Origin: Planctomycetota bacterium
Lineage (GTDB): Bacteria > Planctomycetota > PLA2 > JAEUHO01
Direction of reading: 5' to 3'
NCBI GenBank assembly: GCA_030066775.1
Contig: JASJAY010000001.1
Span: forward strand, 4,612 to 68,611
DNA length: 64,000 bases
Shown: one piece after another, positions 1 to 64,000 of the stretch
Numbering within the stretch: position 1 is the first letter of the stretch
How the letters are laid out: every line of letters starts with the position of its first letter
Notes under the pieces: generated by a model
Database searches by the model: none
Seen by the model: only the letters and a program-made list of their open reading frames with translations
Told to the model about the DNA's origin: nothing
Translations under genes and position numbers: made by a program

Positions 1-717
1 CGAGCTCGGTGTACACGGCGTTCAGGTTCACGCGCAGCTCGCCGCCCTCGGGCGCCGGATGGGCCTGGACGCGGGCAACGAGTCCGGCGTTGCTCACGAG
101 AACGATCGGATCGGAGATGCTCGCGCCCTTGGCGACCTCGACGTCGTAGTCGCAGACGTAGCTGTGCTGGAACCCCTCCCAGGCCACGGCGCGTTGGCGC
201 GGCAGGGCCGAAAGGGACACCGCGGCCAGCGCGGTGCCCTTCTCCTCGAGCCCGGCGTCGGCGGCCGGCACGACCCGCACGTCGATCGACATCGGCGTCA
301 GCGCGTCGCGCTCGATCTTCGCGAGGTACACCCCGATCTGGTCGTGGTGGGCACGCGGGCAGCGCGCCACGAGACGGGACTCGCCGATGGTCAGGATGTC
401 GGCCCCGTCCGTCTCCTCCCACATGGCCGGGTCGACGGACTGCTTGATCAGCTCGATCAGCTCGTCGGCCGTGCCGTACGGATAGAACGGCTCCTCCGCC
501 TCGATGCCGAAGAGCGGAGACTCCTCGTTGCTCACGCCGTCGAACTCGGAGGGCGCGGTGGGACGGATCCAGTCCTGGATGCCGTGGGTCAGGGCGCCGA
601 TCTCGTACAGCCGCGTCGTGAGCGGGCCGCGGCTGCGCTCCTCGTCCGCGCCACCGGGAGGCGCGGCCATCGGCAGAAGCAGAAGGAGGGCGATGAGCAA
701 GGCGAAGTGGCGTCGCA
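1..717 (-). CDS. secreted hypothetical protein (partial; C-terminus lies beyond window start)
   Basis: Reverse-strand frame is open from position 1 to ATG at 717-715. It is absent from the ORF track because it runs off the edge. N-terminus MRRHFALLIALLLLLPMAAPPGGADEE is signal-peptide-like. G/C third-position bias holds throughout. No family recognised. Confidence 0.6.
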
Positions 718-837
718 TCGAAAGAGTCTCCAGCAGTCGGACGCCGTCCGGTCGGCGCCGCCCCTTGGACGCGATCCTACCGGGATCCGGTCCAACGGTG
801 GGGCGTCCGGACCGCCCGTCGGCTAGGCTTCGCGGCC

Positions 838-1746
838 ATGGACGCCGTGGCCAAGGCCCGCATGCAGATGCTCGGTGCCGCGCTGCTCTTCTCCACGGGC
901 GGCGCGGCGATCAAGGCGTGCGACCTCACGGGCTGGCAGGTGGCGTGCTTCCGGAGCGGGGTGGGGGCGATCGCCCTGGCGCTCTTCCTGCCCGCATCGC
1001 GGCGGCGCTGGACCTGGCGCACGGGGGTGGTGGCGGTGGCCTACGCCGCGACGCTGATCCTCTACGTGCTCGCCAACAAGCTGACCACGGCGGCGAACGC
1101 GATCTTCCTGCAGTCCACGGCGCCGCTCTACCTGCTGTTGATCGCGCCCTACCTGCTGCGCGAGCCGATCCGGCGCCGCGACCTGTTCTTCATGTGCGCC
1201 CTAGGCGTCGGGCTCGCGCTCTTCTTCGTGGGGATGGAGCCGCCGCAGAAGACGGCGCCCGATCCCTTCCTCGGCAACGTGCTCGGGGCGGCTGCGGCCG
1301 TCACGTGGGCGCTCACGGTGGCCGGGCTGCGCTGGCTCGCCCGCGCGGAGCGGCACCCCGGCGGCTCGCCGTCCGGGGCGGCGGCGGGCGCGGCCGTGGC
1401 GGGCAATGCGCTGGTCTTCCTCGTGGCCCTGCCCTTCGCCCTGCCCGTCGAGCAGTCCACCGTCACGGACTGGGTCTGGATCGCCTACCTGGGCGCGTTC
1501 CAGATCGGCCTGGCCTATCTCTTCATGACGGCGGGCGTGCGCCGCGTGCCCGCGCTCGAGGCCTCGCTGCTCCTGCTCGTGGAGCCCGTGCTCAACACTG
1601 TGTGGGCCTTCCTGGTGCACGGGGAGGTGCCGGCGCCGTGGTCCCTGGTGGGCGCGCTGGTGATCCTCGTCGCCACGGCCGTGCACGCCGTGGCGGCCGC
1701 GCGCGGGGGCTCGGAAAGGCGTCGGCAATCGGCCCCCGAGGCGTAG
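838..1746 (+). CDS. EamA/DMT-family membrane transporter
   Basis: 302-aa ORF starting at ATG 838. About ten hydrophobic helices in two EamA-like halves (LLFSTGGAAIKA..., ...ASLLLLVEPVLNTVWAFLV). Confidence 0.8.
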   Translation: MDAVAKARMQMLGAALLFSTGGAAIKACDLTGWQVACFRSGVGAIALALFLPASRRRWTWRTGVVAVAYAATLILYVLANKLTTAANAIFLQSTAPLYLLLIAPYLLREPIRRRDLFFMCALGVGLALFFVGMEPPQKTAPDPFLGNVLGAAAAVTWALTVAGLRWLARAERHPGGSPSGAAAGAAVAGNALVFLVALPFALPVEQSTVTDWVWIAYLGAFQIGLAYLFMTAGVRRVPALEASLLLLVEPVLNTVWAFLVHGEVPAPWSLVGALVILVATAVHAVAAARGGSERRRQSAPEA

Positions 1747-1775
1747 ATTCAGGCTCCCCCCAGGCAGGAGTGGTC

Positions 1776-3401
<1,626 letters not shown>

Positions 3402-3460
3402 GCCCTACGTCGAAGGCTCGGGTGGAGGGAGGCCGCACCTGCGGCTACCTTGAGGCCTCC

Positions 3461-4879
3461 ATGCGACGCGCGCTTCCCTTGCTTGTGCTCCTGCTCGTTT
3501 TCGCGGGCGGGCTGCCGGCCGCCGCCGAGGACTGGAACGACGCCAAGAGCGCGTTCAAGAAGGCGCTGCGCTCCGAGGACTGGAAGACGCGCGCCACGGC
3601 CTTCGGCGAGCTGGCCTACTACGACGGTACGAAAGCCGTCCAGGAGATCCTCAAGGTCCTCGCCAAGGAGAAGAACGAGGCCGTCGCGCTCGCGGCCGTG
3701 AAGGCCCTGGCGGCCTTCGTCACGGACGAGGCGAAGGCCGAGCTGGAGAAGCAGCTCAAGACGTCCAAGGGCCAGAAGCGGCTCTACATCATGCTCGTCC
3801 TGGAGCAGCAGCCGGGCAACCACGGCAGCTCCATCATGATGGAGTTCCTGGCGGGCGAGAAGGACCTGGCGCTCAAGTGTCAGGCGGCGCTCGTGCTGGC
3901 CAACCGACAGGTCAAGGCCGCGCTCCCGTACTTCTACAACATGTGCTTCCACAAGGACTGGCACGTGCGGTCGGCGGGGGCACGCGCGCTCGAGATCATG
4001 GCCGGCAAGAAGCCGGAGAAGCCGACGGACCCGAAGGAGAAGCCGAAGCCCTGGGTGCCCGAGTGGTATCCGAAGGACAAGGTCGTGGGCGTGCTCATCG
4101 ACGCCTTCGAGCAGGCCGATGGCGCCGAGCGTCGCGCCATGCTCTCCGCCCTCGAGCGCGTGACGAAGCAGCAGTTCGGCTGGGACGTGCCGGCTTGGCG
4201 TGCGCTCCAGAAGGGCACGCCCGTCGAGAAGATCAAGCGCAAGCCCAAGCACCCGCCGTACTTCTTCGGCGTTCCCGTCTGGGGCAAGCGCGTCGCGATC
4301 GTCACGACGATCAACCACCGCATCAGCGAGCCGCACAACTACACCGACAAGAAGCGCCTCCAGGAGCTCTGCGAGGTGCCCGGCGCGCGCAGCGTGGCCT
4401 GGCCGAAGATCAAGACCAACCGCCACTTCATGATGAAGCACATGATCCGCACGGTGCTCGACATGGAGAGCGGTACGAAGTTCAACGTCTACCTGGCCGG
4501 CCAGAAGGTCGAGTCGCTCTTCCCCAAGCTCGTCTCCGCCAACCGCAGCACGAAGAACACCGTCAGCGAGGAGCTCGAGGAGGTGAAGTCCGACGCGGGC
4601 AACGACGCCTACACGTCCCTGATGGAGGCGCTCGACCTCGGCGGGTCCAAGGACAGCGCCGCCTGGAGCAAGGGCCCGGACGAGATCCTCTACGTCTCCT
4701 GCGCGATCCCCTGGCTCGCCGAGGTGACGGATCAGCAGGTGATCGGCGCTTCGGTGGGGCTGAAGGCCCGCCGCCGGATGGTGCCGATCGTGGCCGTGGG
4801 CGTGGGGGAGCACCCCTACGAGCTGATGGAGCTCATGGCCGAGCTCACCGGCGGCCTCTACCGTTCGCTCGAGCGCTGA
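3461..4879 (+). CDS. secreted HEAT-repeat protein with C-terminal vWA-like domain (degenerate MIDAS)
   Basis: ATG 3461 within track ORF 1952..4879. Signal peptide MRRALPLLVLLLVFAGGLPAAAED. HEAT-like helices (DWKTRATAFGEL, DWHVRSAGARALE). The C-terminal half has a vWA-like layout (VAIVTT..., GNDAYTSLMEAL, VPIVAVGVGEH...LTGGLY) but lacks the DxSxS motif. Confidence 0.7.
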   Translation: MRRALPLLVLLLVFAGGLPAAAEDWNDAKSAFKKALRSEDWKTRATAFGELAYYDGTKAVQEILKVLAKEKNEAVALAAVKALAAFVTDEAKAELEKQLKTSKGQKRLYIMLVLEQQPGNHGSSIMMEFLAGEKDLALKCQAALVLANRQVKAALPYFYNMCFHKDWHVRSAGARALEIMAGKKPEKPTDPKEKPKPWVPEWYPKDKVVGVLIDAFEQADGAERRAMLSALERVTKQQFGWDVPAWRALQKGTPVEKIKRKPKHPPYFFGVPVWGKRVAIVTTINHRISEPHNYTDKKRLQELCEVPGARSVAWPKIKTNRHFMMKHMIRTVLDMESGTKFNVYLAGQKVESLFPKLVSANRSTKNTVSEELEEVKSDAGNDAYTSLMEALDLGGSKDSAAWSKGPDEILYVSCAIPWLAEVTDQQVIGASVGLKARRRMVPIVAVGVGEHPYELMELMAELTGGLYRSLER

Positions 4880-4932
4880 CGCGGACCCTCGCCCTGGTAG
4901 AATTGTGGGGTCTACGGTCTGGGAGAAGCCCC

Positions 4933-5940
4933 ATGCTGCGTACGCGCACCCTGCTCGCCCTCTTCGCCCTTCTCATCGCCCTGGCGCCCGCCGCCGTTGC
5001 CGATGACGAGGTCCAGCTCGCCACCGACGAGGAGGCCAAGGAGGCCCTCGCGGTCTTCAAGAAGGAGTACAAGGCCAAGGGCCTCAAGGGCGACGACAAG
5101 CTGATGCAGCGCGACTTCGCCATGAAGAACCTGGTGAAGACGCAGCACAAGATGATCGCCGACGAGCTCGGCAAGCTCGTCAAGAAGAACGACGAGGACA
5201 TCCGCACCCTCGCCGTGATCTACCTCGGCGAGATGCGCGGCGTGCCCGGCACGGCCGGCAAGCACATCGTTGCCGCGATGAAGAAGCACAAGAAGGACAC
5301 GATCTTCCTGATGTCGGCGCTCGACGCGGTCGGCTACCTGCGCTACCTCGGCGCCGGCGACGAGATCGTGGACCTGATGAACCACAAGGACTTCGCGCTG
5401 AAGAAGTACGCCATCCGCTCGGCCGGCTGGATCCAGGACATCCGCTTGATGCCTGCGCTCTTGAAGCTGCTCGGCATCGAGGTCAAGGCGGACAAGGGTG
5501 ACTCCGGCAAGGAAAGCGACAAGGGCGACGGCGGCAAGGAGGCGGAAGTCGAAGAGGGCTACTCCTGGGACGGCGTCGAGGTCAACTACGACACCGGCAC
5601 CCCCGGCGACCACGATCAGAAGATGGCCGAGAAGATCGGCAAGGAGCAGCTCGCCAAGAACAAGGCCGCGGCCGAGGCCAAGGCCGGCAAGAGCGGCGCG
5701 ACGGGCATGGCCGGTGCCTCGACCGGCGGCGCCGGCGGCCCCCGGACGGGCGGCGGCGCGACGAGCCGCACGCTCGAGGAGCTGGCTCCCAACATCCTCA
5801 AGGCGCTCAAGAACATGACCGGCGAGGAGTTCGAGAAGGGCCGCGAGATCAAGCTCTGGCTGCGCGTGAACGGCAAGAAGATCCGCGAGCTCGAGAAGCG
5901 CTACGACCGTCGCGAGAAGGCGCAGCGCAAGGGCGCGTAG
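4933..5940 (+). CDS. secreted HEAT/ARM-like repeat protein with Lys/Gly/Asp-rich linker
   Basis: ATG 4933 within track ORF 3877..5940. Signal peptide MLRTRTLLALFALLIALAPAAVAD. Helical repeats are followed by a low-complexity KADKGDSGKESDKGDGGKE region. Confidence 0.65.
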   Translation: MLRTRTLLALFALLIALAPAAVADDEVQLATDEEAKEALAVFKKEYKAKGLKGDDKLMQRDFAMKNLVKTQHKMIADELGKLVKKNDEDIRTLAVIYLGEMRGVPGTAGKHIVAAMKKHKKDTIFLMSALDAVGYLRYLGAGDEIVDLMNHKDFALKKYAIRSAGWIQDIRLMPALLKLLGIEVKADKGDSGKESDKGDGGKEAEVEEGYSWDGVEVNYDTGTPGDHDQKMAEKIGKEQLAKNKAAAEAKAGKSGATGMAGASTGGAGGPRTGGGATSRTLEELAPNILKALKNMTGEEFEKGREIKLWLRVNGKKIRELEKRYDRREKAQRKGA

Positions 5941-5972
5941 CCTTCACACCGCACACCAGGTCCGAATTGAAG

Positions 5973-6005
5973 CAGGCCGGCATGTACGTGCCGGCCTGTT
6001 TCGTT
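5973..6005. terminator. bidirectional intrinsic-terminator-like hairpin between convergent genes
   Basis: CAGGCCGGCA (5973-5982) pairs with TGCCGGCCTG (5989-5998), followed by TTTCGTT. It sits between the stops at 5940 (+) and 6026 (-). Confidence 0.6.
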
Positions 6006-6025
6006 ATCGGGGAAGGAGCGCGCGC

Positions 6026-7030
6026 CTACTTGTCGCGATAGGGCTTGTGGCAGCGGACGCACAGGTCCTTCACGATCGCCAGCTTCTTGTCCGAGAGGTC
6101 GCGCGATGCCTCGTCACCGTCGATGTACGCCTTGACCGAGGTCTTGAGCTCCTTGACGCCCGTGACCGAATCCGCCATCCACTTGCGGTAGTCCGCGGGA
6201 CGCTTCGACGTGTCGGCCAACGCGTGCATCTGCTCGAACTGCTCGAAGAGCTTCGTCGTCTCGTTGACGGGATCGATGTCGGGGTGCGCCGCGTCGCTCT
6301 TCCAGCCGTTCTTCTTGAGCCACTTCACGTTGTCCCAGGTGCGCGTCATGTCGACCATGCCGGCGCGGAGCCCCGTGATCTCGTGCTTCGAGGGGAAGTC
6401 CCACTCGTACGCCTCGGTCTCCTTCGCCGTGGGCAGCGCGTCATTGGCGATGGACTTGTAGAGGCCGGTGTACTTGGCGGCCGTGCCGCACCACTGGCGC
6501 ATCTCGGCCAGCGCCAGCTCGCGGCTGGCGCCGTCGAGCAGGACGCGGCCCACGGCTGCGGCCGCGGGACCGCGGTGCTTGCCGTGGAAGCAGTGCACGT
6601 AGAAGGGACCCGGCAGCTCGCGGAACGTCTTCGCGATCTGCAGCATCTGCGCCTTCGACAGTCCGCCGTAGCGGATCGGCACGTGGACGTAGCGCATCCC
6701 GAGCTTCTCGGCGAGCTCGACGTTGGGCGCCTTGCCGTCCACGGAGAGGATCGTCTTCGCGCCCATCTTGGCGACGGCTTCGAGCGCCTCGTCCGTCAGC
6801 GGCTCACCGCCAGAGAGGATGTTCTCGGAGAGCTCGAAGACGTTGTGCAGGTCCTCGCGCTCGAAGGGCTCGACCTCGGGCAGCTCCGTGCGGCCGGCCC
6901 AGTCGTAAGCGGGCGTGCTGGACGCCAGCGGGGGCGGGACGGCGCCTGCCTCGGCCACCTGCTCGCTTCCGCACCCGGTCAGCGGGAGGGCCAGGAGGGC
7001 GGCGAGAGCGAGGGGAAGCGTGCGAATCAT
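6026..7030 (-). CDS. lipoprotein fusing a Cys-based (PTP/DSP-like) phosphatase domain to a cytochrome c'-like CXXCH domain
   Basis: Track ORF 6026..7153 trimmed to ATG 7030 with GGAG upstream. Lipobox LPLTGC. P-loop HCFHGKHRG fits HCX5R. The helical C-terminal roughly 130 aa end in CVRCHKPYRDK, a CXXCH placed as in class II cytochromes c. Confidence 0.7.
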   Translation of the reverse strand: MIRTLPLALAALLALPLTGCGSEQVAEAGAVPPPLASSTPAYDWAGRTELPEVEPFEREDLHNVFELSENILSGGEPLTDEALEAVAKMGAKTILSVDGKAPNVELAEKLGMRYVHVPIRYGGLSKAQMLQIAKTFRELPGPFYVHCFHGKHRGPAAAAVGRVLLDGASRELALAEMRQWCGTAAKYTGLYKSIANDALPTAKETEAYEWDFPSKHEITGLRAGMVDMTRTWDNVKWLKKNGWKSDAAHPDIDPVNETTKLFEQFEQMHALADTSKRPADYRKWMADSVTGVKELKTSVKAYIDGDEASRDLSDKKLAIVKDLCVRCHKPYRDK

Positions 7031-7188
7031 GGGGGGAGACTCCTGCGTGCGTGCGTATGGGTGTCGTGAAACGCACACGCCGTACCACGGCCGCGGGCCC
7101 CAATTTCTGGGGCTCGGGGCAGTCGAGTGTAACGCTCGCGCTACACCGGTCACCGTTCCGGAAGGACCCCGGTGTTACCGTCCCGCGC

Positions 7189-8235
7189 GTGCGCCTCGAG
7201 GACCTCGAATACGACCTGCCGCCGGCCTTGATCGCCCAGGAGCCCCCGGCTCGCCGGGGCGACTCGCGCCTGCTCGTCCTGCCCCGCTCCGAGGGCCCGG
7301 TCCGGCACCAGGGCATCGCCGATCTAGGCACCCTGCTGAGCCCCGGCGACCTGTTGGTCGTGAACGACACCCGCGTGCTGGCAGCGCGCCTGGACGCGCG
7401 GCGCGAGACCGGCGGCCGGGTCGAGGTGCTGTTCCTCGAGCCGGTCCCGGGCCTCGAGGGCGTCTGGAGCGCGCTGCTCAAGGCCGGTGGGCGACCCCAG
7501 CCGGGGGAGCGCCTCGAGGTGGGGCTGGACGTGGGAATCCGCCTCGTGGCGCGCGGAGCGGGCGCGACCTGGCATGTGCGCCCCGAGGGCGCCACGGCCG
7601 CCGAGCTGATGGCCACGTACGGGCGCATGCCGCTACCGCCCTACATCGAGCGGAAGGCGGGCGACGAGCGAGCGACCCTGGACGAGCGCCGCTACCAGAC
7701 CGTCTACGCCGCCACGGAGGGCGCCGTTGCGGCCCCGACGGCGGGCCTGCATCTCACGGATGCGATGCTGGCGTCCCTGCGCGAGCTGGGCGTGGAGATC
7801 GCCACGGTCACGCTCCACGTCGGCCTCGGTACGTTCGAGCCCGTCCGCGTCGACGACCTCGACGAGCACGACATGCACGTCGAGCGCTTCGAGCTGCCCG
7901 CGGCCACGGTCGAGGCGGTGCGGCGGGCTCGGGCGCGCGGGGGCCGCGTCGTTGCCGTGGGGACCACCAGCGTGCGCGCGCTCGAGGCCGCGGCCGCGGA
8001 CAGCTCCGATGACCTGCCGCGGGCCGGTGCCTCGACCACCGGGCTGCTCATCCAGCCGGGCTATCGATTCCGCGTCGTGAACAGTCTGCTCACGAACTTC
8101 CACCTGCCGCGCTCCACCCTGCTCGCCCTCGTCTTCGCCTTCGCAACCCGAGCACGCGTGCTCGACGCCTATGCGGAGGCGATTCGTAGCGGCTATCGCT
8201 TCTACAGCTACGGCGACGCCATGCTGCTCCTCTGA
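7189..8235 (+). CDS. queA: S-adenosylmethionine:tRNA ribosyltransferase-isomerase
   Basis: Track ORF 7051..8235 trimmed to GTG 7189 (VRLEDLEYDLPPALIAQEP). Contains MPLPPYIERK and LLTNFHLPRSTLL, both typical of QueA. Confidence 0.9.
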   Translation: MRLEDLEYDLPPALIAQEPPARRGDSRLLVLPRSEGPVRHQGIADLGTLLSPGDLLVVNDTRVLAARLDARRETGGRVEVLFLEPVPGLEGVWSALLKAGGRPQPGERLEVGLDVGIRLVARGAGATWHVRPEGATAAELMATYGRMPLPPYIERKAGDERATLDERRYQTVYAATEGAVAAPTAGLHLTDAMLASLRELGVEIATVTLHVGLGTFEPVRVDDLDEHDMHVERFELPAATVEAVRRARARGGRVVAVGTTSVRALEAAAADSSDDLPRAGASTTGLLIQPGYRFRVVNSLLTNFHLPRSTLLALVFAFATRARVLDAYAEAIRSGYRFYSYGDAMLLL

Positions 8236-8369
8236 CCCTCTCGCTGCGCAGCCGTGCGCAGGCACCCCTCGGAATCGGCCGGGTCGTCCACAATTCGATG
8301 GTTCCGATCCTCTGTATCAATCCAGTCGATAGACTCCCGCGCGAGGGGACGGCAAGGGCAGGGCAGCGG

Positions 8370-9851
8370 ATGACGGACGTCTCCCTCGAACCGGGGCAGG
8401 CCATTGACGCGGTATGGTCGGAGCGCGCGCGCGGGCTCTCGCCCGCCCAGCAGGACGCGCTCCTCGAGCGGGCGGACGCGATCCGCAACGAGCCCGAGGG
8501 TGCCGCGTCGGCGTACGGGTGCTACCTGGCGCTGCAAGAGCGCCTCCACCTCTCTCGGCCGGCGGATGTAGAGCGCACGATCTGGCTCTTCGAGCACATG
8601 GAGGTCGCCGATCCCAGCCTCATGCTCCTCGCTCGCGCTGCCGCCGAGACGACGGCGTGCACGGAGCTCTGGTTCCAGGGGCGGCTGCGGGTCGCGCAGA
8701 TCGAGCGCGAGCAGGGCCACATCCGCGCGGCCGAGAAGCTCCTGTTCGTGCTCCTGGGGGACGTCGCGGGCCAAGACGAGCGCTGGGAGGCGCTCGTGGC
8801 GGCGAACCTGTCGCTCTGCTTGCGACACCTCAACCGCGAGGTCGAGGCGCTCGTCCTCTGCCGGCGAGCCCTGGCCGGATTCGAGCGGCTCGGCGACCGG
8901 CGTCGGGCGATCCGCGTGCGTCAGGTGGTCCAGAACATCCTCATCTCGTTCCATGACTGGCGGCGCTATGAGCGTGAGCGCGAACGGCTCGAGCGCGACA
9001 TCCCCGAGCTCGCCGAAGCGGAACGTCGTCAGGTCGACATGTCGGACCTGATGATGCGCGCCCAGGCCGCCTTCGAGCGCAACGCGTTCGACACGGCGCT
9101 CGTTCACCTCGACGAGGTCGAGGCGCGGTTCTCGCATCGTCGGACTTGGGCCCTCGTGACGCGCGCGTTCGTTCTCGCCGTGATGGGGCGTGGCAGCGAG
9201 GCCCTGGCCGTGCTCGGCGCCGACCCCGCCGAGCACGAGTACGGTCCGCAGTACTCGATTCAGAACGACACCACGCGAGTCCTCTGCGCCCTCCAGAGCC
9301 AGGCGCCCGACGAGGTCGAGAAGACGGCGACCGCGTTCCTGGATCGCCTCGAGGCGGGGACCGAACCGCCGGGCAACCGGATCACCATGCTCCTGCACGT
9401 GGCCCGTGAGCTGGGGCGCCTGGGGGAGCACGGCGCGCTCGCCAAGCGCGCCTACGACCTCGCGGCAGCCGCGATCGTCGAGCGCATCCTCGAGGTCGAT
9501 CGTTTCGCCCGCGAACGGCCTACGCTCATCGAGCTCTCGGCCGAGGAGCGCAGCACGCTCGGCGAGCTGCGTATCCGCCTGCTCGCCCGGCACGAGGAGC
9601 TCATGCGTGCCGTTGGTCGGCTGCTCTTGGAGGCGCGTGCCCGCGGGGAGCCGATGCCCTCGGAGTGGTACGGCAGCGAAGGTCTGCTCTGCGTCTGTGC
9701 CTGGTGCGGGCGCATGAAGCGCGGGGACGACGGCTGGGTGCCGGTGGGGGCGTTCATCCCCGACGACAGCACGCTGCAGCTCACGCACGACATCTGTCCC
9801 GACTGCTATCACGAGCGAGCCCAGAACGGCAACGCCACCAAGTCGTCCTGA
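8370..9851 (+). CDS. hypothetical helical-repeat (TPR-like) protein with C-terminal CxCxxC...CxxC motif
   Basis: Track ORF 8298..9851. ATG 8370 is preferred, but 8298 remains possible. Mostly alpha-helical repeats. The C-terminus reads LLCVCAWCGRMKRGDDGWVPVGAFIPDDSTLQLTHDICPDCY. Confidence 0.6.
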   Translation: MTDVSLEPGQAIDAVWSERARGLSPAQQDALLERADAIRNEPEGAASAYGCYLALQERLHLSRPADVERTIWLFEHMEVADPSLMLLARAAAETTACTELWFQGRLRVAQIEREQGHIRAAEKLLFVLLGDVAGQDERWEALVAANLSLCLRHLNREVEALVLCRRALAGFERLGDRRRAIRVRQVVQNILISFHDWRRYERERERLERDIPELAEAERRQVDMSDLMMRAQAAFERNAFDTALVHLDEVEARFSHRRTWALVTRAFVLAVMGRGSEALAVLGADPAEHEYGPQYSIQNDTTRVLCALQSQAPDEVEKTATAFLDRLEAGTEPPGNRITMLLHVARELGRLGEHGALAKRAYDLAAAAIVERILEVDRFARERPTLIELSAEERSTLGELRIRLLARHEELMRAVGRLLLEARARGEPMPSEWYGSEGLLCVCAWCGRMKRGDDGWVPVGAFIPDDSTLQLTHDICPDCYHERAQNGNATKSS

Positions 9852-9880
9852 GCCGGGCAGCGCGGCGCTACCATGCCGCC

Positions 9881-11008
9881 GTGAACGACGCCCTAGACGT
9901 CCTGAAGCGCGCCGCCGCCAAGCTCGGCTTCGAGGTCGTGGGCGTGACGTCGGCCAGGCCCGTCGAGGCGGCGCTCGCAGCACTCGAGACCTGGAGCGAG
10001 GCCGGCAACGCTGCCGCGCTTGGCTACATGACGCGCAACCCCCCGGAGCGCGCCGATCCTCGCACGTTGCTCGACGGCGTGCGCACGGTGGTCACGGTGG
10101 CCGTCAACTACCACGTCGACGTGCCCGCCTTCGAGCACGAGGCACGCTTCGGTCGCGTGGCGCGATACGCCTGGGGCCTCGACTACCACGACGTCGTGAT
10201 TCCCAGGCTGCGTCAGCTCGCTGACGAGCTCGCCGCGACCTTCGGCGGCAAGGCGCGCGCCGCCTGCGACCACTCCCCGATCCTCGAGCGCGCATTCGCC
10301 GAGCGCGCGGGCCTCGGCTTCTTCGGCAAGAACACCTGCCTGCTCCTCCCGCGCAAGGGGTCGTGGTACTTCCTCGGCGAGGTGCTCCTCGAGGCCGAGC
10401 TGCCCACGACGGACCGCGAGAGCACCGACCACTGCGGCACGTGCACCGACTGCATGCCGGCCTGTCCGACGGACGCGTTCCCCGCGCCCTACGTGCTGGA
10501 TGCACGCCGCTGCATCTCGTACCTGACCATCGAGCACAAGGGCTCCATCCCGCACGACCTGCGTCCGTTGATGGGGGCCTGGGTCTTCGGCTGCGACGAC
10601 TGCCAGGACGTCTGCCCGTTCAACCGCTTCGCCAGCGAAGCCACCTGGCCCGAACTCCATCCCGATCGCGGTGTCGGTCAACGGCTCGACCTCGCCGATG
10701 TGCTCGCCATCGAGACCGACGACGCTTTCCGCGCGCGCTTCCGGAACACCCCGCTCTTGCGTCCCAAGCGTCGGGGCTTGCTCCGGAACGCCGCGATCGC
10801 AGCACGCAACGTCGAAGCCACAGCTGCCATCCCGGCCTTGCGCGCCCGCCTCAGTGATCCAGAGCCGCTGCTTCGCGAGGCGGCCCTATGGGCGCTCGAG
10901 GGACTGACGCCGGACGAAGTCCGAAATCATGCGGATATGCTTCGATCGGACGAAGACGGGGCTGTTGTGGCCGAGGCCGCCCGGATCCTGGGTGGGGGAG
11001 CGGCCTGA
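9881..11008 (+). CDS. queG: epoxyqueuosine reductase
   Basis: GTG 9881 within track ORF 9665..11008. Two 4Fe-4S motifs (CGTCTDCMPACP, CDDCQDVCPFN). C-terminal HEAT-like repeats are typical of QueG. Confidence 0.9.
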   Translation: MNDALDVLKRAAAKLGFEVVGVTSARPVEAALAALETWSEAGNAAALGYMTRNPPERADPRTLLDGVRTVVTVAVNYHVDVPAFEHEARFGRVARYAWGLDYHDVVIPRLRQLADELAATFGGKARAACDHSPILERAFAERAGLGFFGKNTCLLLPRKGSWYFLGEVLLEAELPTTDRESTDHCGTCTDCMPACPTDAFPAPYVLDARRCISYLTIEHKGSIPHDLRPLMGAWVFGCDDCQDVCPFNRFASEATWPELHPDRGVGQRLDLADVLAIETDDAFRARFRNTPLLRPKRRGLLRNAAIAARNVEATAAIPALRARLSDPEPLLREAALWALEGLTPDEVRNHADMLRSDEDGAVVAEAARILGGGAA

Positions 11009-11077
11009 GCCGCCCTCACGGGAATCCGTCCGCCTCACGCCCCTCCTGAGTAGACTTTGCGTCCCCATCTCTAGCGT

Positions 11078-11155
11078 CGGGGCGTGGCGCAGATTTGGTA
11101 GCGCGCCTGAATGGGGTTCAGGAGGTCGCTGGTTCGAGTCCAGTCGCCCCGACCA
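11078..11155 (+). tRNA. tRNA-Pro (anticodon GGG), CCA encoded
   Basis: Hand-folded cloverleaf. Acceptor CGGGGCG/CGCCCCG; D arm GCGC-AGATTTGGTA-GCGC. Anticodon arm CCTGA-ATGGGGT-TCAGG with GGG at 11113-11115. T arm GCTGG-TTCGAGT-CCAGT, discriminator A, then CCA. Confidence 0.9.
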
Positions 11156-11171
11156 TTTCCCTTCTCCCTCC
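11144..11171 (+). repeat. direct repeat copy A (tRNA-Pro 3' end plus 16 nt)
   Basis: TCGCCCCGACCATTTCCCTTCTCCCTCC matches 14619-14646 at 27 of 28 positions, with the first 22 identical. Confidence 0.85.
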
Positions 11172-11422
11172 ACAACGGCACCCGATGAGTGACCTACGTG
11201 GATCGCTGCGACCGGGTTGGGTGGATAGCCTGCGACAGTGAGCTGCTTGCGCGCCGCCCGTCCCTCTTCCAAGTCAGTGGCGCCCAGGACGTCCTTGATG
11301 CACGACAGGGGGCCCTGTCCTTCAGGCGGAAGAGCAAGACACATCCGGAGCGGATGCCCGCTGAGAGTCCCACGACGGTCCGCAGGGGGATCCAACGGGT
11401 CGACGTAGTACGATCGCCTTCG

Positions 11423-14400
11423 ATGAACCTGGCTCGATCGCCGCGCGACCTCGCCACGCCTCGCAATGGCTTGCAGCGGTGGCACGGAGCCGTGGGCGCC
11501 GTTCTGTTCCTGGCGTACGTGCTGGTCCCTTCCGCAGCGCCGGCGAAACCTGACGAGGTCTTCGACGCGAACGGGTTGGTGGCGCGGTACACGTTCGAGG
11601 AAGGAACGGGATCCACGCTCCAGGATCACAGCGGAAAGGCGCATCACGGGCGCATCCGAGGCGCGACCTGGGTCGACACGCCCATGGGCGGCGCACTGCA
11701 GTTCAACGGTCGGGATGCCGTGACCGACCTGGGCCGGCCCCGCGGTCTCAACCTGGATGGTGACCTGACCATCGAGGTGTGGCTGCGGGCGTCCCTCGCC
11801 ACGATGAAACGCGGCACACAGCCCTTGATCTTCGGCATGAACGCCGGCCCAACGAAGACCCGCAACTACAACCTGCGGATCGATCACAAGCAACGCCTCC
11901 GGTTCGAGTGGGGCGACGGAGAGGCCGGGAGCTTCGTATCGACCTCCGCTGGGTTTCTGAACGGAGCCTGGCGCTACGTCGCCGTGGTCGTCGACTCGGG
12001 TAGCGGCGTGCACATGTTCGTCGACGGCAGCCTCGTGCACACGCAACGGGCCTCGATGCCGATCGTGGCGCGTCCGCCGCAGAACGTGACGATCGGGGGC
12101 TGGGGGCCGGGCTACTTCCAGGGGGAGATCGCCGAGCTCAGGCTCTTCAACCGCGCCCTGTCGACGGGCGAGATCCGGAAGCACGCGGGCCTCGAACCCG
12201 ACTCGGTCAAGGCGGCCCTGCGGCTGCATCCCTCCCACGACGTCCGCGGCAAGCGGGTGCACTGCGACGTGTTCGTAGAGTCAGGCGCTGCGCGGAATCC
12301 GTGGCTCGAGATCCGGCTCACAGACGCGCGCTCCGGTCGAGCGCTGGCGTCGACGAAGCGGAAGCTGGGAGCGCGGGGGAAGTCGGTCTCCCACTCGTGG
12401 CAGCGCGTGTCCATCCCGGCCGACATCCCGGCAGAGGGGATCGTGCGGGCGGAAGCGAGGTTGCTCGACGGACGGAGGAAGGAACTGGCGCGCGCCGGGG
12501 TCATCCGGGAGCTCGCGCCGGGCTGGCTGACGGCCGGGGTCGGCGTGTCGAACGAAGTCCCGCCTCCCTGGACCCCTTGTGTGACTCGCAAACAGAAGGG
12601 GCAGGTCACGGTCGACGTGTGGGGCCGGAAGCACCGCTTCGGTCGCGGCCCCCTGCTGGAATCCCTGACGAGCGGTGGTGCAGAGCTGCTGGCTGGGCCC
12701 ATTCGTCTGCCGGCGGCAGCGGGCGGTCGCGCCTTGCGGTGGAAGTGGAGCCCCCCGAAGCTCGTGGACTCCGAGGCGCGTCGGGTGGTCATCCGGCAGA
12801 GCGCTGTGGCCGGCGGCCTCCGTCTCACCTTGGACACGCAGCTCGAGTACGACGGCCTGTTGTGGACCGAAGCGCGACTCAGTACGCGCCGGGCCATCGA
12901 GATCGATCGGCTGGCCCTTGAGATCCCCCTGCCGGCCGATCAGGCAACGCTGCTCAACGTCTGGCGGGATCGAACCGCGTACGCGGGCCTCCTGAAGACG
13001 GATTTCGCCCACGCGTTCGCGCCGCTCCTGTGGATCGGGAACGAGCAGCGAGGACTGAGCTTCTGCGCCGAGTCGGATCAACACTGGGCGCCGGCCGACC
13101 CGGATCGTGCCCTCGAGGTCCAGCGCGTCGGCGACGAGACCCGACTGCGACTCAACTTCGTCACGCGGCCCAGCAGGCTGGCACCGGGTCGGCCCTGGAC
13201 GTATGCCTTCGGACTGCAGGGAACGCCCGTGCGTCCGATCGTCAAGAGCTACTGGGACCTTCGCGTCCACCGGATGCCCGTGTACAGCCGCGAGCTGGAG
13301 TGGCCCAAGCGGACGATCGGCGACACGCCGGCGCTCCAGCACTACGCCGAGCGTGGCGCCCGCGCCCTGATCGCCTGGGAATGGTGCGACACGTTCTCGT
13401 ACATGCTGCCGGTCGGGCGCGAGGAGTCCTTCCGCGCGCTTGTAGCCGCAATGGATGCACGCAGCCTGAAGGTGCTGCCGTACTCCATCGGGTTTCTCCT
13501 GAGTGATCGCGCACCAGAGTTCGACGGCTGGTCCGATGAGTTCCTACGTAAACCGCGGAGAGAGTTTCCCAGTCTCGGACCCGTCCTTCAGGACATCCCG
13601 CAGTCGATGTACTTCACGTGCCCCAACGGCCTCTGGAAGGACTTCGCCGTTGCGATGGCGGCGCGCTGCATGCAGGAGTATGGAGCCGGCGGCGTCTACC
13701 TGGACACGACCACGAGGCCGTTCGCCTGCCAGAACGGGTGTCACGGCTGTGGGTACACTGCGCCGGACGGCCGGCGCGTATCGACCTACCCGGTGCGAGG
13801 GGCGCGTGAGCTCATGAGGCGACTGCGCACGGCGGTCAAGGCATGCGATGCCGACGGGATTGTCGACGTGCATCCGTTCGACTGCTTGAACGTGCCCGCC
13901 CTGGCATACGCCGACGGCATGTGGATCGGCGAGCATCTGAGGCGCGTACCTCACAAGATCGACGCGCTGCCCCTCGACCGCTTCCGAACCGAGATCCTTG
14001 GACGCAACCTCGGGATCCCCTCCGACCTGCTCTACTACCGGCTGGCCGACTACGAGGCCTGCCTCGCCCTCGCGCTGCTGCACGACGTGCCGGTTCGCAG
14101 CGAGAAGGACGCCGATATCGACATTCTGGCGCAGGTCTACCGCATTCGGGACGCGTTCGGCTGTCGGGAGTCAGAGTTCATCGGGTACTGGGAGGTCGGC
14201 GACCGCATCCGCGTGTCCGGTCGGGACTGCCACGCGAGCCTGTGGAAGCATCCGAAACAGGGCGTGCTGGTCGTGATCTCGAACCTCTCGAGAGAAGAAG
14301 CGAACCTCGAGATCACGTTCGACCTTGCCGCCCTGGGCATCGGCTCAGGCGTCTCGGCCTACGACGAACGTCACGGCAAGCCGCTACCTATCAAGGGCGG

Positions 14401-14461
14401 CACCATCCGGTTGGCCCTACCCTCGCAGCAGTGGACGCTCGTGCGGATTCCACGCCGTTGA
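11423..14461 (+). CDS. LamG (concanavalin-A-like lectin) domain protein with large C-terminal glycoside-hydrolase-like domain
   Basis: Track ORF 11189..14461 trimmed to ATG 11423. N-terminal hydrophobic anchor AVGAVLFLAYVLVPSAAPA. LamG_3-like signature (LNGAWRYVAVVVDSGSGVHMFVDGSLV...GEIAELRLFNRALSTGEI). From memory, the C-terminal roughly 600 aa resemble DUF4091/GH123-type putative glycosidases. Confidence 0.65.
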   Translation: MNLARSPRDLATPRNGLQRWHGAVGAVLFLAYVLVPSAAPAKPDEVFDANGLVARYTFEEGTGSTLQDHSGKAHHGRIRGATWVDTPMGGALQFNGRDAVTDLGRPRGLNLDGDLTIEVWLRASLATMKRGTQPLIFGMNAGPTKTRNYNLRIDHKQRLRFEWGDGEAGSFVSTSAGFLNGAWRYVAVVVDSGSGVHMFVDGSLVHTQRASMPIVARPPQNVTIGGWGPGYFQGEIAELRLFNRALSTGEIRKHAGLEPDSVKAALRLHPSHDVRGKRVHCDVFVESGAARNPWLEIRLTDARSGRALASTKRKLGARGKSVSHSWQRVSIPADIPAEGIVRAEARLLDGRRKELARAGVIRELAPGWLTAGVGVSNEVPPPWTPCVTRKQKGQVTVDVWGRKHRFGRGPLLESLTSGGAELLAGPIRLPAAAGGRALRWKWSPPKLVDSEARRVVIRQSAVAGGLRLTLDTQLEYDGLLWTEARLSTRRAIEIDRLALEIPLPADQATLLNVWRDRTAYAGLLKTDFAHAFAPLLWIGNEQRGLSFCAESDQHWAPADPDRALEVQRVGDETRLRLNFVTRPSRLAPGRPWTYAFGLQGTPVRPIVKSYWDLRVHRMPVYSRELEWPKRTIGDTPALQHYAERGARALIAWEWCDTFSYMLPVGREESFRALVAAMDARSLKVLPYSIGFLLSDRAPEFDGWSDEFLRKPRREFPSLGPVLQDIPQSMYFTCPNGLWKDFAVAMAARCMQEYGAGGVYLDTTTRPFACQNGCHGCGYTAPDGRRVSTYPVRGARELMRRLRTAVKACDADGIVDVHPFDCLNVPALAYADGMWIGEHLRRVPHKIDALPLDRFRTEILGRNLGIPSDLLYYRLADYEACLALALLHDVPVRSEKDADIDILAQVYRIRDAFGCRESEFIGYWEVGDRIRVSGRDCHASLWKHPKQGVLVVISNLSREEANLEITFDLAALGIGSGVSAYDERHGKPLPIKGGTIRLALPSQQWTLVRIPRR

Positions 14462-14618
14462 GCAGACGACTGCACTTCCGGGGGGCCTTGCCGCTGTACG
14501 TGGCCGCACGGCCTCCACGGCGGGATCCCGGAGGCGTGCGCGGAGCTGGAGGCTGCAGACGCCTACATCTCCAGCCTCACCGCCCACGAGACGGGTCGCG
14601 GATATGTACCGACTCGGC

Positions 14619-14646
14619 TCGCCCCGACCATTTCCCTTCTTCCTCC
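14619..14646 (+). repeat. direct repeat copy B (orphan tRNA-Pro 3' end)
   Basis: TCGCCCCGACCATTTCCCTTCTTCCTCC. Weaker similarity continues downstream (CCCGATGAGYGA) after an insertion of about 25 nt relative to copy A. Confidence 0.85.
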
Positions 14647-14702
14647 GTCACGGAAGGCTCCCTGAGCTTGTCGAAGGGCCCGATGAGCGATCGCCAGGGA
14701 GC

Positions 14703-15221
14703 GTGCCGTTGTCGACGCTGGAGCTAGGAGTCCGCGCCGCGGTCGTCGAGGATGCGGATGGCATCGCCCGCGTCGCCGCATCCGACGGGACCCAAACCAG
14801 GACCGAGATCCTTCCTCTGATCCGGACCGAGCTCGAGGAGATCGCAAGCGGCAAGCTGCATCGCTACACGTGCGTAGCCGAGGTCGATGGGACGATCGTG
14901 GGCTACGGTCGCTGCGCGGGCGACGACACGTTCACCAAGGGGTTCCCCCAGTTGCCCGATGGTTGGTACCTGTCCGGCGTCCTGGTGCTGCCGTCCAGTC
15001 GCCGTCGAGGCGTCGGCAGAGCGCTAACGCAGCACCGCATGGAGTGGCTACGCGAGCGCACCGAGATCGTCTACTTCCTCACGTCGGAGACCAACGTGCC
15101 CTCTGTGGCGCTCCACTCGGAGTTCGGCTTCGTGGAGATCCAGCGCGGCATTCCGCCCAAGACCGGGGACACACGCGGGATTCCGAGATGCCTCTTCCGA
15201 GCTCGGTTCAGCGACTCCTAG
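14703..15221 (+). CDS. GNAT-family N-acetyltransferase
   Basis: GTG 14703 within track ORF 14325..15221; the start is uncertain. Acetyl-CoA-binding-like motif VLPSSRRRGVGRALT. The stop overlaps the convergent lipoprotein gene by 4 nt. Confidence 0.7.
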   Translation: MPLSTLELGVRAAVVEDADGIARVAASDGTQTRTEILPLIRTELEEIASGKLHRYTCVAEVDGTIVGYGRCAGDDTFTKGFPQLPDGWYLSGVLVLPSSRRRGVGRALTQHRMEWLRERTEIVYFLTSETNVPSVALHSEFGFVEIQRGIPPKTGDTRGIPRCLFRARFSDS

Positions 15222-17029
15222 AAGCCGCCGTCTGCGTTGAAGCGGGCCAGGAACATGCCGTCATCTGCCGCGGGGCGGAGCGTGGTCTCGTTCGCCTCGC
15301 CCGCCCCGAAAGTCGAGTCACGACTGTACGCCTGGAAACCCAGCACGATGCACGAGCCGTCTGCGACAGCTGCGATGCCGAGGCCAGGTGAACCCAGCTC
15401 GCCCGCTGCGGTCTTGGCCCAGCTCAGCGTGCCGTCCGCCTTGTAGCGCGCCACGAGCAATCCGGTCGAACCGAACTGCGTAAGCGTGGTCGCGTTGGCC
15501 TCGCCCGCTCCGAAGATCGGGCTGCGAGCAAAGCTGCCTGTGACGACGCATGAGCCGTCCGCATGGGCAGCGATATCGAACCCGTTGCTCCTGCCATCCG
15601 TACCACCGTGGGTCTTCGCCCAGCGCAACGTGCCGTCCGCCCCGTACGAAGCGACGAACATGCTGGTCGAGGGCTGCGGGGAGAGTACGGAACCTCCCTT
15701 GACTGACGTGAGTGTGGTCTCGTTGGCCTCGCCCGCGCCGAAAGTGGCCGTGTCCTCGAACAAGCCGGTCACCACACACGACCCGTCCGCACGGGTTGCG
15801 ATGCCTTGGCCGTGGGCGTTCCCCGGGCTGCTTACGGCCCGTGCCCAGGTCAGCGTCCCGTCCACGCCGTAATGCGCTACGAAGAAGGCAGCGGCGAGCA
15901 CTTGGCCCCCTTGTGTCAGTGTCGTCTCGTTGGTCTCGCCTACGCCGAAGGTCACGCTGCCCGAGAATCCTCCCGTCACAACGCACGAGCCATCCGCGTT
16001 GGCTGCGATGTCCCGCCCGTAGCCTGTGCTGGTCAGCTCCCCAGGGCGCGCGGAGCCGGCGGCCTTGGCCCAAGTCAGCGTGCCGTCAGCGCCGTAGCGC
16101 GCGACGAAGCAGTCGCTGTAGCCCAAGGGGGTGATCGTCGTCTCGTTGATCTCTCCGACCCCGAAGGTCTCCGGCCTCCGCAGGATGCCCGTCACGACGC
16201 ACGAGCCGTCCGCGTACGTGGCGACGCCCTCGATGAAGCCGCCCTCCCGCTTGAGCCAGCGCAGCGTACCGTTCGCGTCGTAGCGCGCCACGAACGTGAG
16301 GCCCGCCAAGATGTACGAGCCGTCCGCGAAGGCGGCGATGCACTTGCCGCCGCCCTCCGCGATCTTGGCCCAGGTCAGCGTTCCGTCCGCGCCGTAGCGC
16401 GCAACGAAGGGACCGGTGTCGAGCGTGGTCTCGTTCGCCTCGCCGATTCCAAGAGTCTGGCCGCCCGAGACCGTGCCCGTGACGAGGCACGAGCCGTCGG
16501 GGAGGGCTGCGACGTCCTCGCCCGCGGTAATGCCGGGATAGCTCGTGCCACCCGCCAGCTTGGCCCAAGCTACGTTGCGAACCTCGACGCGACCTGGCGC
16601 GGTGGCCGTCACCCGGGTGTTCGTGCCATCCCAGGTCGTGCCCACGATGGTGTAGACCCCCTCCTTGGTGGTGGCCTGGGGCGTCAGATTCAGCGACAGC
16701 TGCTGGGTGATTCCGTCCATCTCATCCCGGGGGCCGCTGGTCGCGCAGCCGAGCGGGTCGATGCGCGTCTCATCACAGTCGAGATCCGCCGTGATCCAGG
16801 TGACAGCGGCATCGTCGGGGTCGTCGTCCGCGTACTCGATGGCGATGGTCGTGCTTGCGCCCCGACTCAGGACGACGTCCCTCGACGGCTCCGTGATCGT
16901 GAGGGTGGGGGGGGTGTTGATCAGCACGCCCGTGGGGGCCAGATCGCTACCCCCGCCGGAGGCGCCACAGCCGGCCAGCAAGAGGAGAACGGCAGCGCTC
17001 AACACGCCCACGACGAACCACGTACGCAT
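15218..17029 (-). CDS. lipoprotein with tandem SBBP-type beta-propeller repeats
   Basis: Track ORF 15218..17071 trimmed to ATG 17029 with GGAGG 6 nt upstream. Lipobox LLLAGCG. About eight repeats of DGSxxVTGxF...FGxGExNETTLT...FVARYxADGTLxWAK. Confidence 0.8.
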   Translation of the reverse strand: MRTWFVVGVLSAAVLLLLAGCGASGGGSDLAPTGVLINTPPTLTITEPSRDVVLSRGASTTIAIEYADDDPDDAAVTWITADLDCDETRIDPLGCATSGPRDEMDGITQQLSLNLTPQATTKEGVYTIVGTTWDGTNTRVTATAPGRVEVRNVAWAKLAGGTSYPGITAGEDVAALPDGSCLVTGTVSGGQTLGIGEANETTLDTGPFVARYGADGTLTWAKIAEGGGKCIAAFADGSYILAGLTFVARYDANGTLRWLKREGGFIEGVATYADGSCVVTGILRRPETFGVGEINETTITPLGYSDCFVARYGADGTLTWAKAAGSARPGELTSTGYGRDIAANADGSCVVTGGFSGSVTFGVGETNETTLTQGGQVLAAAFFVAHYGVDGTLTWARAVSSPGNAHGQGIATRADGSCVVTGLFEDTATFGAGEANETTLTSVKGGSVLSPQPSTSMFVASYGADGTLRWAKTHGGTDGRSNGFDIAAHADGSCVVTGSFARSPIFGAGEANATTLTQFGSTGLLVARYKADGTLSWAKTAAGELGSPGLGIAAVADGSCIVLGFQAYSRDSTFGAGEANETTLRPAADDGMFLARFNADGGF

Positions 17030-17265
17030 TGGAACCTCCGTGCGAGAGACCGCGATCCCGTTGCCGGGCACCCGGGCTCACGAAGGGAATGCGTAAGGCG
17101 CGCCTGGACCATCGCGAGTTCGAGGGGATTTCCACGCAGGCCCACGGAGCGGGGCCTGAGGGGGCGCAGACGCCAGTCGTCCCGACCGGTGACGGCGTCG
17201 TGGCCCGGCAGGACACTCCCGCAGTCCCTCCCGCTCATGCGGCCGCTGCATCAAGGGCGGGATGG

Positions 17266-20200
17266 CTACCGCCTGCCGTCTTCGTCCTGTCCGGCGCTCT
17301 GCTCGGCATGCCGACGCGCGTGGACCACCTCGCGCGCCTTCTTCACGAGGTCTCGCGCGAGAGCCTCCACGTCGCCGGCCGGCCCTTTGACCTCAAAGGC
17401 TCCGATCTCCTCGCCGTTCAGCCAGACGAACCCCTTCACGGTCGCTGTGCCGTCGGCCGCGGCGTACGTGCCCGTCAGCTCGTAGGCCTCCGGCATCTCT
17501 GCGACGTCCACGAAGACGAGAGGCGCAATGCCCCGGGCCGACGCTTGCTCGCGCAGCACTGCGTTGGTCGCCGTCACCAGCGCATGCACGACGCGCGTTC
17601 GGCGATCGGTGAAGGTCGGGCGGACGAACACGGGCTTCTCGAGCTGCAGCGGGATGTCCTTGCGAAGCTCGGCTGGTACGCGACCGATGTCGAAGGACGA
17701 TCCGCCATACGGTGTCGCGATCCACGGCCGCTGGATCCCTCCGACGTCACGGGCGAGCTGCGGAACCCGGTCCGCGGCGAACCCGAAGAGACCCTGCACG
17801 TCGACGAACTCGTCCTCGCGGAGCGCCCCGCCGCGCATGCCCAGCAAGAGGGAGTAGGTGAGCAGCCCCTGGCCGTAGCGACTGGCCTCGAAGGAGAGGC
17901 TGTCCGCCGCGCAACCGGCCAAGACGAACATGCCCGTGCGGTCCTTCACCCGGTCGAGCGCACGCACCTGGCTGCTTGGCACGCTTCGGGACTCGGTCAG
18001 CTTCTCGATCACGCGCCCTGCGGCGCACGTATCCAGGATCAAGACCTGCCGGTCCCTGGCGGGGATGGCCTTGATGAGCTCGGTCATCTCACCGCTGGAA
18101 AGCGAAGCCTGCCGGCGGACCACGGGATCGGTCAGGTCGGCGCTGGCTGCCTCGGCGAGGAGGTAGTGGAAGTCCTCGTCCACACCGGCGCGACTCACGC
18201 CGTGCCCGGCCAGGTACACGACGAGCACGTCGTCGGGCCTCGCGGCGCGCGCCCACCGGAAGGCGTCGACGAGGGCTTGGCGCGTGGGTCGGGTCGTGCC
18301 TTCAGCACCCGACGTGCTGAGCACCCGAACGTGTGTGCGCTCCTCACCGAACAATGACCGGGCGCTCAGCTTCAGCGCGCGCGCGAAGTCCTCGGCGTCC
18401 TTGGCGGCGTATCGAAGGTCGATCGCGTCTCCGCGGTAGTCCGAGACGCCGCACACGATCGCCCAGAGCTGTGGCGGCGTCGACGACGTAGCACCGGGCG
18501 CCTTCCAGGGCTTCCGCCCGCCCCGGGGGCTGGAGAGGTACCCATCCTTGTTCCAGGCCACGACTTCGATCGTGTTCAGGCCCCCGGGCTTGATCGATGG
18601 GTGCTTGCGCAGGTCCACGGCAACCGATGCTTGCTTCGCGTCGGCGTTGAAGCCGGCGCCGCGTGCGTCCGCCTCGATCTCCTTCCCGTTGATCAGCACG
18701 CGAACGGCACCGATGCCTCCGCCGCGGTTCGTGAGATCCACGACAAGGAGGCCGTCGTCCCCGGGCGGCTCGAACTGGACGCTTGGGTAGAGGTCCACCC
18801 GATCTGCGGCGCTGACCTTGCGGAGGGGCTCGGTGCTATACCCGGCGTGCTTCGCCCAGAGTCCTGGGTCGTACGCGCGCTTCTTGAGCTGGGCGAGGTC
18901 CACGGTCTCGAAGCCGATGACCCAATGGAGCCCTTCGACATCGCCGCCATTGCTGGCGTCGTATCGACCGTCGCGATCGAAAACCGCCCAGGTGCCGTCC
19001 CGGAACACTACGCGGACGCAGAGCTCGCGGCCGGAAGCGACGTCCCAGAGTCGAACGGTATCGTCGCGCGCCGAGGAGATCGCGCGTTTCTCGTCGCGGG
19101 TGAACGCCACGCTGTAGACCTCGTTCACGTGTCCGCGAAAGCGCTGGAGCTCGCGGCCGCTCTCGAAGTCCCAGAGGATCACGTCATCGTTGTAATTCGC
19201 CGTGAGCAGACGCTTCCCGTCCCGGGAGAATACCGCGTCCAGCGTTCCCGCGAGCCCGTCCAGGGTCCGAACTTCGCGGCCGCTTGCGAGCTCCCACACG
19301 CGGCCCGTGTCGTCGTCGGGGCACACGACGTGCCCGCCATCGGGCGTGAAGAATGCCGAGAGCAGCCGCTGATCCTTGCTCGGAATGGTCAGCACCTCGT
19401 CGCCGGTATCGGTCTTCCGTAGGCGCACGACGCCATCCCGACAAGCGGTCATCACGATCGAACCATCCGCTGAGAACCCCATCGCTCGGAGGTGGCGGGC
19501 GTGCCCATCGAACACGCGCACCTGCTTTCCGGTCGCGACCTCCCAGAGGCGGGCCGTGTTGTCACGGGCGTTCACGCTTGCGGTGAGGATGTACTTCTCA
19601 TCCGGCGAGAACCGTCCGTTCGGAACACCGGTCGTCGGGCCGCTGCGGCGCGGAGCGGCGAAGCTCTTGATCTCGCGCCCCGTCCTCGCGTCGAGGATGC
19701 GCGGGATGTCCCCGCCACCGGTCAGCAGGCGGGAGCCGTCCGCAGAGAACGTCCCCCATGAGACGTAGTCGTCTCCCTCGAAGGTCCAGAGGGGCAAACC
19801 GCTGGACACCTCCCACAACTGCGCCGTACCGCTGCACGTCACGACGGAAGCGCCGTCCGGCGAGACGGTGATGGAGTTGGCCCCTCGCAACTTGCCGCCG
19901 AAGGTGCGAACGAGACTCCCTGTCGCGCGCTCCCAGAGATGCGCAACGGGGAACGAGCCGGTCGCGAAGTGCTTACCGTCGGGCGAGAAGGCCGCCGATA
20001 GCGTGGGGATGGTCGGCGCCTTCACGAGGACGCGTCCCGTGGCGACGTCGAAGATCCGTGCGACGCTCCAGGACGTCGTCAACGCCTGGCTGCCGTCCTT
20101 CGAGAAGGCCACGGCTTTGATCCCGGCGCGCATCTCCATCTCCCGGCCCACGGGCGTGCCCGCGAGCTGTCGGATCTCGCGTCCGGTCGCCACGTCCCAC

Positions 20201-20901
20201 AGGCGCGCCGTCTTGTCCCGAGAGCCAGTCAAGAGCTGCGTACCGTCAGGCGAAACCGCCACGGATTGGATCCAGGCTTCGTGGCCTTCGAACGTGCGGA
20301 CGATGCGGCCGGTGGCGGATTCGATCAGCCATGCGACCTTGTATGAGCCGCCGATGAAGTGCGCCCCGTCGGGCGTCATCGCCACGCAAACGGCCTGGCT
20401 TGGCGTATCGAAGCGCCGCACTTCGCGCCCCGTTTCGATCTCCCAGAATCGGGCGGTCTTGTCCTTGGAGACGGTCAGCGCATGCACGCCGTCCGGTGTG
20501 AAGGCTCCGGCTCGCACACGCTCCTCGTGTCCCTCGAAGCGAAGAAGCTCGCGGCCGGAGGCTGTGTCCCAGATGCGGGCCGTTCCGTCGTACGAGCACG
20601 TCAAGACTCGCGACGCGTCGGGCGAGAACACCGCCTCGCCGACGCGGCTCTCGTGGCCCAGGAACCAGCGGATCTCGCGCCCTGTCGCGACCTCCCAGAG
20701 GCGCGCGGAACTATCGGTTCCGCCGGCCGTGAGCAGATAGCGTCCATCGGGTGAGAACATCACGGAGTCGTTCTCGCCGCTATGCCCCAACTGCACGGTC
20801 AGAACGGCTCTCGCGCCCTCGTCCGGGCCTTGCTCCTCATCCCCCGCCCACACGGGCGCGGTCGCCAGGAGGATCAGCATCCACCTCGATACCCTCGACA
20901 T
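17266..20901 (-). CDS. exported WD40-repeat / Ig-like / caspase-like (peptidase C14) multidomain protein
   Basis: 1211-aa ORF. Signal peptide MSRVSRWMLILLATAPVWAGD. About 14 WD40 units (SPDG...TARLWD/E). The caspase catalytic dyad sits in YLAGHG and LILDTCAAG. Confidence 0.85.
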   Translation of the reverse strand: MSRVSRWMLILLATAPVWAGDEEQGPDEGARAVLTVQLGHSGENDSVMFSPDGRYLLTAGGTDSSARLWEVATGREIRWFLGHESRVGEAVFSPDASRVLTCSYDGTARIWDTASGRELLRFEGHEERVRAGAFTPDGVHALTVSKDKTARFWEIETGREVRRFDTPSQAVCVAMTPDGAHFIGGSYKVAWLIESATGRIVRTFEGHEAWIQSVAVSPDGTQLLTGSRDKTARLWDVATGREIRQLAGTPVGREMEMRAGIKAVAFSKDGSQALTTSWSVARIFDVATGRVLVKAPTIPTLSAAFSPDGKHFATGSFPVAHLWERATGSLVRTFGGKLRGANSITVSPDGASVVTCSGTAQLWEVSSGLPLWTFEGDDYVSWGTFSADGSRLLTGGGDIPRILDARTGREIKSFAAPRRSGPTTGVPNGRFSPDEKYILTASVNARDNTARLWEVATGKQVRVFDGHARHLRAMGFSADGSIVMTACRDGVVRLRKTDTGDEVLTIPSKDQRLLSAFFTPDGGHVVCPDDDTGRVWELASGREVRTLDGLAGTLDAVFSRDGKRLLTANYNDDVILWDFESGRELQRFRGHVNEVYSVAFTRDEKRAISSARDDTVRLWDVASGRELCVRVVFRDGTWAVFDRDGRYDASNGGDVEGLHWVIGFETVDLAQLKKRAYDPGLWAKHAGYSTEPLRKVSAADRVDLYPSVQFEPPGDDGLLVVDLTNRGGGIGAVRVLINGKEIEADARGAGFNADAKQASVAVDLRKHPSIKPGGLNTIEVVAWNKDGYLSSPRGGRKPWKAPGATSSTPPQLWAIVCGVSDYRGDAIDLRYAAKDAEDFARALKLSARSLFGEERTHVRVLSTSGAEGTTRPTRQALVDAFRWARAARPDDVLVVYLAGHGVSRAGVDEDFHYLLAEAASADLTDPVVRRQASLSSGEMTELIKAIPARDRQVLILDTCAAGRVIEKLTESRSVPSSQVRALDRVKDRTGMFVLAGCAADSLSFEASRYGQGLLTYSLLLGMRGGALREDEFVDVQGLFGFAADRVPQLARDVGGIQRPWIATPYGGSSFDIGRVPAELRKDIPLQLEKPVFVRPTFTDRRTRVVHALVTATNAVLREQASARGIAPLVFVDVAEMPEAYELTGTYAAADGTATVKGFVWLNGEEIGAFEVKGPAGDVEALARDLVKKAREVVHARRHAEQSAGQDEDGRR

Positions 20902-21032
20902 CAGGGGGCGATGCTACTCGCCTGAAGGAGCGTCCGTCCAGCCTGCCGATCCCTCTGGTCGGCGGGCTGGCACAGTTGACGTGAGCGCCGAGGCGGGGTT
21001 TCCTCATCCGTTCGTGAGCAAGGGGAGGTCAC

Positions 21033-21551
21033 GTGATCCGCCGTCTGACACCCGGAGACGCACACGCCTTCTTTCGCCTGCGACTCCTCGGCCTCGAGAT
21101 GCACCCGGAAGCGTTCGCGACCGGGGCGGACGCTTGGCGAGAGGCGACACCTGCGCAGGTCGAGGCCACGCTGACCTCGGAGGGCTCGTCTCGAGACAGG
21201 TTCGTGCTCGGGGCGTTCGTCGCCGATGAGCTGGCGGGTCTGCTCGGATTCAGGCGCGAGAGACGGCCGTCCGTTCGGCACAAGGGCAGTCTCTGGGGCT
21301 TCTTCGTTCACCCGGATCACCGCCGAAAGGGCCTCGGTACGGGTCTTCTCCGTGCGGCGCTCGACGAGGTGGCTGCGCAGGGCGGCGTGTCCTTCGTCCG
21401 ACTCGTCGTGACCGCGGGCGACGACGACGCGGCTCGCGTGTTCAGGGCTCAGGGCTTCGAGCCCTATGGCCGGGAGATCGGGGGCCTGCGTTCCGGCAAC
21501 GTGTTCTTCGATCAGGAGTTCATGCGCCGGGACCTGGAAGACGGAGGCTGA
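21033..21551 (+). CDS. GNAT-family N-acetyltransferase
   Basis: 172-aa ORF with GTG start after AGGGGAGG. Motif HPDHRRKGLGTGLLRAAL. Confidence 0.8.
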   Translation: MIRRLTPGDAHAFFRLRLLGLEMHPEAFATGADAWREATPAQVEATLTSEGSSRDRFVLGAFVADELAGLLGFRRERRPSVRHKGSLWGFFVHPDHRRKGLGTGLLRAALDEVAAQGGVSFVRLVVTAGDDDAARVFRAQGFEPYGREIGGLRSGNVFFDQEFMRRDLEDGG

Positions 21552-21778
21552 CCCGCTACTTGTCCGCACGCGCGACGGCGAGTCTGCTTCTGCGCGCAGG
21601 ATCCCGCAACGATGCAGTGCGTTACGATGGTCCCGCCTTGCCACGAATCGGTATGCTCCAGATGCCTGGGCATCTGGATCGGTTGTGCGTGTCGCAGGGT
21701 GGCTGCACGTCGGGTGCAGAGCGATCCCCGTCGTGGTGCACTGGCACGCGACTCGGTGCTCAGGACGGGAGGTTCGGC

Positions 21779-22336
21779 ATGACCCATCGGTTCCCCTGCC
21801 CCGTAGCCACGATCTTCTCGCGACGCGTGCGTCCCGGCTTCGAGGCGCGCTACGAGGAGTGGATGTCGGGCATCGTCGGAGCCACCAACGCGTTCCCTGG
21901 AAGCCAGGGCACGACCGTGCTGCGCCCATCTGCCAGTCGCCCGGAGTACCTCGCGATCGTCCAGTTCGACGCCCCGCGCAACCTCGAGCGCTGGATGGAG
22001 TCAGAGGATCGCGCGGCATGGCTGGGGAAGCTCGAGGACATCACGCTCGAGTCGGAGGAGATCTCCTCGATGACCGGCATGGAGCGCTGGTTCACGCTGC
22101 CGGACCGCGCCGTCTCGCAAGCGCCGCCGAAGCACAAGATGGCCGTGGTGATCTTCCTGGGCATCTATCCGTTGATCATGCTCATCGGGGCGCTGCTGCA
22201 GCCGATCGTCGGGCACTGGCCCGTGGCGCCGCGCATCCTCGCGTCGCTGGTGATCACGATTCCGCTCATGACGTGGATCGTGATGCCGTTGCTCACGCGC
22301 CTGTTCTTCGGCTGGCTCTATCCGGAGCCCACCTAG
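21779..22336 (+). CDS. ABM (antibiotic-biosynthesis-monooxygenase-like) domain protein with C-terminal membrane segment
   Basis: Track ORF 21560..22336 trimmed to ATG 21779 after GGGAGG. Ferredoxin-like ABM N-terminal domain (ATIFSRRVRPGFEARYEEWM...NLERWMESEDRAAWL) followed by two TM helices. Confidence 0.7.
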   Translation: MTHRFPCPVATIFSRRVRPGFEARYEEWMSGIVGATNAFPGSQGTTVLRPSASRPEYLAIVQFDAPRNLERWMESEDRAAWLGKLEDITLESEEISSMTGMERWFTLPDRAVSQAPPKHKMAVVIFLGIYPLIMLIGALLQPIVGHWPVAPRILASLVITIPLMTWIVMPLLTRLFFGWLYPEPT

Positions 22337-22345
22337 GCCCGGGCT

Positions 22346-23263
22346 TCAGGCGAACGCACCCGCCATGGCGCGCAGACCGGAGAGCGCATCCGCCCAGAGA
22401 CGCCCCGCGTGCGCGGAGCCGGGGTCCAGGCTCTCGATCTCGTCCAGCCACCGCACGCCTTCGTAGACAACGCGTAGGAACAGGACGGCGTCGAACGAAC
22501 GCCGCAGCGTGTCGCGATCGGTGACGCCCCCGAACGCGGAGAGGTACGCGTCGATGACGGCCGCCTTGCGTACAGCGTCGGTCCAGCACGAGTCGAGCAA
22601 TCGGTCACACGCGAAGAAGGGATGGCCGACGACGACGTCGCTCCAATCGAGCAGCGTCGGGCCGCTGTCGGACACCAGGACGTTCTCCGGAACGATGTCG
22701 CGATGCACGAGCGTGTCGGGCACCGGATCGGCCGTAAGCGTTGCGCACGCCTCCTCGATCCGCGGTGTGAGGGACCGAAGCGCATCGCACACGTCCCGTT
22801 CGAGTTCACGAAATGCGGCTGTGAACAGACCCTGGATCGCCGTGAAGAGGTGGTCCCCGGAGAGATCGCGGCAGCGGAGCATGCGCCACTCCTCCGTGTG
22901 CGGTGTCTCCGACACCTGGAGCTCGCCGAGTCGGCGCACGGCAGTGCACCAGAGCTCCGTGGGATCCTCCACGCGCAGGGGGCGCCCGGCGTCGCGCGTA
23001 AGGCTCCAGCCGTGTGCTTCGTCGAGGGCAACTACGACGGCGATGTCCGCGGAGCGCCGCTCCGCAAGGCGGCGGAGGACCGAAGCCTCCGAGGGGCCGT
23101 GACTCTGGTCCTCCTTGAAGTACCAGCGAGCGTCGCCGTCTTCGAGGCAGGCAAGCCAGGACCGCGGGGCGGCGCCGGCGCGGGTCACGTGTACGGCGGC
23201 CGGCGCGAGTGCGGCTCGCACCCACGCCTCCGCGCCTTCCGGCCAGTCGGTCGTCGTGCTCAC
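22346..23263 (-). CDS. aminoglycoside/choline-kinase-like phosphotransferase (APH family)
   Basis: Track ORF 22346..23380. GTG 23263 is preferred because it avoids overlap with the upstream gene. Kinase motifs HRDIVPENVLV and LLDWSD. Confidence 0.7.
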   Translation of the reverse strand: MSTTTDWPEGAEAWVRAALAPAAVHVTRAGAAPRSWLACLEDGDARWYFKEDQSHGPSEASVLRRLAERRSADIAVVVALDEAHGWSLTRDAGRPLRVEDPTELWCTAVRRLGELQVSETPHTEEWRMLRCRDLSGDHLFTAIQGLFTAAFRELERDVCDALRSLTPRIEEACATLTADPVPDTLVHRDIVPENVLVSDSGPTLLDWSDVVVGHPFFACDRLLDSCWTDAVRKAAVIDAYLSAFGGVTDRDTLRRSFDAVLFLRVVYEGVRWLDEIESLDPGSAHAGRLWADALSGLRAMAGAFA

Positions 23264-23322
23264 GTTCCGCCCCTCGGTCGTCCAACCCGTCGATGATTGC
23301 ACGGCGGGGGCCGCATGGCTCC

Positions 23323-23814
23323 TCACGACCGTGACAGCGGGACCACCTCGCAGTTCTCGAAGGCGAGATGGCCGGGCCACCGGAGGCGGAGCCTCCCGTT
23401 CATGATGCCCGTCGTCCGCATGCCCTCGATGACGCTCAGGTCGGGCGGCACCACCTCACGCACCGTCCTGGTGGCCGACTCGCAGCCGAGTACGACCACG
23501 GCGTCGTGGTTCTTCGCCCGCTTCTGGAGCTTCCTGCGCCGGCGCGCGGTCCACATGCACATGAACCACGTGTGGGGGAGGCGGTTGCGGAAGATGTCGG
23601 TGCGCACACCCTCCTTGGCGAGGCGGTCTTGCAGCGTCTTCAGGTACGCCTCGAATGGTGCGGACTTGACCCAGCTCCTGAAGAACCGCAGGAACGGCCG
23701 CTTCTCTCGTATGGCCACCGTGACGGCCGGGCACAGGTTGCACGGAACGATGAGAGCGGAACGGATGCCTGAGAGCGTCGCAGTGACATCCAGGTCTTCG
23801 AAGTGAACGGGCAT
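23323..23814 (-). CDS. Cys-containing hypothetical protein
   Basis: 163-aa ORF with good G/C third-position bias. Contains CNLCP, MCMW and LGCES cysteines. No family recognised. Confidence 0.5.
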   Translation of the reverse strand: MPVHFEDLDVTATLSGIRSALIVPCNLCPAVTVAIREKRPFLRFFRSWVKSAPFEAYLKTLQDRLAKEGVRTDIFRNRLPHTWFMCMWTARRRRKLQKRAKNHDAVVVLGCESATRTVREVVPPDLSVIEGMRTTGIMNGRLRLRWPGHLAFENCEVVPLSRS

Positions 23815-24071
23815 GGGTCCATCCCCTTTCGGTCGGTCAGCGCTCGGTCCCCCCTGGGCTCAACGTGTCGGGGCGCCGATGCACGGGCACTGGGATGGGT
23901 ACCAGCGATTTTCGCGCCGCACGGATCGAGCCGCCGACGCGCAGTCCGCCCCAGCGGGATGGCCGCCGGGCTGTCGGGTCGGAGTGGGAATCCCCACCGT
24001 CGTGGGTGCTCCTCCCCAACGCGCGCGGCGGGTGTCAGCACCGGTACGCCTTCGGCGGCGATGCGTCGGGC

Positions 24072-24614
24072 TTACGGGCGACGCTCTTCGATGACGCGAC
24101 CGGGGCTACGGAAGGCCGCGGCGCCCTCGGTTCCTCTGCGGCCGAACATCACGGCTTCGATCACTGGGGCCGAGACGGCATTGCCCGATCCCCATTCGAC
24201 GATGACGTTGGCGCCGAGACCACCGGTCATGTCCTTCTGCGAAACGATGACGGTCGTCGTATCCAGGGGCCCGAGTGCACGCGCGTCCTGCAAGTACTCG
24301 CGGAGGAACTTGCCGTCGTTGTCGTAGTACCGCGCGGACGTGATGGTGATCGACTGCTTCGGGTCCGTGTTGCGGATGCTCACATTGACGGCGAACGCGT
24401 ACCGCTTCTTGCCCTTGCCCTTGCCGAACCCGAACTCCGAGTAGACGGGGACGTAGACGACCTGGCCATAGGCCAGGTCACTCGGCGTCAGCGAATCCCG
24501 GGAGACCGGCGAGCCGCCGTACACGGCCGCGGACGCCGACGGGAGCGCCGAGTCACCGCATCCGGTGAGCACGAGTGCTAGCGCGAGCACGACGAGTCGA
24601 TCGATCCTGGTCAT
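24072..24614 (-). CDS. DUF3124-family lipoprotein
   Basis: 180-aa ORF. Lipobox VLTGCG. The VVYVPVYSEF...NVSIRNTDP...ARYYDNDGK pattern is recalled from DUF3124. Confidence 0.7.
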   Translation of the reverse strand: MTRIDRLVVLALALVLTGCGDSALPSASAAVYGGSPVSRDSLTPSDLAYGQVVYVPVYSEFGFGKGKGKKRYAFAVNVSIRNTDPKQSITITSARYYDNDGKFLREYLQDARALGPLDTTTVIVSQKDMTGGLGANVIVEWGSGNAVSAPVIEAVMFGRRGTEGAAAFRSPGRVIEERRP

Positions 24615-24782
24615 GCGGACCTCCCAGATCAGGGCGTACCGTCATGGCGGACGGCCCGCCGTGGGCCAACGCTACCACCACGGCCTCGCTGACCGGAGGG
24701 GGCCCCGGGGATCGAAGGGCTTTCTGGCGGGCGACGCACAGCCCGGGCGCTCGCTCGAGCCCCTGCGCGTAGACTCCGTGCC

Positions 24783-25337
24783 ATGTCCCGCGTGCGCGTG
24801 TATCTCGCCAGCTCCGTCGACGGCTACATCGCCGGGCCCGGCCACAGCATCGATTGGCTGAACGAGGACCATGGCACGCCGTCGAGCCCGCCGGCGGCCG
24901 AGGGCGTGCTCGGCTTCCATGACTTCATGGCGCAGGTGGGTTGCATGCTCATGGGACGCCACACGTACGACCTGCTCGTGCGACTCGATGCGGACTGGCA
25001 CTACGGCGACACGCCCGTGCACGTCACCACGCGGCGACCTCTCGAGCGGGTGCTCGCCGACACCGTGCGGCCGGTCGCGGGCGACATCGAAACGCTGGTC
25101 GCCGATGCCAAGGAGATCGCCGGCTCTCGCGACGTCTACCTCGATGGGGGTGACCTCGTTCGTCAGGGGCTGGATGCAGGGCTCGTCGACGAGCTGACGA
25201 TCACCTGGATCCCCGTGCTGCTGGGCGCAGGCGTTCCGCTCTTCCAGGGACTCCAGAACCGATTCGACCTCGCCTTCACGGCCCACCACGACCATGGCAA
25301 CGGCCTCTTGCAGGTGACGATGCAGAGGCGGGGCTGA
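24783..25337 (+). CDS. dihydrofolate-reductase-like (RibD C-terminal domain) family protein
   Basis: 184-aa ORF. MSRVRVYLASSVDGYIAGPGHSIDWL is typical of the RibD_C/DHFR-like family. Confidence 0.8.
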   Translation: MSRVRVYLASSVDGYIAGPGHSIDWLNEDHGTPSSPPAAEGVLGFHDFMAQVGCMLMGRHTYDLLVRLDADWHYGDTPVHVTTRRPLERVLADTVRPVAGDIETLVADAKEIAGSRDVYLDGGDLVRQGLDAGLVDELTITWIPVLLGAGVPLFQGLQNRFDLAFTAHHDHGNGLLQVTMQRRG

Positions 25338-25348
25338 CAAGCGCGGCG

Positions 25349-25810
25349 CTAGGCCTCGACATAGGCGGCGATGTTGCCGGCCTGGATGTCCCAGCCCTCC
25401 ATGTTCGCGCGCAGCACCTCGTGTCGCTTCGAATCGGGAAACTGCAGGAAGCCCGACTCCGTGATGGTGAGCCGTGTGCCACGCTCGGTCGGCTCGAGCC
25501 GGAACGCCGTGATGATCTTCGCGTCGCTGTCGTATGCCGTGTCCGGGTCCACGGCACTCGGGGGCCAGGAGAAGGCGAACAGGCGCTCGGGCTCCATCCG
25601 TTCGGTCACCGAGATCCACTGCATGTCCTCGTGGCCCGGGTACGTGATGTGCCCGGTGGTCGTCGCGCCGACCTCGAACGGGTTGTCGAGGTGGACGCGA
25701 AACCACTGCCCGAACGCCTCGTGGTCCGTGAGGGCCCGCCAGACCCGCGCGACCGGTGCGGCGAGCTCGACGACCTTCTCGATCCGGTCCGGGTCTTCGT
25801 GTGTGCTCAC
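25349..25810 (-). CDS. SRPBCC/AHSA1-like domain protein
   Basis: Track ORF 25349..26056 trimmed to GTG 25810 with AGGAGG upstream. VELAAPVARVWRALTDHEAFGQWF is typical of Aha1/START-like proteins. Confidence 0.75.
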   Translation of the reverse strand: MSTHEDPDRIEKVVELAAPVARVWRALTDHEAFGQWFRVHLDNPFEVGATTTGHITYPGHEDMQWISVTERMEPERLFAFSWPPSAVDPDTAYDSDAKIITAFRLEPTERGTRLTITESGFLQFPDSKRHEVLRANMEGWDIQAGNIAAYVEA

Positions 25811-25946
25811 CTCGCAGCCTCCTGATGGCAACCACCCTAGACGTCGTCCTCGTGAAATGCAGCCGCTCGGTTGCATTCCGTGCGTGTGTTCGAGGAGGTA
25901 CCCTGGGGGGGCTCCTTTGGGCCCGCCTCGTCGCCGGAGGTCCGAC

Positions 25947-26999
25947 ATGAACAAGCTCACCACCAGCCTCGTGGCACTCGCGCTCGTGGCCCTGGTGCAC
26001 GTCCCCTCCGCGGCGGACGAGTCCAAGCAGCCCGAGCGGGAGGGCGCATCGGCCAAGGAAGAGAAGGCGAAGCCGGCGTGGCCCGATCACGTTGCCGCCC
26101 TGGGCTTGCGCTGCGCGTACTACAAGAACGGCCGGATCCACGTGAACGTGCTCGGCACGCCGGAAGGCGAGCCGATCACCAAGCCACCCGAGAAGGAGTG
26201 GCAGGACTTCAAGCCCTCGTGGTCGAAGACGGGCGACATGCTGATCTTCTTCCGTCGCGTGAAGAACGACCCTGTCGTGACCAAGTGGAAGACCGCGATC
26301 TGCGTCATCAAGACCGACGGGACGGGCTTCCATCAGCTGAGCGACGGCACTCACACGGACTTCAACCAGACGTGGACGCGCGACGGCACGAACACGCCCG
26401 TCTGGAACCGGCACAACGACACGGAGACGGGCTTCATCGTCATGGCCAGCAAGGTGGGCAACAAGCCGGGCCAGGAGGTCGCCCTCACCGACGCGGCGTA
26501 CCACAACTGGGTCTACACGTGCCTGAAGGACGGCCGCATGCTGGTCATGTCCGTGCATCCGTCACAGGGCTGGGGGTACTTCCTGATGACGCCCAAGGTC
26601 GGCGGTGGGGGCCGTTACGAACGCATCGACTGTGCCGGGATGGACAAGCTGGGCTTCCTGGATCGGATCAGCCTCTCGCCGAGCGAGGACAAGGTCTGCT
26701 TCGAGCACCAGCTCGGGCACAAGCACAACCCGATGAACCGCGCGCTGTTCGTCGCGGACTTCGACGTGAAGACGCGCAAGATGACGAACATCAAGGCGTT
26801 CGCGAACGAGCACCGCAAGCCCGGCTGGTTCGCCTATCCGCGTTGGACCAAGGGCGCACAGCGAATCGTGTATCACGCCCACGAGAAGGGCGGAACCTCA
26901 CTGCGCCTGTACACGCTCAGTGACGGAACGACGGTCAAGGCCTCCGTCGACCCCAAGGCGGACTATCGGTATCCCCACGGTGAGGGGATGCCCAAGTAG
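25947..26999 (+). CDS. secreted protein, possible PD40/TolB-like beta-propeller
   Basis: ATG 25947 after GGAGG, within track ORF 25371..26999. Signal peptide MNKLTTSLVALALVALVHVPSAAD. Propeller-like strands; the function assignment is weak. Confidence 0.6.
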   Translation: MNKLTTSLVALALVALVHVPSAADESKQPEREGASAKEEKAKPAWPDHVAALGLRCAYYKNGRIHVNVLGTPEGEPITKPPEKEWQDFKPSWSKTGDMLIFFRRVKNDPVVTKWKTAICVIKTDGTGFHQLSDGTHTDFNQTWTRDGTNTPVWNRHNDTETGFIVMASKVGNKPGQEVALTDAAYHNWVYTCLKDGRMLVMSVHPSQGWGYFLMTPKVGGGGRYERIDCAGMDKLGFLDRISLSPSEDKVCFEHQLGHKHNPMNRALFVADFDVKTRKMTNIKAFANEHRKPGWFAYPRWTKGAQRIVYHAHEKGGTSLRLYTLSDGTTVKASVDPKADYRYPHGEGMPK

Positions 27000-27023
27000 G
27001 CGCTTGGCAACACGCGATGCGAT

Positions 27024-27389
27024 CTACGGGTGCCAGTAGAAGCGCTCGTTGACGATCTTGTTGTCCTTCCAGACGGCGCGCGCGATCTGCGCCGTGAACA
27101 CTTCCTTCCCCTCGGTGGTTACGTAGTGGAACGTGCACTCCTGGAAGGTCGTGTTGCCGCCCACGCCGAGGGACTGGACCTCGTAGCCCTTGAACTCCTT
27201 GACCATCGCGAGCCAGTTCTTCTCGCGCTCGATGTTGGCTTCGAGGCCGACGCAGGGCGTCTCGAGGTTCTCCTGCATCTCGACCGAGTCGTCGTAGAAC
27301 TCGTACATCGCCTCGATGATCTTGCCCTCGCGGATCCACTGGCAGAGGTCCTCGAGCCGCTTCATCAGCTGCTGTTCCTGATCCGTCAT
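27024..27389 (-). CDS. SnoaL-like (NTF2 superfamily) protein
   Basis: Track ORF 27024..27638 trimmed to ATG 27389. 121-aa cone-fold-like sequence (IIEAMYEFYDDSVEMQEN...VWKDNKIVNERFYW). Confidence 0.7.
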   Translation of the reverse strand: MTDQEQQLMKRLEDLCQWIREGKIIEAMYEFYDDSVEMQENLETPCVGLEANIEREKNWLAMVKEFKGYEVQSLGVGGNTTFQECTFHYVTTEGKEVFTAQIARAVWKDNKIVNERFYWHP

Positions 27390-27561
27390 GGGTCGTCCTT
27401 TCTGGTGCGCCCTGGCTGCCGCCGCGAAGGGGAGGCAGGAGGCAACCCGCATCGGCGGTGGTGCTGGAGGGCGGAGGGTACGAGGGGACGTAGCGCGCCC
27501 TTGGCGTTGTCGGACTGCGTGACCAGGTCCAATGGCCTCCCCGAGCGGAGGATCCGCGACG

Positions 27562-27978
27562 CTAGAACAGGTGCTCGCCGTCTCGAGCGGCAGCTTGCCG
27601 GACCCAGTCGACGAACTGCTCTTCGTCGATCGCGTCATCCTCGTGGATGTGGAAGTACCTCACCTCCGCGTGCTTGGAGGCAACGGGAGGAAGCGGGCGA
27701 AGCGCTCCGCCGTTCAGGAAGGACACCTTGATGTACTTGGTGAGGCAGTTGAATCCCAGGAACCAGCCTCGTCCCTCGACCCCGTAGAAAGGGGTGTTCC
27801 AGCGCACGGCCTTCATGACTTCGGGCACGGTGTTCACGACGAGCGCGTCGAGGCGGCGGCCGACGGCGCGCTTCCAGCCCGGCATGGCGGCGATGTAGGC
27901 CTGCACGGGCACGTCGCCGTCAGCCTTCGCGATCTGCGGGTTGCCGCCCGACAGGAGCTTCGTCTTCTTCGCCGCCAT
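27562..27978 (-). CDS. DUF1801 (YdhG-like) domain protein
   Basis: 138-aa ORF. AYIAAMPGWKRAVGRRLDALV...RWNTPFYG is typical of DUF1801. Confidence 0.75.
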   Translation of the reverse strand: MAAKKTKLLSGGNPQIAKADGDVPVQAYIAAMPGWKRAVGRRLDALVVNTVPEVMKAVRWNTPFYGVEGRGWFLGFNCLTKYIKVSFLNGGALRPLPPVASKHAEVRYFHIHEDDAIDEEQFVDWVRQAAARDGEHLF

Positions 27979-28012
27979 GCGACGGAGTGTACGTCCGCGA
28001 CGCGATGGGCGT

Positions 28013-28732
28013 CTAGCGACCCGGCCCGCGCGGGGGGCCGCCGCCTGGCGGCCCGGCGGTGGCCTCGGTGATCGCCTGCGCGTCCGTCGCGGACATGAAG
28101 CTCGAGAGCGTCTCGGTGAAGGTGGCGCTGACCTTGGCGATCTGCTCGCCGACCTCCTCGCGACTCAAGCCCGCCTCACGGCCGGAGCGCAGGATCTTGC
28201 GCGTCTCCTGCATGCGAACGGCCATGGCGTCCTCGAGCTTCTTGCGCTGCTCGTCATCGAGTTCGACGCCCAGCTCACCCAGCGTGCGGTCGAGGCGGCC
28301 GCTCATGCGGTTGCGCATGCGGGCGCCCATGGCGTCCTCGACGAGCCGGTCGACGCGCTTTTTCAGGGCGTCACCGGCCTCGCCCTCGGCGTCGGCCACG
28401 AGGTCACTGGCAAGGCCGCCGGCCCCCTTGGCATCCGTGTCGGGCGTCGTGGGGTCGTCGGCTCCGGGCGCCTTCCGCCGCTGCTCGAGTGCGTCCAGGC
28501 GGGACTCGATGTCGCGCACCCGCTGCCACAGATCCGAGCTGTCGAGCGAGCCTTGAAGCGGGGGCTCGCGATCCTCGAGCGCTGCGACGCGCCGCGCCAG
28601 ATCACCGTCGTCGTCCGCGACTGGCGTCACGAGCGGAGCGGGCTCGCTGTCACTGGCGACGAGGACGTGATAGATGCCCAGCCCGCCCGCCATGAGACCG
28701 ACGAGGAGCAGGACCTGCATGCTGTTGCCCAT
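28013..28732 (-). CDS. membrane-anchored coiled-coil hypothetical protein
   Basis: 239-aa ORF. One N-terminal TM helix (VLLLVGLMAGGLGIYHVLV), then an acidic and helical region with a Pro/Gly-rich end. Confidence 0.55.
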   Translation of the reverse strand: MGNSMQVLLLVGLMAGGLGIYHVLVASDSEPAPLVTPVADDDGDLARRVAALEDREPPLQGSLDSSDLWQRVRDIESRLDALEQRRKAPGADDPTTPDTDAKGAGGLASDLVADAEGEAGDALKKRVDRLVEDAMGARMRNRMSGRLDRTLGELGVELDDEQRKKLEDAMAVRMQETRKILRSGREAGLSREEVGEQIAKVSATFTETLSSFMSATDAQAITEATAGPPGGGPPRGPGR

Positions 28733-28847
28733 GGGATCTCCCGTACTCAGGTATGGGAGATTGAACCCGGTGCGGCGCGGTGGGGTCGCCCCGGGCGATG
28801 AGTTCCCCGCTCATCTGCGCGGGCCCGACCGAACCCCACCGCCCCAA

Positions 28848-30961
<2,114 letters not shown>

Positions 30962-30965
<4 letters not shown>

Positions 30966-31873
30966 GGCGCTCCGCCCAGGAGGCCTTGCGCCCGCGCCGC
31001 GCGCTCGACATAGCTCCAGTCCTCGGCCTTGGCCGGGAGATAGGTGGTGCAGCGGTTCGCGCGCAGGATCGCCGCGTGCTCCGGATTCCCCATGCTGAGC
31101 TCGAGGAATGCGTTGGTGAGACGCATGATGACGTGACGCGGCATCGTGCGCTGGACGGTCCACACGTAGTCGGCGTAGGGGGGCGTCTCGGCGAGCACGG
31201 TGACGTGCTGCGCGGACAGCTCGCCGGAGTCGAACTTCGCCTGCACGATCTGGGCGTTCGCGACGCCGATGTCGACGCGCCCGCTCTTGACCCACTCGAT
31301 CGTGTTGTCGTGTGTGCCCGAGAACTCCACGGAAGCGAAGAAGGCCTCCGGCACGATCTTGTCGTCCTCTTCGAGGAAGAAGAGCGGCATGATGTAGCCC
31401 GACGTCGAGAGCTCGTCGTTGAAGGCAATGCGCTTGCCCTCGTAGTCGGTCACGGATGCGCCCGCGCCCTCCGTGCGGACGATGTACGCACTCGTGAATC
31501 GCGCGTCCGTGTCCCGTGTGACGAGCGGCTCGGCCCCGGCGCGTTCGCGGGCCTGGACGAAGGTGGCGCCGCCCAACCAGGCCATGTCGATCTCGCCGCT
31601 GACGAAGCGATCCAGGATGTCGGTGTAGTTCTTCCCGGTCACCAGGTCGAACTTCAGGTCCGTCGACGCCTCGAGGTGTGCGAGGAGCGCGCCGTAGCGT
31701 TTCGCCAGCGCATCCTGGTCCTGGTCGGGGAGCACGCCCACCCGGAGTACGCCGGTCGGCTCGCGCTCGATCGCCCCCTCGCGCAGCTGCCACAGCTCGA
31801 AGCCGGAGATCCCCAGGCCCACGAGGGCGAGGAGGACCAGCAGGCGAATACCGCGCGGCATCGAGGCGATCAC
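30962..31873 (-). CDS. PhnD-like periplasmic substrate-binding domain protein
   Basis: 303-aa ORF with GTG 31873 after GGGAGGA; ATG 31861 is the alternative. LRVGVLPDQD...YTDILDRFVSGEIDMAWLG resembles the PhnD/ABC phosphonate-type SBP fold. Confidence 0.75.
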
Positions 31874-32009
31874 GCCATGCTTCCTCCCGAACTCCCACTT
31901 GATCTTCGCCGGGAGCGCACGAGGCGCAAGGAGCGATCGGCGATCGAGCGCCGGCGTACAAGGACCCCCGCGAGGTGGTAGAAATCACGCAACCGAAGGG
32001 AGCGAGACG

Positions 32010-32528
32010 ATGAACTGGACCGCGCTGCTCAAGAGCGAGTTGGAGGAGACCTTCCGCGCGACCGAGGGGCTGATGGACCTCGTCGACGAGGACAAGCTCG
32101 ATTGGGTGCCCGAGACGGGCGAGAACTGGATGCCGACACGCCAACTGCTGCGCCACCTGACGAACGCGTGCGGCTGGTGCGCCGAGAACTTCGTCGAGGA
32201 TCGCTGGGCCGCGATCATGGCAGGCGACGGCAGCGACGCGCCGCCCTCGGACGTGCAGAGCGTGGCCGAGGCAAAGGCAGAGCTCGCGAAGGACAAGGCG
32301 CGCGCGCTCGCGACCGTCGAGAAGGCGGGGGAAGAGGCGCTCGCCTCGAAGATGCTCGCCGCGCCCTGGGATCCCACCGAGCGGCCCCTCGGGCAGCACG
32401 TGCTCCAGATGATCGGGCATCTGAACACGCACAAGGCGCAGCTCTTCTACTACCTCAAGCTGCAGGGCAAGCCCGTCAACACCTTCACGATGTGGGGCAT
32501 CCCGGAGCCGCAGGCGGACGCGACGTAG
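32010..32528 (+). CDS. DinB-family protein
   Basis: ATG 32010 after GAAGGGAG, within track ORF 31899..32528. Four-helix DinB pattern with conserved His residues (LRHLTNA..., MIGHLNTHKAQL). Confidence 0.75.
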   Translation: MNWTALLKSELEETFRATEGLMDLVDEDKLDWVPETGENWMPTRQLLRHLTNACGWCAENFVEDRWAAIMAGDGSDAPPSDVQSVAEAKAELAKDKARALATVEKAGEEALASKMLAAPWDPTERPLGQHVLQMIGHLNTHKAQLFYYLKLQGKPVNTFTMWGIPEPQADAT

Positions 32529-32554
32529 CGCGTCCTGCGGGTTCGGAGGGGCCG

Positions 32555-33016
32555 ATGATCGACGCGATCCTCGAGACGCTACGAACGAACAACCGGATCA
32601 ACCTGATGCTCTTCGATGCGATCGACGACGAGGGCATGCAGTGCACGCTGTCGAAGCGCGGTGGGCGCAACGTCTTGCGCCAGTTCGCGCACATGCACGA
32701 TGTGCGCCGCATGCAGCTCGATTCGCGCGGACGGAAGCTGGGCATCGAGCTGCGGAAGTTCCCCGCCAAGGAGCCCATCGTGCGCAAGGACGTGCGCGAT
32801 GCCCTGGAGGCCTCGCAGCAAGCGCTCGAGCAGTTCTTCCGCGCGATGGAGACAGGCGAGGCGCGCTGCTTCAAGAAGGGGCCGGTGACCTACCTGGCCT
32901 ACTTCGTGGCGCATGACGCCCACCACCGCGGCAACATCCTGCTGACGTTGAAGGAACACGGCCGGGCCGTGCACAAGGACCTGCGCTACGGCATCTGGGA
33001 TTGGGATCGCCGCTAA
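32555..33016 (+). CDS. DinB-family protein (second, tandem)
   Basis: ATG 32555 after GGAGGGG, within track ORF 32102..33016. Motifs FAHMHDVRR and VAHDAHHRGNI. Confidence 0.7.
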   Translation: MIDAILETLRTNNRINLMLFDAIDDEGMQCTLSKRGGRNVLRQFAHMHDVRRMQLDSRGRKLGIELRKFPAKEPIVRKDVRDALEASQQALEQFFRAMETGEARCFKKGPVTYLAYFVAHDAHHRGNILLTLKEHGRAVHKDLRYGIWDWDRR

Positions 33017-33031
33017 GCCCGGCGGTGCGCG

Positions 33032-35209
33032 TCAGCGCGTGAGTACCGCCCGGTCGAACACCAGGGGGTTGGACGTGTCGTACACGTACACGGCGTCGAA
33101 CCGCGTGTCCGGCGCGAACAGCCGGTGCGTGACGGGATCGTAGTCCGCCGCGCGCGGTGAGATCGGGTTCGGTCCGACGCCCACATCGATGGACGAGAGG
33201 ACCGTTCGGTTGCCCGTCGTGAGGTCGATGCCCGTCACGTCGACGTTGGTCGTGGGGGAGCTGGCGTTGGCGACCTGGTCGCGGAGCAGCAGCACGCGGT
33301 TGTTGGCCGCGTCGAGATGGATCGCGGAACCGCCGGGAAAGGTGCCGGTCCCCAAGGTGCTGTCGGTCACCACGGTGCGAACGCCCGTCGTCCGATTTAC
33401 GGCGTAGAGCGTCCGCGGGAAGCCGTTGTCCAGCACCAGAATCCGGTTGCTCGCGAGGTCCAGCGTCATCGCGTTCGGCACGCTGAAGGCCGGACCGAAG
33501 CCGCCACTGTTGTCGGACAGCGTCGTGCGGTTCCCGGTGGTCGGGTCGATCTCGACGATGTGATCCTGGTTGCTGCTGATCAAGAGCACCGTGCCGTCGA
33601 CTGGATCGAAGAGGAGGTCCATGGCCGACGGGATCGACGGGCCTGCGCCGCGCGCGCCGGCCTGCGAGATCAGCGACCGGTCGCCGTCGTTCAAGTCCAC
33701 CGCATAGAGCGCCTCGGTGTCCCAGTCGTAGATGAAGAGCCGGCGTCCGGCGGCGTCGATCGCGATCGGGCCGAACCCGCCGAAGATCGGGCCGCTCCGC
33801 ACCCCGGGGCCCGAGAAGAGCAGACGCTCGCCGTTGACGGGGTTGATCCGCAAGATCTGCGCGTTGAGGCTCGTATCGCGGATCATCGCGAAGAGGGCGC
33901 CGGTGAGGGGATCGTAGGCGACGTCACCCGGGAAGCGGTCGGTCAGGTCCACGCCCACGCCGATGCGATCGTCGAATACGAGCGAGCGGTTGCCCGTCCC
34001 GAGCGCGATGTCGAAGACCTTGTGCTCTTCGTCGCATGCATAGATGCGACCCGCCGTGCCGTGGTTCTCGACATCGACCACACGGTCGAACTCGGGTCCG
34101 GTGCCGACGCTGTCGCTCGAGAGGGTCGTGCGGTTGCCGGTCGTCACGTCGACGCCGACGATCCGCCGCGTGCCCTCGTCACCGACGACGAGCTGGGCAC
34201 CGTCCATGACGATCCCCGTCAGGGTCTGGAAGTCGTCGCCTGCCCCGGTGTTGTCGTCCGAGATGATCGTGCGCGCCCCCGTCGTGAGGTTGACGGAGTA
34301 GACGGCATTCCGGTCGTTCACGTACGCCGTGTTGCCCAGGAAGTCCGCGACGAGCTCGCGCGGGCCGATGAAGAAATCGTCGCCGGATCCCGCGCCGCCG
34401 TTGCTGCTCACGTCCGTGCGGTTTCCGTTGTCCGGATCGAACGAGATGAGCCCGTTGAACCCCTCGTCGGCCACCAGGACGGTGTCGGTCTGCGGGTCGT
34501 AGGTAAGCGCCATGGGATCGTTGAAGTTCGGCGGCCCCGTGCCGACGCTGCTGCTCGCGACGATGGTGCGTGCGCCCGTGGCCAGCGTGACCTCCATGAC
34601 GCGACGCGCGCCCGGCGAGCCCTGCGCGCCCTCGACGATGAAGGCACGTCCGTTCGGTAGGTCCAGGACGACGCCTTCCGGATCGACGAAGTCGGGTCCG
34701 GCGCCGACGCCGCCTCCGGAGAGGAGCGTGCGGTGGCCGGTGGCGAGGGCGATGGCGGCGAGCGTCTGCAGGCGCGCATCGATGTAGTAGAGGCGCCCGC
34801 TGGCGTCATCCAGGGCGAGCTCTCGCACGAAGAGGGGGTATTGCCCGACGCTCAGGACCTGCACGACGACGTGGGCGGTCAGGACCGCGCCGCCCGGCTG
34901 GAGGACGTCGACGGGCAGCACGTTGAGGCCCGGCGCCAGTGCGACGTCGGCCTCCCACGTGGCGAATCCGTCGCCCGATGTCGCAACGACGCCATCGACA
35001 CGAACGCCGTCCACCTGCGAAGCATCCGGCGCGGTGCCGCGGATTCGGATCGTGGTCTGATCCGTGATGCCGGTGGGGCCCGGGAACACGACACGGACGA
35101 GGGTGTTCTCGGAGATGGCGTCGTCGCCGCCGCCGCCTCCACCGCCGCACCCCACGGGCAGGCACAGGAGCAACCCACTCACGATCAAGACAGCTCGAAG
35201 GGACCTCAT
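33032..35209 (-). CDS. lipoprotein with about 11 tandem beta-propeller-type repeats
   Basis: 725-aa ORF. Lipobox LPVGCGGGGGG. N-terminal Ig-like region, then repeats of roughly 50 aa built around TGxRTxxSxxxxGxGPxF. Confidence 0.8.
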   Translation of the reverse strand: MRSLRAVLIVSGLLLCLPVGCGGGGGGGDDAISENTLVRVVFPGPTGITDQTTIRIRGTAPDASQVDGVRVDGVVATSGDGFATWEADVALAPGLNVLPVDVLQPGGAVLTAHVVVQVLSVGQYPLFVRELALDDASGRLYYIDARLQTLAAIALATGHRTLLSGGGVGAGPDFVDPEGVVLDLPNGRAFIVEGAQGSPGARRVMEVTLATGARTIVASSSVGTGPPNFNDPMALTYDPQTDTVLVADEGFNGLISFDPDNGNRTDVSSNGGAGSGDDFFIGPRELVADFLGNTAYVNDRNAVYSVNLTTGARTIISDDNTGAGDDFQTLTGIVMDGAQLVVGDEGTRRIVGVDVTTGNRTTLSSDSVGTGPEFDRVVDVENHGTAGRIYACDEEHKVFDIALGTGNRSLVFDDRIGVGVDLTDRFPGDVAYDPLTGALFAMIRDTSLNAQILRINPVNGERLLFSGPGVRSGPIFGGFGPIAIDAAGRRLFIYDWDTEALYAVDLNDGDRSLISQAGARGAGPSIPSAMDLLFDPVDGTVLLISSNQDHIVEIDPTTGNRTTLSDNSGGFGPAFSVPNAMTLDLASNRILVLDNGFPRTLYAVNRTTGVRTVVTDSTLGTGTFPGGSAIHLDAANNRVLLLRDQVANASSPTTNVDVTGIDLTTGNRTVLSSIDVGVGPNPISPRAADYDPVTHRLFAPDTRFDAVYVYDTSNPLVFDRAVLTR

Positions 35210-35275
35210 GCGACAGCCTCCGTATCCAACCCGTGCATTATGCCGGGTTGGCGGATGCCTGTCGCGTGCCCCGGA

Positions 35276-37372
35276 TCAGGACGCCCCGTCCAGCGCGGCC
35301 CGTACGTGGCTCGACAGCTGCGTGGGGCTGAAGGGCTTCTGGAGCAGCTGGATCGCGGGGTCCAGCTTGCCCTTGTCGTTCAGCGCCTCGAACGGGTAGC
35401 CGGACATGTAGAGCACCCGCAGGTCGGGGCGCTTGGTGCGCAGGCGCTCGGCGAGCTCGGTGCCCCGCATGCCCGGCAGGACGACGTCGGTCAGCAACAG
35501 ATCGATGCGGCTCGGGTCCGCCATGGCGATCGCGAGGCCCGCGTCGGGGTCCTTGGCCGCGAGGACGCGGTAGCCGCATACCTGCAGGATCTCGACGGTC
35601 AGGTTGCGCACGGAAGCGTTGTCCTCGACGAGCAGCACGGTCTCGGGCCCGCGGGAGAGTGCGCGCTCGGCCGGCTGGGGCTCCGAGGCGGCGTGATCGA
35701 CGGAGGTGCGCGGCAGGAAGATGACGAACGACGAGCCCTGGCCCTCTGTGCTGTTCACACGAATCGTGCCGTTGCTCTGCTTGACGATGCCGTAGACGGT
35801 GGCGAGGCCGAGCCCTGTCCCGTCAGCGGGGTCCTTCGTCGAGAAGAACGGCTCGAAGATGAAGTCGAGGACGTGGGCCGGGATGCCACTGCCCCGGTCG
35901 GCGACCTCGAGGCGTACGAAGGCGTCGCCGTCGAGCTCGGACTTGAGGTCGTCGACCAAGTCCGCCCGGGCGACGTTTCGCGTCGAGATGCGCAGGACGC
36001 CGCCGTTCGGCATCGCATCGCGGGCGTTCACGGCGAGGTTCACGATGATCTGCTCGACCTGGCCGGCATCGACGAACACGGGGTGCAGGTCGTCCGCCAG
36101 CCGGGTGCGAAGCTCGATGTCCTCGCCCAGGAGCAGCTGGAGCATCTTGACGAGGTCCTTGACCGCGTGGCTCAGGTCCAGGACGACCGGCTTCAGGACC
36201 TGCTTCCGGCTGAACGCCAGGAGCTGTTGCGTCAGCTGGCCGGCGCGCTCACCGCTGCGCAGGATCTCGCGCGCGTAGGTCGCAACCGGGCTCTCCTCGT
36301 CCACGGCAGCCAGGCTGAGCTCGGCATAGCCGCAGATGGCCGTGAGCACGTTGTTGAAGTCGTGGGCGACGCCGCCGGCGAGACGCCCAATGGCGCCCAG
36401 TCGATCCGCCTGGCGTAGCGCATCGGAGAGCTCGCGCGCGCGTCTGCGCGAGCGCTCGATCTCGCGCTCGGCGTGCTCGACGTTGAACCGCGCCTGCATC
36501 TCCGCGATCTTGCGCGTGCGCTCCTTGTCGAAGTCGCGCTCCTGCTGCTCGGTCAGACGACGCAGGGCCTCGAGGGCTTCAGGCAAGTTCCCGCGTGCCT
36601 CTTCGAAGTTGGCGAGCAGCCGATGGGCCTGCAGGAGATGGTCCTCGAGGTCGTGCTTTTCGAGCAGCTCGAGACCCGGACGAAGCGTGGCCTCGACCTG
36701 GTCGAGCTCGCCCATCGTGAAGTGCAGCTGCGCGATGTTCAGGAGCGCACTGGCAACGCCGCGCTCGTCGCCGAGCTCCCGCTTGAGCTCGAGCGCTTCC
36801 TCCCACGGCGCGAAGGCGTTCTTGGGATTGCCGAGATCGTGATGGATCGCGCCCAGGTTGATCAGCGCGACGCTCAGGGCGCGCGTCATCCCATGCTGCC
36901 GCGCAACGCCGATCACCTCCTCGATCTGCGCGCGCGCGTTCTCGTACTCACCTTTCTTGATGAGCGCCATGGCGAGGCTGTTCTTCGCCGTCGTCAGCGT
37001 ATCCGTGTCGAGGCGTTCGGCGCGGGCCACGGCCTTCTCGAGATACCGCGTCGCCTCGCCGGTGTTGCCCCACATCCCATGGGCCACGCCGACGCAGCAC
37101 TCTACGCGCGTTGCGGCTACGTCATCGACGCCGCTGTAGTAGGAGAGGGCGTCGAGCAGCGAGTGCAGCGCCCGGCGGCTATGCCCCCGTCGCAGGTGGC
37201 TTCGCCCGAGAACGAAGGACGCAGCGGCACGCGCTTCACCGTGTGCGTCCTCGCCGGCGAGGGCGAGCCCTTCTGTCGCAAGCTCTCCCGCGCGCTGGGG
37301 ATCTGCTTGCAGCAGGGAGCTGGCCTCGTCGATGGCGGGCCACGCCGGGCTCGAAGCTCGATCCGCCTGCAT
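35276..37372 (-). CDS. TPR-repeat hybrid sensor histidine kinase/response regulator
   Basis: Track ORF 35276..37441 begins at a TTG. ATG 37372 is preferred (GGAGA 4 nt upstream); ATG 37387 is the alternative. TPR region, H-box AGGVAHDFNNVL, HATPase domain, and receiver motif LLLTDVVLPGM. Confidence 0.8.
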   Translation of the reverse strand: MQADRASSPAWPAIDEASSLLQADPQRAGELATEGLALAGEDAHGEARAAASFVLGRSHLRRGHSRRALHSLLDALSYYSGVDDVAATRVECCVGVAHGMWGNTGEATRYLEKAVARAERLDTDTLTTAKNSLAMALIKKGEYENARAQIEEVIGVARQHGMTRALSVALINLGAIHHDLGNPKNAFAPWEEALELKRELGDERGVASALLNIAQLHFTMGELDQVEATLRPGLELLEKHDLEDHLLQAHRLLANFEEARGNLPEALEALRRLTEQQERDFDKERTRKIAEMQARFNVEHAEREIERSRRRARELSDALRQADRLGAIGRLAGGVAHDFNNVLTAICGYAELSLAAVDEESPVATYAREILRSGERAGQLTQQLLAFSRKQVLKPVVLDLSHAVKDLVKMLQLLLGEDIELRTRLADDLHPVFVDAGQVEQIIVNLAVNARDAMPNGGVLRISTRNVARADLVDDLKSELDGDAFVRLEVADRGSGIPAHVLDFIFEPFFSTKDPADGTGLGLATVYGIVKQSNGTIRVNSTEGQGSSFVIFLPRTSVDHAASEPQPAERALSRGPETVLLVEDNASVRNLTVEILQVCGYRVLAAKDPDAGLAIAMADPSRIDLLLTDVVLPGMRGTELAERLRTKRPDLRVLYMSGYPFEALNDKGKLDPAIQLLQKPFSPTQLSSHVRAALDGAS

Positions 37373-37501
37373 GCCGTCTCCACACATTCCGATCAGCACA
37401 CCCAATCGAACCCGGCACGCCCCCTCGAGCGCAAACCGCAATTAACAATGTCCAAATCCTCGGTGGCCGGCGCGCAGGGACGGACGTCGCAGGCAGTCGA
37501 T

Positions 37502-38494
37502 TCAGGCGGTGTGCGCTCGGTCGACCCGCAGGCCGGGGAGATTCTGGTCGTACGTGAACGCGAGCCGGATCCCCGCCTCGAGCGGCGGCGTGTCCGTCAC
37601 GATGTGGGGGAAGGTGATGCCCGAGTCGTAGTCGCCTAGGGCGTGATTGCCGTGGACTTCGACCGCCGTCGCAATAACCAGGTGCTCCCCCGCCGCGGGC
37701 GCGCGAGGCAAGGTGACGGTCGTGGGCTTGAAGGCGTCCGCCGCCCGCGCCGTCGCGGCCGAGAGCTCGAACAGGGTACCCAGCTCGACCCTGTCGCGGC
37801 GCGGATCCGCCGGGTCGACCTCCGCGCTGGGATTCGCGAGGCACGCGCGCAGCGTGATGCGCGCCGGGACGAGCACCGTGTCGTCCGAGAGCTGGCGTAG
37901 GAGATTGCGCGTGACGGCCACCTGGGGCTCGTTGGTCAAGGCGCGCTGCATGGTCTCGACCAGCAGGATGTCCACGACGGGATTCGCGGGCGCGGTCCAG
38001 GCCGCGGCGTCGGCTTGCACCATGTGCTGGACGTACGGCGCGAGCTCGAGCTGATCGACGAGTCGCTGGACGCTCTGGATCGATGCCGCGTGCACGTCGA
38101 GCAGCGTGAAGCGGAGCGTGTCGGGCGCGAACCGCGTCGTGAGGGGGAGCGCGAGCGTCGCGAACGGACCGCACCCTGCGTAGAGGACGTGCACGGGGCG
38201 ATCACCGCAGCGTGTCCGCAGGTCCTCGATCGCTGCCGTGAGACCGAGCAGATAGGCGCGCGTACGCGCGAGGTCGAGCAGGCAGCGTCCCGCATCCACG
38301 GGGGAGAGCGCCGTGCCCGTCGGAAGGTGCGTGGGCTCCTTTGCATCGTCGGCAGCCGAGATCCGCGTGGCTTCGTCCAGCAGGACGTGGAGCCGGTTGG
38401 CTGCGGTGAACGTGTCGCCGGGCGTGCTGTCTGGATCCAGCAGCACCCCCGTGAGCTCACGGAAGGTCTCGTGGTTGAGGGAGGCGCTGCCCAT
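37502..38494 (-). CDS. hypothetical protein, possible class I methyltransferase-like fold
   Basis: 330-aa ORF. VHVLYAGCGPFATLALPL resembles a degenerate SAM motif I. The function is not established. Confidence 0.5.
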   Translation of the reverse strand: MGSASLNHETFRELTGVLLDPDSTPGDTFTAANRLHVLLDEATRISAADDAKEPTHLPTGTALSPVDAGRCLLDLARTRAYLLGLTAAIEDLRTRCGDRPVHVLYAGCGPFATLALPLTTRFAPDTLRFTLLDVHAASIQSVQRLVDQLELAPYVQHMVQADAAAWTAPANPVVDILLVETMQRALTNEPQVAVTRNLLRQLSDDTVLVPARITLRACLANPSAEVDPADPRRDRVELGTLFELSAATARAADAFKPTTVTLPRAPAAGEHLVIATAVEVHGNHALGDYDSGITFPHIVTDTPPLEAGIRLAFTYDQNLPGLRVDRAHTA

Positions 38495-38509
38495 CGATGT
38501 AGGCAGACG

Positions 38510-39949
38510 CTAGAGCTCCTTCGACTTGAGCACGAGCATCTTCTCGACCTGCATGTCGGCGATCGTGTAGCCGATGCCACCGATGCCCAGCCCGGACTCG
38601 CGCAGGCCGGCGAAGGGCATGCCGTCGACCCGGAAGGCGGTGTGGTCGCCGACCATGACGGCCGAGGCGGCGACGCGGCGGTAGACCCGCAGCGCCGTGT
38701 CCATGTCCTGCGTGAAGACGGCCGCCTGGAACGCCACCGGCAAGGCGTTGGCCTGCTCGATGGCGGCGTCGAGATCGTCGTAGGGGTAGACGCACACGAC
38801 CGGGCCGAAGACCTCCTCCGTGCTGACCTTGGCATCGGCCGGCGGATCGAAGAGCACGGTGCAGGGGTAGCACGTCTCGGAGAGCGGGTCGCCGCCCGCC
38901 AGGCGCTCGGCGCCCGCCTCGACGGCATCCTCGACCCACTCGTGCACGCGCGTCACCTCACGCGGTCGGATCAGCGGGCCCACCTCGGTCTCGGCGCTCG
39001 TGGGATCCCCGATGACCTGCGCGCGTGCCGCGTCGGCCAGCCGCTCGGCGAAGGTGCGCGCGATCTCCCGGTGCGCGTAGACGCGCTGGACGGATACGCA
39101 GACCTGGCCGGCGTGATAGAAGCCGCCCTTGGCTGCGGCGGGCACCGCCGCGTCGAGGTCCGCGTCGGCGGCGAGGAAGAGTGGCGCCACGCCGCCGTGC
39201 TCCAGCGCGCACCGTGTGCCGGGCGCCAGCTTGCTGCGCAGCATCCAGCCCACGCGGGCGCTGCCGATGAACGTGAAGAACGCAACGCGCGGATCGGTGA
39301 CGAGCGCTTCGGCGGACGCGTGCGAGTCGGTGAGCAGCACCTGGCACCACGCCGGCGGCAGGCCAGCCTCGCGGAACAGCTCGGCCAGGCGGATGCACGA
39401 GAGCGGCGTGTCCTCCGCGGGCTTCACGATCACCGGGCAGCCGGCGGCCACCGCCGCCGCCACCTGGTGCACGATCAGGTTCAGCGGGTGGTTGAACGCA
39501 CTCACCGCGACCACCGGCCCGATCGGCTCGCGCTGGGTAAGAGCGATTCGGCCGGCGCCGGCGGGCGTGCCGCCCATGGGGATCACGTCGCCTTGCTCGG
39601 TACGGATCACCTCGATGCAGAGGTGGATGCCGTCGATGGCGCGCGCGACCTCGACGCGCGAGTCGATCAGCGGCTTTCCGCCTTCGCGCGCGGCCTGCAC
39701 GGCGAGCGCTTCCTGCTCGGCCTCCATCAGGGCGGCCGTGCGCTTCAAGATGGCGATGCGCTCATGGAGCGGGAGCCAACCGTCACGGTCTGCATGTGTC
39801 GCGGCCGCGACGGCCAGGGCCTCGTCGACGTGGGTTGCGTCGCCCACGGGCAGCTCGGCGATGACGCTGCCGTCGTAGGGAGCCGTCACCGTCGTCGTGC
39901 CGGCCGGCGGTCGGTCGCTCTCGATCATCAGCCGGGCATCGCTCTGCAT
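38510..39949 (-). CDS. NAD(P)-dependent aldehyde dehydrogenase family protein
   Basis: Track ORF 38510..40993 trimmed to ATG 39949 after GGAGA. ALEHGGVAP (an ELGG-type variant) and FYHAGQVCVSVQR (catalytic Cys region). Confidence 0.85.
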   Translation of the reverse strand: MQSDARLMIESDRPPAGTTTVTAPYDGSVIAELPVGDATHVDEALAVAAATHADRDGWLPLHERIAILKRTAALMEAEQEALAVQAAREGGKPLIDSRVEVARAIDGIHLCIEVIRTEQGDVIPMGGTPAGAGRIALTQREPIGPVVAVSAFNHPLNLIVHQVAAAVAAGCPVIVKPAEDTPLSCIRLAELFREAGLPPAWCQVLLTDSHASAEALVTDPRVAFFTFIGSARVGWMLRSKLAPGTRCALEHGGVAPLFLAADADLDAAVPAAAKGGFYHAGQVCVSVQRVYAHREIARTFAERLADAARAQVIGDPTSAETEVGPLIRPREVTRVHEWVEDAVEAGAERLAGGDPLSETCYPCTVLFDPPADAKVSTEEVFGPVVCVYPYDDLDAAIEQANALPVAFQAAVFTQDMDTALRVYRRVAASAVMVGDHTAFRVDGMPFAGLRESGLGIGGIGYTIADMQVEKMLVLKSKEL

Positions 39950-39963
39950 GGTCGTCTCCGGGG

Positions 39964-41613
39964 CTAGAGCTGCTGGGTGATCTCGCCGAGGCGTTCGGTG
40001 AGCAGCGTGTTCTCGCGGTAGTCGATCGGGACCACGACCAGGCTCGGGCCGGGCTCGTTGAATGCGGCTTCCAGGGTGTCCCGAAGCTCCGCGCTCTTCG
40101 TGACACAGTGTCCGCTCCAGCCGAAGGCCTCGGCCAGCTTCGTCCAGCTCGGGTTGCCGAACGCGAGGTCGGTGTGGCGGTCGAACTCGTTGTCCTGCTT
40201 CCACGCGATCAGGCCGTAGCCGCCGTCTTCCCAGACCATCACGGTGATGTTGCTGTCGAGGCGGCGCGCGGTCTCCATCTCCTGCACGTTCATCAGGAAG
40301 CCGCCGTCGCCGGCGATGGCCAGCACGCGCCGATCGGGGTGGACCAGGCCGGCGGCGATGGCGCCCGGAAGCGCGAAGCCCATCGAGCAGAACCCGTTGG
40401 GGATCAGGCAGGTATTGGGCTCGTGGCAGTGGTAGTGGCGCGCGATCCACATCTTGTGTGCGCCGACGTCGGAGAGCAGCACGTCCTTCGGGCCCAGGAC
40501 CTGGCGCGCGTCCCAGAGGGCCTTCTGCGGCCGGATGAAGCCGTCCGTGTCGTCGTTCGCGTGCGTCGCGAGGTCTTCGCCCATGCGGCGGCGCATCTCG
40601 GCCTGGTAGCCGAGGTCGAGATCGAGCGGGGTGGTCTCGAGGCGCTCGTTGAAGGCCCACAGCGTGTGCTGGAGCTCGCCGATGAGCTCGACCTGCGGGT
40701 TGTAGTACTCGTCGATCTCGGCCGGGAGGAAGTCGGCGTGGATGATCGGCTTGTCGCCGTCCGCGTTCCACAGCCGCGGGTGGTACTCGACCATGTCGAA
40801 GCCGAGGGTGATCACGAGGTCGGACTCGTCGATCACCACGGCGGGCAGGTCCTTGGAGCCGAGGCCGATCGTGTAGAGGCACTGGGGCGCGTCCATGTCG
40901 ACCACGCCCTTCGCCATGAAGGTGCTGATGACGCCGATGCCGGTGCGCTCGACGAACGCGCGCAGCTGCGGGCCGGCGTCCTTCCGGATGCACCCGTTAC
41001 CGGCGAGGATCACGGGGCGCTTCGCGGCGGCGAGCATCGCCATCGCCTGGTCGATGATCTTGTCGTCCGGCACGTAGCGCCGGAACCGACGTACGGGCAT
41101 CGGCTCGGCGTCGGTCTCGTGCTTGGCCACGTCCTCGGGCAGCTCGATGTGCACGGCGCCGGGCTTCTCCGTGCGCGCGAGCCGCACGGCCTTGCGCAGG
41201 ATCTCGGGGATCGTGTCCGCGTTCACGATCGTGGTCGCCCACTTCGTGACGGGCCGGAACATGGAGACCACGTCCATGATCTGGTGCGACTCCTTGTGTA
41301 GCCGCTCGGTCGAGCCCTGGCCCGTGATCACGAGCATGGGGGCGAGGTCCATGTTCGCGTCGGCGACGCCCGTGATCAGGTTCGTGGCGCCGGGGCCGAG
41401 GGTGCCGAGGCACACCGCCGGATTGCCCGTCAGGCGGCCGTAGACCTCCGCCATGAACGCCGCGCCCTGCTCGTGGCGGGTGAGCACGAAGCGGATCGAG
41501 TCCGACTGCTCGAGCGACATCATGAAGTCGGCGTTCTCTTCGCCCGGGACGCCGAACACGTACTCGATGCCCTCGGCTTCCAGGCAGCGCACGATCAGGT
41601 CGGAGGCCTTCAT
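39964..41613 (-). CDS. thiamine-diphosphate enzyme of the acetolactate-synthase (AlsS-like) family
   Basis: Track ORF 39964..41736 trimmed to ATG 41613 after GAGGAG. The N-terminus IEYVFGVPGEEN...RHEQGAAFMAEVYGRLTG...GPGATNL and the TPP motif AIAGDGGFLMN fit the family. Confidence 0.85.
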   Translation of the reverse strand: MKASDLIVRCLEAEGIEYVFGVPGEENADFMMSLEQSDSIRFVLTRHEQGAAFMAEVYGRLTGNPAVCLGTLGPGATNLITGVADANMDLAPMLVITGQGSTERLHKESHQIMDVVSMFRPVTKWATTIVNADTIPEILRKAVRLARTEKPGAVHIELPEDVAKHETDAEPMPVRRFRRYVPDDKIIDQAMAMLAAAKRPVILAGNGCIRKDAGPQLRAFVERTGIGVISTFMAKGVVDMDAPQCLYTIGLGSKDLPAVVIDESDLVITLGFDMVEYHPRLWNADGDKPIIHADFLPAEIDEYYNPQVELIGELQHTLWAFNERLETTPLDLDLGYQAEMRRRMGEDLATHANDDTDGFIRPQKALWDARQVLGPKDVLLSDVGAHKMWIARHYHCHEPNTCLIPNGFCSMGFALPGAIAAGLVHPDRRVLAIAGDGGFLMNVQEMETARRLDSNITVMVWEDGGYGLIAWKQDNEFDRHTDLAFGNPSWTKLAEAFGWSGHCVTKSAELRDTLEAAFNEPGPSLVVVPIDYRENTLLTERLGEITQQL

Positions 41614-41832
41614 CCGATGCTCCTCGGGGGGGCCATGATGGGGGCCGGCGAGTGCCTCACAAGCCCTTCCGCTGCCGTCCCGACGCCGCCCGGGAGGCCC
41701 ACGTTTCAGGGATTCGCCCCGCGAACGCCCCTCCAAGTTGAGACCGCGTTAAGAGATCGACCCCCCGGCGTGGCGCCGCCGCGGGGGTTCCCTACGGTCC
41801 ACCTGACGAGAGAGAGTGGTGAGGTCCGGTCC

Positions 41833-43791
41833 ATGGCGCTGCCCGCACGCCCCGTGCACAAGCTGTTCAGCTCCGGGAGCGTTGCGCTCGTCGGGTGGCG
41901 GGCCGAGGACGGCTGGCCGCTCGACTTCGTGTCGCCCAGCCTCCGAGACATCCTCGGGTTCGGCGCGGACGACCTGCTGAGCCAGGGCACCGGCCTCGAG
42001 AAGCTCGTCCATCCGAGCGATCTCGACGACCTCCGCGAGGCACACCGCGTGCACGTCGCGAGCTCGGCCGAGCGCTTCGATCCCGCCGACTTCCGGCTGA
42101 AGACCGCCGAGGGGCAGTGGCGGTGGGTGCACGCCTCGCTGACCATCGAGCGCGATGCCGAGGGCGGGGCGGCGCGTCTCTTTGGCTATCTGCTCGACGT
42201 GACGGATCGCAAGCGCGCGGAGACCGCGCTCGAGCGCCAGCGCCAGCGACTCGAGCTCGTGATCCAGGGGACGCGCCTCGGGATGTGGGACTGGAACCCC
42301 CAGACGAACGACGTGATGTTCAACGAGACGTGGGCGCAGATGCTGGGCTACGAGCTCAGCGAGATCACGCCGTCGCTCGAGGAGTGGGAGAGCCGCGTCC
42401 ACCCGGACGACCTGGCCGCCTGCTACGAGGACATCACGGCGCACATGGAAGGGCGCGTCCCGTTCTACGAGAACGTGCATCGGATGCGCCACAAGCGCGG
42501 GCACTGGGTCTACATCCTGGACCGCGGCCAGATCATGGAGCGCGACGAGCAAGGGCGGCCGACGCGCTTCACCGGCACCCACACCGACATCACGAAGGAG
42601 AAGCTCGCCGAGCTCGAGGCCAAGGAGGCGAACGACGCCAAGAGCCTCTTCCTTGCGAACATGTCGCATGAGATCCGCACGCCGCTCAATGGCGTGCTCG
42701 GCCTGGTGCAGCTGCTCGAGAGCACCGACCTCGACGCGGAGCAGCTCGATCACCTGCGCCTGATCCGCGAGAGCGGCGAGGGGCTCCTGACCGTCATCAA
42801 CGACATCCTCGACTTCTCGAAGATCGAGGCCGGCGAGCTGACTGTCGATCCGCACAGCTTCGATCTGGAGCGCGTGGTGCGCCGCGTCGCGGACCTGCAC
42901 CGCGAGGTCGCGTTCCGCAAGGGGCTGCAGCTCCACGTCGAGGCGCGTGGCGACATCCCGGACTGGATCATCTCGGACTCGCACCGCGTGCAGCAGGTGC
43001 TCATGAACCTCGTCTCCAACGCGGTGAAGTTCACCGAGGTGGGCAGCGTCTCGATCCACGTCGATGCGCAGCCGGCGACGGCGGGCATCCATGACCTGAA
43101 GATCCAGGTACGCGACACGGGCAAGGGCATCGAGGACGCGAGCGCGATCTTCGACAGCTTCCGCCAGGAGGACGCAGGCATCTCGCGTCAGTACGGCGGC
43201 ACGGGGCTCGGCCTTGCCATTAGCCGACGGCTCGCGGACCTGCTCGGCGGGGGGCTCGACGTCGAGAGCACGCCGGGCGAGGGATCGACCTTCACCCTGT
43301 GGCTGCCGGTCGAGGTGGGGGAGCCGGTTCCGGATCGAGTCCCCGGCAGCGCGTTCGAGACCACGGATCTCGAATCCCTGCGGATCCTCGTGGCCGAGGA
43401 CAACGAGGTGAACCAGGTCGTCGCGCAGAGCGTGCTCGAGAAGCTGGGTGCGCAGGTCGACATCGCCAAGAACGGCGCCGAGGCGGTTGCCGCGGTCGAG
43501 GAGGCGACCTACGACCTCGTGCTCATGGACATGCACATGCCGGAGATGGACGGTCTCGAGGCCGCGCGCCGGCTGCGGGCGCATCCGTCGACGATCCGGC
43601 TGCCGATCATCGCCCTCTCCGCTGATGCGCTGCCCGAGACGCGTGAGGCCTGCCTCGAGGCGGGCATGAATGCGTTCATGACCAAGCCCTTCGAGGTGGA
43701 GTTGCTCAGCGAGAGCATCCAGCAGGTGCTGGCGGCGCGCGCTGCCGACGCGGCCGATCTCGCCGCCGTGCGCCGGCGCTCCGCATCCTGA
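41833..43791 (+). CDS. PAS/PAS hybrid sensor histidine kinase/response regulator
   Basis: ATG 41833 within track ORF 41473..43791. Two PAS modules, H-box [11 protein letters not shown], ATPase motifs DTGKGI and GGTGLGLAI, and receiver motif [13 protein letters not shown]. Confidence 0.85.
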
Positions 43792-43825
43792 GCCCGTCCC
43801 CGACCCATGCCGGGGCCGCCGCCGG

Positions 43826-44974
43826 TCACTCGTACCGGAAGCGTCGCACGGCCAGCCAGCCGATGGCGAGTGCGCCGAGGGCCAGCAGCAGTGTGTTGCC
43901 GACGGCGCTGGCGGGACCGGCGCGGTAGTTCACGAGCTGGTGCATCGCATCCATGGCCCAGCCCGTGGGCAAGACGGTCGCGAGGCTCTGCATCGCGGGC
44001 GAGGTGACCTCGATCGGCCACCAGCAGCCGCCGAGCGCCGCCAGGACGTTGGCGGTCAGCACGCCCAGGCCGATGGCCTGCGACGCCGTGCGCGCGATGC
44101 AGCCGAGCAGCAGGCCGAGAGACGCGCAGAAGGCGGCCCAGGCGACGAGCACGAGCGCCACCATCAGCACGTCCGGGCCCCAGTCGAGGCCGAAGATCAG
44201 GGCGCCGAAGAGCATGGCTACGGCCACCTGCACGAGTGCCAGGAGCATGCGGCCGGCCCACTTGCCGAGCACGATCTCCCCGCGCGAGATCGGGGTGGAG
44301 GCCAGTCGACGCAGCAGGCCTTGCTCGCGCTCCACGACGAGCGTGGACGTGCCCGACGTGAGGAGCACGATCATCGTGAACATCACGAGGATGCCGGGGA
44401 TCGCCTGGTCGAAGCCGGTCGGGATCCTGCGCCGCTCGCCGGCGGGCCGGCTTACGAGCGTCAGCGCACGGGGCTTCGCCGCCAGCCGCGCGAACGACGC
44501 GGGCGTCGGCTCTTCACCCGCCTCGGCCGCCGCGACGACGTCCGCGAGCAGCGTGTACACGGCGCGCACGAAGCGCACCTCGTCCAGCTGGCTCGAGAGG
44601 TCGACCTCCCGGCGCTCGAGGGAGAGCGGGGTCGGCGTGCCGCCGAGGACGCGCTCCGTAAACCCGTCCGGGATCTGCAGACGACGGCCGTGCGATGCGA
44701 ACGTCGTCTCGTCCTCGGTGCGAACGACCTCGAACCCGTTCTCGTCGAGCCGCCGCTCGAGCTCGGCCACCAGGAAGCCCGGCGAGCCCTCCGCGCGCAC
44801 GGCAAGCGGGCGCTTCGCCTCACCGCCGCTCGTGAAGCCGCCGCCGCCGATGACCGTGCCGATGAAGTAGAAGAACACGATCGGCATCACGAAGATCCAC
44901 AGCAGCGCCTCCTTGCCGCGGATCGCGTAGAGGAAGTCCTTCGTGGCGATGAAGCGGGCGCGCTCGAAGCTCAT
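43826..44974 (-). CDS. ABC-2 type transporter permease
   Basis: Track ORF 43826..45496 trimmed to ATG 44974, which overlaps the upstream stop as ATGA. Large periplasmic loop followed by five to six TM helices. Confidence 0.8.
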   Translation of the reverse strand: MSFERARFIATKDFLYAIRGKEALLWIFVMPIVFFYFIGTVIGGGGFTSGGEAKRPLAVRAEGSPGFLVAELERRLDENGFEVVRTEDETTFASHGRRLQIPDGFTERVLGGTPTPLSLERREVDLSSQLDEVRFVRAVYTLLADVVAAAEAGEEPTPASFARLAAKPRALTLVSRPAGERRRIPTGFDQAIPGILVMFTMIVLLTSGTSTLVVEREQGLLRRLASTPISRGEIVLGKWAGRMLLALVQVAVAMLFGALIFGLDWGPDVLMVALVLVAWAAFCASLGLLLGCIARTASQAIGLGVLTANVLAALGGCWWPIEVTSPAMQSLATVLPTGWAMDAMHQLVNYRAGPASAVGNTLLLALGALAIGWLAVRRFRYE

Positions 44975-46209
44975 GACGCCCTCGCAAACCGCTTCGACAG
45001 CGTGCGCGATGCGAGCGCGAACAAGAGCAGGCCAACCGCGAGCATGCCCAGCAGCGGGACCAAGAGCTCCGTGGGCGCGGTGCGTTCGAGCAAGAGGTCC
45101 TTGAGCTGCGCGACGGACCATCCGTTGGGCGTGAAGCGGCCGACGGCGGCAAGGCCCTTCGGCATCATCTCGGCGGGGAAGAAGCTGCCGCCGACCATCA
45201 AGAGCGGGAACGCGATCGCGTTGGTGAGGATCTGTCCGGCGCGCGGGGTCCGGGTGGCCATCTGGATCCAGCACATGAGCACGAGCAGCACGCCGCCCGT
45301 CACCGCGCACCAGACGACGGCCACCGGCAGCACGCGCCACGGCAGATCGAGATAGAACGTGCCGATCGCCATCAGTACGAGGGCGAGCACGCCCGCAATG
45401 ACGACGCCCGCCATCAGCTTGCCGGCGAAGAGGCCGCCGACGCCGCCCGGCGCGCTGACCGCACGGCGCAGCGTGCCCATGCTGCGTTCCCGCCACATGT
45501 CCTCGCTCAGACCCGTCGCGAAGAAGAGGAGAGCCATGAGCACGATGCCCGGCAGGAAGAGCACGGACACGTCGACGCTCGGCGCCTGTGCGTCGGTCGC
45601 CGTGTCGGCCTCCAGCACGGGCGGAAGCAGATAGCGCTCGACGCGGCGGAAGACGCCGTTCACCGCCACGCTGATGCGCGTGACCTCTTCGTCGCTCGGC
45701 GTGGCTTCGAGTCCGCCCATCTCGTCGACGATGCCGCGGATGTCATCGCCGACGATCCGCTGCATGTAGAAGACGACGTCGACGAGCACCCGGAGCGTCT
45801 CCTCGGCGATCTGGGGCAGGATCGACTGTGCGGGGTTGGTAACGAGCTCGAGCTCCGACGGCGTGTCCTCGAGGACCGCCTGTCCGAAGCCCTCGGGGAT
45901 CAAGAGCAGGGCGCTCGCCTCGCCTTCGTCGAGTCGTTTGCGACCTTCGTCCAGCGGGACGCGCTCGCTGTCGAGCACGCGCAGCTCCTCGCGCGCGAGC
46001 AGCCCCACGAAGAGCTCGCTCAAGAAGCTCCCGTCCTCGTCGGCAACGAGGAGCTTTGCGCGCGGCGGGGCCTCGCCGACGTCGCCGAACGCGAGCGTGA
46101 TGAGCGCGCCGATCAGGATCGGGATGCCCAGCCACAGCGCCAGCGCCATCGGATCCTTCGCTTGCCGCGACAGGTCCTTCGCGGCGGCGTGGAGCGCCAT
46201 GCGGCTCAC
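44971..46209 (-). CDS. ABC-2 type transporter permease
   Basis: 412-aa ORF. GTG 46209 overlaps the ATPase stop as GTGA; ATG 46200 is the alternative. Same topology as the paralogous downstream permease. Confidence 0.8.
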   Translation of the reverse strand: MSRMALHAAAKDLSRQAKDPMALALWLGIPILIGALITLAFGDVGEAPPRAKLLVADEDGSFLSELFVGLLAREELRVLDSERVPLDEGRKRLDEGEASALLLIPEGFGQAVLEDTPSELELVTNPAQSILPQIAEETLRVLVDVVFYMQRIVGDDIRGIVDEMGGLEATPSDEEVTRISVAVNGVFRRVERYLLPPVLEADTATDAQAPSVDVSVLFLPGIVLMALLFFATGLSEDMWRERSMGTLRRAVSAPGGVGGLFAGKLMAGVVIAGVLALVLMAIGTFYLDLPWRVLPVAVVWCAVTGGVLLVLMCWIQMATRTPRAGQILTNAIAFPLLMVGGSFFPAEMMPKGLAAVGRFTPNGWSVAQLKDLLLERTAPTELLVPLLGMLAVGLLLFALASRTLSKRFARAS

Positions 46210-47135
46210 TCGCGCAGCTCCTTGCCCGTCAGCTTGATGAAGAGCGTCTCGAGGCTGGGCTCGGTCAGCGTGGTCTGGCGGATCTCGCTGCCCGCTGTGG
46301 TCAGCGCATCGAAGAGCGCCGGCAGCCGAGACGAGGCGTCGCGTAGCGCAAGCCGCAACGCGTCCGGCTCCACCTGCACGACCTCGACGTCGTCCACGGC
46401 GCCGAGCGCCTGCTCCACGGCGGCCGCATCGAAGTGCCCGGTGAGCTGCAGCAGGTCCCGCTCGCCGACCTGGCCGCGCAGCTCCTCGAGGGTGCCGTTC
46501 GCGATGAGCTTGCCGCGGTCGATGATCGCGAGGCGGTCGCAGAGCTGCTCCGCCTCCTCCATGTAGTGCGTCGTGTACAGCACCGTCGTGCCGTCGGCCA
46601 CGAGCGTCTTGACCATCTCGAACAGGCGCACGCGCGACTGGGGGTCCACGCCCACCGTCGGCTCGTCGAGCAGGACGACCTTGGGCCGGTGCACGATCGC
46701 GCAGCCGAAGTTGATGCGGCGCTTCATGCCGCCGCTGTACTGGCTCACCGGTTCCTTGGCCCGATCCGCGAGCCCCGTCGTGGCGAGCACGTCGCGCACG
46801 CGCGTCGTCAACGTGCTGCCGCGCAGCCCGTATGCCGCACCCCAGAACCGCAGGTTCTCGGTTGCGGAGAGATCCTCATAGAGCGCCATCTCTTGGGGTA
46901 CGACGCCTAACTGCTCGCGTGCGGCGCGACGCTCCACGACCACGTCCTTGCCGAGCACGCGCACGCGGCCGGCCGTGGGCTCGAGCAGACCGGAGATGCA
47001 GCCGATCGTGGTCGATTTGCCCGCACCGTTGGGTCCAAGCAGTCCGAAGATCTCGCCGGGTGCCGCCGTGAAGCTCACGTCGTCGACGGCGACGAAGCTG
47101 CCGTAGTGCTTCTCGAGTCGCTCGACGTCGATCAC
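46206..47135 (-). CDS. ABC transporter ATP-binding protein
   Basis: 309-aa ORF with GTG start after GGGGAGGG. Walker A GPNGAGKST, signature YSGGMKRR, Walker B VVLLDEP. Confidence 0.9.
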   Translation of the reverse strand: MIDVERLEKHYGSFVAVDDVSFTAAPGEIFGLLGPNGAGKSTTIGCISGLLEPTAGRVRVLGKDVVVERRAAREQLGVVPQEMALYEDLSATENLRFWGAAYGLRGSTLTTRVRDVLATTGLADRAKEPVSQYSGGMKRRINFGCAIVHRPKVVLLDEPTVGVDPQSRVRLFEMVKTLVADGTTVLYTTHYMEEAEQLCDRLAIIDRGKLIANGTLEELRGQVGERDLLQLTGHFDAAAVEQALGAVDDVEVVQVEPDALRLALRDASSRLPALFDALTTAGSEIRQTTLTEPSLETLFIKLTGKELRE

Positions 47136-47342
47136 CGTCGGCCCTCCCCGTGGCGCCTGGATCCTCGTTCGAACGAGAGCCTAGCAAAGCCCGAGAGCGC
47201 CGACCGTCCGGAATGACCGAACTCGTTTGCTCCATGGCGTCACGCGCTTGATCCGTTCATGCAGCAGCGCTAAGGTCGGCGCCCCGCGACATCGGGATGG
47301 GGGCTTTGATGTCGCAGTGCACGGGTTCGAGGGAGGGTCGTC

Positions 47343-48734
<1,392 letters not shown>

Positions 48735-49016
48735 TCCGACCGCGACCCGTTGTGTCCGGCCATTCGAGCCCACGCGGCAAGGTTCTGTTTCGAGATGCGG
48801 GCTAGGTGAAATTACGCAAAACGCGTGTAAGCACGCGGTCTGTGGAAACCCCATGGAGAAGCCTGCGGAGTCGCGTGGGCATTTGCGTTCCCACCAAGTG
48901 TTCCTGGGTTCCCAAAGTCGGAACCCCAACGCGCGAACGAGGTTGTGTGCACTGTGCACGAGCAATCCACAATTTGGGTGGGGTGTGTCGTGCTCACATG
49001 AGTCGCGTGCGCATTG

Positions 49017-49033
49017 TGCACAAGCGAAGTGCA
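49017..49033 (+). promoter_or_regulatory. candidate enhancer (UAS): TGCAC-N7-GTGCA inverted repeat
   Basis: TGCACAAGCGAAGTGCA is a perfect 5+5 inverted repeat with the 17-bp geometry of NtrC-type sites. It lies about 90 bp upstream of the -24 element. Nearby are tandem GTGCAC hexamers (48947-48952, 48954-48959) and AAGTGCR copies (49027, 49044, 49093). An A7 tract (49088-49094) sits between the UAS and the promoter. Confidence 0.45.
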
Positions 49034-49113
49034 TCGGGGCGCAAAGTGCGTGAAAACGTGGTTAACGGTCGATTGGCGGCCGCTCTCAAAAAAAGTGCGA
49101 AGTGGAGGAGCAT

Positions 49114-49129
49114 TGGTCCAGCCGTTGCT
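49114..49129 (+). promoter_or_regulatory. candidate sigma-54 (-24/-12) promoter
   Basis: TGGTCCAGCCGTTGCT has GG at 49115-49116 and GC at 49127-49128, the exact spacing of TGGCACG-N4-TTGCW. The -12 box TTGCT matches consensus. The -24 flank TGGTCC is imperfect. Confidence 0.55.
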
Positions 49130-49139
49130 CTCTACCTCC

Positions 49140-50437
49140 CGTCCGAAACGGACAACGATCTTTGACAGCACTGGCGATCGGACGAGACGACTAGTTGTGC
49201 ACCGATGAGTGGCGGTGCCGGGCAGCGGGCCCGGGATCTGCTGCTGCGCAACGGCGGGAAGTCGTGGATCGAGCGCACTTGTCAGACCCGACGCGCGCTG
49301 ACGAAGCGAAGGGGCAGCAATGTCCTGGAGCGGAAGCGGAGCGCGGACGTGATGACAAGGCGGAGCTGGTGGCAACACCGGCGCCCGGCGTGAACCACAT
49401 CCAATTCGTTGGCCTTCCTTTCCGCCGTAGCGGACGGAGCATCGTCTGCTGAAAGGTGAGAAACCTCACGAGAGCTGGGGGTCCGGAGACGGACCACCCG
49501 ACTCGCTCGAGCCCGAGACCCTGAGACCCGGATGGATAGGGACGTCACCCCATCCAAGGGTGCGAGGGGAGGCTCCGCGACCAAAGCGCGGGCCAGGTCG
49601 AGCGGGAGCACGCTCTGGAGAGGAACGGAACCTCAAGACGGGATCGGCGGCCGGAGCCGACGGGGGCTTGCCCCTGGACGCCCCGGTGCTGAACGGACTC
49701 GCCGCGGGAACAAGGCCCTGAAGGCGACTGCCGGCTAAAGCTCCACACCTCCGGGTGGCGGGGCGGCAGCTGGCGGCAACGGCAAGAGGGCAGGGACTCC
49801 GAGAGGAGCACCCATCGCGGTCGAGGGGAACCCCGTGAAGAGTGAAGCCCATGGGCGCTCCAGCGCGCTTGACGTGCTGGGAGGCGTGCGGTGCCGAAAG
49901 GTGCCGGGGGCCGCAAGGCCTAGTGGTGTACGCCGCGAAGGAGGTAGCCAAACCTCGCACGTGGCACGCGACGGCGGAGGGATCCGCCGTCATGACGCGG
50001 GACCACCGCGCTGACACTGTGCCGTAGGGCAGACAAAGTCCAGGAGAGGAAGCGAGGCTCCGAGCCCGGAGCGTGGCGCAAGCCGCGTGAACGGGGACGG
50101 GTCACGCCGACTCGCGAATGTCGTCCTCTGAAGGGGCGCGAAAGCGCATGGAGGGTCGCTCGAAGGCTTCGGCCGACGGGCAGCTCCACGATCGAAGACC
50201 CGAAGGGCGTTGAACGTCGAACGGGTAGGGCGGAACCCATAGCCGTCCTAGAGCGTGGAGCGTGTGTCCTCGAAGTGCCGCGGAACCCCATGAGAGGCAG
50301 CGAAGCCGGGCCGCAAGGTCCGGGGGAGCAGACACTGCGACTCGAAAACCTCTGGAGGACCGGAACAACTGGTCATCGACTCCGTCGTCAGGCTTCATCG
50401 GCCCGGGGCGTGGGCAACCACGCTCCGGGCTCTTTTC
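49140..50437 (+). ncRNA. candidate large structured RNA of unknown family (boundaries approximate)
   Basis: No credible ORF in the interval. Perfect helices are capped by GAGA (49480-49495), CTTG (49663-49674), GCAA (49909-49920), GCAA (50072-50087), GAAA (50136-50147), TTCG (50165-50174) and GCAA (50306-50323). The 3' end is terminator-like. The 5' end is inferred from the sigma-54 promoter. Confidence 0.4.
50401..50437 (+). terminator. intrinsic-terminator-like hairpin at the end of the candidate RNA
   Basis: GCCCGGGGCGTGG-GCAA-CCACGCTCCGGGC forms a 13-bp stem with one G-T pair, followed by TCTTTTC. Confidence 0.5.
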
Positions 50438-50506
50438 AATTGTGGACGCATCCGAGATCGAAACGCGCATGGATGCGGTACCGATGGGTGAGCACCATTG
50501 GCGATA

Positions 50507-50536
50507 GGGCGCCCACAAGGGGCGCCCCCTACTACC
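50507..50536. repeat. 30-nt palindromic element, left copy of an inverted pair
   Basis: GGGCGCCCACAAGGGGCGCCCCCTACTACC contains the local hairpin GGGCGCCC-ACAAG-GGGCGCCC. It is the reverse complement of 50634-50663 at 28 of 30 positions. Confidence 0.7.
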
Positions 50537-50633
50537 ACATGTCATCGCGGTGGGGGGCACCACGCCGACGTCCAACGCGCCGATCGTCGTGAACGGCACG
50601 ACACACTTTCGTCGGCCATGCGTGATCGCGGGC

Positions 50634-50663
50634 GGTAGTAGGGGGCGGCCCTTGTGGCCGCCC
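50634..50663. repeat. 30-nt palindromic element, right copy of an inverted pair
   Basis: GGTAGTAGGGGGCGGCCCTTGTGGCCGCCC contains the local hairpin GGGCGGCC-CTTGT-GGCCGCCC. Confidence 0.7.
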
Positions 50664-50751
50664 TGGCGCCATGGGTGGCCTGCAACCCCGGGTTCCCATA
50701 CGCGTTTCGTCGGGTTGATGTTCGATCCACAGTGGCGTGGATCAACGCGCC

Positions 50752-51783
50752 CTACACGATGCCGAGGTCTTCGGACTCGTCCTTGTAGGCGCGACGCATG
50801 AGGGAGGTGACGACCTCGAGGGGCTCCTTGCCCTCGTTGATGACGAGGTACATCTCCTCGGTGATCGGACCCACGAGACCGTGCTTGTGGATGAGATCGC
50901 GGATTGCGCCCACGCTCTTCGCACCCTCGGCGACCTGCTGCATGCTGGCCATGATGTCCGTGACCTGCTCGCCGCGTCCGATGCGCTCGCCGAAGGTGCG
51001 GTTGCGGCTGGCCTTCGAGTAGCAGGTCGTCATCAGGTCGCCCAGACCGCTGAGTCCGAAGAAGGTCTCGCGCTTGCCGCCGAGCGCGACGCCGAGTCGC
51101 GCCATCTCGAGCAGCCCGCGGGAGACCAACGCCGCCTTCGCGTTGACCCCCAGGCGCATGCCGTCGCACATGCCGGCCGCCAGCGCGATGACGTTCTTGA
51201 GCACGCCGCCGAGCTCGACGCCGATGAGGTCGGGATTCGAGTAGGCGCGGAACGCATCGCCGGAGAGCGTCGCCTGGATGCGTCGCGAGAGATCGAGCGA
51301 GGCGCTCGACACGACCGTGGCCGCCGGCTTGCCCTCCGCAATCTCGCGCGCGATGTTCGGACCGGACAGGACCGCGATCGTGTGCTTCGGTCCGGCCACC
51401 TCCGCGAGCACCTGGGTCGGACGCATCAGCGTGCCCTGCTCGAGGCCCTTCGAGACGCTCACGATCGGCAGGTCCTCGGGGACGCTCTGCGCATGCTGCG
51501 CCCACACGTCGCGCAGGAACGTGGTGGGCACCGCCGAGATCAGCAGGTCCGCGCCGTCGACCAGGTCGGTGAAGCGGCTGCAGACCCGCACACCCTCGGG
51601 TAGGTCGAAGCCGGGGAGGTAGCGCGGGTTGTGCCGGCTCTCCTCCATCAGCGCCGCGTAGTGCGCGTCGTACGACCAGATCGCGACGTCGTGGCCCGCA
51701 GCGCGGAGCAGCATCGCCAGCGCGGTGCCCCAGCCGCCGTCGCCCACGACCACGATCTTCTCGAACGGTTGGACGGCGTTCAC
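50752..51783 (-). CDS. gpsA: NAD(P)H-dependent glycerol-3-phosphate dehydrogenase
   Basis: Track ORF 50752..51912 trimmed to GTG 51783 after GGGGAGGG. Rossmann motif VVVGDGGWGTALA. Full-length GpsA-like sequence (GPNIAREIA, LKNVIALAAGM). Confidence 0.9.
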   Translation of the reverse strand: MNAVQPFEKIVVVGDGGWGTALAMLLRAAGHDVAIWSYDAHYAALMEESRHNPRYLPGFDLPEGVRVCSRFTDLVDGADLLISAVPTTFLRDVWAQHAQSVPEDLPIVSVSKGLEQGTLMRPTQVLAEVAGPKHTIAVLSGPNIAREIAEGKPAATVVSSASLDLSRRIQATLSGDAFRAYSNPDLIGVELGGVLKNVIALAAGMCDGMRLGVNAKAALVSRGLLEMARLGVALGGKRETFFGLSGLGDLMTTCYSKASRNRTFGERIGRGEQVTDIMASMQQVAEGAKSVGAIRDLIHKHGLVGPITEEMYLVINEGKEPLEVVTSLMRRAYKDESEDLGIV

Positions 51784-51811
51784 CGGCCCTCCCCGTGCGG
51801 AGCCGCGGGCG

Positions 51812-52501
51812 TCAGAGCTTCTGATCGGCGTCGCCGACCCGGCGCTCCGTGCCCCGCAGCACGCGCTGGATGTTGCTGCGATGACTCCACACGACGAAGC
51901 CCGCCATGACAAGCAAGAAGGCGAAGACGACGAAGCGTGCGTGGAAGGTGTCGGCGCCGTTGTCGAGCCAGTACGACAGCGGCATCATCACCATCGCCGC
52001 GATCGAGCCCATGCTCATGTAGCGGGTGATGCCCAGGATCATGCCCCACGCCCCGAGGCCGGCGAGGGACGAGAGCGGCGCGAGGGCCGTGACGACCCCG
52101 AACATGGTCGCGACGCCCTTGCCGCCGCGGAAGCGCAGATACGGCGTGAACACGTGGCCGAAGATCGCGGCCGTGCCGGTGATGACCTGCAGCGCGAGGC
52201 CTGTGCTCTCCGAGTCGAGCACGCGGCCGACGGCCGCGGCGGCCTCCACCGAGAAGAGCGCGACGAAGAGTCCCTTGCCGAAGTCGAGCGCGAACACGAC
52301 GACGAACATCGCGATCGAGCGCCAGCCGGACCACTGCCGGGCGCAGTTCGTGGCGCCCACGCCGCCGCTCCCGACCTTGCGCAGATCCACGCCCTTGAAC
52401 GTGCGCGCCATGATCCAGCCGAACGGAATGCCCCCGATGAGGTACGCAGCAACGGCGAGGAGGATCTCGGCGGTCGGCGTTCCCATGCTGATGAAGGCCA
52501 T
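51812..52501 (-). CDS. plsY: glycerol-3-phosphate acyltransferase PlsY
   Basis: Track ORF 51812..52651 trimmed to ATG 52501. Motifs GSGGVGATN and FRGGKGVAT. Five to six TM helices. Confidence 0.9.
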   Translation of the reverse strand: MAFISMGTPTAEILLAVAAYLIGGIPFGWIMARTFKGVDLRKVGSGGVGATNCARQWSGWRSIAMFVVVFALDFGKGLFVALFSVEAAAAVGRVLDSESTGLALQVITGTAAIFGHVFTPYLRFRGGKGVATMFGVVTALAPLSSLAGLGAWGMILGITRYMSMGSIAAMVMMPLSYWLDNGADTFHARFVVFAFLLVMAGFVVWSHRSNIQRVLRGTERRVGDADQKL

Positions 52502-52674
52502 GCGGGCTCCTGTGTCCGTCGGGGGCGGACCGTCGTCAAGATACCCCTGACGTGACCGTTCGGCAGCCTCCAGGCCCAGTGCGTGAACACGACGGCCATT
52601 CCGGCCGGCCGATGGTGCCTGACACGGCGCGACGCTAGGCTCACACGCCACCTCAGGGAAGGAGACCCCGGCCC

Positions 52675-54642
52675 ATGCCGCCCGCGCATCCGATCCGGCT
52701 CGGCGTCGACACGGGCGGCACCTTCACCGACGTCGTCTGGACGGGGCCGTCGGGGCGCGGGGTGAAGAAGCTCGCGTCCACGCCCGACGATCCGGCCCGG
52801 GCCGTGCTCGACGGCGTGGCCGCGGTCACGGGCGCGCTCCCTGCCGGTACGCCGTACACGGTGCACCACGGAACGACCGTGGGCACGAACGCCGTACTGA
52901 CGCGCGGCGGGGCGCGGGTCGTGCTGGTGACCACCCGCGGCTTCGAGGCGCTGCTCGCCGTCGGGCGTGGTCAGCGCGAGGGACTGCACCGCATGGCCCC
53001 GCGTCGCGTCGCGCCGTTGGTCGAGGTCGCGAATTGCGTGGGCGCAGAGGAGCGCATGGGCGCCGACGCGCGTCCGGTCCAGTCGCTGACGTCGGCTGCC
53101 CTCGATCGGCTCGCCGCCGCGGTTGAACGCCGCCGGCCGGAGGCGGTGGCGGTGTGCCTGCTGCATGCGCCGCGCAACGCCGCACACGAGAGGCGGATCG
53201 TGAAGCGATTGCGCGACGTGTGCCCCTACGTGTACGCATCGGCCGCGAGCTCGCCCGACCCGCGCGAGGTGGAGCGTGCGACGACCACGGTGCTCGATGC
53301 CTACGTCGCGCCGCTGGTCGCGCGCTACGTCGCGTCGCTGGCCGACGCGCTGCCGCCGGACGCGCTGACGATCCTGCGTTCCGACGGCGGTCGCATGGCC
53401 GTCACCGAGGTGCGCGCGTCGCCCGTGCGGACGCTGCTCTCCGGACCGGCGGCCGGCGTTGCGGCAGCCCGCGTCCTCGCCGCGCGACACGGCTTGCCGC
53501 GCGTGCTCACGTTCGACGTCGGCGGGACCAGCACGGACGTCGCCTGGGTCGAGGGCGGCGCGGCGCCGCTCGGCTCCGAGCTGCACGTCGGCCCCTTCGC
53601 CGCGGGCGTGCCGTCCGTGCCCATCGAGACCGTCGGGGCGGGCGGCGGGAGCGTGGTGCGCGTCGACAGCGGTGGTGCGCTTCGCGTCGGCCCCGAGAGC
53701 GCCGGGGCGGCGCCGGGTCCCGCCTGCTACGGACGCGGGGGGCCCTTCGCGTTGACCGATGCGTGGCTCCTGCTCGGACGCATCCCCGACGCGCTGCTGG
53801 GCGGCGACTTCGCGCTCGACCGCGCCGCCGCACGCCGTGCCGCGGCACGCGTCGCGAAGGCCGCGGGCCTCAGCGTGCCGGCCCTCTGCCGCGGGGCCGT
53901 CGCCGTGGCGGCGACCACCACCGCACGCGCGCTGCGCCTCGCGTCCGCCGCCCGCGGCCACGATCCGCGCGATGCGGCGCTGCTCGCCTTTGGCGGTGCG
54001 GGTCCCGTGCTGGCGTGCGACACGGCCGATCAGCTCGGCATGCGCGACGTGCTGGTGCCCACCGATCCGGGCACGTTCGCCGCATCCGGTGCGCTGGCCG
54101 CCCCGCTGCGCGCGGACGCGTCTGCGCTGGCGCCCGCGAAGGGTGGCGAGACGGCGCTCGACCGCGTCGGCAAGCGGCTACGGCGCGAGGTGGAGACGCG
54201 GCTCTTGGCCGAGGGGGCGCGCGGGCCCTTGCGCTTCGTCGAGGAGGTCGACGCGCGCTACGCGGGGCAGGCCTTCGAGGTGACGGTCGCACGCGACGGG
54301 TGGCGCGAGCGGTTCCACGACCGCCACGAGGCGCGATACGGCTTCGCCGACGCGCGCCGCCCGGTCGAGTGCGTGCGCCTGCGTGTCCGCGCGGAAGGCG
54401 ACGACCATCCGGGCGCGCGGCCCTCGGACGCGCACGTGGCCGCGCCGCGCCACGTGCGGACGCGGCGCCTTGCGCGGGATGCGAAGGGGGTCGGCACCTG
54501 TGCCCGCAGCACCTTGTCGCCGGGCGATCGCGTGCGCGGGCCCGCGCGCATCGACGAGGTGTCCGGGACGAGCTTCGTGCCTGACGGATGGAGCGCCGTG
54601 TGCCTCGGCGACGCCGCGCTGCGGATCGGGAGGACGCGATGA
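52675..54642 (+). CDS. hyuA: hydantoinase/oxoprolinase family protein, A subunit
   Basis: 655-aa ORF with ATG after GGAAGGAG. N-terminus RLGVDTGGTFTDVV is typical of hydantoinase A. Confidence 0.85.
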   Translation: MPPAHPIRLGVDTGGTFTDVVWTGPSGRGVKKLASTPDDPARAVLDGVAAVTGALPAGTPYTVHHGTTVGTNAVLTRGGARVVLVTTRGFEALLAVGRGQREGLHRMAPRRVAPLVEVANCVGAEERMGADARPVQSLTSAALDRLAAAVERRRPEAVAVCLLHAPRNAAHERRIVKRLRDVCPYVYASAASSPDPREVERATTTVLDAYVAPLVARYVASLADALPPDALTILRSDGGRMAVTEVRASPVRTLLSGPAAGVAAARVLAARHGLPRVLTFDVGGTSTDVAWVEGGAAPLGSELHVGPFAAGVPSVPIETVGAGGGSVVRVDSGGALRVGPESAGAAPGPACYGRGGPFALTDAWLLLGRIPDALLGGDFALDRAAARRAAARVAKAAGLSVPALCRGAVAVAATTTARALRLASAARGHDPRDAALLAFGGAGPVLACDTADQLGMRDVLVPTDPGTFAASGALAAPLRADASALAPAKGGETALDRVGKRLRREVETRLLAEGARGPLRFVEEVDARYAGQAFEVTVARDGWRERFHDRHEARYGFADARRPVECVRLRVRAEGDDHPGARPSDAHVAAPRHVRTRRLARDAKGVGTCARSTLSPGDRVRGPARIDEVSGTSFVPDGWSAVCLGDAALRIGRTR

Positions 54643-56210
54643 GTCGTCGCGACGACCCGGTGGCGCTGGCGCTCACGCGCGACTTGCTCGAGAGCGTGGC
54701 CGAGGAGATGGCGGCCGTGTGCATCCGCACCGCCGTGTCCCCGAACGTGAAGGACCGCCGCGACCTGAGCGCGGCCGTCTTCGATGCCAAGGGCGTGATG
54801 GTCGCCCATGCCGCGCACATCCCCGTGCACCTCGGCGCGATGCCCCTGTCCGTGCGCGCCGTGCTCGACACGTGCCCGCTCGAGCCCGGGGACGTCGCGC
54901 TCGTGAACGACCCGTACGCCGGCGGCACGCACCTGCCCGACATCACGGCCGTGCGCGCCGTCTTCGATCCCGCGACCCAACGCCGTGCGTTCCTCGTCGC
55001 GGTGCGCGCGCACCATGCCGACGTCGGCGGCGCGGTTCCCGGCTCGATGGCGCCGGCCGACGACGTGTACGCCGAGGGCCTGCGCATCCCGCCGGTCCGC
55101 TGGGTCGTGAACGAGACGCCGGATCCCGGCGTCACCTCCCTGCTGCTCTCGAACATGCGCGACGCGGACGAGCGGCGCGGGGACTTGGCCGCCCAGGCCG
55201 GCGCGCTGCGGCTCGGCGAACGCCGCTTGCGCGAGCTCGCCGCGGGCGCCGGCGGCCTCACGCGATTGGCGCGACGCGGCGCTTCGCTCGTGCGCTACGC
55301 CGGGCGGTTAGCCGCCGCGGCGCTCGAGCGATTGGCCGACGGCAGCGCGAAGGCGCGGCTCGACCTGGAGGTCGACGGCGTCGACGGCAAGCCCGCGCGC
55401 GTCGCCGTGCGACTCACCAAGCAAGGCACGCGTCTGACCGTCGACTTCAGCGGGACGACAGGGCCGGTCGGCATGGGCTTGAACGCGCCACGCGCCGTCA
55501 CCCAGAGCGCCGTCTACTACTTCGTGCGCTGCCTCTGTCCGGACGGGACACCGACGAACGACGGGCTGATGGAGCATGTCGACGTCGTGGTGCCCGACGG
55601 CTGCCTGCTGGCCGCACGCCCGCCCGCGCCGGTCGCGGGCGGCAACGTCGAGACGAGTCAGCGCGTCGTCGACGCCCTCTGGCTCGCAGCGGCGCGGCTG
55701 TGGCCGGGCCGGGTGCCCGCGCCCGGCTGCGGCACGATGTCGAACTGGACCTTCGGCCGTGCGCCCGACGGGCCGCCGATGCCCTCGTACTACGAGACGA
55801 TCCCCGGTGGGGCCGGCGGGGGTCCCGACGGGGCCGGCGCCGACGCGATCCAGCAGCACATGACGAACACGCGCGGCACGCCGGTCGAGGTGCTCGAGGC
55901 GCGCTGGCCGGTGCGCGTCGAGCGGCTGGCCCTCCGGCCGCGGAGCGGCGGAGCCGGCAAGCAGGCGGGCGGGCGCGGCGTGATCCGCGAGGTCCGCTTC
56001 CTCGAACCGGCCGTCGTCTCGCTGATGATGACGCGCCACGCCACGCCCCCGCCGGGCGTCGCCGGCGGCAAGCCCGGACGCGCGGGCCGCGTGACGCTCG
56101 TGCGCGGCGGTCGGGCCCGCCGCCTCGACCCCCGAGCGCGCGTGGACATCCGCCCCGGCGACGTGCTCCGGATCGAGACCCCGGGTGGCGGTGGTTGGGG
56201 GCGCCCTTGA
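54639..56210 (+). CDS. hyuB: hydantoinase/oxoprolinase family protein, B subunit
   Basis: Track ORF 54588..56210 trimmed to ATG 54639, which overlaps the hyuA stop as ATGA. SPNVKDRRDLSAAVFD and NDPYAGGTHLPD are typical of hydantoinase B. Confidence 0.85.
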   Translation: MSRRDDPVALALTRDLLESVAEEMAAVCIRTAVSPNVKDRRDLSAAVFDAKGVMVAHAAHIPVHLGAMPLSVRAVLDTCPLEPGDVALVNDPYAGGTHLPDITAVRAVFDPATQRRAFLVAVRAHHADVGGAVPGSMAPADDVYAEGLRIPPVRWVVNETPDPGVTSLLLSNMRDADERRGDLAAQAGALRLGERRLRELAAGAGGLTRLARRGASLVRYAGRLAAAALERLADGSAKARLDLEVDGVDGKPARVAVRLTKQGTRLTVDFSGTTGPVGMGLNAPRAVTQSAVYYFVRCLCPDGTPTNDGLMEHVDVVVPDGCLLAARPPAPVAGGNVETSQRVVDALWLAAARLWPGRVPAPGCGTMSNWTFGRAPDGPPMPSYYETIPGGAGGGPDGAGADAIQQHMTNTRGTPVEVLEARWPVRVERLALRPRSGGAGKQAGGRGVIREVRFLEPAVVSLMMTRHATPPPGVAGGKPGRAGRVTLVRGGRARRLDPRARVDIRPGDVLRIETPGGGGWGRP

Positions 56211-56285
56211 GTTGCGGGTACCCTGCGGGATCCCCGTGGAAGCAGGCGAGACGTGTCTTCTGGGGGGATCGGAGGGCCCGTTCGC

Positions 56286-57056
56286 ATGCGACCCGAGCTG
56301 CGCTGGTTGGTGATGACGATCCTGATCGTCGGCGTCCTGCTCGCCATCTCGGCGCTCGCCCTCGATCGCCCGAACGTGATCTGGAGCACGGACGGCCCGG
56401 CGTGCCCGGCGTGCCGCAGCGAGGTGGCCTTCCACGCCAACAAGTGCCAGGGCTGCGCCACGGACTTCGACTGGACGATCGCCCCCGATGACGTCAGCCC
56501 CATCTCGAACCACAGCCTGTCGCGACTCGAGGCCGACGAGCTGCGCGAGCACATCGAGCGCATCGGCGAGGACGCGGCCGCGCAGCTGATCGCGCGCAAG
56601 CTCGAGATCCCCGAGGAGCGCGCCAAGGCGTACCTCGAGTCCCTCGCGCGCGGGCGCTGCGGGTTCTGCGGCGGCACCGGCGACGACCTGGGGAGCACCC
56701 AGGAGACGAAGGACTGCCCCGTCTGCTTCGGCGACGAAAACTGCATCGCCTCCGGCGGCACGGGTCACAGCACCTGGGGCGACGAAGCCGCCGCGCGCGC
56801 CTTCGGGCGCCTCGAGCAGGAGATCCGCGCGCTCTCCCCGCGCCTGCCCAAGCCGATGCGTGCCAGCGAGCTCGAGCGCCTCGTGCGTGCGTTCCTCGCC
56901 GACCACCTCGGTACGACCCAGGCCGCCCGGCTGCCCTTCTGGCAGGACCTGATCCACGCGGAGGCGTCCGAGAACACGCCCCGCCGCGCAGCGGACGTCG
57001 GCCGCGCGCGCCTCGATCTCGTCATGACGTTCTTGCGAAACGCGGACGGCCCCTGA
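56286..57056 (+). CDS. membrane-anchored protein with zinc-ribbon and DnaJ-type CxxCxGxG motifs
   Basis: ATG 56286 (GGAGGG about 10 nt upstream) within track ORF 56253..57056. TM helix WLVMTILIVGVLLAISALAL. Cys motifs CPACRS...CQGC, CGFCGGTG and CPVCFG. Confidence 0.6.
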   Translation: MRPELRWLVMTILIVGVLLAISALALDRPNVIWSTDGPACPACRSEVAFHANKCQGCATDFDWTIAPDDVSPISNHSLSRLEADELREHIERIGEDAAAQLIARKLEIPEERAKAYLESLARGRCGFCGGTGDDLGSTQETKDCPVCFGDENCIASGGTGHSTWGDEAAARAFGRLEQEIRALSPRLPKPMRASELERLVRAFLADHLGTTQAARLPFWQDLIHAEASENTPRRAADVGRARLDLVMTFLRNADGP

Positions 57057-57151
57057 TCCGGGATTCGGTGCCCACCTCGCGCATTTGCAGTTTCCGAGGT
57101 CCCGAGGCCGGGGCACCCTGTGTGACGAGCCCGGAGGAGGGGCTCGCCCGC

Positions 57152-58555
57152 ATGCGCCGACGTCTTCCGCTCGTCGCCCTGCTCGTGGTCGTGCTCTTAG
57201 GCACGCTCGCGGCACGTCCGGCGCACGCCGCAGACGAGGTCCCGCGCGAGGCGCGGATGGCGTACCAGCAGTATCGCGCCGGCCAGGTCGAGGCCGCGCT
57301 GGCGACCAGCGAGCGGGCCGTCAAGCTGCACGAGCTCTCGTGCCCCGCATGGCGCGTGCGCGCGTGGATCCTCTCCCAGTCCGGGAACCGCCAGGGGGCG
57401 ATCGCCGCGTACGCCCGCGCCGTGCGCCTCGACCCGACCGACCCCATCTCGCAGAACAACCTGGGGGCCCTGGTGCTCGAGGTCGGTGACCTCGAGGCCG
57501 CGCTCAAGGCCTTCGAGGCGGCGCTGGCCGTACGCCCCAGCTACGCCGATGCGCTGAACAACCGCGGCGTCGTGCTCGAGCGCATGAAGCGCGCCCAGGA
57601 AGCCGAGGTGGCCTACGCCGAGGCGGCGCGCGTGGACCCGAGCCACGCGACGGCGCACAACAACCTGGGCGCGGCGCTCATGCGTCGCGGCGACCGCGCC
57701 GGGGCCGAGGCCGCGTTCCGGCGCTCGGCGGCGCTCGACCCCACGCTCGACGCCCCCGCGCTCAACCTGGCACTCCTGCAGGATCCGGCGCTCACCGATC
57801 GCGCGACCTTCGAGCGGCTCCTCGCGGCGGCCTCCATGCCGGGCGCGTCGGCCGCGCTGCGGGCGCGGGCGCTGGGCGCACGTGCCGCCCGAGCCGCCGA
57901 GGGCCAGAGCTGGGAAGAGGCGCGCCGGCTCTACCTCGAGGCGCTCGAGCTGGATCCCCGGAACGTGGACCTGCTCAACAACGTGGCCGTGGTCGAGGAC
58001 CAGCTCGGCATGGACCGCTTCGCGCTGCTGCACCTGAACGCCGCGCTCCGCATCCGTCCCGGCTTCCCCGTCGCGCGCAACAACCTCGGCATCGTCCACG
58101 TGCACCGCGGCGACCTGGCCCGCGCGAAGACCGAGTTCCTCGGCATCCTCGAGCAGGATCCCCGCTTCCACCGCGCGCACTACAACCTCGGCGTGATCTA
58201 CGTCAGCGAGGGCGACCTCACGCGCGCGCGGCAGAGCTTCCGGCAGGCTGCGCGGCTCGCACCCCGCGACGCCGCCGTTCGGTACAACCTCGCGCTGCTC
58301 GCACGCGAGTCCGGCGTCGGCATCGAGCAGGAGAAGCGCGCCTACGAGGCGGCCCTCGCGCTCGACGACACGCTGGCCGAAGCGCACCTCTCGCTCGGCG
58401 GCCTGTTGGCCGATCCCGACACGCCGCGCGAGATTCGCGACGAGGCCGCGGCGCGGCGCCATCTCCTACGCTTCCTCGAGCTCGTCCCCGCCGGCGACGA
58501 CGAAGGCCGTGCGCAAGCCAATCAATGGCTCGCGTGGTTGAACAGCCTGCGATAG
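57152..58555 (+). CDS. secreted TPR-repeat protein
   Basis: ATG 57152 within track ORF 57068..58555. Signal peptide MRRRLPLVALLVVVLLGTLAARPAHA. About ten TPR units (A..Y..A..LDP....A..NLG). Confidence 0.8.
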   Translation: MRRRLPLVALLVVVLLGTLAARPAHAADEVPREARMAYQQYRAGQVEAALATSERAVKLHELSCPAWRVRAWILSQSGNRQGAIAAYARAVRLDPTDPISQNNLGALVLEVGDLEAALKAFEAALAVRPSYADALNNRGVVLERMKRAQEAEVAYAEAARVDPSHATAHNNLGAALMRRGDRAGAEAAFRRSAALDPTLDAPALNLALLQDPALTDRATFERLLAAASMPGASAALRARALGARAARAAEGQSWEEARRLYLEALELDPRNVDLLNNVAVVEDQLGMDRFALLHLNAALRIRPGFPVARNNLGIVHVHRGDLARAKTEFLGILEQDPRFHRAHYNLGVIYVSEGDLTRARQSFRQAARLAPRDAAVRYNLALLARESGVGIEQEKRAYEAALALDDTLAEAHLSLGGLLADPDTPREIRDEAAARRHLLRFLELVPAGDDEGRAQANQWLAWLNSLR

Positions 58556-58565
58556 GGAGCGTGCC

Positions 58566-59495
58566 TCAGCGCAACGCGCGGCACATCCAGACGACGACGC
58601 CCGCCGGCTTGAAGCGCGACAGCGCCATGCGGATCGGCAGCATGTCGGGTCGCGGCGGCTCGAGCCGCACCTGGTCGTCCTGCACGTGCAGCAGGCGCAC
58701 GTGATCCTGGCCCTTGTGGTGGATCGCGACGAGGTCGCCGCTCTTGGGCTCGGCCAGGGGATCGATCAAGAGCAGGTCGCCCGCCTCGATGCGCGGGTAG
58801 GCGTCATCGCCCGAGACGCGCCAGAGGAACGCCTGCTCGTGCCACAGCGCGGGATCGACCGCGTGGTGGCCCGAGGGCTTGCCGCCGCGCGCGAGGTCGC
58901 CGTGGATCGGCAGCGTGCGCGGCCCGGCTTCCTCTTCTGTCGCGGTGTCCTCCGGGGCGTCGGTGGGGGCCTTGGCCAGCGCCGCGGGCAGCACCCGCGC
59001 GAGCATCTCGCGCTCGCGCCCGCTGGCCTCCTCCAGCACCTCGCCAGAGCGCCGCTCCGCGTCCTCCGGAGAGCGGGCCGTGCGCGCGCGCCCGAGCAGG
59101 CGTCCGAGCAGGCCGCGCTGGGCGGGGGAGAGGTCGAGGAACGACGTGGCCGCACTCACCGGTCCGCGGTGGGCCAGGTGGAAGAGCGTCGTGCTGAGCA
59201 GCCGGTCGCGGTGGCGCTGGGCGCTCTGTTCGTCGCGCTCGATCTTCTCGATCCGGCGGCGAATGGGGTCGGGGGCGCGCTCGAGGGCCGCCGCGTCCTG
59301 GAAGTGCTTCTCGCGGATCCCGAGCGCCTTGCACAGCCGGGTGATGACCGGCGAGCGCGGGGCCGGCTTGCGGCCCGACTCGATCATCGAGATGTAGGAG
59401 CCCGTGAGACCGGCCTTCTTGCCCAGGGCGTCCTGCGTCAGCCCCGCGCGCTTGCGGGCTCGCTTGAGCAGGACGGCGAACGAGAGCTGGGCCAC
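58566..59495 (-). CDS. XRE-family HTH regulator with C-terminal S24 (LexA/CI-like) domain, catalytic residues apparently substituted
   Basis: 309-aa ORF with GTG start. HTH LTQDALGKKAGLTGSYISMIESGRK. The S24-like C-terminus reads VSGDDAYPRIEAGDLLLIDP...DHVRLL, where LexA/UmuD have GDSM and TVKRL. Confidence 0.75.
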   Translation of the reverse strand: MAQLSFAVLLKRARKRAGLTQDALGKKAGLTGSYISMIESGRKPAPRSPVITRLCKALGIREKHFQDAAALERAPDPIRRRIEKIERDEQSAQRHRDRLLSTTLFHLAHRGPVSAATSFLDLSPAQRGLLGRLLGRARTARSPEDAERRSGEVLEEASGREREMLARVLPAALAKAPTDAPEDTATEEEAGPRTLPIHGDLARGGKPSGHHAVDPALWHEQAFLWRVSGDDAYPRIEAGDLLLIDPLAEPKSGDLVAIHHKGQDHVRLLHVQDDQVRLEPPRPDMLPIRMALSRFKPAGVVVWMCRALR

Positions 59496-59558
59496 GCGCG
59501 CATCCTACCCGTATCGCTGAGATATCTACCCAGATAGTTATTTCTGGATTCGGACTTG

Positions 59559-59572
59559 ACTAACTAGTTAGT
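59559..59572. promoter_or_regulatory. 14-bp perfect palindrome (candidate operator) in an AT-rich island
   Basis: ACTAACTAGTTAGT overlaps a TTGACT -35-like hexamer (59556-59561). A second palindrome AGATATCT lies at 59520-59527. TAGTTA half-sites occur at 59535-59540 and 59565-59570. Local G+C is far below the window norm. Confidence 0.5.
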
Positions 59573-59766
59573 TTTGGCAGACTGGGCGCATCGGGGTTCA
59601 ACAGCTCGTATGGTTCGGGCACCCCGGTCGTGAGTCGATCCGGTTCCCAGGATTCACGAACGCCGCAAGGCAAGATGAGTCAGGGGAGGCAAGCGGGACA
59701 GGGCGCGAGGCCGAACGGGAACGGGTCGGACGGGCCCCACACCTTGACCCAGCCGGATGCGACTCA

Positions 59767-59800
59767 GCGGAGCCCCGCGGTCTTGGCCGCGGGGCTCCGC
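59767..59800. other. perfect 14-bp-stem hairpin in a long intergenic region
   Basis: GCGGAGCCCCGCGG-TCTTGG-CCGCGGGGCTCCGC, followed on the + strand by TCGTATCT. Confidence 0.6.
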
Positions 59801-60171
59801 TCGTATCTGCGCCAAAGCCCGAACCCCATGCGAAAGAACCGGCACCCGATCCCGCCCAGAGAGACGGCGGGCGACGGTCGTCGGCGGAATGTGGCGCATT
59901 GATCGTGGCGGATTCGTACGAACGCTGCGCATCAAGGCAGGGTGAACGCGTGAAATCCCAATAAATGGGGCTTGCTGAGCAAGCCGCGGGCGACGGAAGC
60001 CGACCTGTTGGAAGGCACGGCGGCAAGGGGCACGCGATTTGGTCTAGTTGTCTCGTGAAGGGCGCGGATGCGTCCGGCACGGGACCGACGTCGCGGATGA
60101 CGGCTCCGCTTCCCGAAAGGGAAGCAACCCAGTCCGCCGGCGTGCGTCCAAGGAAGTAGAAAGCGAAACGG

Positions 60172-60600
60172 ATGGGGGCCATGGGGCGGCACACGAGCCA
60201 TCACGCACGGGCGACCGGCGTCTTCACGATCCTGATCGTGCTCCTGCTCGGCACGGGGACGGCCCTTGCCGGCGTGGGCGACTACCGCTGCGCCGACCCG
60301 AACAAGGTCTACTTCGGCAACGCCCGCCTGTTCCAGAAGCCTTGCGAGATCGACAGCGACCGGGTCTACAAGCACATCCCGGAGTACAAGGAGATCCTCG
60401 ACAAAGGCCTTACGGACAAGAGCCCCCGCTACCACTTCCTGATGCAGAAGGCCTCCGCGCGCTTCAACGACGCGGTCAAGCAGATGGCCCGCGACATGGA
60501 CCATGACCTCGTCGCTCAGAAGGGCATCGTGAAGAAGGCGAAGAAGGGGGCCAAGGACGTCCCCGACCGGACCGACGACGTCATCGCGAACCTGAAGTAG
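60172..60600 (+). CDS. small secreted hypothetical protein
   Basis: 142-aa ORF. Signal peptide ...VFTILIVLLLGTGTALAGV. Lys-rich helical mature part. Ends 12 nt before the secretin gene. Confidence 0.6.
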   Translation: MGAMGRHTSHHARATGVFTILIVLLLGTGTALAGVGDYRCADPNKVYFGNARLFQKPCEIDSDRVYKHIPEYKEILDKGLTDKSPRYHFLMQKASARFNDAVKQMARDMDHDLVAQKGIVKKAKKGAKDVPDRTDDVIANLK

Positions 60601-60612
60601 GCCTTGGGCCGG

Positions 60613-61959
60613 ATGCGACGATCCCGGTCGCTCGCCTGTTCGCTGCTCGGATCCCTGTTGATCGTCCTCGCGGGCCCGGCCGTCGCCGATGAGCCGCCCG
60701 CCACCCCCGAACCCGTGCGCGAAGCGCCAGGCGCAGTGGCCGCCTTCGACCTCCAGGACGGCACGAGCCGGGTGCTGCTGCAGCCGGAGTTTCGCGAGGC
60801 CACCCTCCTCCGCACCGACCTCCTGGCGCTGAAGCTCGAGGGGCTGCGCGTCGAGCTCGTCACGCCCGTGGCGGTCCGGCCCACGCCCTTGTTCGACAAG
60901 GCGGCGCCGAAGACCGCGCCGGCGCGCCTGCTGCTCCTGGGGCCTCCGGACGTCGTCGCACGCGCGCAGGCGCACGCGCTGCGGCTGGACGTGCCGCCGC
61001 GGATGGTCTCCGTGTCCATACTGCTCTCGGAGGTACAGCGCAGCGGGGTCGACTCCACCGGCACGAGCTTGCTCTACGACAAGGACGGCGTCGGTGATCC
61101 GAAGGGCACGCTCTTCCGCTCCTTCGAGACCGGCTTCACGCCGGACCGCTTCCTCATCTCGTCGCTCACCGGCTCGCGCCCCTTCGAGGGCACGGCCGTG
61201 CGCCTCGGCGACGGCAACGTGCTCGGCGGCGCCTGGGAGACCACGCTGCGCATGCTCGCCAAGCGCGGCGAGGCGCAGTTCCTCGCGTGGCCGAACCTGC
61301 TCTGCGCCGAGGGGCGCCCCGCGGAGATCCAGACCGTCGAGAACCTGCCGCACATCCGTCTCGAGCAGGCGGGCACCGCGCCGAACGTGCGGCTGACGAG
61401 CGAGCAGGCGGGCCTCCGCCTCGCTGTGACCGCTCTGCGCGTCGGCGCCGAGCACGCCGTGCTCGACATCGACATGTGGCTGAACGTGCCCGAGGCCCCG
61501 GAACGAGCGAGCAGCTACCCGGGCGGGCTGCAGCTCAACACGCGGCGCGTGCGCACGCGCGTGACGGTGCGCGACGGCGAGCCGCTGCTCCTGGGCGGGC
61601 TCTTCCTGCGGCGCTGGGCGCACTTGCGCAAGGGGCTGCCGCGGCTCTCGGGCATGTCGCTGGTCGACCAGCTGCTCTTCGCCGACGACAAGAACTGCGT
61701 CGACACGGAGCTCGTGCTGCTCATTCGCGGCCGCATCCGCACGCCGAGTGCGGAAGCCGTCCGGCGTGCGCGCGATGCCGGACCGGTCATCTCGCGCAAG
61801 CGCCCGGAGGATCCGTGGAGCGACCCATGGCGGGTCGCCCCGGAGCCCGAATTGGAGGAGCCCCGGGATGCACCAAGGCACCCCGGGGCTCCGAAGAGCT
61901 CTGCGGATCTGACGACGCCGCCCGCAGGCGGCGCCGCCGTCTCACCGCTGGGCGGCTGA
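60613..61959 (+). CDS. secretin-domain outer-membrane protein (type II/III secretion / pilus secretin family)
   Basis: ATG 60613 within track ORF 60604..61959. Signal peptide MRRSRSLACSLLGSLLIVLAGPAVA. C-terminal secretin signature (VSVSILLSEVQRSG..., VRDGEPLLLGGL, GLPRLSGMSLVDQLF, ELVLLIRGRI). Confidence 0.75.
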   Translation: MRRSRSLACSLLGSLLIVLAGPAVADEPPATPEPVREAPGAVAAFDLQDGTSRVLLQPEFREATLLRTDLLALKLEGLRVELVTPVAVRPTPLFDKAAPKTAPARLLLLGPPDVVARAQAHALRLDVPPRMVSVSILLSEVQRSGVDSTGTSLLYDKDGVGDPKGTLFRSFETGFTPDRFLISSLTGSRPFEGTAVRLGDGNVLGGAWETTLRMLAKRGEAQFLAWPNLLCAEGRPAEIQTVENLPHIRLEQAGTAPNVRLTSEQAGLRLAVTALRVGAEHAVLDIDMWLNVPEAPERASSYPGGLQLNTRRVRTRVTVRDGEPLLLGGLFLRRWAHLRKGLPRLSGMSLVDQLLFADDKNCVDTELVLLIRGRIRTPSAEAVRRARDAGPVISRKRPEDPWSDPWRVAPEPELEEPRDAPRHPGAPKSSADLTTPPAGGAAVSPLGG

Positions 61960-61960
61960 G

Positions 61961-64000
61961 CTACTCGCCACCGCGGTCGCCGCCACCACCACGGTCGCCG
62001 CCGCCACCGCCGTCACGGTCGCCGCCACGCCGGCGCGGACGCCGGTCGCCGCGATCGCCGCCACGGCCTCCGCGTCCACCGCGGTCGCCGCCGCGGCCTC
62101 CACGTCCGCCGCGATCGCCGCCGCGTCCGCCGCGCGGACCGCGCCCGCCACCGCCACGCGGACCGCGTCCGCCGCCGCCACGCGGCCGGCCTTCGCCCTC
62201 ACCGCGGGAGCGGCCTTCGCCGTCCTCGGGCACGCCTCCGGCCGGCACGGGCGCCGAAGCGTCCTCGCCGAGCTCGATCAGCGCCTGGCGCCGGGACAGC
62301 TTCACGCGGCCCGACTCGTCGATGTTGATGACCTTGACCTTGTGGAACTCGCCCATCTTGACGACGTCGTCGACCGAGCCGACGTAGCCGTCGGCCAGCT
62401 CGCTGACGTGGCACAGGCCGTCGAGGCCCGGGATGATCTCGAGGAACGCGCCGAAGTCGCGGATCGAGGTCACCTTGCCGTCGTAGATCTTGCCGAGCGT
62501 GGCCTCTGCGGTGCAGAGCTCCACCTGCTCGCGGGCCGCGAGCGCGGCATCCGCCTGGGTGGCGAAGATCTTCACGATGCCCTCGTCGTTGACCTCGACG
62601 GTGGCGCCCGTCTCCTCCTGGATGCGACGGATGTTCTTGCCGCCGGGGCCGATCAGCGCACCGATCTTGTCGGGGTTGATCTGCACCATCTCCACGCGCG
62701 GCGCGTGGCGGTTGTACTCCGCACGCGGACGCGGGATGGCCTTGAGCATCTCCCGGAGGATGTAGATCCGACCCTCGCGGGCCTGCTCGAGCGCGCGGCT
62801 GAGGAGCTCCGCCGTGACGCCGCTCATCTTGATGTCCATCTGCAGCGCGGTGATGCCGTTCTGCGTACCGGCCACCTTGAAGTCCATGTCGCCGGCATGG
62901 TCCTCGTCACCGAGGATGTCCGACAGCACGACCTGGTTGTCACCGTCGTCGACGAGACCCATGGCGATGCCGGCCACGGGACGCACGATCTGCACGCCCG
63001 CGTCCATGAGCGACAGGGTGTTGCCGCAGACCGAGGCCATCGAGGACGAGCCGTTCGACATCAGCACGTCGCTCACGACGCGCAGCGTGTACGGGAACTC
63101 CTGCATCGCCGGGAGCACCGGCAAGAGCGAACGCTCGGCCAGAGCACCGTGACCCACCTCGCGGCGCGACGGGCCGCGGATCGGCCGCGTCTCGCCCACG
63201 CACATGGGGGGGAAGTTGTAGTGAAGGTAGTACTTCTTTGTGTAGCTCTGCGCCGAGAGGCCGTCGACGAGCTTCTCGTCGAGCCCGGTGCCGAGCGTGG
63301 TCGTCACGAGCGCCTGCGTCTCGCCGCGCGTGAAGAGCGCCGAGCCGTGGGCACGGGGCAGGAGCCCCACCTCGACCGTGATGTCGCGCACCTTGTCGGG
63401 TGCACGTCCGTCGATGCGCGTGCCGGAGAGCACCGCCTTGCGGACGATCTCCTTCTCCAGCTTGCCGAAGGCGTCGCCGACCTGGCCCTTGGTGAGCCCG
63501 GCCTTCTCGTCCTCCTCGGTCGCGACCAACGCCTCGCGCGCGTCGTTGAGCACGGCGCGCTTGGCGGCGTTGCGCTCGAGCTTGGTCACGCTCTTGATCG
63601 CCGTCTCGAAGGCGTCGTAGTAGCCCTCGCGGACGACGTCGACGTGCGACTCGTCCTTCTCGGGCGGGGTGTACTCGGGGCGCGTCCAGCCGACCTTCTC
63701 GCGCAGCTCTTCGATGCCGGCGCAGATGTTCTTGATCACCTCGTGGGCGAACTCGAGCGCCGCGACGACGACCTCTTCGCTGACCTCGTTGGCGCCCGCC
63801 TCGACCATCGTGACGGCGTTCTTCGTGCCGGCCACGACCATGTCGAGGTGCGAGTTGGCCATGGTCTCGTTGTCGGGGAAGGCGACGAACTCACCATCGA
63901 CCAGACCCACGCGCACGGCCCCGATGGGGCCGAGGAACGGCAGGTTGCTGAGCGAGACCGCGGCGCTCGCGCCGTTGACGCTGAGCACGTCGGGGTCGTT
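61961..64000 (-). CDS. pnp: polyribonucleotide nucleotidyltransferase (PNPase), N-terminus beyond window end, with C-terminal RGG-repeat tail
   Basis: The frame stays open to position 64000. RNase PH-like domains, a KH domain (IGPGGKNIRRIQEETG) and an S1 domain (GKVTSIRDFGAFLEI) are present. They are followed by about 85 aa of GRGG/DRGG repeats. Confidence 0.9.
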   Translation of the reverse strand, partial: NDPDVLSVNGASAAVSLSNLPFLGPIGAVRVGLVDGEFVAFPDNETMANSHLDMVVAGTKNAVTMVEAGANEVSEEVVVAALEFAHEVIKNICAGIEELREKVGWTRPEYTPPEKDESHVDVVREGYYDAFETAIKSVTKLERNAAKRAVLNDAREALVATEEDEKAGLTKGQVGDAFGKLEKEIVRKAVLSGTRIDGRAPDKVRDITVEVGLLPRAHGSALFTRGETQALVTTTLGTGLDEKLVDGLSAQSYTKKYYLHYNFPPMCVGETRPIRGPSRREVGHGALAERSLLPVLPAMQEFPYTLRVVSDVLMSNGSSSMASVCGNTLSLMDAGVQIVRPVAGIAMGLVDDGDNQVVLSDILGDEDHAGDMDFKVAGTQNGITALQMDIKMSGVTAELLSRALEQAREGRIYILREMLKAIPRPRAEYNRHAPRVEMVQINPDKIGALIGPGGKNIRRIQEETGATVEVNDEGIVKIFATQADAALAAREQVELCTAEATLGKIYDGKVTSIRDFGAFLEIIPGLDGLCHVSELADGYVGSVDDVVKMGEFHKVKVINIDESGRVKLSRRQALIELGEDASAPVPAGGVPEDGEGRSRGEGEGRPRGGGGRGPRGGGGRGPRGGRGGDRGGRGGRGGDRGGRGGRGGDRGDRRPRRRGGDRDGGGGGDRGGGGDRGGE

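Follow-up and report, generated by a model that had tools for sequence, protein, structure and literature searches.

Integron cassettes and Xer-dependent modules (IMEX, pdif modules) are small recombinase-less units that carry a short conserved site, sit at a fixed locus and are moved in trans. CIMEs have been defined with examples such as the ICESt1-related elements of Streptococcus thermophilus (PMC5704250). The ssrA islands of Dehalococcoides show tandem 3'-end repeats and a conserved motif immediately before the repeat; 15 of these islands lack an integration module (PMC3146451). In Islander-type islands and prophages, a regenerated tDNA and a directly oriented displaced 3' fragment mark the ends (PMC4383910).

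We analysed a 64 kb stretch of Planctomycetota DNA (the window) and compared it with other loci, chiefly L081 and L082, two MAG loci from distantly related Planctomycetota in which the same cargo gene lies beside an identical tRNA-Pro (100% over 84 nt) and between other flanks. We consider it reasonably likely that the interval 11156–14630 is a small integrase-less, CIME-like genomic islet in an attachment site, the 3' end of tRNA-Pro(GGG). The features of the locus are as follows.

9884–11008, forward strand: queG (epoxyqueuosine reductase; Pfam QueG_DUF1730, Fer4_16), the core-genome left flank, outside the islet
11078–11155, forward strand: intact tRNA-Pro(GGG) with encoded CCA (ARAGORN; Rfam RF00005, 57.7 bits), putative regenerated target, attL side
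11144–11171, forward strand: proximal copy of the 28-nt repeat, comprising the last 12 nt of the tRNA and 16 nt of flank
11172–11422, forward strand: tRNA-proximal left arm, non-coding and lineage-specific by comparison with L081
11423–14461, forward strand: cargo gene, 1012 aa, NCBI MDJ0972836 'DUF6067 family protein' (Pfam, NCBI)
14462–14592, forward strand: 3' tail of the cassette, non-coding, common to L081 (84–92% identity; inside the blastn block 11357–14630)
14593–14630, forward strand: 38-nt right-end motif GGGTCGC-N6-GTAYCGACTCGG-NN-CGCCCCRACCA, putative attR, comprising an element arm and the displaced tRNA 3' fragment
14619–14646, forward strand: distal copy of the 28-nt repeat
14703–15221, forward strand: GNAT acetyltransferase (Pfam Acetyltransf_1, 6.2e-16), the right flank, presumed native

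Like a CIME, the islet is flanked by a putative attL and attR at the 3' end of its target gene, and it holds no integration or transfer genes, only one gene with Laminin_G_3 and GH123_N matches. Tandem elements at one site are also found, as two motif-ended cassettes in L081 and L082. In contrast to CIMEs, no parent ICE or IME is known for the islet and none was found as a functional partner. The islet is a single gene in 3.5 kb, and its neighbour in L081 has only 441 nt. The host phylum, Planctomycetota, and the target, tRNA-Pro(GGG), are also different, and cis-mobilisation by accretion is putative here.

The arrangement resembles the Dehalococcoides ssrA islands in that tandem elements follow a tRNA-like gene and each of them terminates in a direct repeat of that gene's 3' end. 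In both, the element motif abuts the repeat and cannot be aligned to the gene, which would place the crossover near the T-arm; some elements are without an integration module, and near-identical copies occur across divergent hosts. The ssrA islands differ in often having a serine-recombinase module for integration beside attL, where none was seen in the islet; their target is tmRNA and their cargo is reductive dehalogenase genes.

As in Islander-type islands, an intact tRNA-Pro stands at one end of the islet and a displaced fragment at the other. Islander-type islands require a tyrosine integrase inside the island, whereas the islet holds none. Their usual identity block spans the T-arm or the anticodon arm, whereas only the last 11–12 nt of the tRNA are repeated in the islet. 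The usual, longer tDNA identity block was found at the same tRNA-Pro 3' sequence in two viral contigs (L109 and L111). With integron cassettes and IMEX/pdif modules, the islet shares the form of a small recombinase-less unit with a short conserved end site. Unlike in integrons, no intI or attI lies by the islet, the neighbours of the tRNA being queG in the window and AHSA1 in L081, and the end motif has no attC-like fold. Xer-dependent modules differ in that the islet has no dif-like site, and both systems differ from the islet in its anchor, a tRNA gene.

We observed that the two copies of the 28-nt repeat are identical at 27 of 28 positions, as the first-pass annotation had reported. The match includes an exact 22-mer (TCGCCCCGACCATTTCCCTTCT) that occurs exactly twice in the 64 kb window. 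No 22-mer match was obtained in dinucleotide-preserving shuffles (0/100), even with 3 mismatches allowed, and none is expected by chance. Positions 14619–14630 are the last 12 nt of tRNA-Pro, displaced and in the same orientation as the tRNA. An intact tDNA together with a same-orientation 3' fragment and an exact 22-mer is the geometry produced by tDNA integration (PMC4383910). At the sequence level, the islet thus appears to retain both attL and attR.

Upon ungapped extension, the repeat reached 44 nt at 82% identity (11135–11178 vs 14610–14653) and took in a T-arm-like sequence, CGACTCGGC vs CGAGTCCAG. The first-pass annotation had described this sequence as decayed; its presence before the distal copy was upheld, and we recast it as part of the conserved 38-nt motif. 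Weaker similarity said to resume farther on (CCCGATGAGYGA) does so past a 23-nt offset, but its score was reached in 44 of 500 shuffles and is not significant alone. The repeat is 28 nt long in the window and only 11–12 nt in L081, and this mismatch in length counts against the integration reading.

The 38-nt motif occurred once in the window, where none is expected by chance, and twice each in L081 and L082. The two L081 copies have 34 of 38 positions in common, and the sequence upstream of each differs. The second copy, 441 nt farther downstream, terminates another mini-cassette in tandem; in both L081 and L082, this unit contains an 89-aa ORF predicted to encode a small membrane protein. 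In another locus (L091), a near-variant of the motif follows an unrelated ORF. That the motif is kept across different cargos and in tandem points to a site that works now or did so recently. When four copies were folded as single-stranded DNA, we observed no attC-like fold and no common structure (z −1.29 to +0.62).

The sole real gene between the repeat copies is the one at 11423–14461, in agreement with the 1012-aa NCBI call, and Pfam scans concur with the earlier description of a single gene and no recombinase in the interval. The cargo protein matched Laminin_G_3 (5.8e-21) and GH123_N (1.9e-23). The GH123_N match (PF19543) reached 82.8 bits against a cutoff of 22, with the best stretch covering only profile positions 751–930 of 969. 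An NCBIfam search of the protein gave no match, and the only match in a PDB sequence search was a LamG-like S-layer domain (E 0.0014). Its hydrophobic N-terminus reads as a signal peptide, and the protein is probably secreted. It is 93% identical in amino acids to the protein P0001. Comparison of the gene with its L081 copy (dN/dS 0.29) indicates that it is under purifying selection. Homologues of the cargo at 56% identity lie in ordinary carbohydrate-enzyme clusters without a tRNA, which fits a captured single gene. In the left arm (11172–11422), no promoter-like or terminator-like site was found.

The window was then compared with L081. By blastn, 11357–14630 of the window and 4129–7389 of L081 were 94% identical in nucleotides, above a genomic background of ~72%. 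The cargo gene showed a dS of 0.114 and a dN of 0.033 between the two loci. A syntenic sigma-54 activator, 65% identical in amino acids, showed a dS of 0.706 and a dN of 0.295, and neighbouring genes were only 65% and 46% identical in amino acids. The flanks are queG and GNAT in the window, and AHSA1, the mini-cassette and a methyltransferase in L081. In both genomes, the CCA of the displaced tRNA fragment marks the exact limit of the homology, at the last base of the motif. L082, an independent assembly, reproduced the L081 arrangement. The same cargo beside the same tRNA in L081, the CCA boundary and the conserved right arm support the first-pass proposal that the repeat is the scar of site-specific integration at the tRNA 3' end.

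Identity to L081 was 95% beyond position 11596, 76% at 11496–11595, 71% at 11396–11495, 54% at 11305–11395 and ~35% at 11160–11304. A local alignment of 11156–11356 with the L081 left arm was not significant, and the tRNA-proximal 200–400 nt are lineage-specific, with no counterpart in L081. The first 16 nt of the window's left arm repeat the sequence of the window's right flank. The left arm of L081 starts with a hairpin common to L117, a relative from the L081 lineage in which tRNA-Pro is followed by different content and the contig ends 280 nt past the tRNA. Integration from a shared attP would be expected to leave the same arm in both, and the unshared left arm counts against the integration reading.

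The three known cargo copies (window, L081 and L113) form a three-way mosaic, and the window copy has a run of 596 nt (13562–14157) in perfect identity with another organism's copy. All cargo copies come from metagenome assemblies, and part of the mosaicism could therefore be a consensus artefact.

We also assessed the genes around the islet. Upstream of queG lies queA, at about 7200–8235. The best relatives of queG were 67% identical in amino acids, came from Planctomycetota MAGs and had no tRNA-Pro after queG. The nearest relative of the GNAT protein was 49% identical, apart from a 99% match (P0009/MDJ0972837). That match lies on a 111.5-kb NCBI MAG contig which also encodes the exact cargo protein of the window (MDJ0972836) and was therefore taken as the source contig. 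No empty tRNA-Pro site of the window's lineage was found in the searched collections, which are without close relatives. Because an empty site was not obtained for this lineage, we infer the insertion rather than see it.

Pfam gave no recombinase match for the cargo gene or for antisense and alternative frames of it, for the tested plausible ORFs of the 64 kb window, or for 17 kb of L081. An insertion sequence or transposon was considered and rejected: the islet had no transposase match, the repeat search listed no inverted-repeat pair joining the two ends of the cassette, and the 28-nt repeat overlaps the tRNA end. The only inverted pair near the cassette ends (11076–11089 and 14615–14628; 14 nt, 86%) sets the 5' acceptor strand of the tRNA against the displaced 3' fragment and is due to acceptor-stem complementarity.

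The composition of the islet is not distinctive. GC3 was 0.843 for the cargo, 0.859 for queG and 0.838 for GNAT, with a mean of 0.884 (sd 0.048) for window genes. The supposed enrichment of the cargo in A/T-ending codons relative to queG was thus negligible. The codon-usage distance of the cargo to the rest of the window was 0.097, below the mean of 0.106, and the GC of the interval (0.66–0.71) was within the range of the window. The GC and codon profiles that the first-pass annotation had proposed as a check therefore gave no compositional signal. Because the L081 genome is similar in composition, composition cannot discriminate here.

The best reading of these data is that the islet arose by tandem site-specific integration at tRNA-Pro and that exchange between lineages continues. 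The intact tRNA would be the regenerated target (attL), and attR would be the conserved 38-nt element arm ending in the displaced tRNA 3' fragment. The islet would have entered through a site-specific recombination event whose crossover fell within CGCCCCGACCA or immediately 5' of it, at what would be the boundary of the acceptor stem and the T-stem. A tRNA-Pro-specific recombinase, encoded elsewhere or now lost, would have been responsible; no candidate was found in the 64 kb of the genome that is visible. Later spread between lineages may have involved that recombinase in trans via accretion with a functional element, homologous recombination of resident copies, or both.

Homologous exchange is also central to a rival account that we hold to be unlikely, in which the islet is an old fixed remnant, immobile as a unit. 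On this view, integration of a LamG cassette at tRNA-Pro would be ancient, having happened separately in each lineage or once in their ancestor, and the att sites would be dead. The recent 94–100% identity would derive only from homologous recombination that overwrote most of the gene with another lineage's DNA. Identity to L081 does fade gradually leftward, with the leftmost alignable values at the ~72% background and unalignable sequence farther left, and dS against L081 was 0.36 in the first 100 codons vs 0.01–0.16 elsewhere in the cargo gene. Homologous exchange typically leaves patterns like the three-way mosaic and the 596-nt perfect run, and the lineage-specific left arms fit this account. 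However, the shared tract keeps 84–92% identity up to the CCA and ends exactly there, with no homologous DNA beyond it to anchor a crossover. Because both outer flanks differ, an ancestral cassette would need rearrangements exactly at both ends. The conservation of the end motif across cargos and in tandem also speaks against a dead site.

Single-ORF units that end in the same motif (the 3.5-kb islet of the window, the 441-nt cassette of L081 and a unit with a different cargo in L091) could instead point to an integron-like platform anchored at the tRNA, where single-gene cassettes ending in the 38-nt site are captured in tandem 3' of tRNA-Pro by a dedicated chromosomal recombinase in trans. 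The cassette ORFs are co-directional with the tRNA and no cassette contains a recombinase, as such a platform would have it. We nevertheless regard it as improbable. The cassettes seen number just three or four, the tRNA has no recombinase gene next to it in either the window or L081, the motif folds no better than shuffled sequence, unlike attC, and the downstream gene in L117 runs on the other strand. Decayed islands accreting in the ordinary way would account for the data equally well. The fuller form of the proposal, in which genes of ~0.4 to 3.5 kb with a conserved 38-nt pseudo-tRNA site are swapped between genera by a recombinase encoded elsewhere, is just as doubtful. If true, it would be a tRNA-based functional analogue of the integron. 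Very unlikely, finally, is an origin in local duplication or slippage unrelated to integration, the former of which the first-pass annotation had listed, or in a chimeric assembly with its join at the tRNA or inside the shared gene. The window contig does come from one metagenome assembly, and the 596-nt stretch that matches the copy of another organism perfectly could cause misassembly. In L081, however, the gene is likewise bracketed by the intact tRNA on one side and a displaced 3' fragment on the other, as reproduced in L082. The left and right junctions of the window have a window-specific 16-nt flank that is absent from L081, which places the two sides of the gene in a single genome. Local duplication would also leave unexplained the conserved non-tRNA motif arm in other cassettes.

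To our knowledge, Planctomycetota mobile elements have barely been described. The locus provides a concrete, sequence-defined attachment site, tRNA-Pro(GGG) plus the 38-nt element arm, and direct evidence for movement of a single carbohydrate-active-type gene between distant Planctomycetota without a recombinase of its own. The 38-nt motif can serve as a search key for further cassettes, for the missing recombinase and possibly for longer arrays. Should there be arrays and a dedicated recombinase, the locus would represent a new gene-capture platform; if not, it would be another case of decayed islands accreting at a tRNA gene.

The only tRNA in the window is tRNA-Pro(GGG) (11078-11155, ARAGORN; Rfam agrees, 57.7 bits). 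Rfam detected no further RNA families there and did not recognise the displaced right end as a tRNA. The first-pass annotation had described a second copy of the tRNA 3' end downstream, and this repeat is real: the last 12 nt of the tRNA and 16 nt of flank (11144-11171) match 14619-14646 at 27 of 28 positions, with 22 identities in succession. The 22-mer TCGCCCCGACCATTTCCCTTCT occurs exactly twice in the window and not once in 100 dinucleotide-preserving shuffles with three mismatches permitted. Ungapped, the repeat reaches 44 nt at 82% identity (11135-11178 versus 14610-14653). Weaker similarity had been said to resume after an insertion; we observed it at a 23-nt offset (CCCGATGAGYGA), but 44 of 500 shuffles reached its score, so it is not significant alone. 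A duplication extending into the GNAT gene was rejected: past the 28-mer there was no significant similarity, and past CCCGATGAGYGA nothing aligned with that gene. No further copy of the core was found elsewhere in the window; a lone 12-mer with one mismatch (33538, opposite strand) is at chance level.

Between the tRNA and its displaced 3' end lies an islet (11156-14630) flanked by queG on the left, with queA farther upstream, and a GNAT acetyltransferase gene on the right. The two queuosine genes are immediately upstream of the tRNA (6379-11008), separated from each other by a 517-aa ORF (8298-9851) without a Pfam match. The islet holds one convincing gene:

11423-14461, 1012 aa: cargo gene, LamG plus GH123-like

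The cargo protein (DUF6067 family protein at NCBI, MDJ0972836) has a hydrophobic N-terminus, a Laminin_G_3 match (5.8e-21) and a C-terminal GH123_N match (1.9e-23). Antisense and alternative-frame ORFs of the interval had no Pfam match and concealed no recombinase. Nor did we observe a match to any recombinase, excisionase or transposase family among ~45 ORFs that take in the plausible genes of the entire 64-kb window. These results bear out the earlier description of a single gene without a recombinase. A scan of the interval detected no promoter-like or terminator-like sites. Cargo homologues with 56% identity sit in ordinary glycoside-hydrolase clusters with no tRNA, and the islet gene seems to have been taken singly from such a cluster. 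Its dN/dS of 0.29 indicates that it is functional. A third cargo copy (L113; GCA_013332895.1, contig JAAUXW010131898.1; 91.6% nucleotide identity) is broken into three ORFs of 254, 494 and 201 aa, as a pseudogene or through assembly frameshifts; its contig carries no junctions.

The closest cargo homologue (P0001, 93% amino acid identity) is encoded on L081 and L082, contigs of two Planctomycetota MAG assemblies. Window positions 11357-14630 align with L081 4129-7389 at 94% nucleotide identity, and the tRNA-Pro just upstream of the cargo is 100% identical over 84 nt between the window and both contigs. The flanks of L081 are unlike those of the window: a sigma-54 activator and an AHSA1 gene on the left, a methyltransferase region on the right. 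Orthologues of the activator and its neighbour do occur in the window, 36 kb away (65% and 46% amino acid identity, 71-73% nucleotide identity). Divergence of the cargo (dS 0.114, dN 0.033) is far below that of the activator (dS 0.706, dN 0.295), which implies that the cargo was exchanged long after the two genomes diverged. Identity with L081 is perfect over 596 nt (13562-14157), and the L113 copy is a mosaic: compared in 300-nt windows, its closest match is in places the window and elsewhere L081. As judged from these alignments, cargo exchange is probably ongoing and recombinational. All copies and contigs compared are metagenomic. A chimeric contig is argued against as the source of the structure, since the 16-nt flank specific to the window stands on both sides of the cargo; the L081 arrangement is also reproduced in the independent assembly L082. 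Farther downstream of its cassettes, amid several ORFs without a family match, L081 carries a weak AbiEii-like toxin match (11897-12746, E 5e-4) and an adjoining 87-aa ORF, which suggests a toxin-antitoxin pair.

At the right end, the window and L081 are homologous as far as the final A of CCA in the displaced fragment (window 14630, L081 7389). Identity is 84-92% up to that base, and beyond it the sequences are unrelated. L081 contains a second displaced tRNA fragment 441 nt past the first, and the sequences at the three right ends are as follows.

L081, first copy: GGGTCGCGTACATGTATCGACTCGGGCCGCCCCGACCA
L081, second copy: GGGTCGCGCACGTGTATCGACTCGGGTCGCCCCAACCA
Window: GGGTCGCGGATATGTACCGACTCGGCTCGCCCCGACCA

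These copies define a 38-nt motif, GGGTCGC-N6-GTAYCGACTCGG-NN-CGCCCCRACCA (looser form, GGGTCGC-N5-8-GTA-N0-1-CGACTCGG-NN-CGCCCCRACCA). It occurs once in the window, where none is expected by chance and no further copy was found, and twice each in L081 and L082. The metagenome contig L091 carries a variant one base shorter, followed by an L081-type hairpin flank and preceded by an unrelated ORF, which points to a third cargo at a site of this type. This variant lies on the minus strand of Ga0316197_10117605 (1075-1210), and the preceding ORF is a 139-aa fragment without a Pfam match. The non-tRNA half of the motif is kept across different cargos and the sequence upstream is not, which fits the element arm of an attachment site rather than neutral decay. 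A T-arm-like sequence does precede the distal copy, as first reported; its conservation across different cargos speaks against the decay then proposed. We also considered an attC-like or tRNA-like fold of the right end and rejected it: folding was no stronger in the copies than in shuffled sequence, and the intact tRNA was the only one that Rfam detected.

The two motif copies of L081 bound a 441-nt mini-cassette (7390-7830; L082 6994-7434). Its only content is an 89-aa ORF (L081 7488-7757) for what looks like a small membrane protein, with no Pfam record or NCBIfam match. Two motif-ended units in tandem are, at the level of sequence, the signature of accretion at one attB.

The left side has no sharp edge. 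Identity to L081 is ~95% from 11596 and falls to 76% (11496-11595), 71% (11396-11495) and 54% (11305-11395); between 11305 and the tRNA there is no alignment. The left arm of the window opens with 16 nt that copy its own right flank, so the repeat is 28 nt in the window versus 11-12 nt in L081. The left arm of L081 opens with a hairpin that also follows tRNA-Pro in L117, a 79%-identical relative whose downstream gene differs (an opposite-strand beta-propeller-like ORF). The same element arriving via the same attP should give a common tRNA-proximal arm, and the differing arms of the window and L081 do not fit this neatly. These differences would be most simply reconciled if cassettes of this family are old residents of both lineages, each with arms adapted to its own lineage, and if homologous recombination or replacement of the cassette then led to a recent exchange of the interior and right arm. 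The nearest rival to an integrated islet is an old, fixed remnant that owes its recent identity to homologous recombination; what divides the two is the relative share of site-specific and homologous recombination in the transfer.

Synteny was searched via queG in 185,579 species genomes. Of the 80 loci retrieved, the best was 67% identical, and tRNA-Pro was nearby in none of the 19 closest. Via the GNAT gene, the only close match (99%) was taken as the source contig, because the same NCBI contig, 111.5 kb long, carries the exact LamG protein of the window; an exact-sequence look-up of that protein returned no record. An empty site, with tRNA-Pro followed directly by the GNAT gene, was not found through either set of relatives. 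AHSA1 neighbours of L081 yielded one additional left junction, that of L117; in L116, L118 and L125 the contig ended too early or the tRNA was absent. P0038, a 51%-identical homologue, lies in an unrelated context that shares no synteny with L081. A metagenome scan with the 21-nt pattern CGACTCGGNNCGCCCCGACCA returned 19 loci, and all except L091 were rejected as related sites because they showed no similarity to the window past the pattern. Three inspected non-L091 loci fall within long ORFs, and many loci read DSVRPDH in frame, a motif known from sulfatases. Viral contigs contained no 38-nt motif, 22-mer or cargo protein. The tRNA 3' 25-mer was present in five viral contigs from other organisms, two with att-like half tRNAs. 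In these two (IMG/VR; L109 8100-8170, L111 7150-7224), only the 3' half of tRNA-Pro(GGG) is present, from anticodon loop to CCA, sharing its 25-nt 3' end with the tRNA of the window. Long identity blocks with a tRNA 3' half are classical for phage att sites. ORF lists showed none of typical integrase size (~350-450 aa, judged by size) next to either site.

Composition and codon usage gave a null result as a sign of foreign origin. The cargo had been thought richer in A/T-ending codons than queG, which the GC3 values do not bear out (cargo 0.843, queG 0.859, GNAT 0.838; mean of 29 window genes 0.884, sd 0.048). The codon-usage distance of the cargo to the remaining genes (0.097) is below average (0.106), and the GC content of the interval is inside the normal range of the window. 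Profiling thus gave no distinctive signal for cargo or interval. This is uninformative rather than negative, because the L081 genome, which also bears the cassette, is similar in composition.

Over ~20 kb downstream of the tRNA (11000-32600), GC3 is 0.78-0.89, mostly <=0.85, versus 0.87-0.94 farther on (33000-64000). Low-GC3 genes include LamG, two GNATs, a DUF5122 propeller, a 1211-aa WD40 protein, APH, DUF3124 and RibD_C. This stretch, in which we detected no additional att copies, may be an older flexible region beside the tRNA. Two other regions stand out. At 3400-6000, AT skew is strongly positive (+0.2 to +0.3) and GC lower (0.63-0.68), and an 828-codon stop-to-stop frame spans the region with only a borderline HEAT_2 match. 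At 52000-58500, which holds hydantoinase/oxoprolinase A and B genes and a TPR protein, GC (0.73-0.76) is markedly above the remainder of the window.

In tRNA-gene integration, the element brings a replacement 3' end and the original is displaced to the far side (PMC4383910). The geometry of the islet would be the standard product of such an event. The crossover would fall at or just 5' of CGCCCCGACCA, the empty site would read tRNA ...CCAGTCGCCCCGACCATTTCCCTTCTTCCTCCGTCACGG, and the excised circle junction ...GTACCGACTCGGCTCGCCCCGACCATTTCCCTTCTCCCTCCACAACGG. Cis-mobilizable elements (CIMEs) keep att sites and lack integration and transfer genes (PMC5704250); with no recombinase present, the islet appears to fit this definition. 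The closest described anatomy is that of the Dehalococcoides ssrA islands, which stand in tandem, end in 20-bp repeats of the target gene's 3' end and have a conserved motif just upstream of the repeat that is not alignable with that gene. An integration module is lacking in 15 members, which the authors propose to be CIMEs (PMC3146451).

The integration scar proposed at first pass is considerably strengthened by the L081 comparison and the conserved motif, and a local duplication unrelated to integration is excluded. We consider it improbable that the locus is a tRNA-anchored cassette platform of integron type, a reading that would be of much greater interest if true. Our data suggest an element of a known kind: an islet that is linked to a tRNA gene, lacks an integrase and occupies a site of tandem accretion. 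To our knowledge, the mobile elements of Planctomycetota are poorly known, and the worth of this locus lies in a defined att motif and a clear case of inter-lineage transfer.

Follow-up and report, generated by a model that had tools for sequence, protein, structure and literature searches.

Directly behind a gene for a sigma-54 activator, an earlier note on this DNA had placed an enhancer and a -24/-12 promoter pointing into DNA without open reading frames, which raises the question of what this promoter serves. The locus belongs to a metagenome-assembled genome (MAG) of a Planctomycetota bacterium, and the window, that is, the whole stretch of DNA analysed, comprises 64,000 nt. We conclude with high confidence that a gene for a large structured non-coding RNA is controlled by the region 48940–49141, which serves as its upstream activating region and sigma-54 promoter. 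Direct support for this reading is provided by the finding that promoter, boxes, RNA and terminator are all conserved, by the non-coding nature, strand and secondary structure of the RNA, and by transcript-sized contigs. The features of the locus (47343–50437) are as follows.

47343–48734, plus strand: sigma-54 activator (bEBP) gene, 463 aa; Pfam matches, GAFTGA motif and fold matches
48888–48916, plus strand: pair of YCCCAY boxes (TTCCCACC, 48888–48895; TTCCCAAA, 48909–48916); conserved
48954–48973, plus strand: distal enhancer boxes 1 and 2, GTGCAC-N6-TCCACAAT; positionally conserved
49013–49021, plus strand: enhancer box 3, ATTGTGCAC; orientation opposite to that of boxes 1 and 2
49017–49033, no strand: inverted repeat TGCAC-N7-GTGCA; right arm specific to the window
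49088–49094, no strand: A7 tract in the enhancer–promoter interval; possible intrinsic bend
49102–49107, plus strand: promoter-proximal GTGGAG box, 7 bp upstream of the -24 TGG
49114–49129, plus strand: sigma-54 type -24/-12 promoter TGGTCC-AGCCG-TTGCT (TGGTCCAGCCGTTGCT); 15 of 15 loci
49140–50437, plus strand: predicted primary transcript; start approximately 12 nt past the -12 GC, end at the T-run of the terminator
49140–49153, plus strand: 5' leader hairpin CGTCCGAAACGGAC; same place in other loci
49167–50395, plus strand: mature structured RNA, approximately 1229 nt; ends from head-to-tail junctions and contig ends
49171–49182, plus strand: 5' strand of the closing helix, CTGGCGATCGGA; pairs with 50381–50391
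49229–49237, plus strand: 9-nt hairpin loop GCCCGGGAU with the palindrome CCCGGG; stem 49223–49228/49238–49243
50381–50391, plus strand: 3' strand of the closing helix, TCCGTCGTCAG; covariation and contig ends
50400–50437, plus strand: intrinsic terminator; G+C-rich hairpin of 14 bp and, behind it, CTCTTTTC; covarying stem

The activator gene and its orthologues

The activator matches the Pfam models Sigma54_activat (1e-69), AAA_lid_14 and HTH_8, and consists of an N-terminal receiver-like domain, an AAA+ sigma-54 interaction domain with a GAFTGA motif (located at 47988 and seen in an alignment with ZraR) and a Fis-type HTH. The model of the N-terminal domain has a pLDDT of 84, and its top fold matches are receiver domains (E of approximately 2e-3). 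The protein is a genuine sigma-54 activator of the NtrC-family AAA+ type with a degenerate receiver domain. No rpoN gene was found in the window.

Approximately 90 full-length orthologues of the activator (54–71% identity) were obtained from metagenomes and MAGs; organism names are attached to three of them, in each case with the label Planctomycetota. Orthologous loci were collected via homologous activator proteins and the contigs that encode them. The RNA element described below is present at all eight orthologous activator loci fetched, and an nhmmer search found it at none of the loci of 80 activator paralogues, which came from many phyla as matches to the AAA+ core. The pairing of activator and RNA is kept in L081 and L086, yet other genes lie downstream in these two loci. 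No conserved gene for a protein partner was found in the neighbourhood of the RNA at the examined loci. In L082, a gene encoding an RRM-domain protein adjoins the RNA.

The -24/-12 promoter is conserved at all orthologous loci

The promoter was described in the earlier note as correctly spaced, and this holds: GG (49115–49116) and GC (49127–49128) of the element at 49114–49129 are spaced by 10 nt and conform to TGG-N8-TTGCW, and the element is kept at 15 of 15 orthologous genomic loci. Within the window, the pattern by itself has no significance, with three matches against 1.4 expected and as many in 16 of 100 shuffles; support for the promoter comes from the comparison across orthologous loci. 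The forms found at the 15 loci are TGG(C/T)CC-N5-TTGC(T/A) or (C/T)GGCACG-N4-(G/A)TGC, with TGGC in L162. The clade of L087 and L088 has a variant -12 box (GTGC) and no promoter-proximal GTGGAG box. The element keeps a fixed distance to the conserved element downstream, and a member of the same sigma-54 activator family is always adjacent. At the 11 loci measured, 31–52 nt separate the -12 C from the closing helix of the RNA, and the predicted start lies 19–40 nt from that helix. On the basis of the promoter, transcription probably starts near 49140 and would depend on rpoN. The RNA-sized contigs described below reach no further than 44 nt beyond the closing helix on its 5' side, which is consistent with such a start, although contig ends cannot be equated with mapped 5' ends; none of these contigs includes the -24/-12 element.

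It is very improbable that the RNA derives mainly from read-through from the activator promoter followed by processing, with the -24/-12 match being incidental. Such a route exists for cbrB-crcZ, where the ends of CrcZ can also be produced by processing (PMC5113210), and the ends of the mature RNA in the present locus are fixed by the closing helix and not by the start site; moreover, only a weak terminator-like hairpin (48861–48880) follows the activator gene. However, the -24/-12 element is found at every one of the 15 loci at a constrained distance, and no RNA-sized contig reaches more than approximately 44 nt past the helix on the 5' side. Between the activator gene and the RNA of L085 lies a HEAT-repeat gene of 2.1 kb, yet the promoter and boxes remain with the RNA. 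In addition to transcription from the sigma-54 promoter, read-through from the activator gene with subsequent processing could contribute, as for cbrB-crcZ.

Conserved upstream boxes differ from an NtrC dyad

All of the motifs that the earlier note listed upstream of the promoter were read directly from the sequence at their reported positions, but they fared differently in the comparison with the 14 other loci. The enhancer set conserved among the loci consists of TCCAC at -160 and -149 and GTGGA at approximately -100 and -12 (relative to the T in the TGG of the -24 box), and the positions of these boxes are kept within approximately 2 bp despite an overall identity of <70%. In relatives, boxes 1 and 2 read GTCCAC-N6-TCCACAAT, with the TCCAC motifs 11 bp apart, and both distal boxes are positioned within approximately 2 bp in 11 of the 15 loci. 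Box 3 reads ATTGTGGAG in relatives; its GTGGA lies at -97 to -101 in nine of the 15 loci and at -110 in L086, three further loci contain near-matches (GTTGA, GGGGA), and the version in the window is GTGCA. The promoter-proximal GTGGA is found at -11 or -12 in nine of the 15 loci, all of which belong to the major clades. Most of the 15 loci additionally carry boxes of the YCCCAY type (e.g. TTCCCAT or GTCCCAT) at approximately -228 and -205. A search of the window for other targets of the enhancer revealed no enrichment of TCCACAAT-like boxes (16 matches, 15.5 expected), and the sequence ATTGTGGA located directly past the terminator (50439–50446) is not conserved.

The earlier note had proposed NtrC geometry for this region. 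On such a model, an NtrC-like dimer would occupy the 17-bp dyad (49017–49033) along with the tandem GTGCAC hexamers, in the manner of NtrC at glnAp2. There, TGCACC-N5-GGTGCA sites lie approximately 100–140 bp upstream of the -24/-12 promoter, and the present locus shares with glnAp2 a distant enhancer, an A/T tract before the sigma-54 promoter and, in the window, a dyad of the same geometry. The dyad is indeed perfect and rare (one match in the window against 0.03 expected), and GTGCAC, with 37 matches in the window against 21.5 expected, is locally clustered, with four copies within 48947–49202. However, no dyad exists at the 14 other loci: its left arm overlaps the conserved box 3, and nothing else of it is conserved. 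The tandem hexamers at 48947–48959 read GTGCACTGTGCAC. Two of the GTGCAC hexamers proved to be the window versions of TCCAC/GTGGA boxes, whereas the first (48947–48952) has no counterpart at the 14 other loci, and the same applies to the three direct AAGTGCR copies (49028, 49045 and 49093). The hexamer at 49197–49202 is no operator; it lies inside the RNA, and its GCACC forms the 5' strand of a covarying GCACC/GGUGC helix. Thus, in contrast to the arrangement at glnAp2, TCCAC/GTGGA is conserved here, as two direct boxes 11 bp apart and two inverted boxes approximately 50 and 140 bp further, one of them promoter-proximal, without a 17-bp dyad. We therefore regard occupation of the dyad as improbable.

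The A7 tract at 49088–49094 is present as reported, and approximately half of the related loci carry a T-rich tract at the same position (e.g. AATTTTTTTC, GATTTTTCTC and CTTTTTTCG) in surroundings of approximately 70% G+C. The conserved TCCAC/GTGGA boxes are most likely bound by the activator; this assignment is a guess, because the YCCCAY boxes form a second conserved set. In the activation model that we favour, the activator would occupy the TCCAC/GTGGA boxes at 48954–48973, 49013–49021 and 49102–49107, and DNA looping over the A-tract would bring it to the sigma-54 holoenzyme at TGGTCC-N5-TTGCT (49114–49129), leading to promoter opening. The transcript would begin near 49140 and terminate at 50400–50437, and this primary transcript of approximately 1.3 kb would be trimmed to the RNA bounded by the closing helix (49171–49182 with 50381–50391). 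We infer the box-by-box protein binding, the exact start and the action of trimming enzymes in this model.

The transcribed region does not encode protein

The lack of open reading frames downstream of the promoter was confirmed: GC3 periodicity is absent from 48735 to approximately 50750, whereas the flanking genes show values of 0.9–0.97 in one phase. The stretch of 1.3 kb downstream of the promoter (approximately 49140–50437) ends at an intrinsic terminator, the stem of which covaries in an alignment of nine loci. Gene callers place open reading frames in this stretch in L081, L082, L084, L085 and L087 (182–293 aa, mostly on the minus strand), and long spurious open reading frames are common at 70% G+C. 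A protein-coding reading can be dismissed almost entirely, because the frames called vary in strand, frame and length by locus and have no Pfam match, and because the absence of a GC3 phase, the frame-shifting indels (528, 145 and 69 pairwise indels with lengths of 1, 2 and 0 modulo 3, most of them 1 nt), the equal spread of variable alignment columns over the three codon phases and the extensive covariation all argue against it. The earlier suggestion that the product is an RNA or a very small peptide is thus borne out for the RNA but not for the peptide, since no open reading frame conserved in length or frame was found across the family. In several public MAGs, 'hypothetical proteins' have been erroneously called across the RNA gene.

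The direction in which promoter and terminator point, together with the pair counts, ruled out an RNA on the minus strand: G-U and U-G account for 9.5% of the paired cells, whereas A-C and C-A make up 2.2%. On the plus strand, a conserved leader, GATCTTTGACAGCA with the consensus CTCTTTGAAAAACAAGCA, comes after the 5' leader hairpin, which varies in sequence.

A large RNA with an elaborate covarying structure

The consensus structure, derived from 83 distinct sequences, comprises 331 pairs in 48 helices and is 91% canonical. Double (compensatory) changes occur at 256 pairs. The number of compensatory cells (3149) far exceeds that in shuffles (mean 928, maximum 1011) or with slid partners (670–750). 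In a tool-based check of one domain, pairing was 94.9% against 85.9% after shuffling, and none of 500 shuffles reached any of the measures. The closing helix also varies in a compensatory manner, with CUGAUGA/UCAUCAG and CCGACGA/UCGUCGG in other members. The window contains a single copy of the RNA, which matches the family with an nhmmer E of 1e-181 and is longer than its relatives (approximately 1229 against 1063–1093 nt), with lineage-specific insertions at approximately 49250–49400 and 49870–49905.

A search of positions 44000–56000 of the window against Rfam 15 yielded no match at E up to 1, whether to group II introns, ribozymes, RNase P, tmRNA, 6S RNA or any other known family, and the same search with seven other members yielded only a sub-threshold match to DUF805b. 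The viral contigs searched contained no match to the RNA, and an association with phages was therefore dropped. No description of such an RNA was found in the searchable literature. With a length of >500 nt, no coding capacity and a complex fold supported by covariation, the family has the properties of the large ornate RNAs. These findings identify what appears to be a previously undescribed folded non-coding RNA of Planctomycetota, approximately 1.1–1.2 kb in length. Ribosomal RNAs aside, it would rank with the largest structured RNAs of bacteria.

RNA-sized contigs and possible circularity

In the JGI collection, 91 contigs contain the RNA, and 78 of these are 1004–1189 nt in length. Both ends coincide with the RNA ends (closing helix) in 74 of the 78, the promoter is present in none, and most stop a few nucleotides past the 3' strand of the closing helix. 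These contigs look like assembled transcripts and may derive from metatranscriptomes. One of the contigs (L177) is fused to the 5' end of an 18S rRNA, as is expected of RNA-derived assemblies. Across many samples, the RNA appears to be abundant in environmental RNA data. The ends of the mature RNA were set from the contig ends together with head-to-tail junctions (...GUCAGGCUU/AGCACUGACG..., the slash marking the junction).

Such junctions were found in seven of the 91 contigs, and it is possible, though our estimate falls clearly on the lower side, that in the cell the mature RNA forms a covalently closed circle, both ends being cut beside the closing helix and then ligated; this would be compatible with transcription from the sigma-54 promoter. 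Circular permutation, with identical overlaps at the two termini and a period of 1063–1093 nt, is seen in six contigs (L112, in which the overlap is imperfect, L118, L127, L154, L157 and L178), and the seventh (L171) has a head-to-tail junction with a terminal overlap of just 9 nt. L118, L127, L154, L157 and L178, which represent several clades, show the closing helix; their junctions connect the 3' end after the helix to the 5' end before it, with neither promoter nor terminator in between. However, 74 of the 78 RNA-sized contigs are linear with the same breakpoint, which is unexpected for a mainly circular molecule, and the junction of L171 differs in including the terminator stem. Chimeras that join the 5' end of the RNA to unrelated sequence also exist (the 18S rRNA fusion L177, L149 and L125). 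Reverse-transcriptase template switching across ends juxtaposed by the helix would yield the same junctions, as would assemblies built from rare chimeric reads when an RNA is very abundant.

Apparently circular assemblies of approximately 1.06–1.09 kb from metatranscriptome-like data recall the Obelisks and other viroid-like RNAs, which are also found as apparently circular metatranscriptome assemblies of approximately 1 kb (PMC10827157). In contrast to Obelisks, the RNA described here is encoded in DNA, on syntenic chromosomal contigs of up to 2.2 Mb, and has a promoter and terminator; furthermore, it is not rod-like, has no open reading frame or ribozyme match, and most of its assemblies are linear.

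Comparison with known activator–RNA loci and large RNAs

A sigma-54 activator gene adjoins a gene for a sigma-54-dependent regulatory RNA in luxO-qrr1 of Vibrio and glrR-glmY of enterobacteria. The Qrr1 and GlmY RNAs are approximately 100–200 nt in length and act by base pairing or as decoys; the adjacency is alike, whereas no homology to these RNAs was detected. CrcZ is approximately 400 nt in length and has A-rich Hfq/Crc motifs and little conserved tertiary structure. The crcZ gene lies directly downstream of cbrB and has a CbrB site and an RpoN promoter (PMC5113210), so that the activator gene, binding site, -24/-12 promoter, non-coding RNA gene and terminator follow in the same order as in the present locus. 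The two systems differ in phylum, in the degenerate receiver domain of the activator described here and in the RNA: that of the present family measures 1.06–1.23 kb, folds into 48 covarying helices and shows no relationship to CrcZ in sequence or in Rfam. Likewise, pxr of Myxococcus lies downstream of nla19, a sigma-54-dependent response regulator gene, and has its own predicted sigma-54 promoter (PMC5568312). Pxr, which is 108 nt in length with three stem-loops, is confined to myxobacteria (PMC5568312). A neighbouring dehydrogenase gene had prompted us to consider an identity with Pxr, which was rejected because the host is a Planctomycetota MAG, no Rfam Pxr match was obtained, and the RNA is ten times longer. 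The order of activator gene, enhancer, promoter and RNA, which the earlier note considered unusual, therefore has precedents in cbrB-crcZ (PMC5113210) and nla19-pxr (PMC5568312): the layout of the locus is already known, and what is new is the RNA itself, with 1063–1229 nt against approximately 100–400 nt for the activator-adjacent RNAs CrcZ, Pxr, Qrr and GlmY.

In size and elaborate covarying structure, the RNA resembles OLE, ROOL and GOLLD, each of which opened new structural biology, but it shows no match to their Rfam covariance models. It differs from them in being chromosomal, in its absence from the viral contigs searched and in having a dedicated sigma-54 activator. Its length also surpasses that of GOLLD, in which 'many members exceed 800 nucleotides' (PMC12286853). 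In OLE and GOLLD, loops that switch between palindromes have been taken as evidence for symmetric intermolecular kissing loops (PMC12286853), and a hairpin loop of the present RNA similarly alternates between the palindromes CCCGGG and CCUAGG.

Palindromic loop, repeated internal loop and possible function

A perfect palindrome of 6–8 nt is present in this loop in 67 of the 83 members (CCCGGG in 27, CCUAGG in 27, GCCCGGGC in 12 and ACCCGGGU in one), and CCUAGG occurs in two separate clusters. The 16 members without a palindrome belong to L087-like clades, in which a shorter, different hairpin is found. The loop is a candidate for a symmetric kissing loop that would mediate dimerization. In addition, a 3 x 3 internal loop with 5'-ANG-3' opposite 5'-GRA-3' is found in 10–11 copies between conserved helices. 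The kink-turn, the 11-nt receptor and the UAA/GAN motif do not fit its 3 x 3 register.

Our best guess is that the RNA acts as a scaffold or particle that self-associates through the palindromic loop and offers the ANG/GRA loops to a protein or to its own tetraloops. It is rather doubtful that the RNA is instead a protein sponge of the CrcZ/CsrB type, with its repeated motifs titrating an RNA-binding protein once the activator is on. The layout of the locus, as in cbrB-crcZ, the 10–11 internal-loop copies and the RRM-domain gene beside the RNA in L082 would fit a sponge. However, sponges are short and loosely structured, whereas the 48 covarying helices and invariant junctions of this RNA place it nearer to ribozymes and ornate RNAs; furthermore, no partner gene is conserved nearby, and the loops could equally be modules for tertiary contacts.

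Significance of the RNA family

Very few bacterial RNAs beyond rRNA exceed 600–800 nt with a conserved architecture, OLE, ROOL and GOLLD being the examples. The family described here is longer than these three and forms 48 covarying helices; its host phylum has been little studied at the RNA level. Our results also correct public annotation, in which hypothetical proteins lie over the RNA gene. A sigma-54 promoter with a dedicated activator is normally silent until a signal is received, and this combination provides an experimental handle, unlike the situation for other large RNAs. A more elaborate picture, which we consider unlikely as a whole, is that of a kilobase ornate RNA with its own sigma-54 activator that is excised from its precursor at the closing helix, at least partly circularized and assembled into dimers or larger particles via a DIS-like palindromic kissing loop. 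If this is true, Planctomycetota would possess an RNA machine or scaffold that is inducible and assembles by itself.

The locus and its activator

The features that frame the region flagged in the earlier note (48940-49141) are as follows:
47343-48734, + strand: sigma-54 activator gene, upstream of the flagged region (Sigma54_activat, AAA-lid and HTH_8 domains and a GAFTGA loop)
49171-49182 with 50381-50391: closing helix, which joins both ends of the RNA described below
50400-50437: strong terminator-like hairpin with a T-run
50752-51912, opposite strand to the activator gene: gpsA, the next real gene downstream

To judge by its domains, the product of 47343-48734 is a genuine sigma-54 activator. 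A Planctomycetota MAG encodes an identical protein, and approximately 90 full-length orthologues share 54-71% identity with the activator. Residues 1-115 had no match in Pfam or PDB by sequence; they were modelled at pLDDT 84 as a domain of alternating strands and helices, and receiver domains topped the matches in a structural search (E ~2e-3, TM 0.5-0.65). Because glycines (IVGxxG) stand where an acidic pair would follow strand 1, while the aspartate closing strand 3 (D64) is near-invariant, the domain looks like a degenerate receiver. No conserved kinase gene was found in the neighbourhoods of the eight orthologous loci.

These eight loci, retrieved by their orthologous activators, were compared. 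In seven of them, 1.6-2.6 kb without a credible gene lies directly 3′ of the activator gene, and gpsA, plsY and hydantoinase genes come next in most of the eight. The sequence at 49156-50437 of the window is conserved in all of the eight but L088 (65-70% identity across 0.6-1 kb by blastn), which gave only short matches. The activator-RNA pair is retained in loci L081 and L086, although their downstream neighbours differ. In locus L085, a HEAT-repeat gene (7647-9746, 699 aa) separates the activator gene from the enhancer and promoter, and the boxes and promoter stay beside the RNA; the regulatory region is therefore part of the RNA gene and not the 3′ end of the activator gene. The activator and the RNA behave as a two-gene module. 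No copy of the RNA was found in viral contigs or adjoining any of 80 paralogous activators of other phyla.

Two further elements were seen near gpsA. Locus L082, and no other, has a gene for a 98-aa RRM_1 domain protein (9282-9578, minus strand) between the RNA and gpsA, which is possibly an RNA-binding partner or a coincidence. In the window, a long imperfect inverted repeat (50493-50677; 57-nt arms, 79% complementary, 71 nt spacing) lies between the terminator and the gpsA stop codon and folds as an extended hairpin (z = -7.5, -125.5 kcal/mol), and short G+C-rich segments of the repeat recur in L082. Candidate identities are a bidirectional terminator, a REP/MITE-like element or a further RNA.

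Non-coding character of the downstream stretch

The earlier note had proposed that the promoter serves an RNA or a very small peptide. Of the two, the RNA was borne out, as no conserved ORF, phase signal or Pfam match was found downstream. The + strand of the 2-kb interval between the activator gene and gpsA is purine-rich, and the third-position G+C signal, 0.9-0.97 in the flanking genes, is absent across it. Pairwise indels comprise 528 of 1 nt and 145 of 2 nt, with just 69 that preserve a reading frame; variable columns show no preference among the three codon phases, and no ORF conserved in length was found across the RNA stretch. This stretch is therefore not coding. Public gene calls over the RNA gene (L081 7816-8697; L082 7403-8840; L084 2246-2794; L085 10169-10876; L087 7901-8746) are hypothetical proteins of 182-293 aa without Pfam match. 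A protein-coding reading was rejected, since these ORFs vary in strand and frame; they are almost certainly mis-annotations resulting from high G+C. Rfam 15, searched at E up to 1, gave no match to the RNA, either for the window or for the seven further members searched. The sole gathering-threshold match in the 64-kb window is a tRNA gene (11078-11152).

Promoter and enhancer region

The -24/-12 motif described in the earlier note, TGGTCCAGCCGTTGCT at 49114-49129, has the GG/GC spacing of TGGCACG-N4-TTGCW. Within the window the pattern TGG-N8-TTGCW is not significant (3 matches versus 1.4 expected). The promoter call nevertheless proved right, as each of the 15 genomic loci has a -24/-12 element 5′ of the RNA, in the form TGG(C/T)CC-N5-TTGC(T/A) in the major clades and (C/T)GGCACG-N4-(G/A)TGC in the L087-like clades (TGGC in L162). 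Since the closing helix begins 31-52 nt after the -12 C in the 11 loci measured, transcription is predicted to start 19-40 nt before the helix. This is consistent with the longest 5′ extension of the RNA-sized contigs (44 nt).

Conserved upstream features, counted from the T of the -24 TGG, are:
-228, -205 and -125 (near): YCCCAY boxes
-160 and -149: TCCAC boxes
-100 (approximately): GTGGA box
-20 to -35 (approximately): T- or A-rich tract
-12: GTGGA box

The other motifs of the earlier note are all present, namely the TGCAC-N7-GTGCA dyad (49017-49033), GTGCACTGTGCAC (48947-48959), the A7 tract (49088-49094), three AAGTGCR copies and GTGCAC at 49197-49202. The dyad is rare in the window (1 match versus 0.03 expected), and GTGCAC is over-represented (37 versus 21.5). 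The details of the proposed enhancer proved partly wrong. The window carries GTGCAC at -160 where GTCCAC is conserved and GTGCA at -98 where GTGGA is conserved, so two of the hexamers are the window's forms of boxes kept across the loci. Conservation does not extend to the first hexamer, to the dyad's right arm or to the AAGTGCR copies, and GTGCAC at 49197-49202 belongs to an RNA helix rather than to the enhancer. Directly after the terminator T-run, ATTGTGGA (50439-50446) is identical to the consensus of enhancer box 3 (49013-49021 in the window); conservation does not extend to the other loci, and the match is probably due to chance.

RNA structure

An RNAalifold consensus built on 83 distinct sequences (57-90% mutual identity) contains 48 helices and 331 pairs, with canonical pairs in 91% of cells and changes on both sides in 256 pairs. 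Compensatory cells number 3149, versus a mean of 928 and a maximum of 1011 in 100 column shuffles, and sliding the partners by 1-3 columns leaves 670-750. The excess of G-U plus U-G (9.5%) over A-C plus C-A (2.2%) places the RNA on the + strand. For a single domain (49845-50033), a tool applied independently to 26 diverse sequences gave 43 pairs, with 94.9% paired versus 85.9% in shuffles and double changes in 25 pairs versus 12.5; none of 500 shuffles attained any measure, and slid controls were 34-43% paired.

Several GNRA-type tetraloops recur, and a 3x3 internal loop (5′-ANG-3′ opposite 5′-GRA-3′) occurs in 10-11 copies between short conserved helices. Relative to most members, the window RNA has lineage-specific insertions at 49250-49400 (~100-150 nt) and 49870-49905 (~35 nt), the second site being also expanded in L086; these sites mark peripheral, expandable hairpins.

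The hairpin loop at 49229-49237 (GCCCGGGAU) contains a perfect palindrome in 67 of the 83 members (CCCGGG in 27, CCUAGG in 27, GCCCGGGC in 12 and ACCCGGGU in 1), and CCUAGG occurs in two separate clusters. The 16 members without it are the L087-like clades, which have a shorter, different hairpin. Neighbouring loop nucleotides are unable to pair inside one chain, and the palindrome recalls the HIV-1 dimerisation loop. In OLE and GOLLD, such a pattern served as support for symmetric intermolecular kissing loops (PMC12286853). Homodimerisation via this loop is therefore plausible.

RNA-sized contigs and RNA ends

A degenerate pattern fitting one conserved block of all nine sequences matched 91 contigs in the JGI collection, 78 of which are 1004-1189 nt long (median, 1069). 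Both ends coincide with those of the conserved element in 74 of the 78, and all 78 lack an upstream -24/-12-like motif. As contigs from DNA would not stop at both gene borders in dozens of samples, the set looks like transcripts assembled from an abundant RNA. An origin in RNA is also suggested by one contig that is joined to an 18S rRNA 5′ end.

Contig starts fall at or slightly inside 5′-CUGACGAACGGA, and contig ends shortly after UCCUUCGUCAG-3′; approximately 20 contigs reach into the leader, by 44 nt at most, and approximately 10 continue into the terminator. The two terminal stretches complement each other and show covariation (CUGAUGA/UCAUCAG, CCGACGA/UCGUCGG), with a G-U pair in the window. 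Thirteen contigs close with G or C after GTCAGGC, as …GTCAGGCG (L109, L123, L129, L132, L133, L148, L156 and L179) or …GTCAGGCC (L141, L145, L169, L172 and L173), where every genomic locus reading GTCAGGC continues with T (GGCTT or GGCTC); these tips may reflect non-templated addition, assembly tip noise or lineage variation.

A circular form of the mature RNA is possible, though less likely than not. Seven contigs contain head-to-tail junctions. Six of them (L112, L118, L127, L154, L157 and L178) are circular permutations with terminal overlaps, identical except for the imperfect one of L112, and a period of 1063-1093 nt; L171 is the seventh. In all six but L112, the closing helix is visible, and the junction links a 3′ end lying a few nt past it with a 5′ end located a few nt ahead of it, as in ...GUCAGGCUU|AGCACUGACG.... 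By analogy with these junctions, the mature RNA of the window would run from about 49167 to about 50395. However, most contigs are linear and broken at one common place, and template switching between helix-held ends would produce a like junction. Furthermore, chimeras with unrelated RNA occur at the identical 5′ end. Unrelated sequence is fused there in the RNA-sized contigs L177 (1-410, including an 18S rRNA 5′ end and AT-rich sequence), L149 (1-43) and L125 (1-120), suggesting that the libraries are RNA-derived and that the head-to-tail junctions may likewise be artefacts.

The divergent contigs L112 (1412 nt; overlap period ~1063 nt) and L158 (1067 nt; G+C visibly lower) matched the family at approximately 47% identity (nhmmer E=3e-14 and 2e-26, respectively). 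They suggest that the family extends beyond the clades sampled, and they may form a distant branch of this family.

Relation to known systems

The arrangement, called unusual in the earlier note, is of a known kind. The luxO-qrr1 and glrR-glmY loci are laid out likewise, and the layouts of cbrB-crcZ (PMC5113210) and nla19-pxr (PMC5568312) are also those of the activator-RNA locus. In contrast, the RNA itself is not of a known kind: it has no Rfam family or viral copies, and we found no paper describing such an RNA. Its length of 1.06-1.23 kb is greater than that of GOLLD, which is described as the largest ornate class (over 800 nt; PMC12286853). With low confidence, we favour as its putative role a scaffold or particle built by self-association of the RNA, rather than a simple protein sponge. 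What makes the locus notable is the target of its promoter: this RNA is new, very large, apparently abundant and rich in structure, and it has its own sigma-54 switch.

Follow-up and report, generated by a model that had tools for sequence, protein, structure and literature searches.

The 2-kb spacer between a sigma-54 activator gene and gpsA, in the 64-kb stretch of Planctomycetota DNA that was analysed as a whole (the window), encodes a previously undescribed large non-coding RNA of Planctomycetota, about 1.1 kb in length. Our preferred reading, to which we assign a probability of roughly 0.8, is that of a sigma-54-dependent scaffold RNA built on a repeated block with a 3x3 purine loop, whose ends are trimmed and partly joined. 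The repeat copy that lies at 48844 would be a separate element of the upstream DNA.

The RNA gene and its family

The activator gene that precedes the RNA (Table 1) encodes a protein with Pfam matches to Sigma54_activat (1e-69), AAA_lid_14 and HTH_8, and with no family match over residues 1-140. The AF2 model of this protein (mean pLDDT 87) averages 85-97 per 10-residue block in residues 1-110, for which it predicts a (beta-alpha) fold, and its best PDB matches are NtrC1, NtrX, NtrC4, FleQ and LuxO chains that hold the receiver as well as the central domain. The receiver-like domain has no acidic DD pocket, and the consensus of the orthologues reads VLIVGRGG where the DD is expected. The activator of this sigma-54 switch would be of the pseudo-receiver type.

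Orthologues of the activator, collected by protein search plus contig look-ups, share 54-71% identity and are located directly 5' of the RNA in every locus fetched. In these seven orthologous loci, the RNA displays 65-70% DNA identity across about 1 kb. Its promoter and its terminator are conserved. A search of genome contigs with the activator protein yielded only paralogues (36-56% identity for the best ones), most of which match the AAA+ and C-terminal part only, and the RNA is absent from their loci. Across the loci examined, no conserved neighbour gene hints at a partner protein. A neighbouring RRM protein was considered as a partner and rejected, its gene being present in a single locus (L082).

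The difference in GC content between codon phases is 0.02-0.15 in the spacer versus 0.43-0.62 in the bodies of the flanking genes, indicating that codon periodicity is absent, and its family-wide median is 0.039. No conserved ORF was found in the RNA family, and a protein-coding gene on either strand was rejected on these two grounds. Long minus-strand ORFs do occur across the family (median 267 aa, with scattered start positions), because the RNA contains only 12% U. The 180-290-aa 'hypothetical proteins' that gene callers have placed on the antisense strand of the RNA in public annotation can be corrected in the same way, since this strand is poor in A and has few stop codons.

Metagenome contigs were scanned with one pattern, which retrieved 105 contigs, 100 of which are true homologues (nhmmer E values from 1e-69 to 1e-276). 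Our alignment comprises 84 full-length homologues with pairwise identities below 93% and a mean identity of 67%. In chromosomal contigs, the RNA is encoded once per locus, and it is abundant in environmental RNA data from river, estuary, soil, groundwater and marine sets, as judged from contig names. Searches with Rfam 15 returned only a tRNA (11078-11152) for the 64-kb window, only tRNAs in the flanks of 15 diverse homologues and, for the region 48600-50900 at E<=10, five chance-level matches to miRNA, snoRNA and sRNA models. For the RNA itself, the Rfam families, including OLE, GOLLD, ROOL, CrcZ, CsrB/Rsm, group I/II introns, RNase P, tmRNA, 6S and self-cleaving ribozymes, all stayed below their gathering thresholds. 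The RNA had no match in plasmids (blastn) or viral contigs (pattern search), and we found no description of it or of its loop in the literature searched.

Table 1. Positions in the window of the activator gene, the upstream elements, the RNA and its repeated motifs
Feature	Position	Strand	Sequence and remarks
Sigma-54 enhancer-binding protein (activator)	47343-48734	+	N-terminal receiver-like domain, AAA+, Fis-type HTH
Module 1 with flanks	48841-48866		TGTGGAAACCCCATGGAGAAGCC; RTGGARAARCC tandem repeat, ~270 bp 5' of promoter, not in RNA
Module 1, core copy	48844-48863	+	GGAAACCCCATGGAGAAGCC
Inverted repeat	48966-49023		TCCACAAT...ATTGTGCA around TGGGG-N8-..CCCA; conserved blocks in upstream alignment
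Sigma-54 promoter	49114-49129	+	TGGTCC-N5-GTTGCT (-24 GG / -12 GC); predicted start near 49140
Leader	49140-49167	+	conserved CTTTGACA..AGC, able to pair with trailer; absent from mature RNA
Mature RNA	49168-50395	+	~1228 nt in the window copy; closing stem, then central junction with five arms A-E
Closing helix P1, 5' strand	49171-49177	+	CUGGCGA; pairs with 50385-50391
Arm A	49199-49459	+	
Arm B	49464-49623	+	
Motif 1 alpha	49464-49475	+	CCUC-acg-AGAGC; base of arm B; overlooked module at 49462; partner 49612-49623 GCUCU-gga-GAGG
Motif 2	49519-49530	+	CCCU-gag-ACCCG; G.G/N.N/G.G variant; partner 49557-49568
Arm C	49631-49843	+	
Motif 3 alpha	49631-49642	+	CCUC-aag-ACGGG; base of arm C; overlooked module at 49630
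Motif 4 beta	49716-49727	+	CCCU-gaa-GGCGA; partner 49779-49790 ACGGC-aag-AGGG
Module 2	49827-49850	+	GGAACCCCGTGAAGAGTGAAGCCC; linker GGAAC, motif 3 beta strand, linker GAA, first helix strand of motif 5
Motif 3 beta	49832-49843	+	CCCGU-gaa-GAGU; within module 2
Arm D	49847-50030	+	
Motif 5 alpha	49847-49858	+	GCCC-aug-GGCGC; base of arm D; GCCC 49847-49850 in module 2; partner 50019-50030 GUGCC-gua-GGGC
Motif 6	49934-49945	+	CGCG-aag-GAGGU; partner 49952-49963
Arm E	50038-50360	+	
Motif 7 alpha	50038-50049	+	GUCC-agg-AGAGG; base of arm E; partner 50349-50360 CCUCU-gga-GGAC
Motif 8 beta	50126-50137	+	CUCU-gaa-GGGGC; partner in module 3
Motif 9	50144-50155	+	GCGC-aug-GAGGG; partner 50267-50278 UCCUC-gaa-GUGC
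Motif 10	50199-50210	+	CCCG-aag-GGCGU; partner 50214-50225 ACGUC-gaa-CGGG
Hairpin with short copy	50228-50248	+	9-nt loop with GGAACCCAU (50232); conserved; distinct from the 3x3 motif
Module 3	50282-50307	+	GGAACCCCATGAGAGGCAGCGAAGCC; linker GGAA, motif 8 alpha strand, start of variable hairpin
Motif 8 alpha	50286-50297	+	CCCC-aug-AGAGG; within module 3
Closing helix P1, 3' strand	50385-50391	+	UCGUCAG; pairs with 49171-49177
Trailer with intrinsic terminator	50396-50437	+	stem 50400-50431, then CUUUUC; absent from mature RNA

The repeats and the purine-loop block

The first-pass annotation had drawn attention to three long copies of a composite pattern, GGAA(A)CCCC-R-TG..GAAGCC, to short GGAACCC(C)A copies at 48920 and 50232, and to TGAACGG at 49690, 50088 and 50590; all these positions proved correct when the sequence was checked again. 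The composite pattern has three matches, all on the + strand of the 2-kb spacer; the rest of the window, searched on both strands, has none. When the region was simulated 2000 times with a first-order Markov model, the pattern averaged 0.00 copies and its core, GGAA(A)CCCCRTG, 0.003, figures that overstate the significance since the pattern was defined post hoc. A chance origin of the composite copies is excluded. For GGAA(A)CCCC alone, four of the nine copies of the window fall in the spacer region. TGAACGG is weaker (12 copies in the window, both strands counted) and was rejected as a second module, not being conserved as a set: only the copy at 49690 is in a conserved block, that at 50088 belongs to a variable hairpin and that at 50590 is outside the RNA. 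Two core copies, at 49462 (GAAACCTCACGAGAG) and 49630 (GGAACCTCAAGACGG), had been overlooked, as had all the complementary partner strands of the modules.

The repeats within the RNA are real and kept in the homologues, and they do occupy equivalent positions in a covariation-supported fold. Modules 2 and 3 each supply one strand of a common helix-loop-helix block, with a GNAA-type linker in front of it. The earlier suggestion that an RNA domain was internally duplicated and/or a recognition motif repeated fits this observation, as four arms open with the same block. The three long copies do not form one class, however, since two are strands of the RNA block and the one at 48844 is upstream DNA. 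Similarly, the GAAGCC tail is not a shared part of the repeat; it is conserved only in module 2, where it corresponds to a linker plus the first strand of the next motif, and it falls within a variable hairpin in module 3. The stretch of module 2 (49827-49850) is 80-99% conserved in the 84 non-redundant homologues.

In the block, a symmetric 3x3 purine loop, with 5'-ANG-3' facing 5'-GNA-3', separates a GC-rich helix of 4 bp from a helix of 5 bp. The block is present in at least ten copies in the RNA, including the base of four of the five main arms. Its loop strands read 5'-C-A-N-G-R (alpha) and 5'-Y-G-N-A-G (beta), with a free middle position. Over ten copies and 84 sequences, the outer pair next to helix 1 is AA in 660 instances, GG in 130, CA in 43 and AG in one, and the other outer pair is GG in 818 of 840. 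The A.A position switches only in step to G.G, or has C opposite A in about 5% of instances. In motif 10, 37 sequences have A.A as the end pair of the loop, 25 have G.G and 19 have C.A; in motif 5, the A, G, G and A positions of the loop are 100% conserved.

The 3x3 loop is proposed at the level of secondary structure. RNAalifold predicts 325 pairs, with a covariation of 0.38 versus 0.09 when partners are shifted, and most helices are at least 90% canonical with two to five pair types per position. Arms B-E share the opening block and then branch at a three-way junction into a short hairpin and a long arm. In arm E, 95% of cells pair, versus 83.5% in shuffled and 37-50% in slid controls; double changes were seen in 33 of 44 pairs, and none of 500 shuffles reached any of the measures. 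The closing helix P1 (7 bp) has 88-100% canonical pairs and compensatory changes (UA to CG six times, CG to UA twice, AU to UA once). Compensatory GC to AU changes were also observed in four to six of 32 sequences at three of the four pairs in motif 8, and column 35/212 of motif 9 is GC in 15 sequences and AU in 14. Some motif partner assignments display modest covariation (0.12-0.56), with flanking helices that are alike in sequence between copies. A search for pseudoknots and tertiary contacts by mutual information with APC was swamped by phylogenetic signal, the top pairs outside the structure being clade markers. An insertion specific to the copy in the window (around 49273-49361, repeat D1) was rejected as a fresh copy of the motif, its predicted loop (GAA/GGA) being of a different type.

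We found no named RNA motif matching the 3x3 loop. It resembles the purine loops of rRNA in that a short non-canonical loop is reused in one large RNA and substitutions preserve geometry (A.A to G.G and back) rather than sequence; it differs in being symmetric, in that identical bases face each other (A.A, G.G) and in that the middle base is free. In a kink-turn, one strand bulges by 3 nt ahead of tandem sheared G.A and A.G pairs, whereas here there are three nucleotides on each strand, the outer pairs are predominantly G.G (818/840) and A.A (660/840), and the second G.A position is variable. Loop E, or sarcin-ricin, is asymmetric, of the AGUA/GAA type, and has a trans U.A pair besides a bulged G; the strands C-A-N-G-R and Y-G-N-A-G have no conserved U. 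Kink-turn, loop E, UAA/GAN and CsrA-GGA readings were all rejected on strand logic. Our best guess is that the loop serves architecture or docking within an RNA scaffold.

One alternative is that the RNA acts as a sponge, its ten loops binding one RNA-binding protein that would be titrated when the activator fires. CrcZ titrates Hfq/Crc in this manner, and CsrB and RsmZ titrate CsrA. As in the CbrB- and sigma-54-dependent CrcZ/CrcY of Pseudomonas, the RNA gene lies directly 3' of the gene for its own enhancer-binding protein, has its own sigma-54 promoter and terminator, in the order known from cbrB-crcZ, and contains a short motif many times. The promoter (GG-N10-GC) is indeed kept at the same place, directly 3' of the activator gene, in the window copy (W) and in L081-L085. 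Each molecule would offer ten near-identical sites with invariant purines, many with AGGA or UGGA. However, the RNA is about three times larger than CrcZ and, unlike known sponges, is kept in sequence and pairing over its entire 1.05 kb, beyond the sites. RNAs of the CrcZ/CsrB type expose their binding motif in single-stranded regions or hairpin loops (A-rich for Hfq/Crc, a single-stranded tract in CrcZ; GGA for CsrA), whereas the present repeat is a symmetric internal loop flanked by helices, in which GGA is not conserved and its middle base is free. The A.A to G.G switch speaks for geometry as the target of selection, none of the linked genes encodes a candidate protein, the CrcZ family of Rfam is unmatched, and the ends are trimmed on both sides and perhaps joined, in contrast with CrcZ. 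We consider titration unlikely on balance, although several features of the locus would suit it.

It is less probable still that the copies are mere leftovers from the tandem duplication of one arm, sharing no present role. The common layout of arms B-E would agree with such an origin. Yet conservation of the purines in the loop reaches 94-100% in most copies, or in every one of the ten if the A.A to G.G switch is counted, while the surrounding sequence drifts (67% mean identity); neutral remnants would have decayed. Copies are also found deep within the arms, in both orientations.

A motif acting at the DNA level throughout, with all copies, the transcribed ones included, binding the activator or another DNA-binding protein, is very improbable. 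The copy at 48844 does reside in untranscribed and partly conserved DNA, but the internal copies are paired with complementary strands at distances of hundreds of nucleotides, show compensatory changes, are retained in the processed RNA and are strand-specific (three on the + strand and none on the - strand), and activator sites are expected 5' of the promoter, where other palindromes are conserved. For the 48844 copy itself, a DNA-level role as a predicted regulator binding site is plausible, and would make this copy unrelated to the RNA motif and the likeness coincidental. Module 1 is partly conserved in the upstream-spacer alignment (L081 TGTGGAAAACCC, L082 TGTGGAGAACCCTTGGAGAAACC, L084 TCTGGAAAACGCGTGGAAGAAC), and none of the RNA-type contigs among the 100 homologous contigs reaches its region. 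The inverted repeat at 48966-49023 is a candidate activator binding region (UAS); the upstream DNA also contains a direct repeat, D9 (48945-63 / 49007-25). To account for the copy at 48844, an earlier transcript start or read-through from the activator gene had been suggested. This idea gains no support, since no RNA-type contig extends 5' of the predicted sigma-54 start; the longest begin at about profile position 40-44, 11-15 nt past the -12 GC, as estimated from the unaligned bases 5' of the first aligned base.

Trimmed ends and a possible circle

In environmental RNA assemblies, the RNA mostly appears without its leader of about 28 nt and its trailer of about 40 nt. Fifty-five contigs are RNA-only with both ends in P1, 15 keep the leader and start a few nucleotides past the predicted sigma-54 start, seven are DNA-like with flanks and nine cross the 3'-to-5' junction (eight to nine of them circularly permuted). 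Most RNA-type contigs start in the closing helix, about 28 nt 3' of the predicted start. We infer the RNA origin of the contigs of about 1.05 kb from their shape, namely shared precise ends, missing flanks and beginnings at the predicted start.

Eight of the junction contigs have two profile matches, in which positions of about 1147-1154 (1188 in L180) are joined to about 77-82, and L189, with a single profile match, also reads across the junction. Contig ends are identical in six of them, over 123 nt (L122, L126 and L141), 120 nt (L168), 92 nt (L165) and 71 nt (L189). The unit length in circle-type contigs is 1044-1091 nt, and the ends of the mature RNA in Table 1 were placed with the help of the junction contigs. 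The junction is located in the loop closing P1, and its position shifts by 1-5 nt from one taxon to another; in L180, it links the leader with the terminator stem. The ..AACAAGC of the leader and the GCUU(C)GUU of the trailer can extend P1 by about 7 bp, and on this extended stem the L165 junction, compared with the L084 precursor, places the 5' end at -3 and the 3' end at +4, equivalent to a 2-nt 3' overhang. The ends of L168 and L131 leave a 1-nt overhang, so that one junction only fits the RNase III offset exactly. The combination of RNA-length contigs ending in the closing helix with permuted contigs suggests an end-processed, possibly circular RNA. Concatemers could also yield junction contigs, as could a reverse transcriptase that switches templates where P1 holds the two ends side by side.

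Circular forms of archaeal rRNA and sRNA, bacterial DucS and circular RNase P RNA resemble the present case, as paired flanks unite their ends and reads or contigs cross the junction, and circular cellular RNAs have bacterial precedents (PMC10504365; bioRxiv 10.1101/2025.06.30.662392). The present RNA differs in belonging to a new, bacterial family, in having no bulge-helix-bulge motif, in its RNase III-like cut geometry and in that its circularity is deduced from assemblies. A hammerhead was considered for its ends (CUGANGA at the 5' end, GUC at the 3' end). The hammerhead core is typically CUGANGA...GAAA with a three-helix junction at the cleavage site. This candidate was rejected, as no ribozyme model matched and the heptamer is a helix strand with compensatory changes: the 5'/3' end pairs change in step, as CUGACGA/UCGUCAG, CUGAUGA/UCAUCAG, CCGACGA/UCGUCGG and CUGACGU/ACGUCAG.

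The circularly permuted contigs of about 1.05 kb and a size similar to that of the 0.3-1 kb circles of circularly permuted group II introns, retrozymes, viroid-like RNAs and Obelisks might evoke an RNA circle that replicates autonomously, or one processed by a ribozyme, instead of a product of the host whose ends are joined by its enzymes, but we regard this as hardly tenable: the RNA has one copy per chromosomal locus with conserved synteny, promoter and terminator, a branched and not rod-like fold, no intron domains, no Rfam match to a self-cleaving ribozyme or an intron at a threshold as loose as E<=10, no conserved ORF and no match in viral contigs, and its hammerhead-like CUGACGA is a strand of P1.

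A proposed scaffold RNA and its significance

The RNA starts at the sigma-54 promoter and ends at the intrinsic terminator (50400-50437), both being conserved; the latter displays compensatory changes (GUGGGCAACCAC / GCGGGAAACCGC / GCAGGUAACUGC). In our preferred reading, it would be made when the dedicated activator fires. The leader and the trailer would pair and lengthen the closing helix, and a cut leaving a 2-nt 3' overhang, as RNase III would produce, may trim both. The ends would then be joined in at least some molecules, giving an exonuclease-resistant circle of about 1.05 kb. The arms may derive from one module by serial duplication. In each loop, the purines could stack on one another into an element whose geometry and distance from the junctions are fixed, and which would serve as an architectural and docking unit where RNA packs against RNA or a partner protein binds. 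As a whole, the RNA would be a stable scaffold.

Such a role has a precedent, since ROOL, GOLLD and OLE form RNA-only homo-oligomeric assemblies (PMC12286853). The present RNA resembles them in its size class, the absence of an ORF, an elaborate structure backed by covariation, many GNRA-type loops and high conservation. It differs in that it has no sequence or structure match to them, comes from a different phylum, is longer (1.05-1.23 kb), is built of repeated modules with one loop motif, is under sigma-54 control, and has ends processed to the closing helix together with junction-spanning contigs.

If our reading is correct, this RNA would define a new class among the very large structured RNAs, exceeding OLE, GOLLD and ROOL in length. 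Its unusual features would be a sigma-54 switch of its own, trimming of the ends with perhaps their closure into a circle, and an architecture of modules around one repeated non-canonical loop. It is tempting to go one step further and to propose, tentatively and at rather less than even odds, a genome-encoded, sigma-54-induced and ornate RNA class of Planctomycetota, about 1.05 kb long and covalently closed into a circle, which arose by serial duplication of one module around an undescribed homopurine 3x3 loop (A.A / N.N / G.G). Among the structured RNAs of bacteria, it would then be the largest class outside the ribosome and the first large one that is circular, and it may nucleate a multi-protein or RNA-only assembly.

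Genomic setting, homologues and activator

The spacer between the gene for a sigma-54 enhancer-binding protein (the activator) and gpsA lacks codon periodicity, with a phase GC difference of 0.02-0.15 as compared with 0.43-0.62 in the flanking gene bodies, and its plus strand is purine-rich from ~49100 to 50400, in a Planctomycetota MAG of ~70% GC (Table). Rfam returned no match above chance level at the locus, neither at gathering thresholds nor at E<=10; a tRNA gene is the sole Rfam match in the 64-kb window. In aligned orthologous loci the promoter is conserved (TGGYCC-N5-GTTGCT), as is the terminator hairpin, with compensatory changes. An imperfect hairpin of ~290 nt lies between this terminator and the gpsA stop (arms 50493-50549 and 50621-50677, 79% complementary; MFE -175 kcal/mol for 312 nt). 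It occurs once in the window, and just a 32-nt piece of it recurs, in locus L082.

Features of the RNA locus in the window (plain coordinates) and antisense gene calls at orthologous loci (L081-L086)
Feature	Position	Strand	Remark
tRNA gene	11078-11152
Activator gene	47343-48734	+	sigma-54 enhancer-binding protein
Activator N-terminal domain	47343-47690		probable pseudo-receiver
Spacer, activator gene to gpsA	48735-50751
Sigma-54 promoter	49114-49129		GG-N10-GC
Mature RNA	~49168-50395		1228 nt, by homology
Closing helix P1	49171-77 with 50385-91		CUGGCGA with UCGUCAG
Arm A	49199-49459
Window-specific expansion	49273-49361
Arm B	49464-49623
Arm C	49631-49843
Module 2	49827-49850		linker + beta strand CCCGU-gaa-GAG(U), pairing with 49631-49642
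Arm D	49847-50030
Window-specific expansion	49867-49907
Arm E	50038-50360
Module 3	50282-50307		linker GGAA + alpha strand CCCC-aug-AGAGG, pairing with CCUCU-gaa-GGGG at 50125-50136
Terminator	50400-50431		strong, then U tract
Imperfect hairpin	50440-50730
gpsA	50752-51912	-
Antisense gene call	L081:8816-9697	-
Antisense gene calls	L082:8403-9050, 9268-9840	-
Antisense gene call	L084:2246-2794	-
Antisense gene call	L086:8901-9746	-

Scanning genome contigs with the activator yielded paralogues only, and the RNA element was in none of their loci. A protein search gave ~90 clear orthologues (54-71% identity over the full length), and the contigs of seven (L081-L087) were fetched for synteny comparison. 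In all seven, 1.5-2.6 kb without a Pfam-matching gene call follows the activator gene, barring a PrsW-protease gene in L086 and an RRM gene in L082. gpsA lies further downstream in six and is adjoined by plsY in five; L081 carries a DUF4011 helicase gene (10203-14585, minus strand) between the RNA and gpsA, and L085 three large unannotated genes in place of gpsA. L082 is alone in having an RRM-domain RNA-binding protein gene near the RNA (10282-10578, minus strand), and a serine recombinase gene lies upstream of its activator (4428-6251, plus strand). By blastn against the window's copy, ~850-1030 nt aligned at 65-70% identity in five spacers, 622 nt in that of L085 and only short pieces in L087. 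A degenerate 29-31-nt pattern, drawn from the alignment and matching all eight sequences, retrieved 105 metagenome contigs, of which 100 are true homologues (nhmmer E 1e-69 to 1e-276) and five chance matches; the same pattern found nothing in viral contigs. Ninety-eight homologues are near full length, 84 share <93% identity, and mean pairwise identity is 67%.

Residues 1-115 of the activator match no Pfam or NCBIfam family. In the AlphaFold model (mean pLDDT 87 overall), residues 1-110, with a pLDDT of 85-97 when averaged over blocks of 10 residues, adopt a (beta-alpha) fold of the receiver type, and the best PDB matches of the model are receiver-containing chains of NtrC1, NtrX, NtrC4, FleQ and LuxO. 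The ortholog consensus has VLIVGRGG at the place of the acidic DD pair of receivers. The modelled domain is probably a pseudo-receiver, FleQ/VpsR-like, and probably senses something other than phosphorylation.

Processed and possibly joined ends

More than half of the homologous contigs (55/100) consist of the element alone, starting within a few nucleotides of position 85 of the nhmmer profile and ending within a few of 1147. Another 15 start in the leader, the 5' part missing from the mature RNA. The longest begin at ~40-44, as estimated by counting unaligned bases upstream of the first aligned base; this is 11-15 nt past the -12 GC, the distance expected for the start of a sigma-54 transcript. 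Seven of the 100 are ordinary DNA with flanks on both sides, and no RNA-type contig extends upstream of the promoter. A stable processed transcript would be expected to yield such a set, 55 independent assemblies with both ends in common and free of flanking DNA; we therefore read them, from their shape rather than from metadata, as metatranscriptome assemblies. Contigs L129, L160, L177 and L187 carry 42-465 nt of unrelated 5' sequence and may be assembly chimeras.

The shared ends fall within a 7-bp helix, P1 (5' CUGACGA with 3' UCGUCAG), whose pairing is 88-100% canonical across homologues, with compensatory variants including CUGAUGA/UCAUCAG, CCGACGA/UCGUCGG and CUGACGU/ACGUCAG. Nine contigs cross a 3'-to-5' junction. 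Eight of them have two profile matches, joining ~1147-1154 (1188 in L180) to ~77-82; L189 has a single match, yet reads across the junction. Identical contig ends are present in six (123 nt in L122, L126 and L141; 120 nt in L168; 92 nt in L165; 71 nt in L189), which is the signature of a circular or tandem template in de Bruijn assembly; 123 is the largest k in the JGI MEGAHIT recipe for transcriptomes. From these contigs, the unit would be 1044-1091 nt long. Because the joined sequence reads ...UCGUCAG-GCUU/(A)GCA-CUGACGA... (slash, junction), the junction sits in the loop closing the terminal helix; its position varies by 1-5 nt between taxa. Every DNA contig holds one copy of the element, with promoter and terminator, and genomic tandem repeats are therefore excluded. 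Circles, concatemers or template switching by reverse transcriptase could each have produced the joined ends. In L180 (1-1096), unlike other permuted contigs, the terminator stem is joined directly to the leader (..CCCGGGCUC/CGACAAGCG..).

Pairing between leader (..AACAAGC) and trailer (GCUU(C)GUU) can add ~7 bp to the closing helix. In the best-matched pair, circle L165 and precursor L084, the 5' end lies at -3 and the 3' end at +4, a 2-nt 3' overhang such as RNase III leaves; since other junctions give 1 nt, we would only hypothesize that an RNase III-type cut processes the ends. In many RNA-only contigs the 3'-terminal ...GUCAGGC is followed by a single further base, G, C or A (L114, L125, L127, L134, L140, L143, L151, L155, L158, L167, L176, L178, L181, L182 and L191). 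This base differs from the U of the genomic trailers examined and could reflect a partial junction, tailing or an assembly edge effect. The mature RNA of the window is ~150 nt above typical because of two expansions, missing from nearly all homologues, each of which forms a separate additional hairpin or arm.

A reused 3x3 loop and the repeat modules

RNAalifold, applied to the 98-sequence alignment, predicted 325 pairs in 73 helices, laid out as a long closing stem and a central junction bearing five arms, with inter-arm linkers of 4-7 nt that mostly end in AA (GGAA, AGAAC, UGAA, CACGAAA). Among the 84 non-redundant sequences, canonical pairing reaches >=90% in most helices and each position shows 2-5 pair types; covariation scores 0.38, and shifting the partners lowers this to 0.09. 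Arm E was checked independently on 32 sequences of <80% identity: 33 of its 44 predicted pairs show double compensatory changes, 95% of cells pair (83.5% when shuffled, 37-50% when slid), and none of 500 shuffles reached any of five measures.

Four arms, B to E, share their opening block: a 4-bp GC-rich helix, then a symmetric 3x3 internal loop, then a 5-bp helix. This block also occurs inside arms in both orientations, giving ten well-conserved copies with strands alpha (5'-C-A-N-G-R) and beta (5'-Y-G-N-A-G). Over these ten copies in 84 sequences, the loop pair on the side of helix 1 is A.A (660), G.G (130), C.A (43) or A.G (1), that on the side of helix 2 is G.G in 818/840, and the middle pair is free. 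The loop is closed by C-G (598) or G-C (172) on one side and by A-U (451) or G-C (368) on the other. A genuine non-canonical pair under selection for shape behaves in this way, switching strictly between A.A and G.G. Strand logic rules out a loop E/sarcin-ricin motif, a CsrA-type GGA site and a kink-turn, for which bulge and tandem G.A are lacking. A literature search found no description of this motif.

The first-pass annotation had listed three copies of GGAA(A)CCCC-R-TG..GAAGCC, at 48844, 49827 and 50282 (modules 1 to 3). All its coordinates were correct on re-check; the three copies are on the plus strand, and both strands of the window are otherwise free of the pattern. When the region was simulated with a Markov model, mean counts were ~0.003 (core) and 0.00 (full pattern); despite the post hoc choice of this pattern, chance origin is excluded. 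The copies are of two kinds, modules 2 and 3 being motif strands within the RNA and module 1 upstream DNA. In module 2 the beta strand is followed by linker (U)GAA and by GCCC, the first strand of the next motif. The GAAGCC tail, taken as a shared part, is conserved there because it combines this linker with that strand; in module 3 it falls in a variable hairpin and is not conserved. Core copies at 49462 (GAAACCUCACGAGAGC) and 49630 (GGAACCUCAAGACGGG) had been overlooked. As for the shorter GGAACCC(C)A copies, 50232 is a conserved 9-nt hairpin loop, a different element from the 3x3 motif, and 48920 is upstream DNA. The TGAACGG recurrence was correctly placed and is a far weaker signal, with 12 copies in the window.

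Upstream DNA and possible roles of the RNA

Module 1 lies 270 bp upstream of the promoter and is covered by no RNA contig. In an alignment of six upstream spacers its block is partly conserved (consensus TGTGGAAAACCCGTGGAGAAACC), reading as two RTGGARAARCC units ~11-12 bp apart, and is followed by conserved palindromes, GTGGGCA..CCCAYCA and TCCACAAT..ATTGTGGA. The region looks like protein-binding promoter DNA, and its likeness to the RNA motif strand is best taken as coincidence, a shared origin being possible. A conserved TGGGG-N8-(T)GCY element (window 48979-48994; L084:1841; L082:8546; L085:8574) stands 135-240 bp upstream of the main promoter. Its spacing also fits a sigma-54 GG-N10-GC; as a TGGGG..CCCA palindrome overlaps it, the element may serve as a site for the activator instead of a second promoter.

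The RNA is regulated, conserved, highly structured and end-processed, and reuses one loop motif at least ten times. Rfam 15 has no family for it, viral and plasmid searches revealed no relative, and the literature that could be searched contained no paper describing it. By size and complexity the nearest kinds are the large ornate RNAs OLE, GOLLD and ROOL; by the design of the locus, CrcZ; and as regards end joining, circular RNA isoforms of archaea or bacteria. The RNA belongs to none of these kinds.

Our leading interpretation, to which we give a probability of roughly 45%, is that the 3x3 loop serves as an architectural or docking element. The main rival, a multivalent protein sponge of the CrcZ type, draws on a gene order that closely mimics the CrcZ system; we consider it less likely, as conservation is global over the RNA and the motif sites stand in helical context. 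Serial duplication of one arm is the likely origin under either reading. Public gene calls place proteins of 182-293 aa, none with a Pfam match, on the antisense strand. The longest minus-strand ORFs of the family (median 267 aa) have scattered starts, the phase GC difference across the family is 0.039, and the antisense strand is poor in stop codons because the RNA has only 12% U; on these grounds the antisense proteins look like annotation artefacts. An autonomous replicon is ruled out, the RNA being chromosomal, branched and devoid of ORFs and ribozymes.

As an architectural or docking element, the loop, at four base pairs' distance from a junction, would hold each arm in a set geometry and so let the arms pack or bind a partner. 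On this view the RNA would be a stable scaffold that is produced on demand and that its closed ends protect.

Follow-up and report, generated by a model that had tools for sequence, protein, structure and literature searches.

The 64,000 nucleotide stretch of DNA analysed here (the window) contains a gap of 2017 nt between the stop of a gene for a sigma-54 enhancer-binding protein (plus strand, 47343-48734, 463 aa; Pfam PF00158, PF25601 and PF02954) and the stop, at 50752, of the convergent gpsA gene (minus strand, 50752-51780), in agreement with the ~2.0 kb reported in the initial annotation of this DNA. We consider it very probable that the product of this gap is a non-coding RNA of a new family, very large and highly structured, which occurs in uncultured Planctomycetota. 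As read from its sequence, the interval 49140-50437 is a single transcription unit in which a short leader and a long structured RNA lie between a sigma-54-type promoter and an intrinsic terminator. The initial annotation had delimited this same span as a candidate RNA, and it corresponds to the predicted primary transcript, from start through terminator, within which the mature RNA would occupy about 49167-50395. The plus strand of the interval is purine-rich (AT skew ~0.3, GC skew ~0.13). The host is a Planctomycetota MAG and not a myxobacterium, and the carriers found so far are MAGs in every case.

The product of the upstream gene has a divergent receiver-like N-domain, an AAA+ sigma-54 interaction domain and a Fis-type HTH (Pfam and structure model); receiver domains are the best structural matches to the model of its N-domain (pLDDT 84.6). 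Orthologues with 55-71% identity lie 5' of the RNA in five other genomic loci (L001, L002, L083, L084 and L085), and the activator is likewise 5' of the RNA in 6/6 metagenome contigs whose upstream flank is 500 nt or longer. An enhancer-binding protein gene is thus directly upstream in 12/12 informative loci, and it is the sole gene consistently linked to the RNA. The initial annotation had proposed to look for conserved synteny with gpsA as well, which proved to be a frequent but non-obligatory neighbour outside the RNA's unit: gpsA-plsY is 3' of the RNA in L002, L084, L085, L158 and L093, but other genes are downstream in L001 and L083. The location of the RNA between activator and gpsA in most loci could also be read as that of a cis element, whether an extended 3' UTR belonging to the activator mRNA or a regulator acting on the convergent gpsA by antisense or roadblock. 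We think this very improbable: the RNA lies between a conserved promoter of its own and a terminator that precedes gpsA, it occurs as discrete contigs that carry neither activator nor gpsA sequence, gpsA does not adjoin it in two of the loci (above), and L086 and L087 retain the activator-gpsA order but not the RNA. The RNA was also not found in 80 activator-paralogue loci (L003-L082), which came from an activator-protein search of genome contigs dominated by generic AAA+ motifs and provided the negative control. An exact look-up of the window's own activator protein matched no recorded contig.

The predicted promoter, TGGTCCAGCCGTTGC (plus strand, 49114-49128), has TGG at 49114-16 (GG at -24) and TTGC at 49125-28 (GC at -12), and places the transcription start at ~49140. 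The sigma-54 motif by itself is not enriched in the 64-kb window (6 matches, 4.7 expected). Among orthologous loci the prediction is supported by a GG-N10-GC whose distance stays the same in each of the six genomic loci and in those metagenome contigs that extend into genuine upstream DNA, 15 instances in all (13 by regular expression, and those of L178 and L202 read by eye). Conserved columns in a six-locus alignment reveal upstream dyad motifs between 48842 and 49020, as follows: GTGGAAAC at 48842-49, the palindrome TGGGCATTTGCGTTCCCA at 48876-93, and the inverted repeat TCCACAAT / ATTGTGCA at 48966-73 / 49013-20. TCCACAA-N41-TTGTGGA and TGGGNA-N6-7-TNCCCA are found again at fixed distances in other loci, and these dyads are probably activator binding sites (UAS). 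Just 5' of the promoter is an A/T-rich tract (49088-49094); an A- or T-run occupies the same position in the window, L001, L002, L083, L158 and L195, and could be a bending or IHF-type site. We infer from this conservation that the NtrC-type activator encoded immediately upstream would bind the dyad sites 120-270 bp 5' of the promoter and drive transcription from it, and that the transcript would begin near 49140 and end at an intrinsic terminator (plus strand, 50400-50437). The terminator scan recovers a 14-bp GCAA-capped stem (50400-50431) followed by CTTTTC, which is the capped 3' helix and T-run of the initial annotation, and the hairpin is retained with covarying arms in all six loci. A 15-nt complement of a terminator arm at 50062-76 was considered as an antiterminator and rejected, as it is window-specific.

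Preservation of the region in relatives, on which the initial annotation had made its reading depend, is clear: homologues with 65-70% identity lie 3' of the orthologous activator genes in the five other genomic loci, with ~1 kb at 65-68% identity in L001, L002, L083 and L084 and short matches aligning throughout in L085. A DNA-pattern scan found 115 contigs, ~90 of which are 1004-1140 nt long, so that the RNA recurs as a free-standing contig of transcript size in roughly a hundred environmental assemblies. DNA copies are present at 12 loci, those in MAGs lying on contigs that range from 47 kb to 2.1 Mb, and a scan of viral contigs gave 0 matches. The ends of the ~90 short contigs coincide with the termini that pair with each other in the RNA (below), and these contigs therefore appear to be assembled transcripts, a reading drawn from their lengths and shared ends and not from sample metadata. 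Assembly artefacts also occur in this material, such as an inverted segment in L154.

The ends of the contigs suggest how the transcript may be processed. The leader (plus strand, 49140-49166) is absent from the mature RNA and consists of the hairpin GUCCG-AAA-CGGAC (49141-53) and then GAUCUUUGACA (49157-67); the hairpin is preserved with differing sequences in L001, L002 and L083, and GAUCUUUGACA is the window's copy of the region of a nearly invariant motif, UCUUUGA(C/A)A. Fourteen contigs keep 15-33 nt of leader, and 27 have their first base no more than 1 nt from the T in CTGACGA (CTGGCGA at 49171-77 in the window). At the other end, 24 contigs stop 1-2 nt past ..CAGG(C), within 1 nt of each other, contigs with head-to-tail junctions (below) place the 3' end at ..CAGGCUU, and the terminator is missing from most transcript contigs. 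Judging from the ends of ~60 transcript-sized contigs, the ~27-nt leader and the terminator hairpin would both be trimmed off, leaving a mature RNA (plus strand, 49167-50395; nhmmer match 49173-50392, 655 bits) of ~1229 nt in the window and 1063-1101 nt in relatives, most of which have ~1.07 kb where the window has 1.23 kb. Its termini would be held in an 11-bp helix, P1, in which AGC-A-CUGGCGA (49167-49177) pairs with UCGUCAG-GCUU (50385-50395), the latter containing the mature 3' end as placed by contig ends and junction contigs. Compensatory variants of P1 are CUGAUGA/UCAUCAG (L134 and L159), CCGACGA/UCGUCGG (L084, L085 and L102) and, in the divergent contig L118, CAACGACUC/GAGUCGUUG; L139 is truncated at its 3' end. 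The CUGANGA at the 5' end resembles part of a hammerhead, a candidate that was discarded because CUGACGA pairs with UCGUCAG and both covary.

Does the body of the RNA have a conserved fold? An alignment of 84 sequences (mean identity 69%), ~40% of whose columns are at least 90% conserved, gave a strongly supported consensus of 329 pairs in ~50 helices, with 17 hairpin loops (10 are tetraloops, chiefly of GNRA type) and 13 internal loops of symmetric 3x3 form; the body would thus fold into several multi-branched domains whose helices are supported by covariation. Among the 562,000 column pairs, the 50 with the strongest covariation include 35 predicted base pairs, in a G-test ranking that is confounded by two major clades. 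When the structure from one half of the sequences (A) was imposed on the other half (B), 92.5% of cells were standard pairs and 224/328 pairs showed double changes (1590 cells), compared with ~41%, ~105 pairs and ~300 cells in slid controls and 81%, 134 pairs and 495 cells in column-shuffle controls. An independent tool applied to one 164-nt domain found 95.5% paired and 27/37 pairs compensatory, a value reached in 0/500 shuffles. The compensatory changes therefore exceed both positional and phylogenetic controls, as expected of a structured non-coding RNA, and their number upholds the large folded RNA that had been put forward. Window-specific insertions lie at 49275-361, 49668-80, 49870-904 and 50074-87.

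All ten hairpin sequences listed initially are present at their coordinates, and their density is real: the plus strand of 49140-50437 has 9 perfect stems of at least 4 bp with GNRA, UUCG or CUUG caps, where 1.3-kb intervals in the rest of the 64 kb have 0.45 on average, and on the minus strand there are 0 in this interval and a maximum of 3 anywhere. The hairpins at 49480-95, 49971-90, 50165-74 and 50306-23 are conserved helices of the covariation-supported consensus. Those at 49663-74 and 50072-87 fall largely inside window-specific helix-tip insertions (49668-80 and 50074-87), and that at 49909-20 sits just 3' of another (49870-904). Two more, CGCGG-N5-CCGCG (49996-50010) and GCGC-GAAA-GCGC (50136-47), are present as sequences but are replaced in the consensus by covarying long-range helices (49917-26/50003-12 and 50133-47/50275-89, respectively). 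A kissing interaction between two CAUG-containing loops was considered and found no support.

These same alignments bear on whether the gap hides a protein gene, which the initial annotation had denied. Gene callers set minus-strand ORFs over the RNA in L001 and L084, annotated as hypothetical proteins of 281-293 aa, and the median stop-free stretch on that strand is ~285 aa. Such long frames are explained by composition, since T makes up 12% of the RNA strand; shuffled sequences reach 301 aa at their 95th percentile. Mismatch rates are flat over codon positions (0.302/0.300/0.300 on the minus strand and 0.293/0.296/0.300 on the plus strand), codon phase is not kept among sequences (agreement 0.42-0.47), most gap runs are not multiples of 3, and no period-3 peak was found in the alignment. 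The ORFs of L001 and L084 have no Pfam domain, the window has only broken frames there, and the covariation fits helices instead. Homologous regions thus lack 3-nt periodicity and codon-position bias, a missed minus-strand gene is effectively refuted by these sequence comparisons, and public annotations currently carry spurious hypothetical proteins over the RNA locus.

Comparison with Rfam 15 (4227 models, including OLE, GOLLD, ROOL, raiA, HEARO, RNase P, tmRNA, 6S, introns and small ribozymes) gave no match in the gap at gathering score, and the window's only match is a tRNA at 11078, in keeping with the initial statement that no family could be recognised. With permissive filters the best scores in 48700-50800 were 13-20 bits (E 1.9-4.1, to miRNA and snoRNA models, amid noise up to E 10). 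Contigs with head-to-tail junctions (below) likewise matched no family. We found no description of the RNA in the literature searched, and with neither an Rfam match nor such an account it is previously undescribed. To our knowledge very few large, complex bacterial non-coding RNA classes exist; those such as rRNA, RNase P, tmRNA, group I and II introns, OLE, GOLLD, ROOL and raiA are tied to basic cell biology or have unusual architecture, and we know of no bacterial class apart from the rRNAs that exceeds this RNA in size. OLE, GOLLD, ROOL and raiA resemble it in being abundant, GNRA-rich and non-coding, with multi-domain covarying structures of hundreds of nt whose role cannot be read from their sequence. 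They are smaller, however (~0.2-0.8 kb as opposed to 1.07-1.23 kb), and the present RNA, from the phylum Planctomycetota, has no Rfam match to them, is not prophage-associated (0 matches in viral contigs, above), and has a sigma-54 activator, leader and terminator processing, a 3x3 module and head-to-tail forms. Its presumed control, by an NtrC-family activator gene next to a sigma-54 promoter driving a non-coding RNA, is like that of the small RNAs of Vibrio LuxO-Qrr1, Myxococcus Pxr and the RtcR-controlled YrlA of Salmonella, which are under sigma-54 and an enhancer-binding protein and adjoin their activators. Those RNAs are ~100 nt long and most are Hfq-dependent base-pairing regulators (YrlA is Y-RNA-like, ~110 nt), whereas the present RNA is ten times as large and combines a rigid, conserved fold with the lack of any evident seed region.

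Seven of 113 contigs (L123, L128, L134, L167, L171, L199 and L200) contain the 3' end joined to the 5' end. The junctions join ..CAGGCUU to (A)AGCAC/GCAC.., and 6/7 of these contigs have terminal redundancy; in five the redundancy is 71-123 nt without mismatch, at periods of 1063-1101 nt, and in L123 it is 342 nt with 3 mismatches. The 5' sites of the junctions differ (-2 to ~-10), and the L200 junction keeps the whole terminator. These contigs suggest a circular form, with the proviso that a cDNA artefact and an in vivo origin look alike here; the junctions may have arisen in reverse transcription or assembly because they are few, their sites differ and other artefacts occur.

If the joins are genuine, a ligase might in some samples circularise ends that P1 juxtaposes, a route suggested by the few-nucleotide variation in junction position, and the functional mature form would be a covalently closed, exonuclease-proof circle sealed by a cellular RNA ligase. 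We rate this as a little short of probable. The joins come from independent contigs of different samples, the redundancy is mismatch-free in five, and template switching at random on fragmented RNA would not be expected to prefer the natural 3' end; in addition, two overlaps are exactly 123 nt, which we take to be the largest k in JGI metatranscriptome assemblies and which would mark closed-loop unitigs. Against this, ~94% of contigs are linear and stop at reproducible positions, the 5' sites vary and the terminator is retained in L200, duplexed ends could promote reverse-transcriptase jumps, and there is no linked ligase gene. If real, the head-to-tail forms would make the locus a natural bacterial source of stable circular RNA.

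Such joins also occur in RNAs of other kinds. In archaeal circular pre-rRNA, intron circles and group I circles the flanks pair and are both cut away, and the ends become joined. In this RNA the 5' and 3' flanks likewise pair and would be removed, and the junction contigs have joined ends, but it is bacterial, its ends pair to termini with no bulge-helix-bulge, its junction varies and it has no intron core. Self-processing or ribozyme activity, as in a degenerate intron or a self-circularising RNA of group I type, would fit the size and complexity (like those of known large ribozymes), the junctions and the column conservation. It is nevertheless improbable: no Rfam intron or small-ribozyme model matches, junction contigs included, the junction site is not fixed, the RNA is intergenic, is served by a promoter and a terminator of its own and lacks flanking exons, and it is single-copy and syntenic and therefore not mobile. 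Viroid-like and Obelisk covalently closed circular RNAs are known from metatranscriptomes as ~1 kb contigs with terminal redundancy (10.1101/2022.07.19.500677; PMC13096302). The present RNA shares that appearance but is DNA-encoded at the 12 loci, with a promoter, a terminator and a neighbouring gene, and it is multi-branched rather than rod-like, with no ORF and no ribozyme match.

About ten of the 13 symmetric 3x3 internal loops along the RNA have the consensus AnG/GnA. They are flanked by short G/C- or GAGAG/CUCUC-type helices, AA and GG covary at two of the loop edges, and several copies have GGA at the loop-helix border. Repetition of a short motif on one stable RNA recalls multivalent protein-sponge RNAs, the CsrB/RsmZ family and the eukaryotic circular ciRS-7/Cdr1as, the last of which owes its stability to circular topology; the resemblance is one of design only, since the repeat here is a symmetric internal loop whereas CsrB/RsmZ present GGA in hairpin loops, and the hairpin loops of this RNA are mainly GNRA/GAGA. 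No partner gene is linked to the RNA at the loci examined. Given the ~ten module copies, the protected ends and the abundance, our best guess from the architecture only is a trans-acting role as a scaffold or sponge, stable and multivalent, whose partner would be a protein or further copies of the RNA itself; the RNA would be made in response to a signal sensed through the activator.

The modules might alternatively be geometric or docking elements, with the GNRA loops, of an RNA-only homo-oligomer, and not protein sites. ROOL, GOLLD and OLE RNAs have been reported to form such assemblies (PMC12286853), and this RNA exceeds those ornate RNAs in size, contains numerous GNRA tetraloops, repeats its internal-loop modules, and lacks a linked partner protein gene. 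We find this rather unlikely: it has no detectable sequence or structure similarity to the three, and two conserved 9-10-nt loops have no obvious complementarity or covariation. Taking a multivalent role together with the junctions, an RNA of >1 kb might be made on demand by the sigma-54 activator, excised, circularised in vivo and used as a multivalent platform through the ~ten modules. This combined proposal is possible, though doubtful as a whole; if true, it would be the first circular RNA among the large structured non-coding RNAs of bacteria, and also the largest bacterial non-coding RNA class outside the ribosome. The single activator and single sigma-54 promoter would give an unusually clean regulatory handle, and the defined processing and modular repeat make binding experiments straightforward. 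We have left the motif of the 3x3 loops unnamed, as their symmetric geometry does not fit a K-turn or sarcin-ricin loop. The helix-clamped mature form, the head-to-tail contigs and the repeated 3x3 loop were all unforeseen in the initial annotation.

The stop codon of the activator gene (47343-48734, + strand) is separated from that of the convergent gpsA gene (50752, - strand) by a gap of 2017 nt, in which the initial annotation had proposed a highly structured RNA of no recognisable family. All ten of the hairpins it had listed are present where it placed them, and the + strand of 49140-50437 carries nine perfect stems (4 bp or longer) that close on a GNRA, UUCG or CUUG loop, against a window-wide mean of 0.45 such stems per 1.3 kb; on the - strand the count is at most three anywhere in the window and zero in 49140-50437 itself. 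The + strand is strongly purine-rich (AT skew ~0.3). No Rfam family includes this RNA: Rfam 15 gives no match in the gap at gathering thresholds, and at E-values up to 10 only noise matches of 13-20 bits. The sole gathering-level match in the 64-kb window is a tRNA gene at 11078-11152.

The window activator matches a protein from a Planctomycetota MAG at 100% identity; its full-length orthologues form ~90 clusters (55-71% identity), every named one of which is from a Planctomycetota MAG. An "empty" stretch of 1.5-1.9 kb follows the activator gene in each of five orthologous loci, and in four of these blastn matches window positions 49451-50437 over ~1 kb at 65-68% identity; the fifth, L085, gives only short blastn matches, yet the six-locus alignment covers the full length of its RNA. 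Of the suggested synteny of activator gene, gap and gpsA, the activator gene is kept upstream; gpsA-plsY follows the gap in most loci, with L001 and L083 as exceptions, so the activator gene and not gpsA is the conserved partner of the RNA. The metagenome collection was searched with a 33-nt degenerate pattern built from a block invariant in the six loci (window 49829-49861), and 115 contigs matched; a scan of viral contigs gave no match. The few longer metagenome contigs are genomic, and in all six that extend 500 nt or more upstream of the RNA, the activator C-terminus is encoded there in the same orientation. Linkage of the RNA to the activator is strict, and nhmmer found the RNA in none of 80 activator paralogue loci used as a negative control. 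Two matching contigs, L118 and L139 (the latter truncated at its 3' end), are only weakly similar (125-140 bits over most of the model) and are a divergent clade of the RNA. In two loci with more distant activator homologues (L086 and L087, 47-53% identity), gpsA still follows the activator gene and the upstream dyad motifs persist; the intergenic distance is only 325-450 nt, and the RNA was not found. Downstream of their activator genes (L086 7282-7739, L087 7534-7857) these lower-GC genomes retain GTGGAAA, TGGGAAT..ATTCCCA and TCCACAA, and neither a large RNA nor an obvious -24/-12 promoter is present there.

Covariation bears out the view that the region specifies a large folded RNA. An alignment of 84 sequences (78 contigs and the six genomic loci; effective number ~60, mean pairwise identity 69%, minimum 55%) gave an RNAalifold consensus of 329 pairs in ~50 helices, and 35 of the 50 most strongly covarying column pairs (among 562,000) are predicted pairs, the remainder mostly reflecting a split into two clades. 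Circularity between prediction and scoring was avoided by deriving the fold from half of the sequences and scoring it on the other half, as follows: the held-out half has 92.5% standard pairs, with 224 of 328 pairs changed on both sides (1590 cells), while sliding the partners by 1-3 columns gives ~41%, ~105 pairs and ~300 cells and shuffling columns gives 81%, 134 pairs and 495 cells. A separate check of a 164-nt domain in 32 diverse sequences gave 95.5% pairing, with 27 of 37 pairs compensatory (none of 500 shuffles was as high; slid controls gave 6-11). Six or seven of the ten hairpins read from the single sequence agree with the covariation model, and two are displaced by covarying long-range helices. 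The alternative that a protein gene had been missed was rejected. The longest open frames lie on the minus strand (median ~285 aa), but mismatch rates there are flat across codon positions (0.302/0.300/0.300), the sequences share no common codon phase (agreement 0.42), and shuffled sequences reach 301 aa at the 95th percentile; the strand has 12% A and so yields such frames by chance. The RNA is conserved, non-coding and heavily base-paired. The hypothetical proteins that two public MAG annotations place antisense to it (293 aa at L001 7816-8697 and 281 aa at L084 7901-8746, both - strand), which have no Pfam domain, are compositional artefacts of the A-poor strand, and antisense hypothetical proteins over this RNA would be mis-annotations in the databases.

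About 90 of the 115 contigs are only 1004-1140 nt long. Among the 61 that span the whole model, 27 start within 1 nt of the T of CTGACGA, 24 stop within 1 nt of each other directly after ..TCGTCAGG(C), and a further 14 keep a 5' leader of 15-33 nt. DNA assemblies would have no reason to break at RNA boundaries, and from these lengths and ends, rather than from sample metadata, we infer that the short contigs are cDNA assemblies of an abundant ~1.07-kb RNA. Its termini are discrete and pair with each other, and leader-retaining precursor forms are present.

Upstream of the RNA, several elements are conserved in position among the loci: the dyad motifs GTGGAAAC (48842-49), TGGGCATTTGCGTTCCCA (48876-93) and TCCACAAT (48966-73) with its partner ATTGTGCA (49013-20), and an A-run (49088-94). 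They look like activator sites plus a bend. At the predicted -24/-12 promoter, TGGTCCAGCCGTTGC (49114-28), GG-N10-GC is conserved wherever a locus includes genuine upstream DNA. Matches to the motif by itself are not unusual in the window, so support for the promoter comes from conservation and context. Transcription would depend on sigma-54 and the activator. The predicted terminator, also conserved, was called by a terminator scan at 50400-50437 (+) as a 14-bp GCAA-capped stem and T-run. The activator itself has an AAA+ sigma-54 interaction domain, a lid domain and a Fis-type HTH; residues 1-135 (window 47343-47747) have no Pfam match, and their AlphaFold model (pLDDT 84.6) has a receiver-like fold whose best PDB matches are response-regulator receiver domains (TM 0.5-0.65, weak E-values). 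GRGG stands in place of the acidic pair after strand 1, while D64, which occupies the usual phospho-acceptor position, hardly varies. The domain is thus a divergent receiver that may not be phosphorylated as receivers normally are, and it may be a pseudo-receiver.

The leader (49140-66, +) contains a hairpin of variable sequence and, after it, UCUUUGA(C/A)A, which is close to invariant. The motif (G)AUCUUUGA(C/A)A (49157-49167) is almost invariant in all loci though it is cut from the mature RNA, lies at the extreme 5' end of the primary transcript in one clade, and may be a processing or recognition signal. The mature RNA (~49167 to 50395, +) is closed by P1, AGC-A-CUGGCGA (49167-49177) paired with UCGUCAG-GCUU (50385-50395), which covaries to CUGAUGA/UCAUCAG (L134, L159), CCGACGA/UCGUCGG (L084, L085, L102) and, in divergent L118, the entirely different CAACGACUC/GAGUCGUUG. 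The window copy is 1229 nt long, compared with 1063-1101 nt elsewhere, because of four helix-tip insertions (49275-361, 49668-80, 49870-904 and 50074-87). Tetraloops, GNRA in most cases, account for ten of the 17 hairpin loops, and two GAGA loops are invariant. Most unusual is a set of 13 symmetric 3x3 internal loops, ~10 of which place an AnG strand opposite GnA between GAGAG/CUCU- or GGG/CCC-type helices; AA and GG covary at two of the loop edges.

Seven contigs (L123, L128, L134, L167, L171, L199 and L200) either exceed one unit in length or are circular permutations of it, with the 3' end joined to the 5' end. Five have mismatch-free terminal redundancies: 123 nt in L128 (period 1066 nt), 92 nt in L167 (1091 nt), 120 nt in L171 (1063 nt), 71 nt in L199 (1064 nt) and 123 nt in L200 (1101 nt); L123 has a 342-nt repeat with 3 mismatches. 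The junctions read ..CAGGCUU|(C)AAGCAC.., |AGCAC.. or |GCAC.., so the mature termini are the two ends of P1. In L200 the end of the complete terminator hairpin is joined to AAGCAC, and the junctions show that the leader is removed independently of the terminator. The 5' site varies by a few nucleotides, which makes it more likely that ends brought together by the helix were joined, through a ligase or a reverse-transcriptase jump, than that a precise ribozyme or splicing reaction took place. The transcript would be trimmed nucleolytically to the base of P1 and its ends might then be ligated. That the RNA is circular in vivo is a serious possibility, against which we lean slightly: a natural 3' end is not expected from random template switching after fragmentation, but 94% of the contigs are linear and some carry other artefacts (for example, an inverted segment in L154). 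The 123-nt overlaps equal what we take to be the largest k of JGI's assembler, a lead for circularity and not a test of it. Archaeal processing-stem circles are alike in the outcome of end-joining and unlike in geometry.

In regulatory layout the locus resembles LuxO-Qrr1, Pxr and RtcR-YrlA, but the RNA here is ten times larger. It joins the large ornate non-coding RNAs in a loose sense only, differing in sequence, size, host phylum, regulation, processing and the repeated module; an RNA-only oligomeric assembly like those of ROOL, GOLLD or OLE is an unlikely reading, and a ribozyme a very improbable one. Our guess, a tentative one, is that the RNA acts in trans through the repeated loop module, as a stable multivalent scaffold or sponge, and the remaining share of our estimate goes to something not yet imagined. 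No published description was found in the literature searched.

Two local repeats accompany the RNA in the window. Positions 50062-50076, within a variable helix, are a perfect 15-nt complement of the terminator 3' arm (50418-50432); a conserved antiterminator was rejected since the segment is missing from the five other genomic loci, and it may have arisen when the terminator arm was duplicated locally. Between the terminator and gpsA, a 57-nt inverted-repeat pair (50493-50549 and 50621-50677, 79% complementary, core GGGGCGCCCCCTACTACC) looks like a REP/MITE-type element, and the core recurs in a third, weaker copy at 56190-56207, 5.5 kb away.
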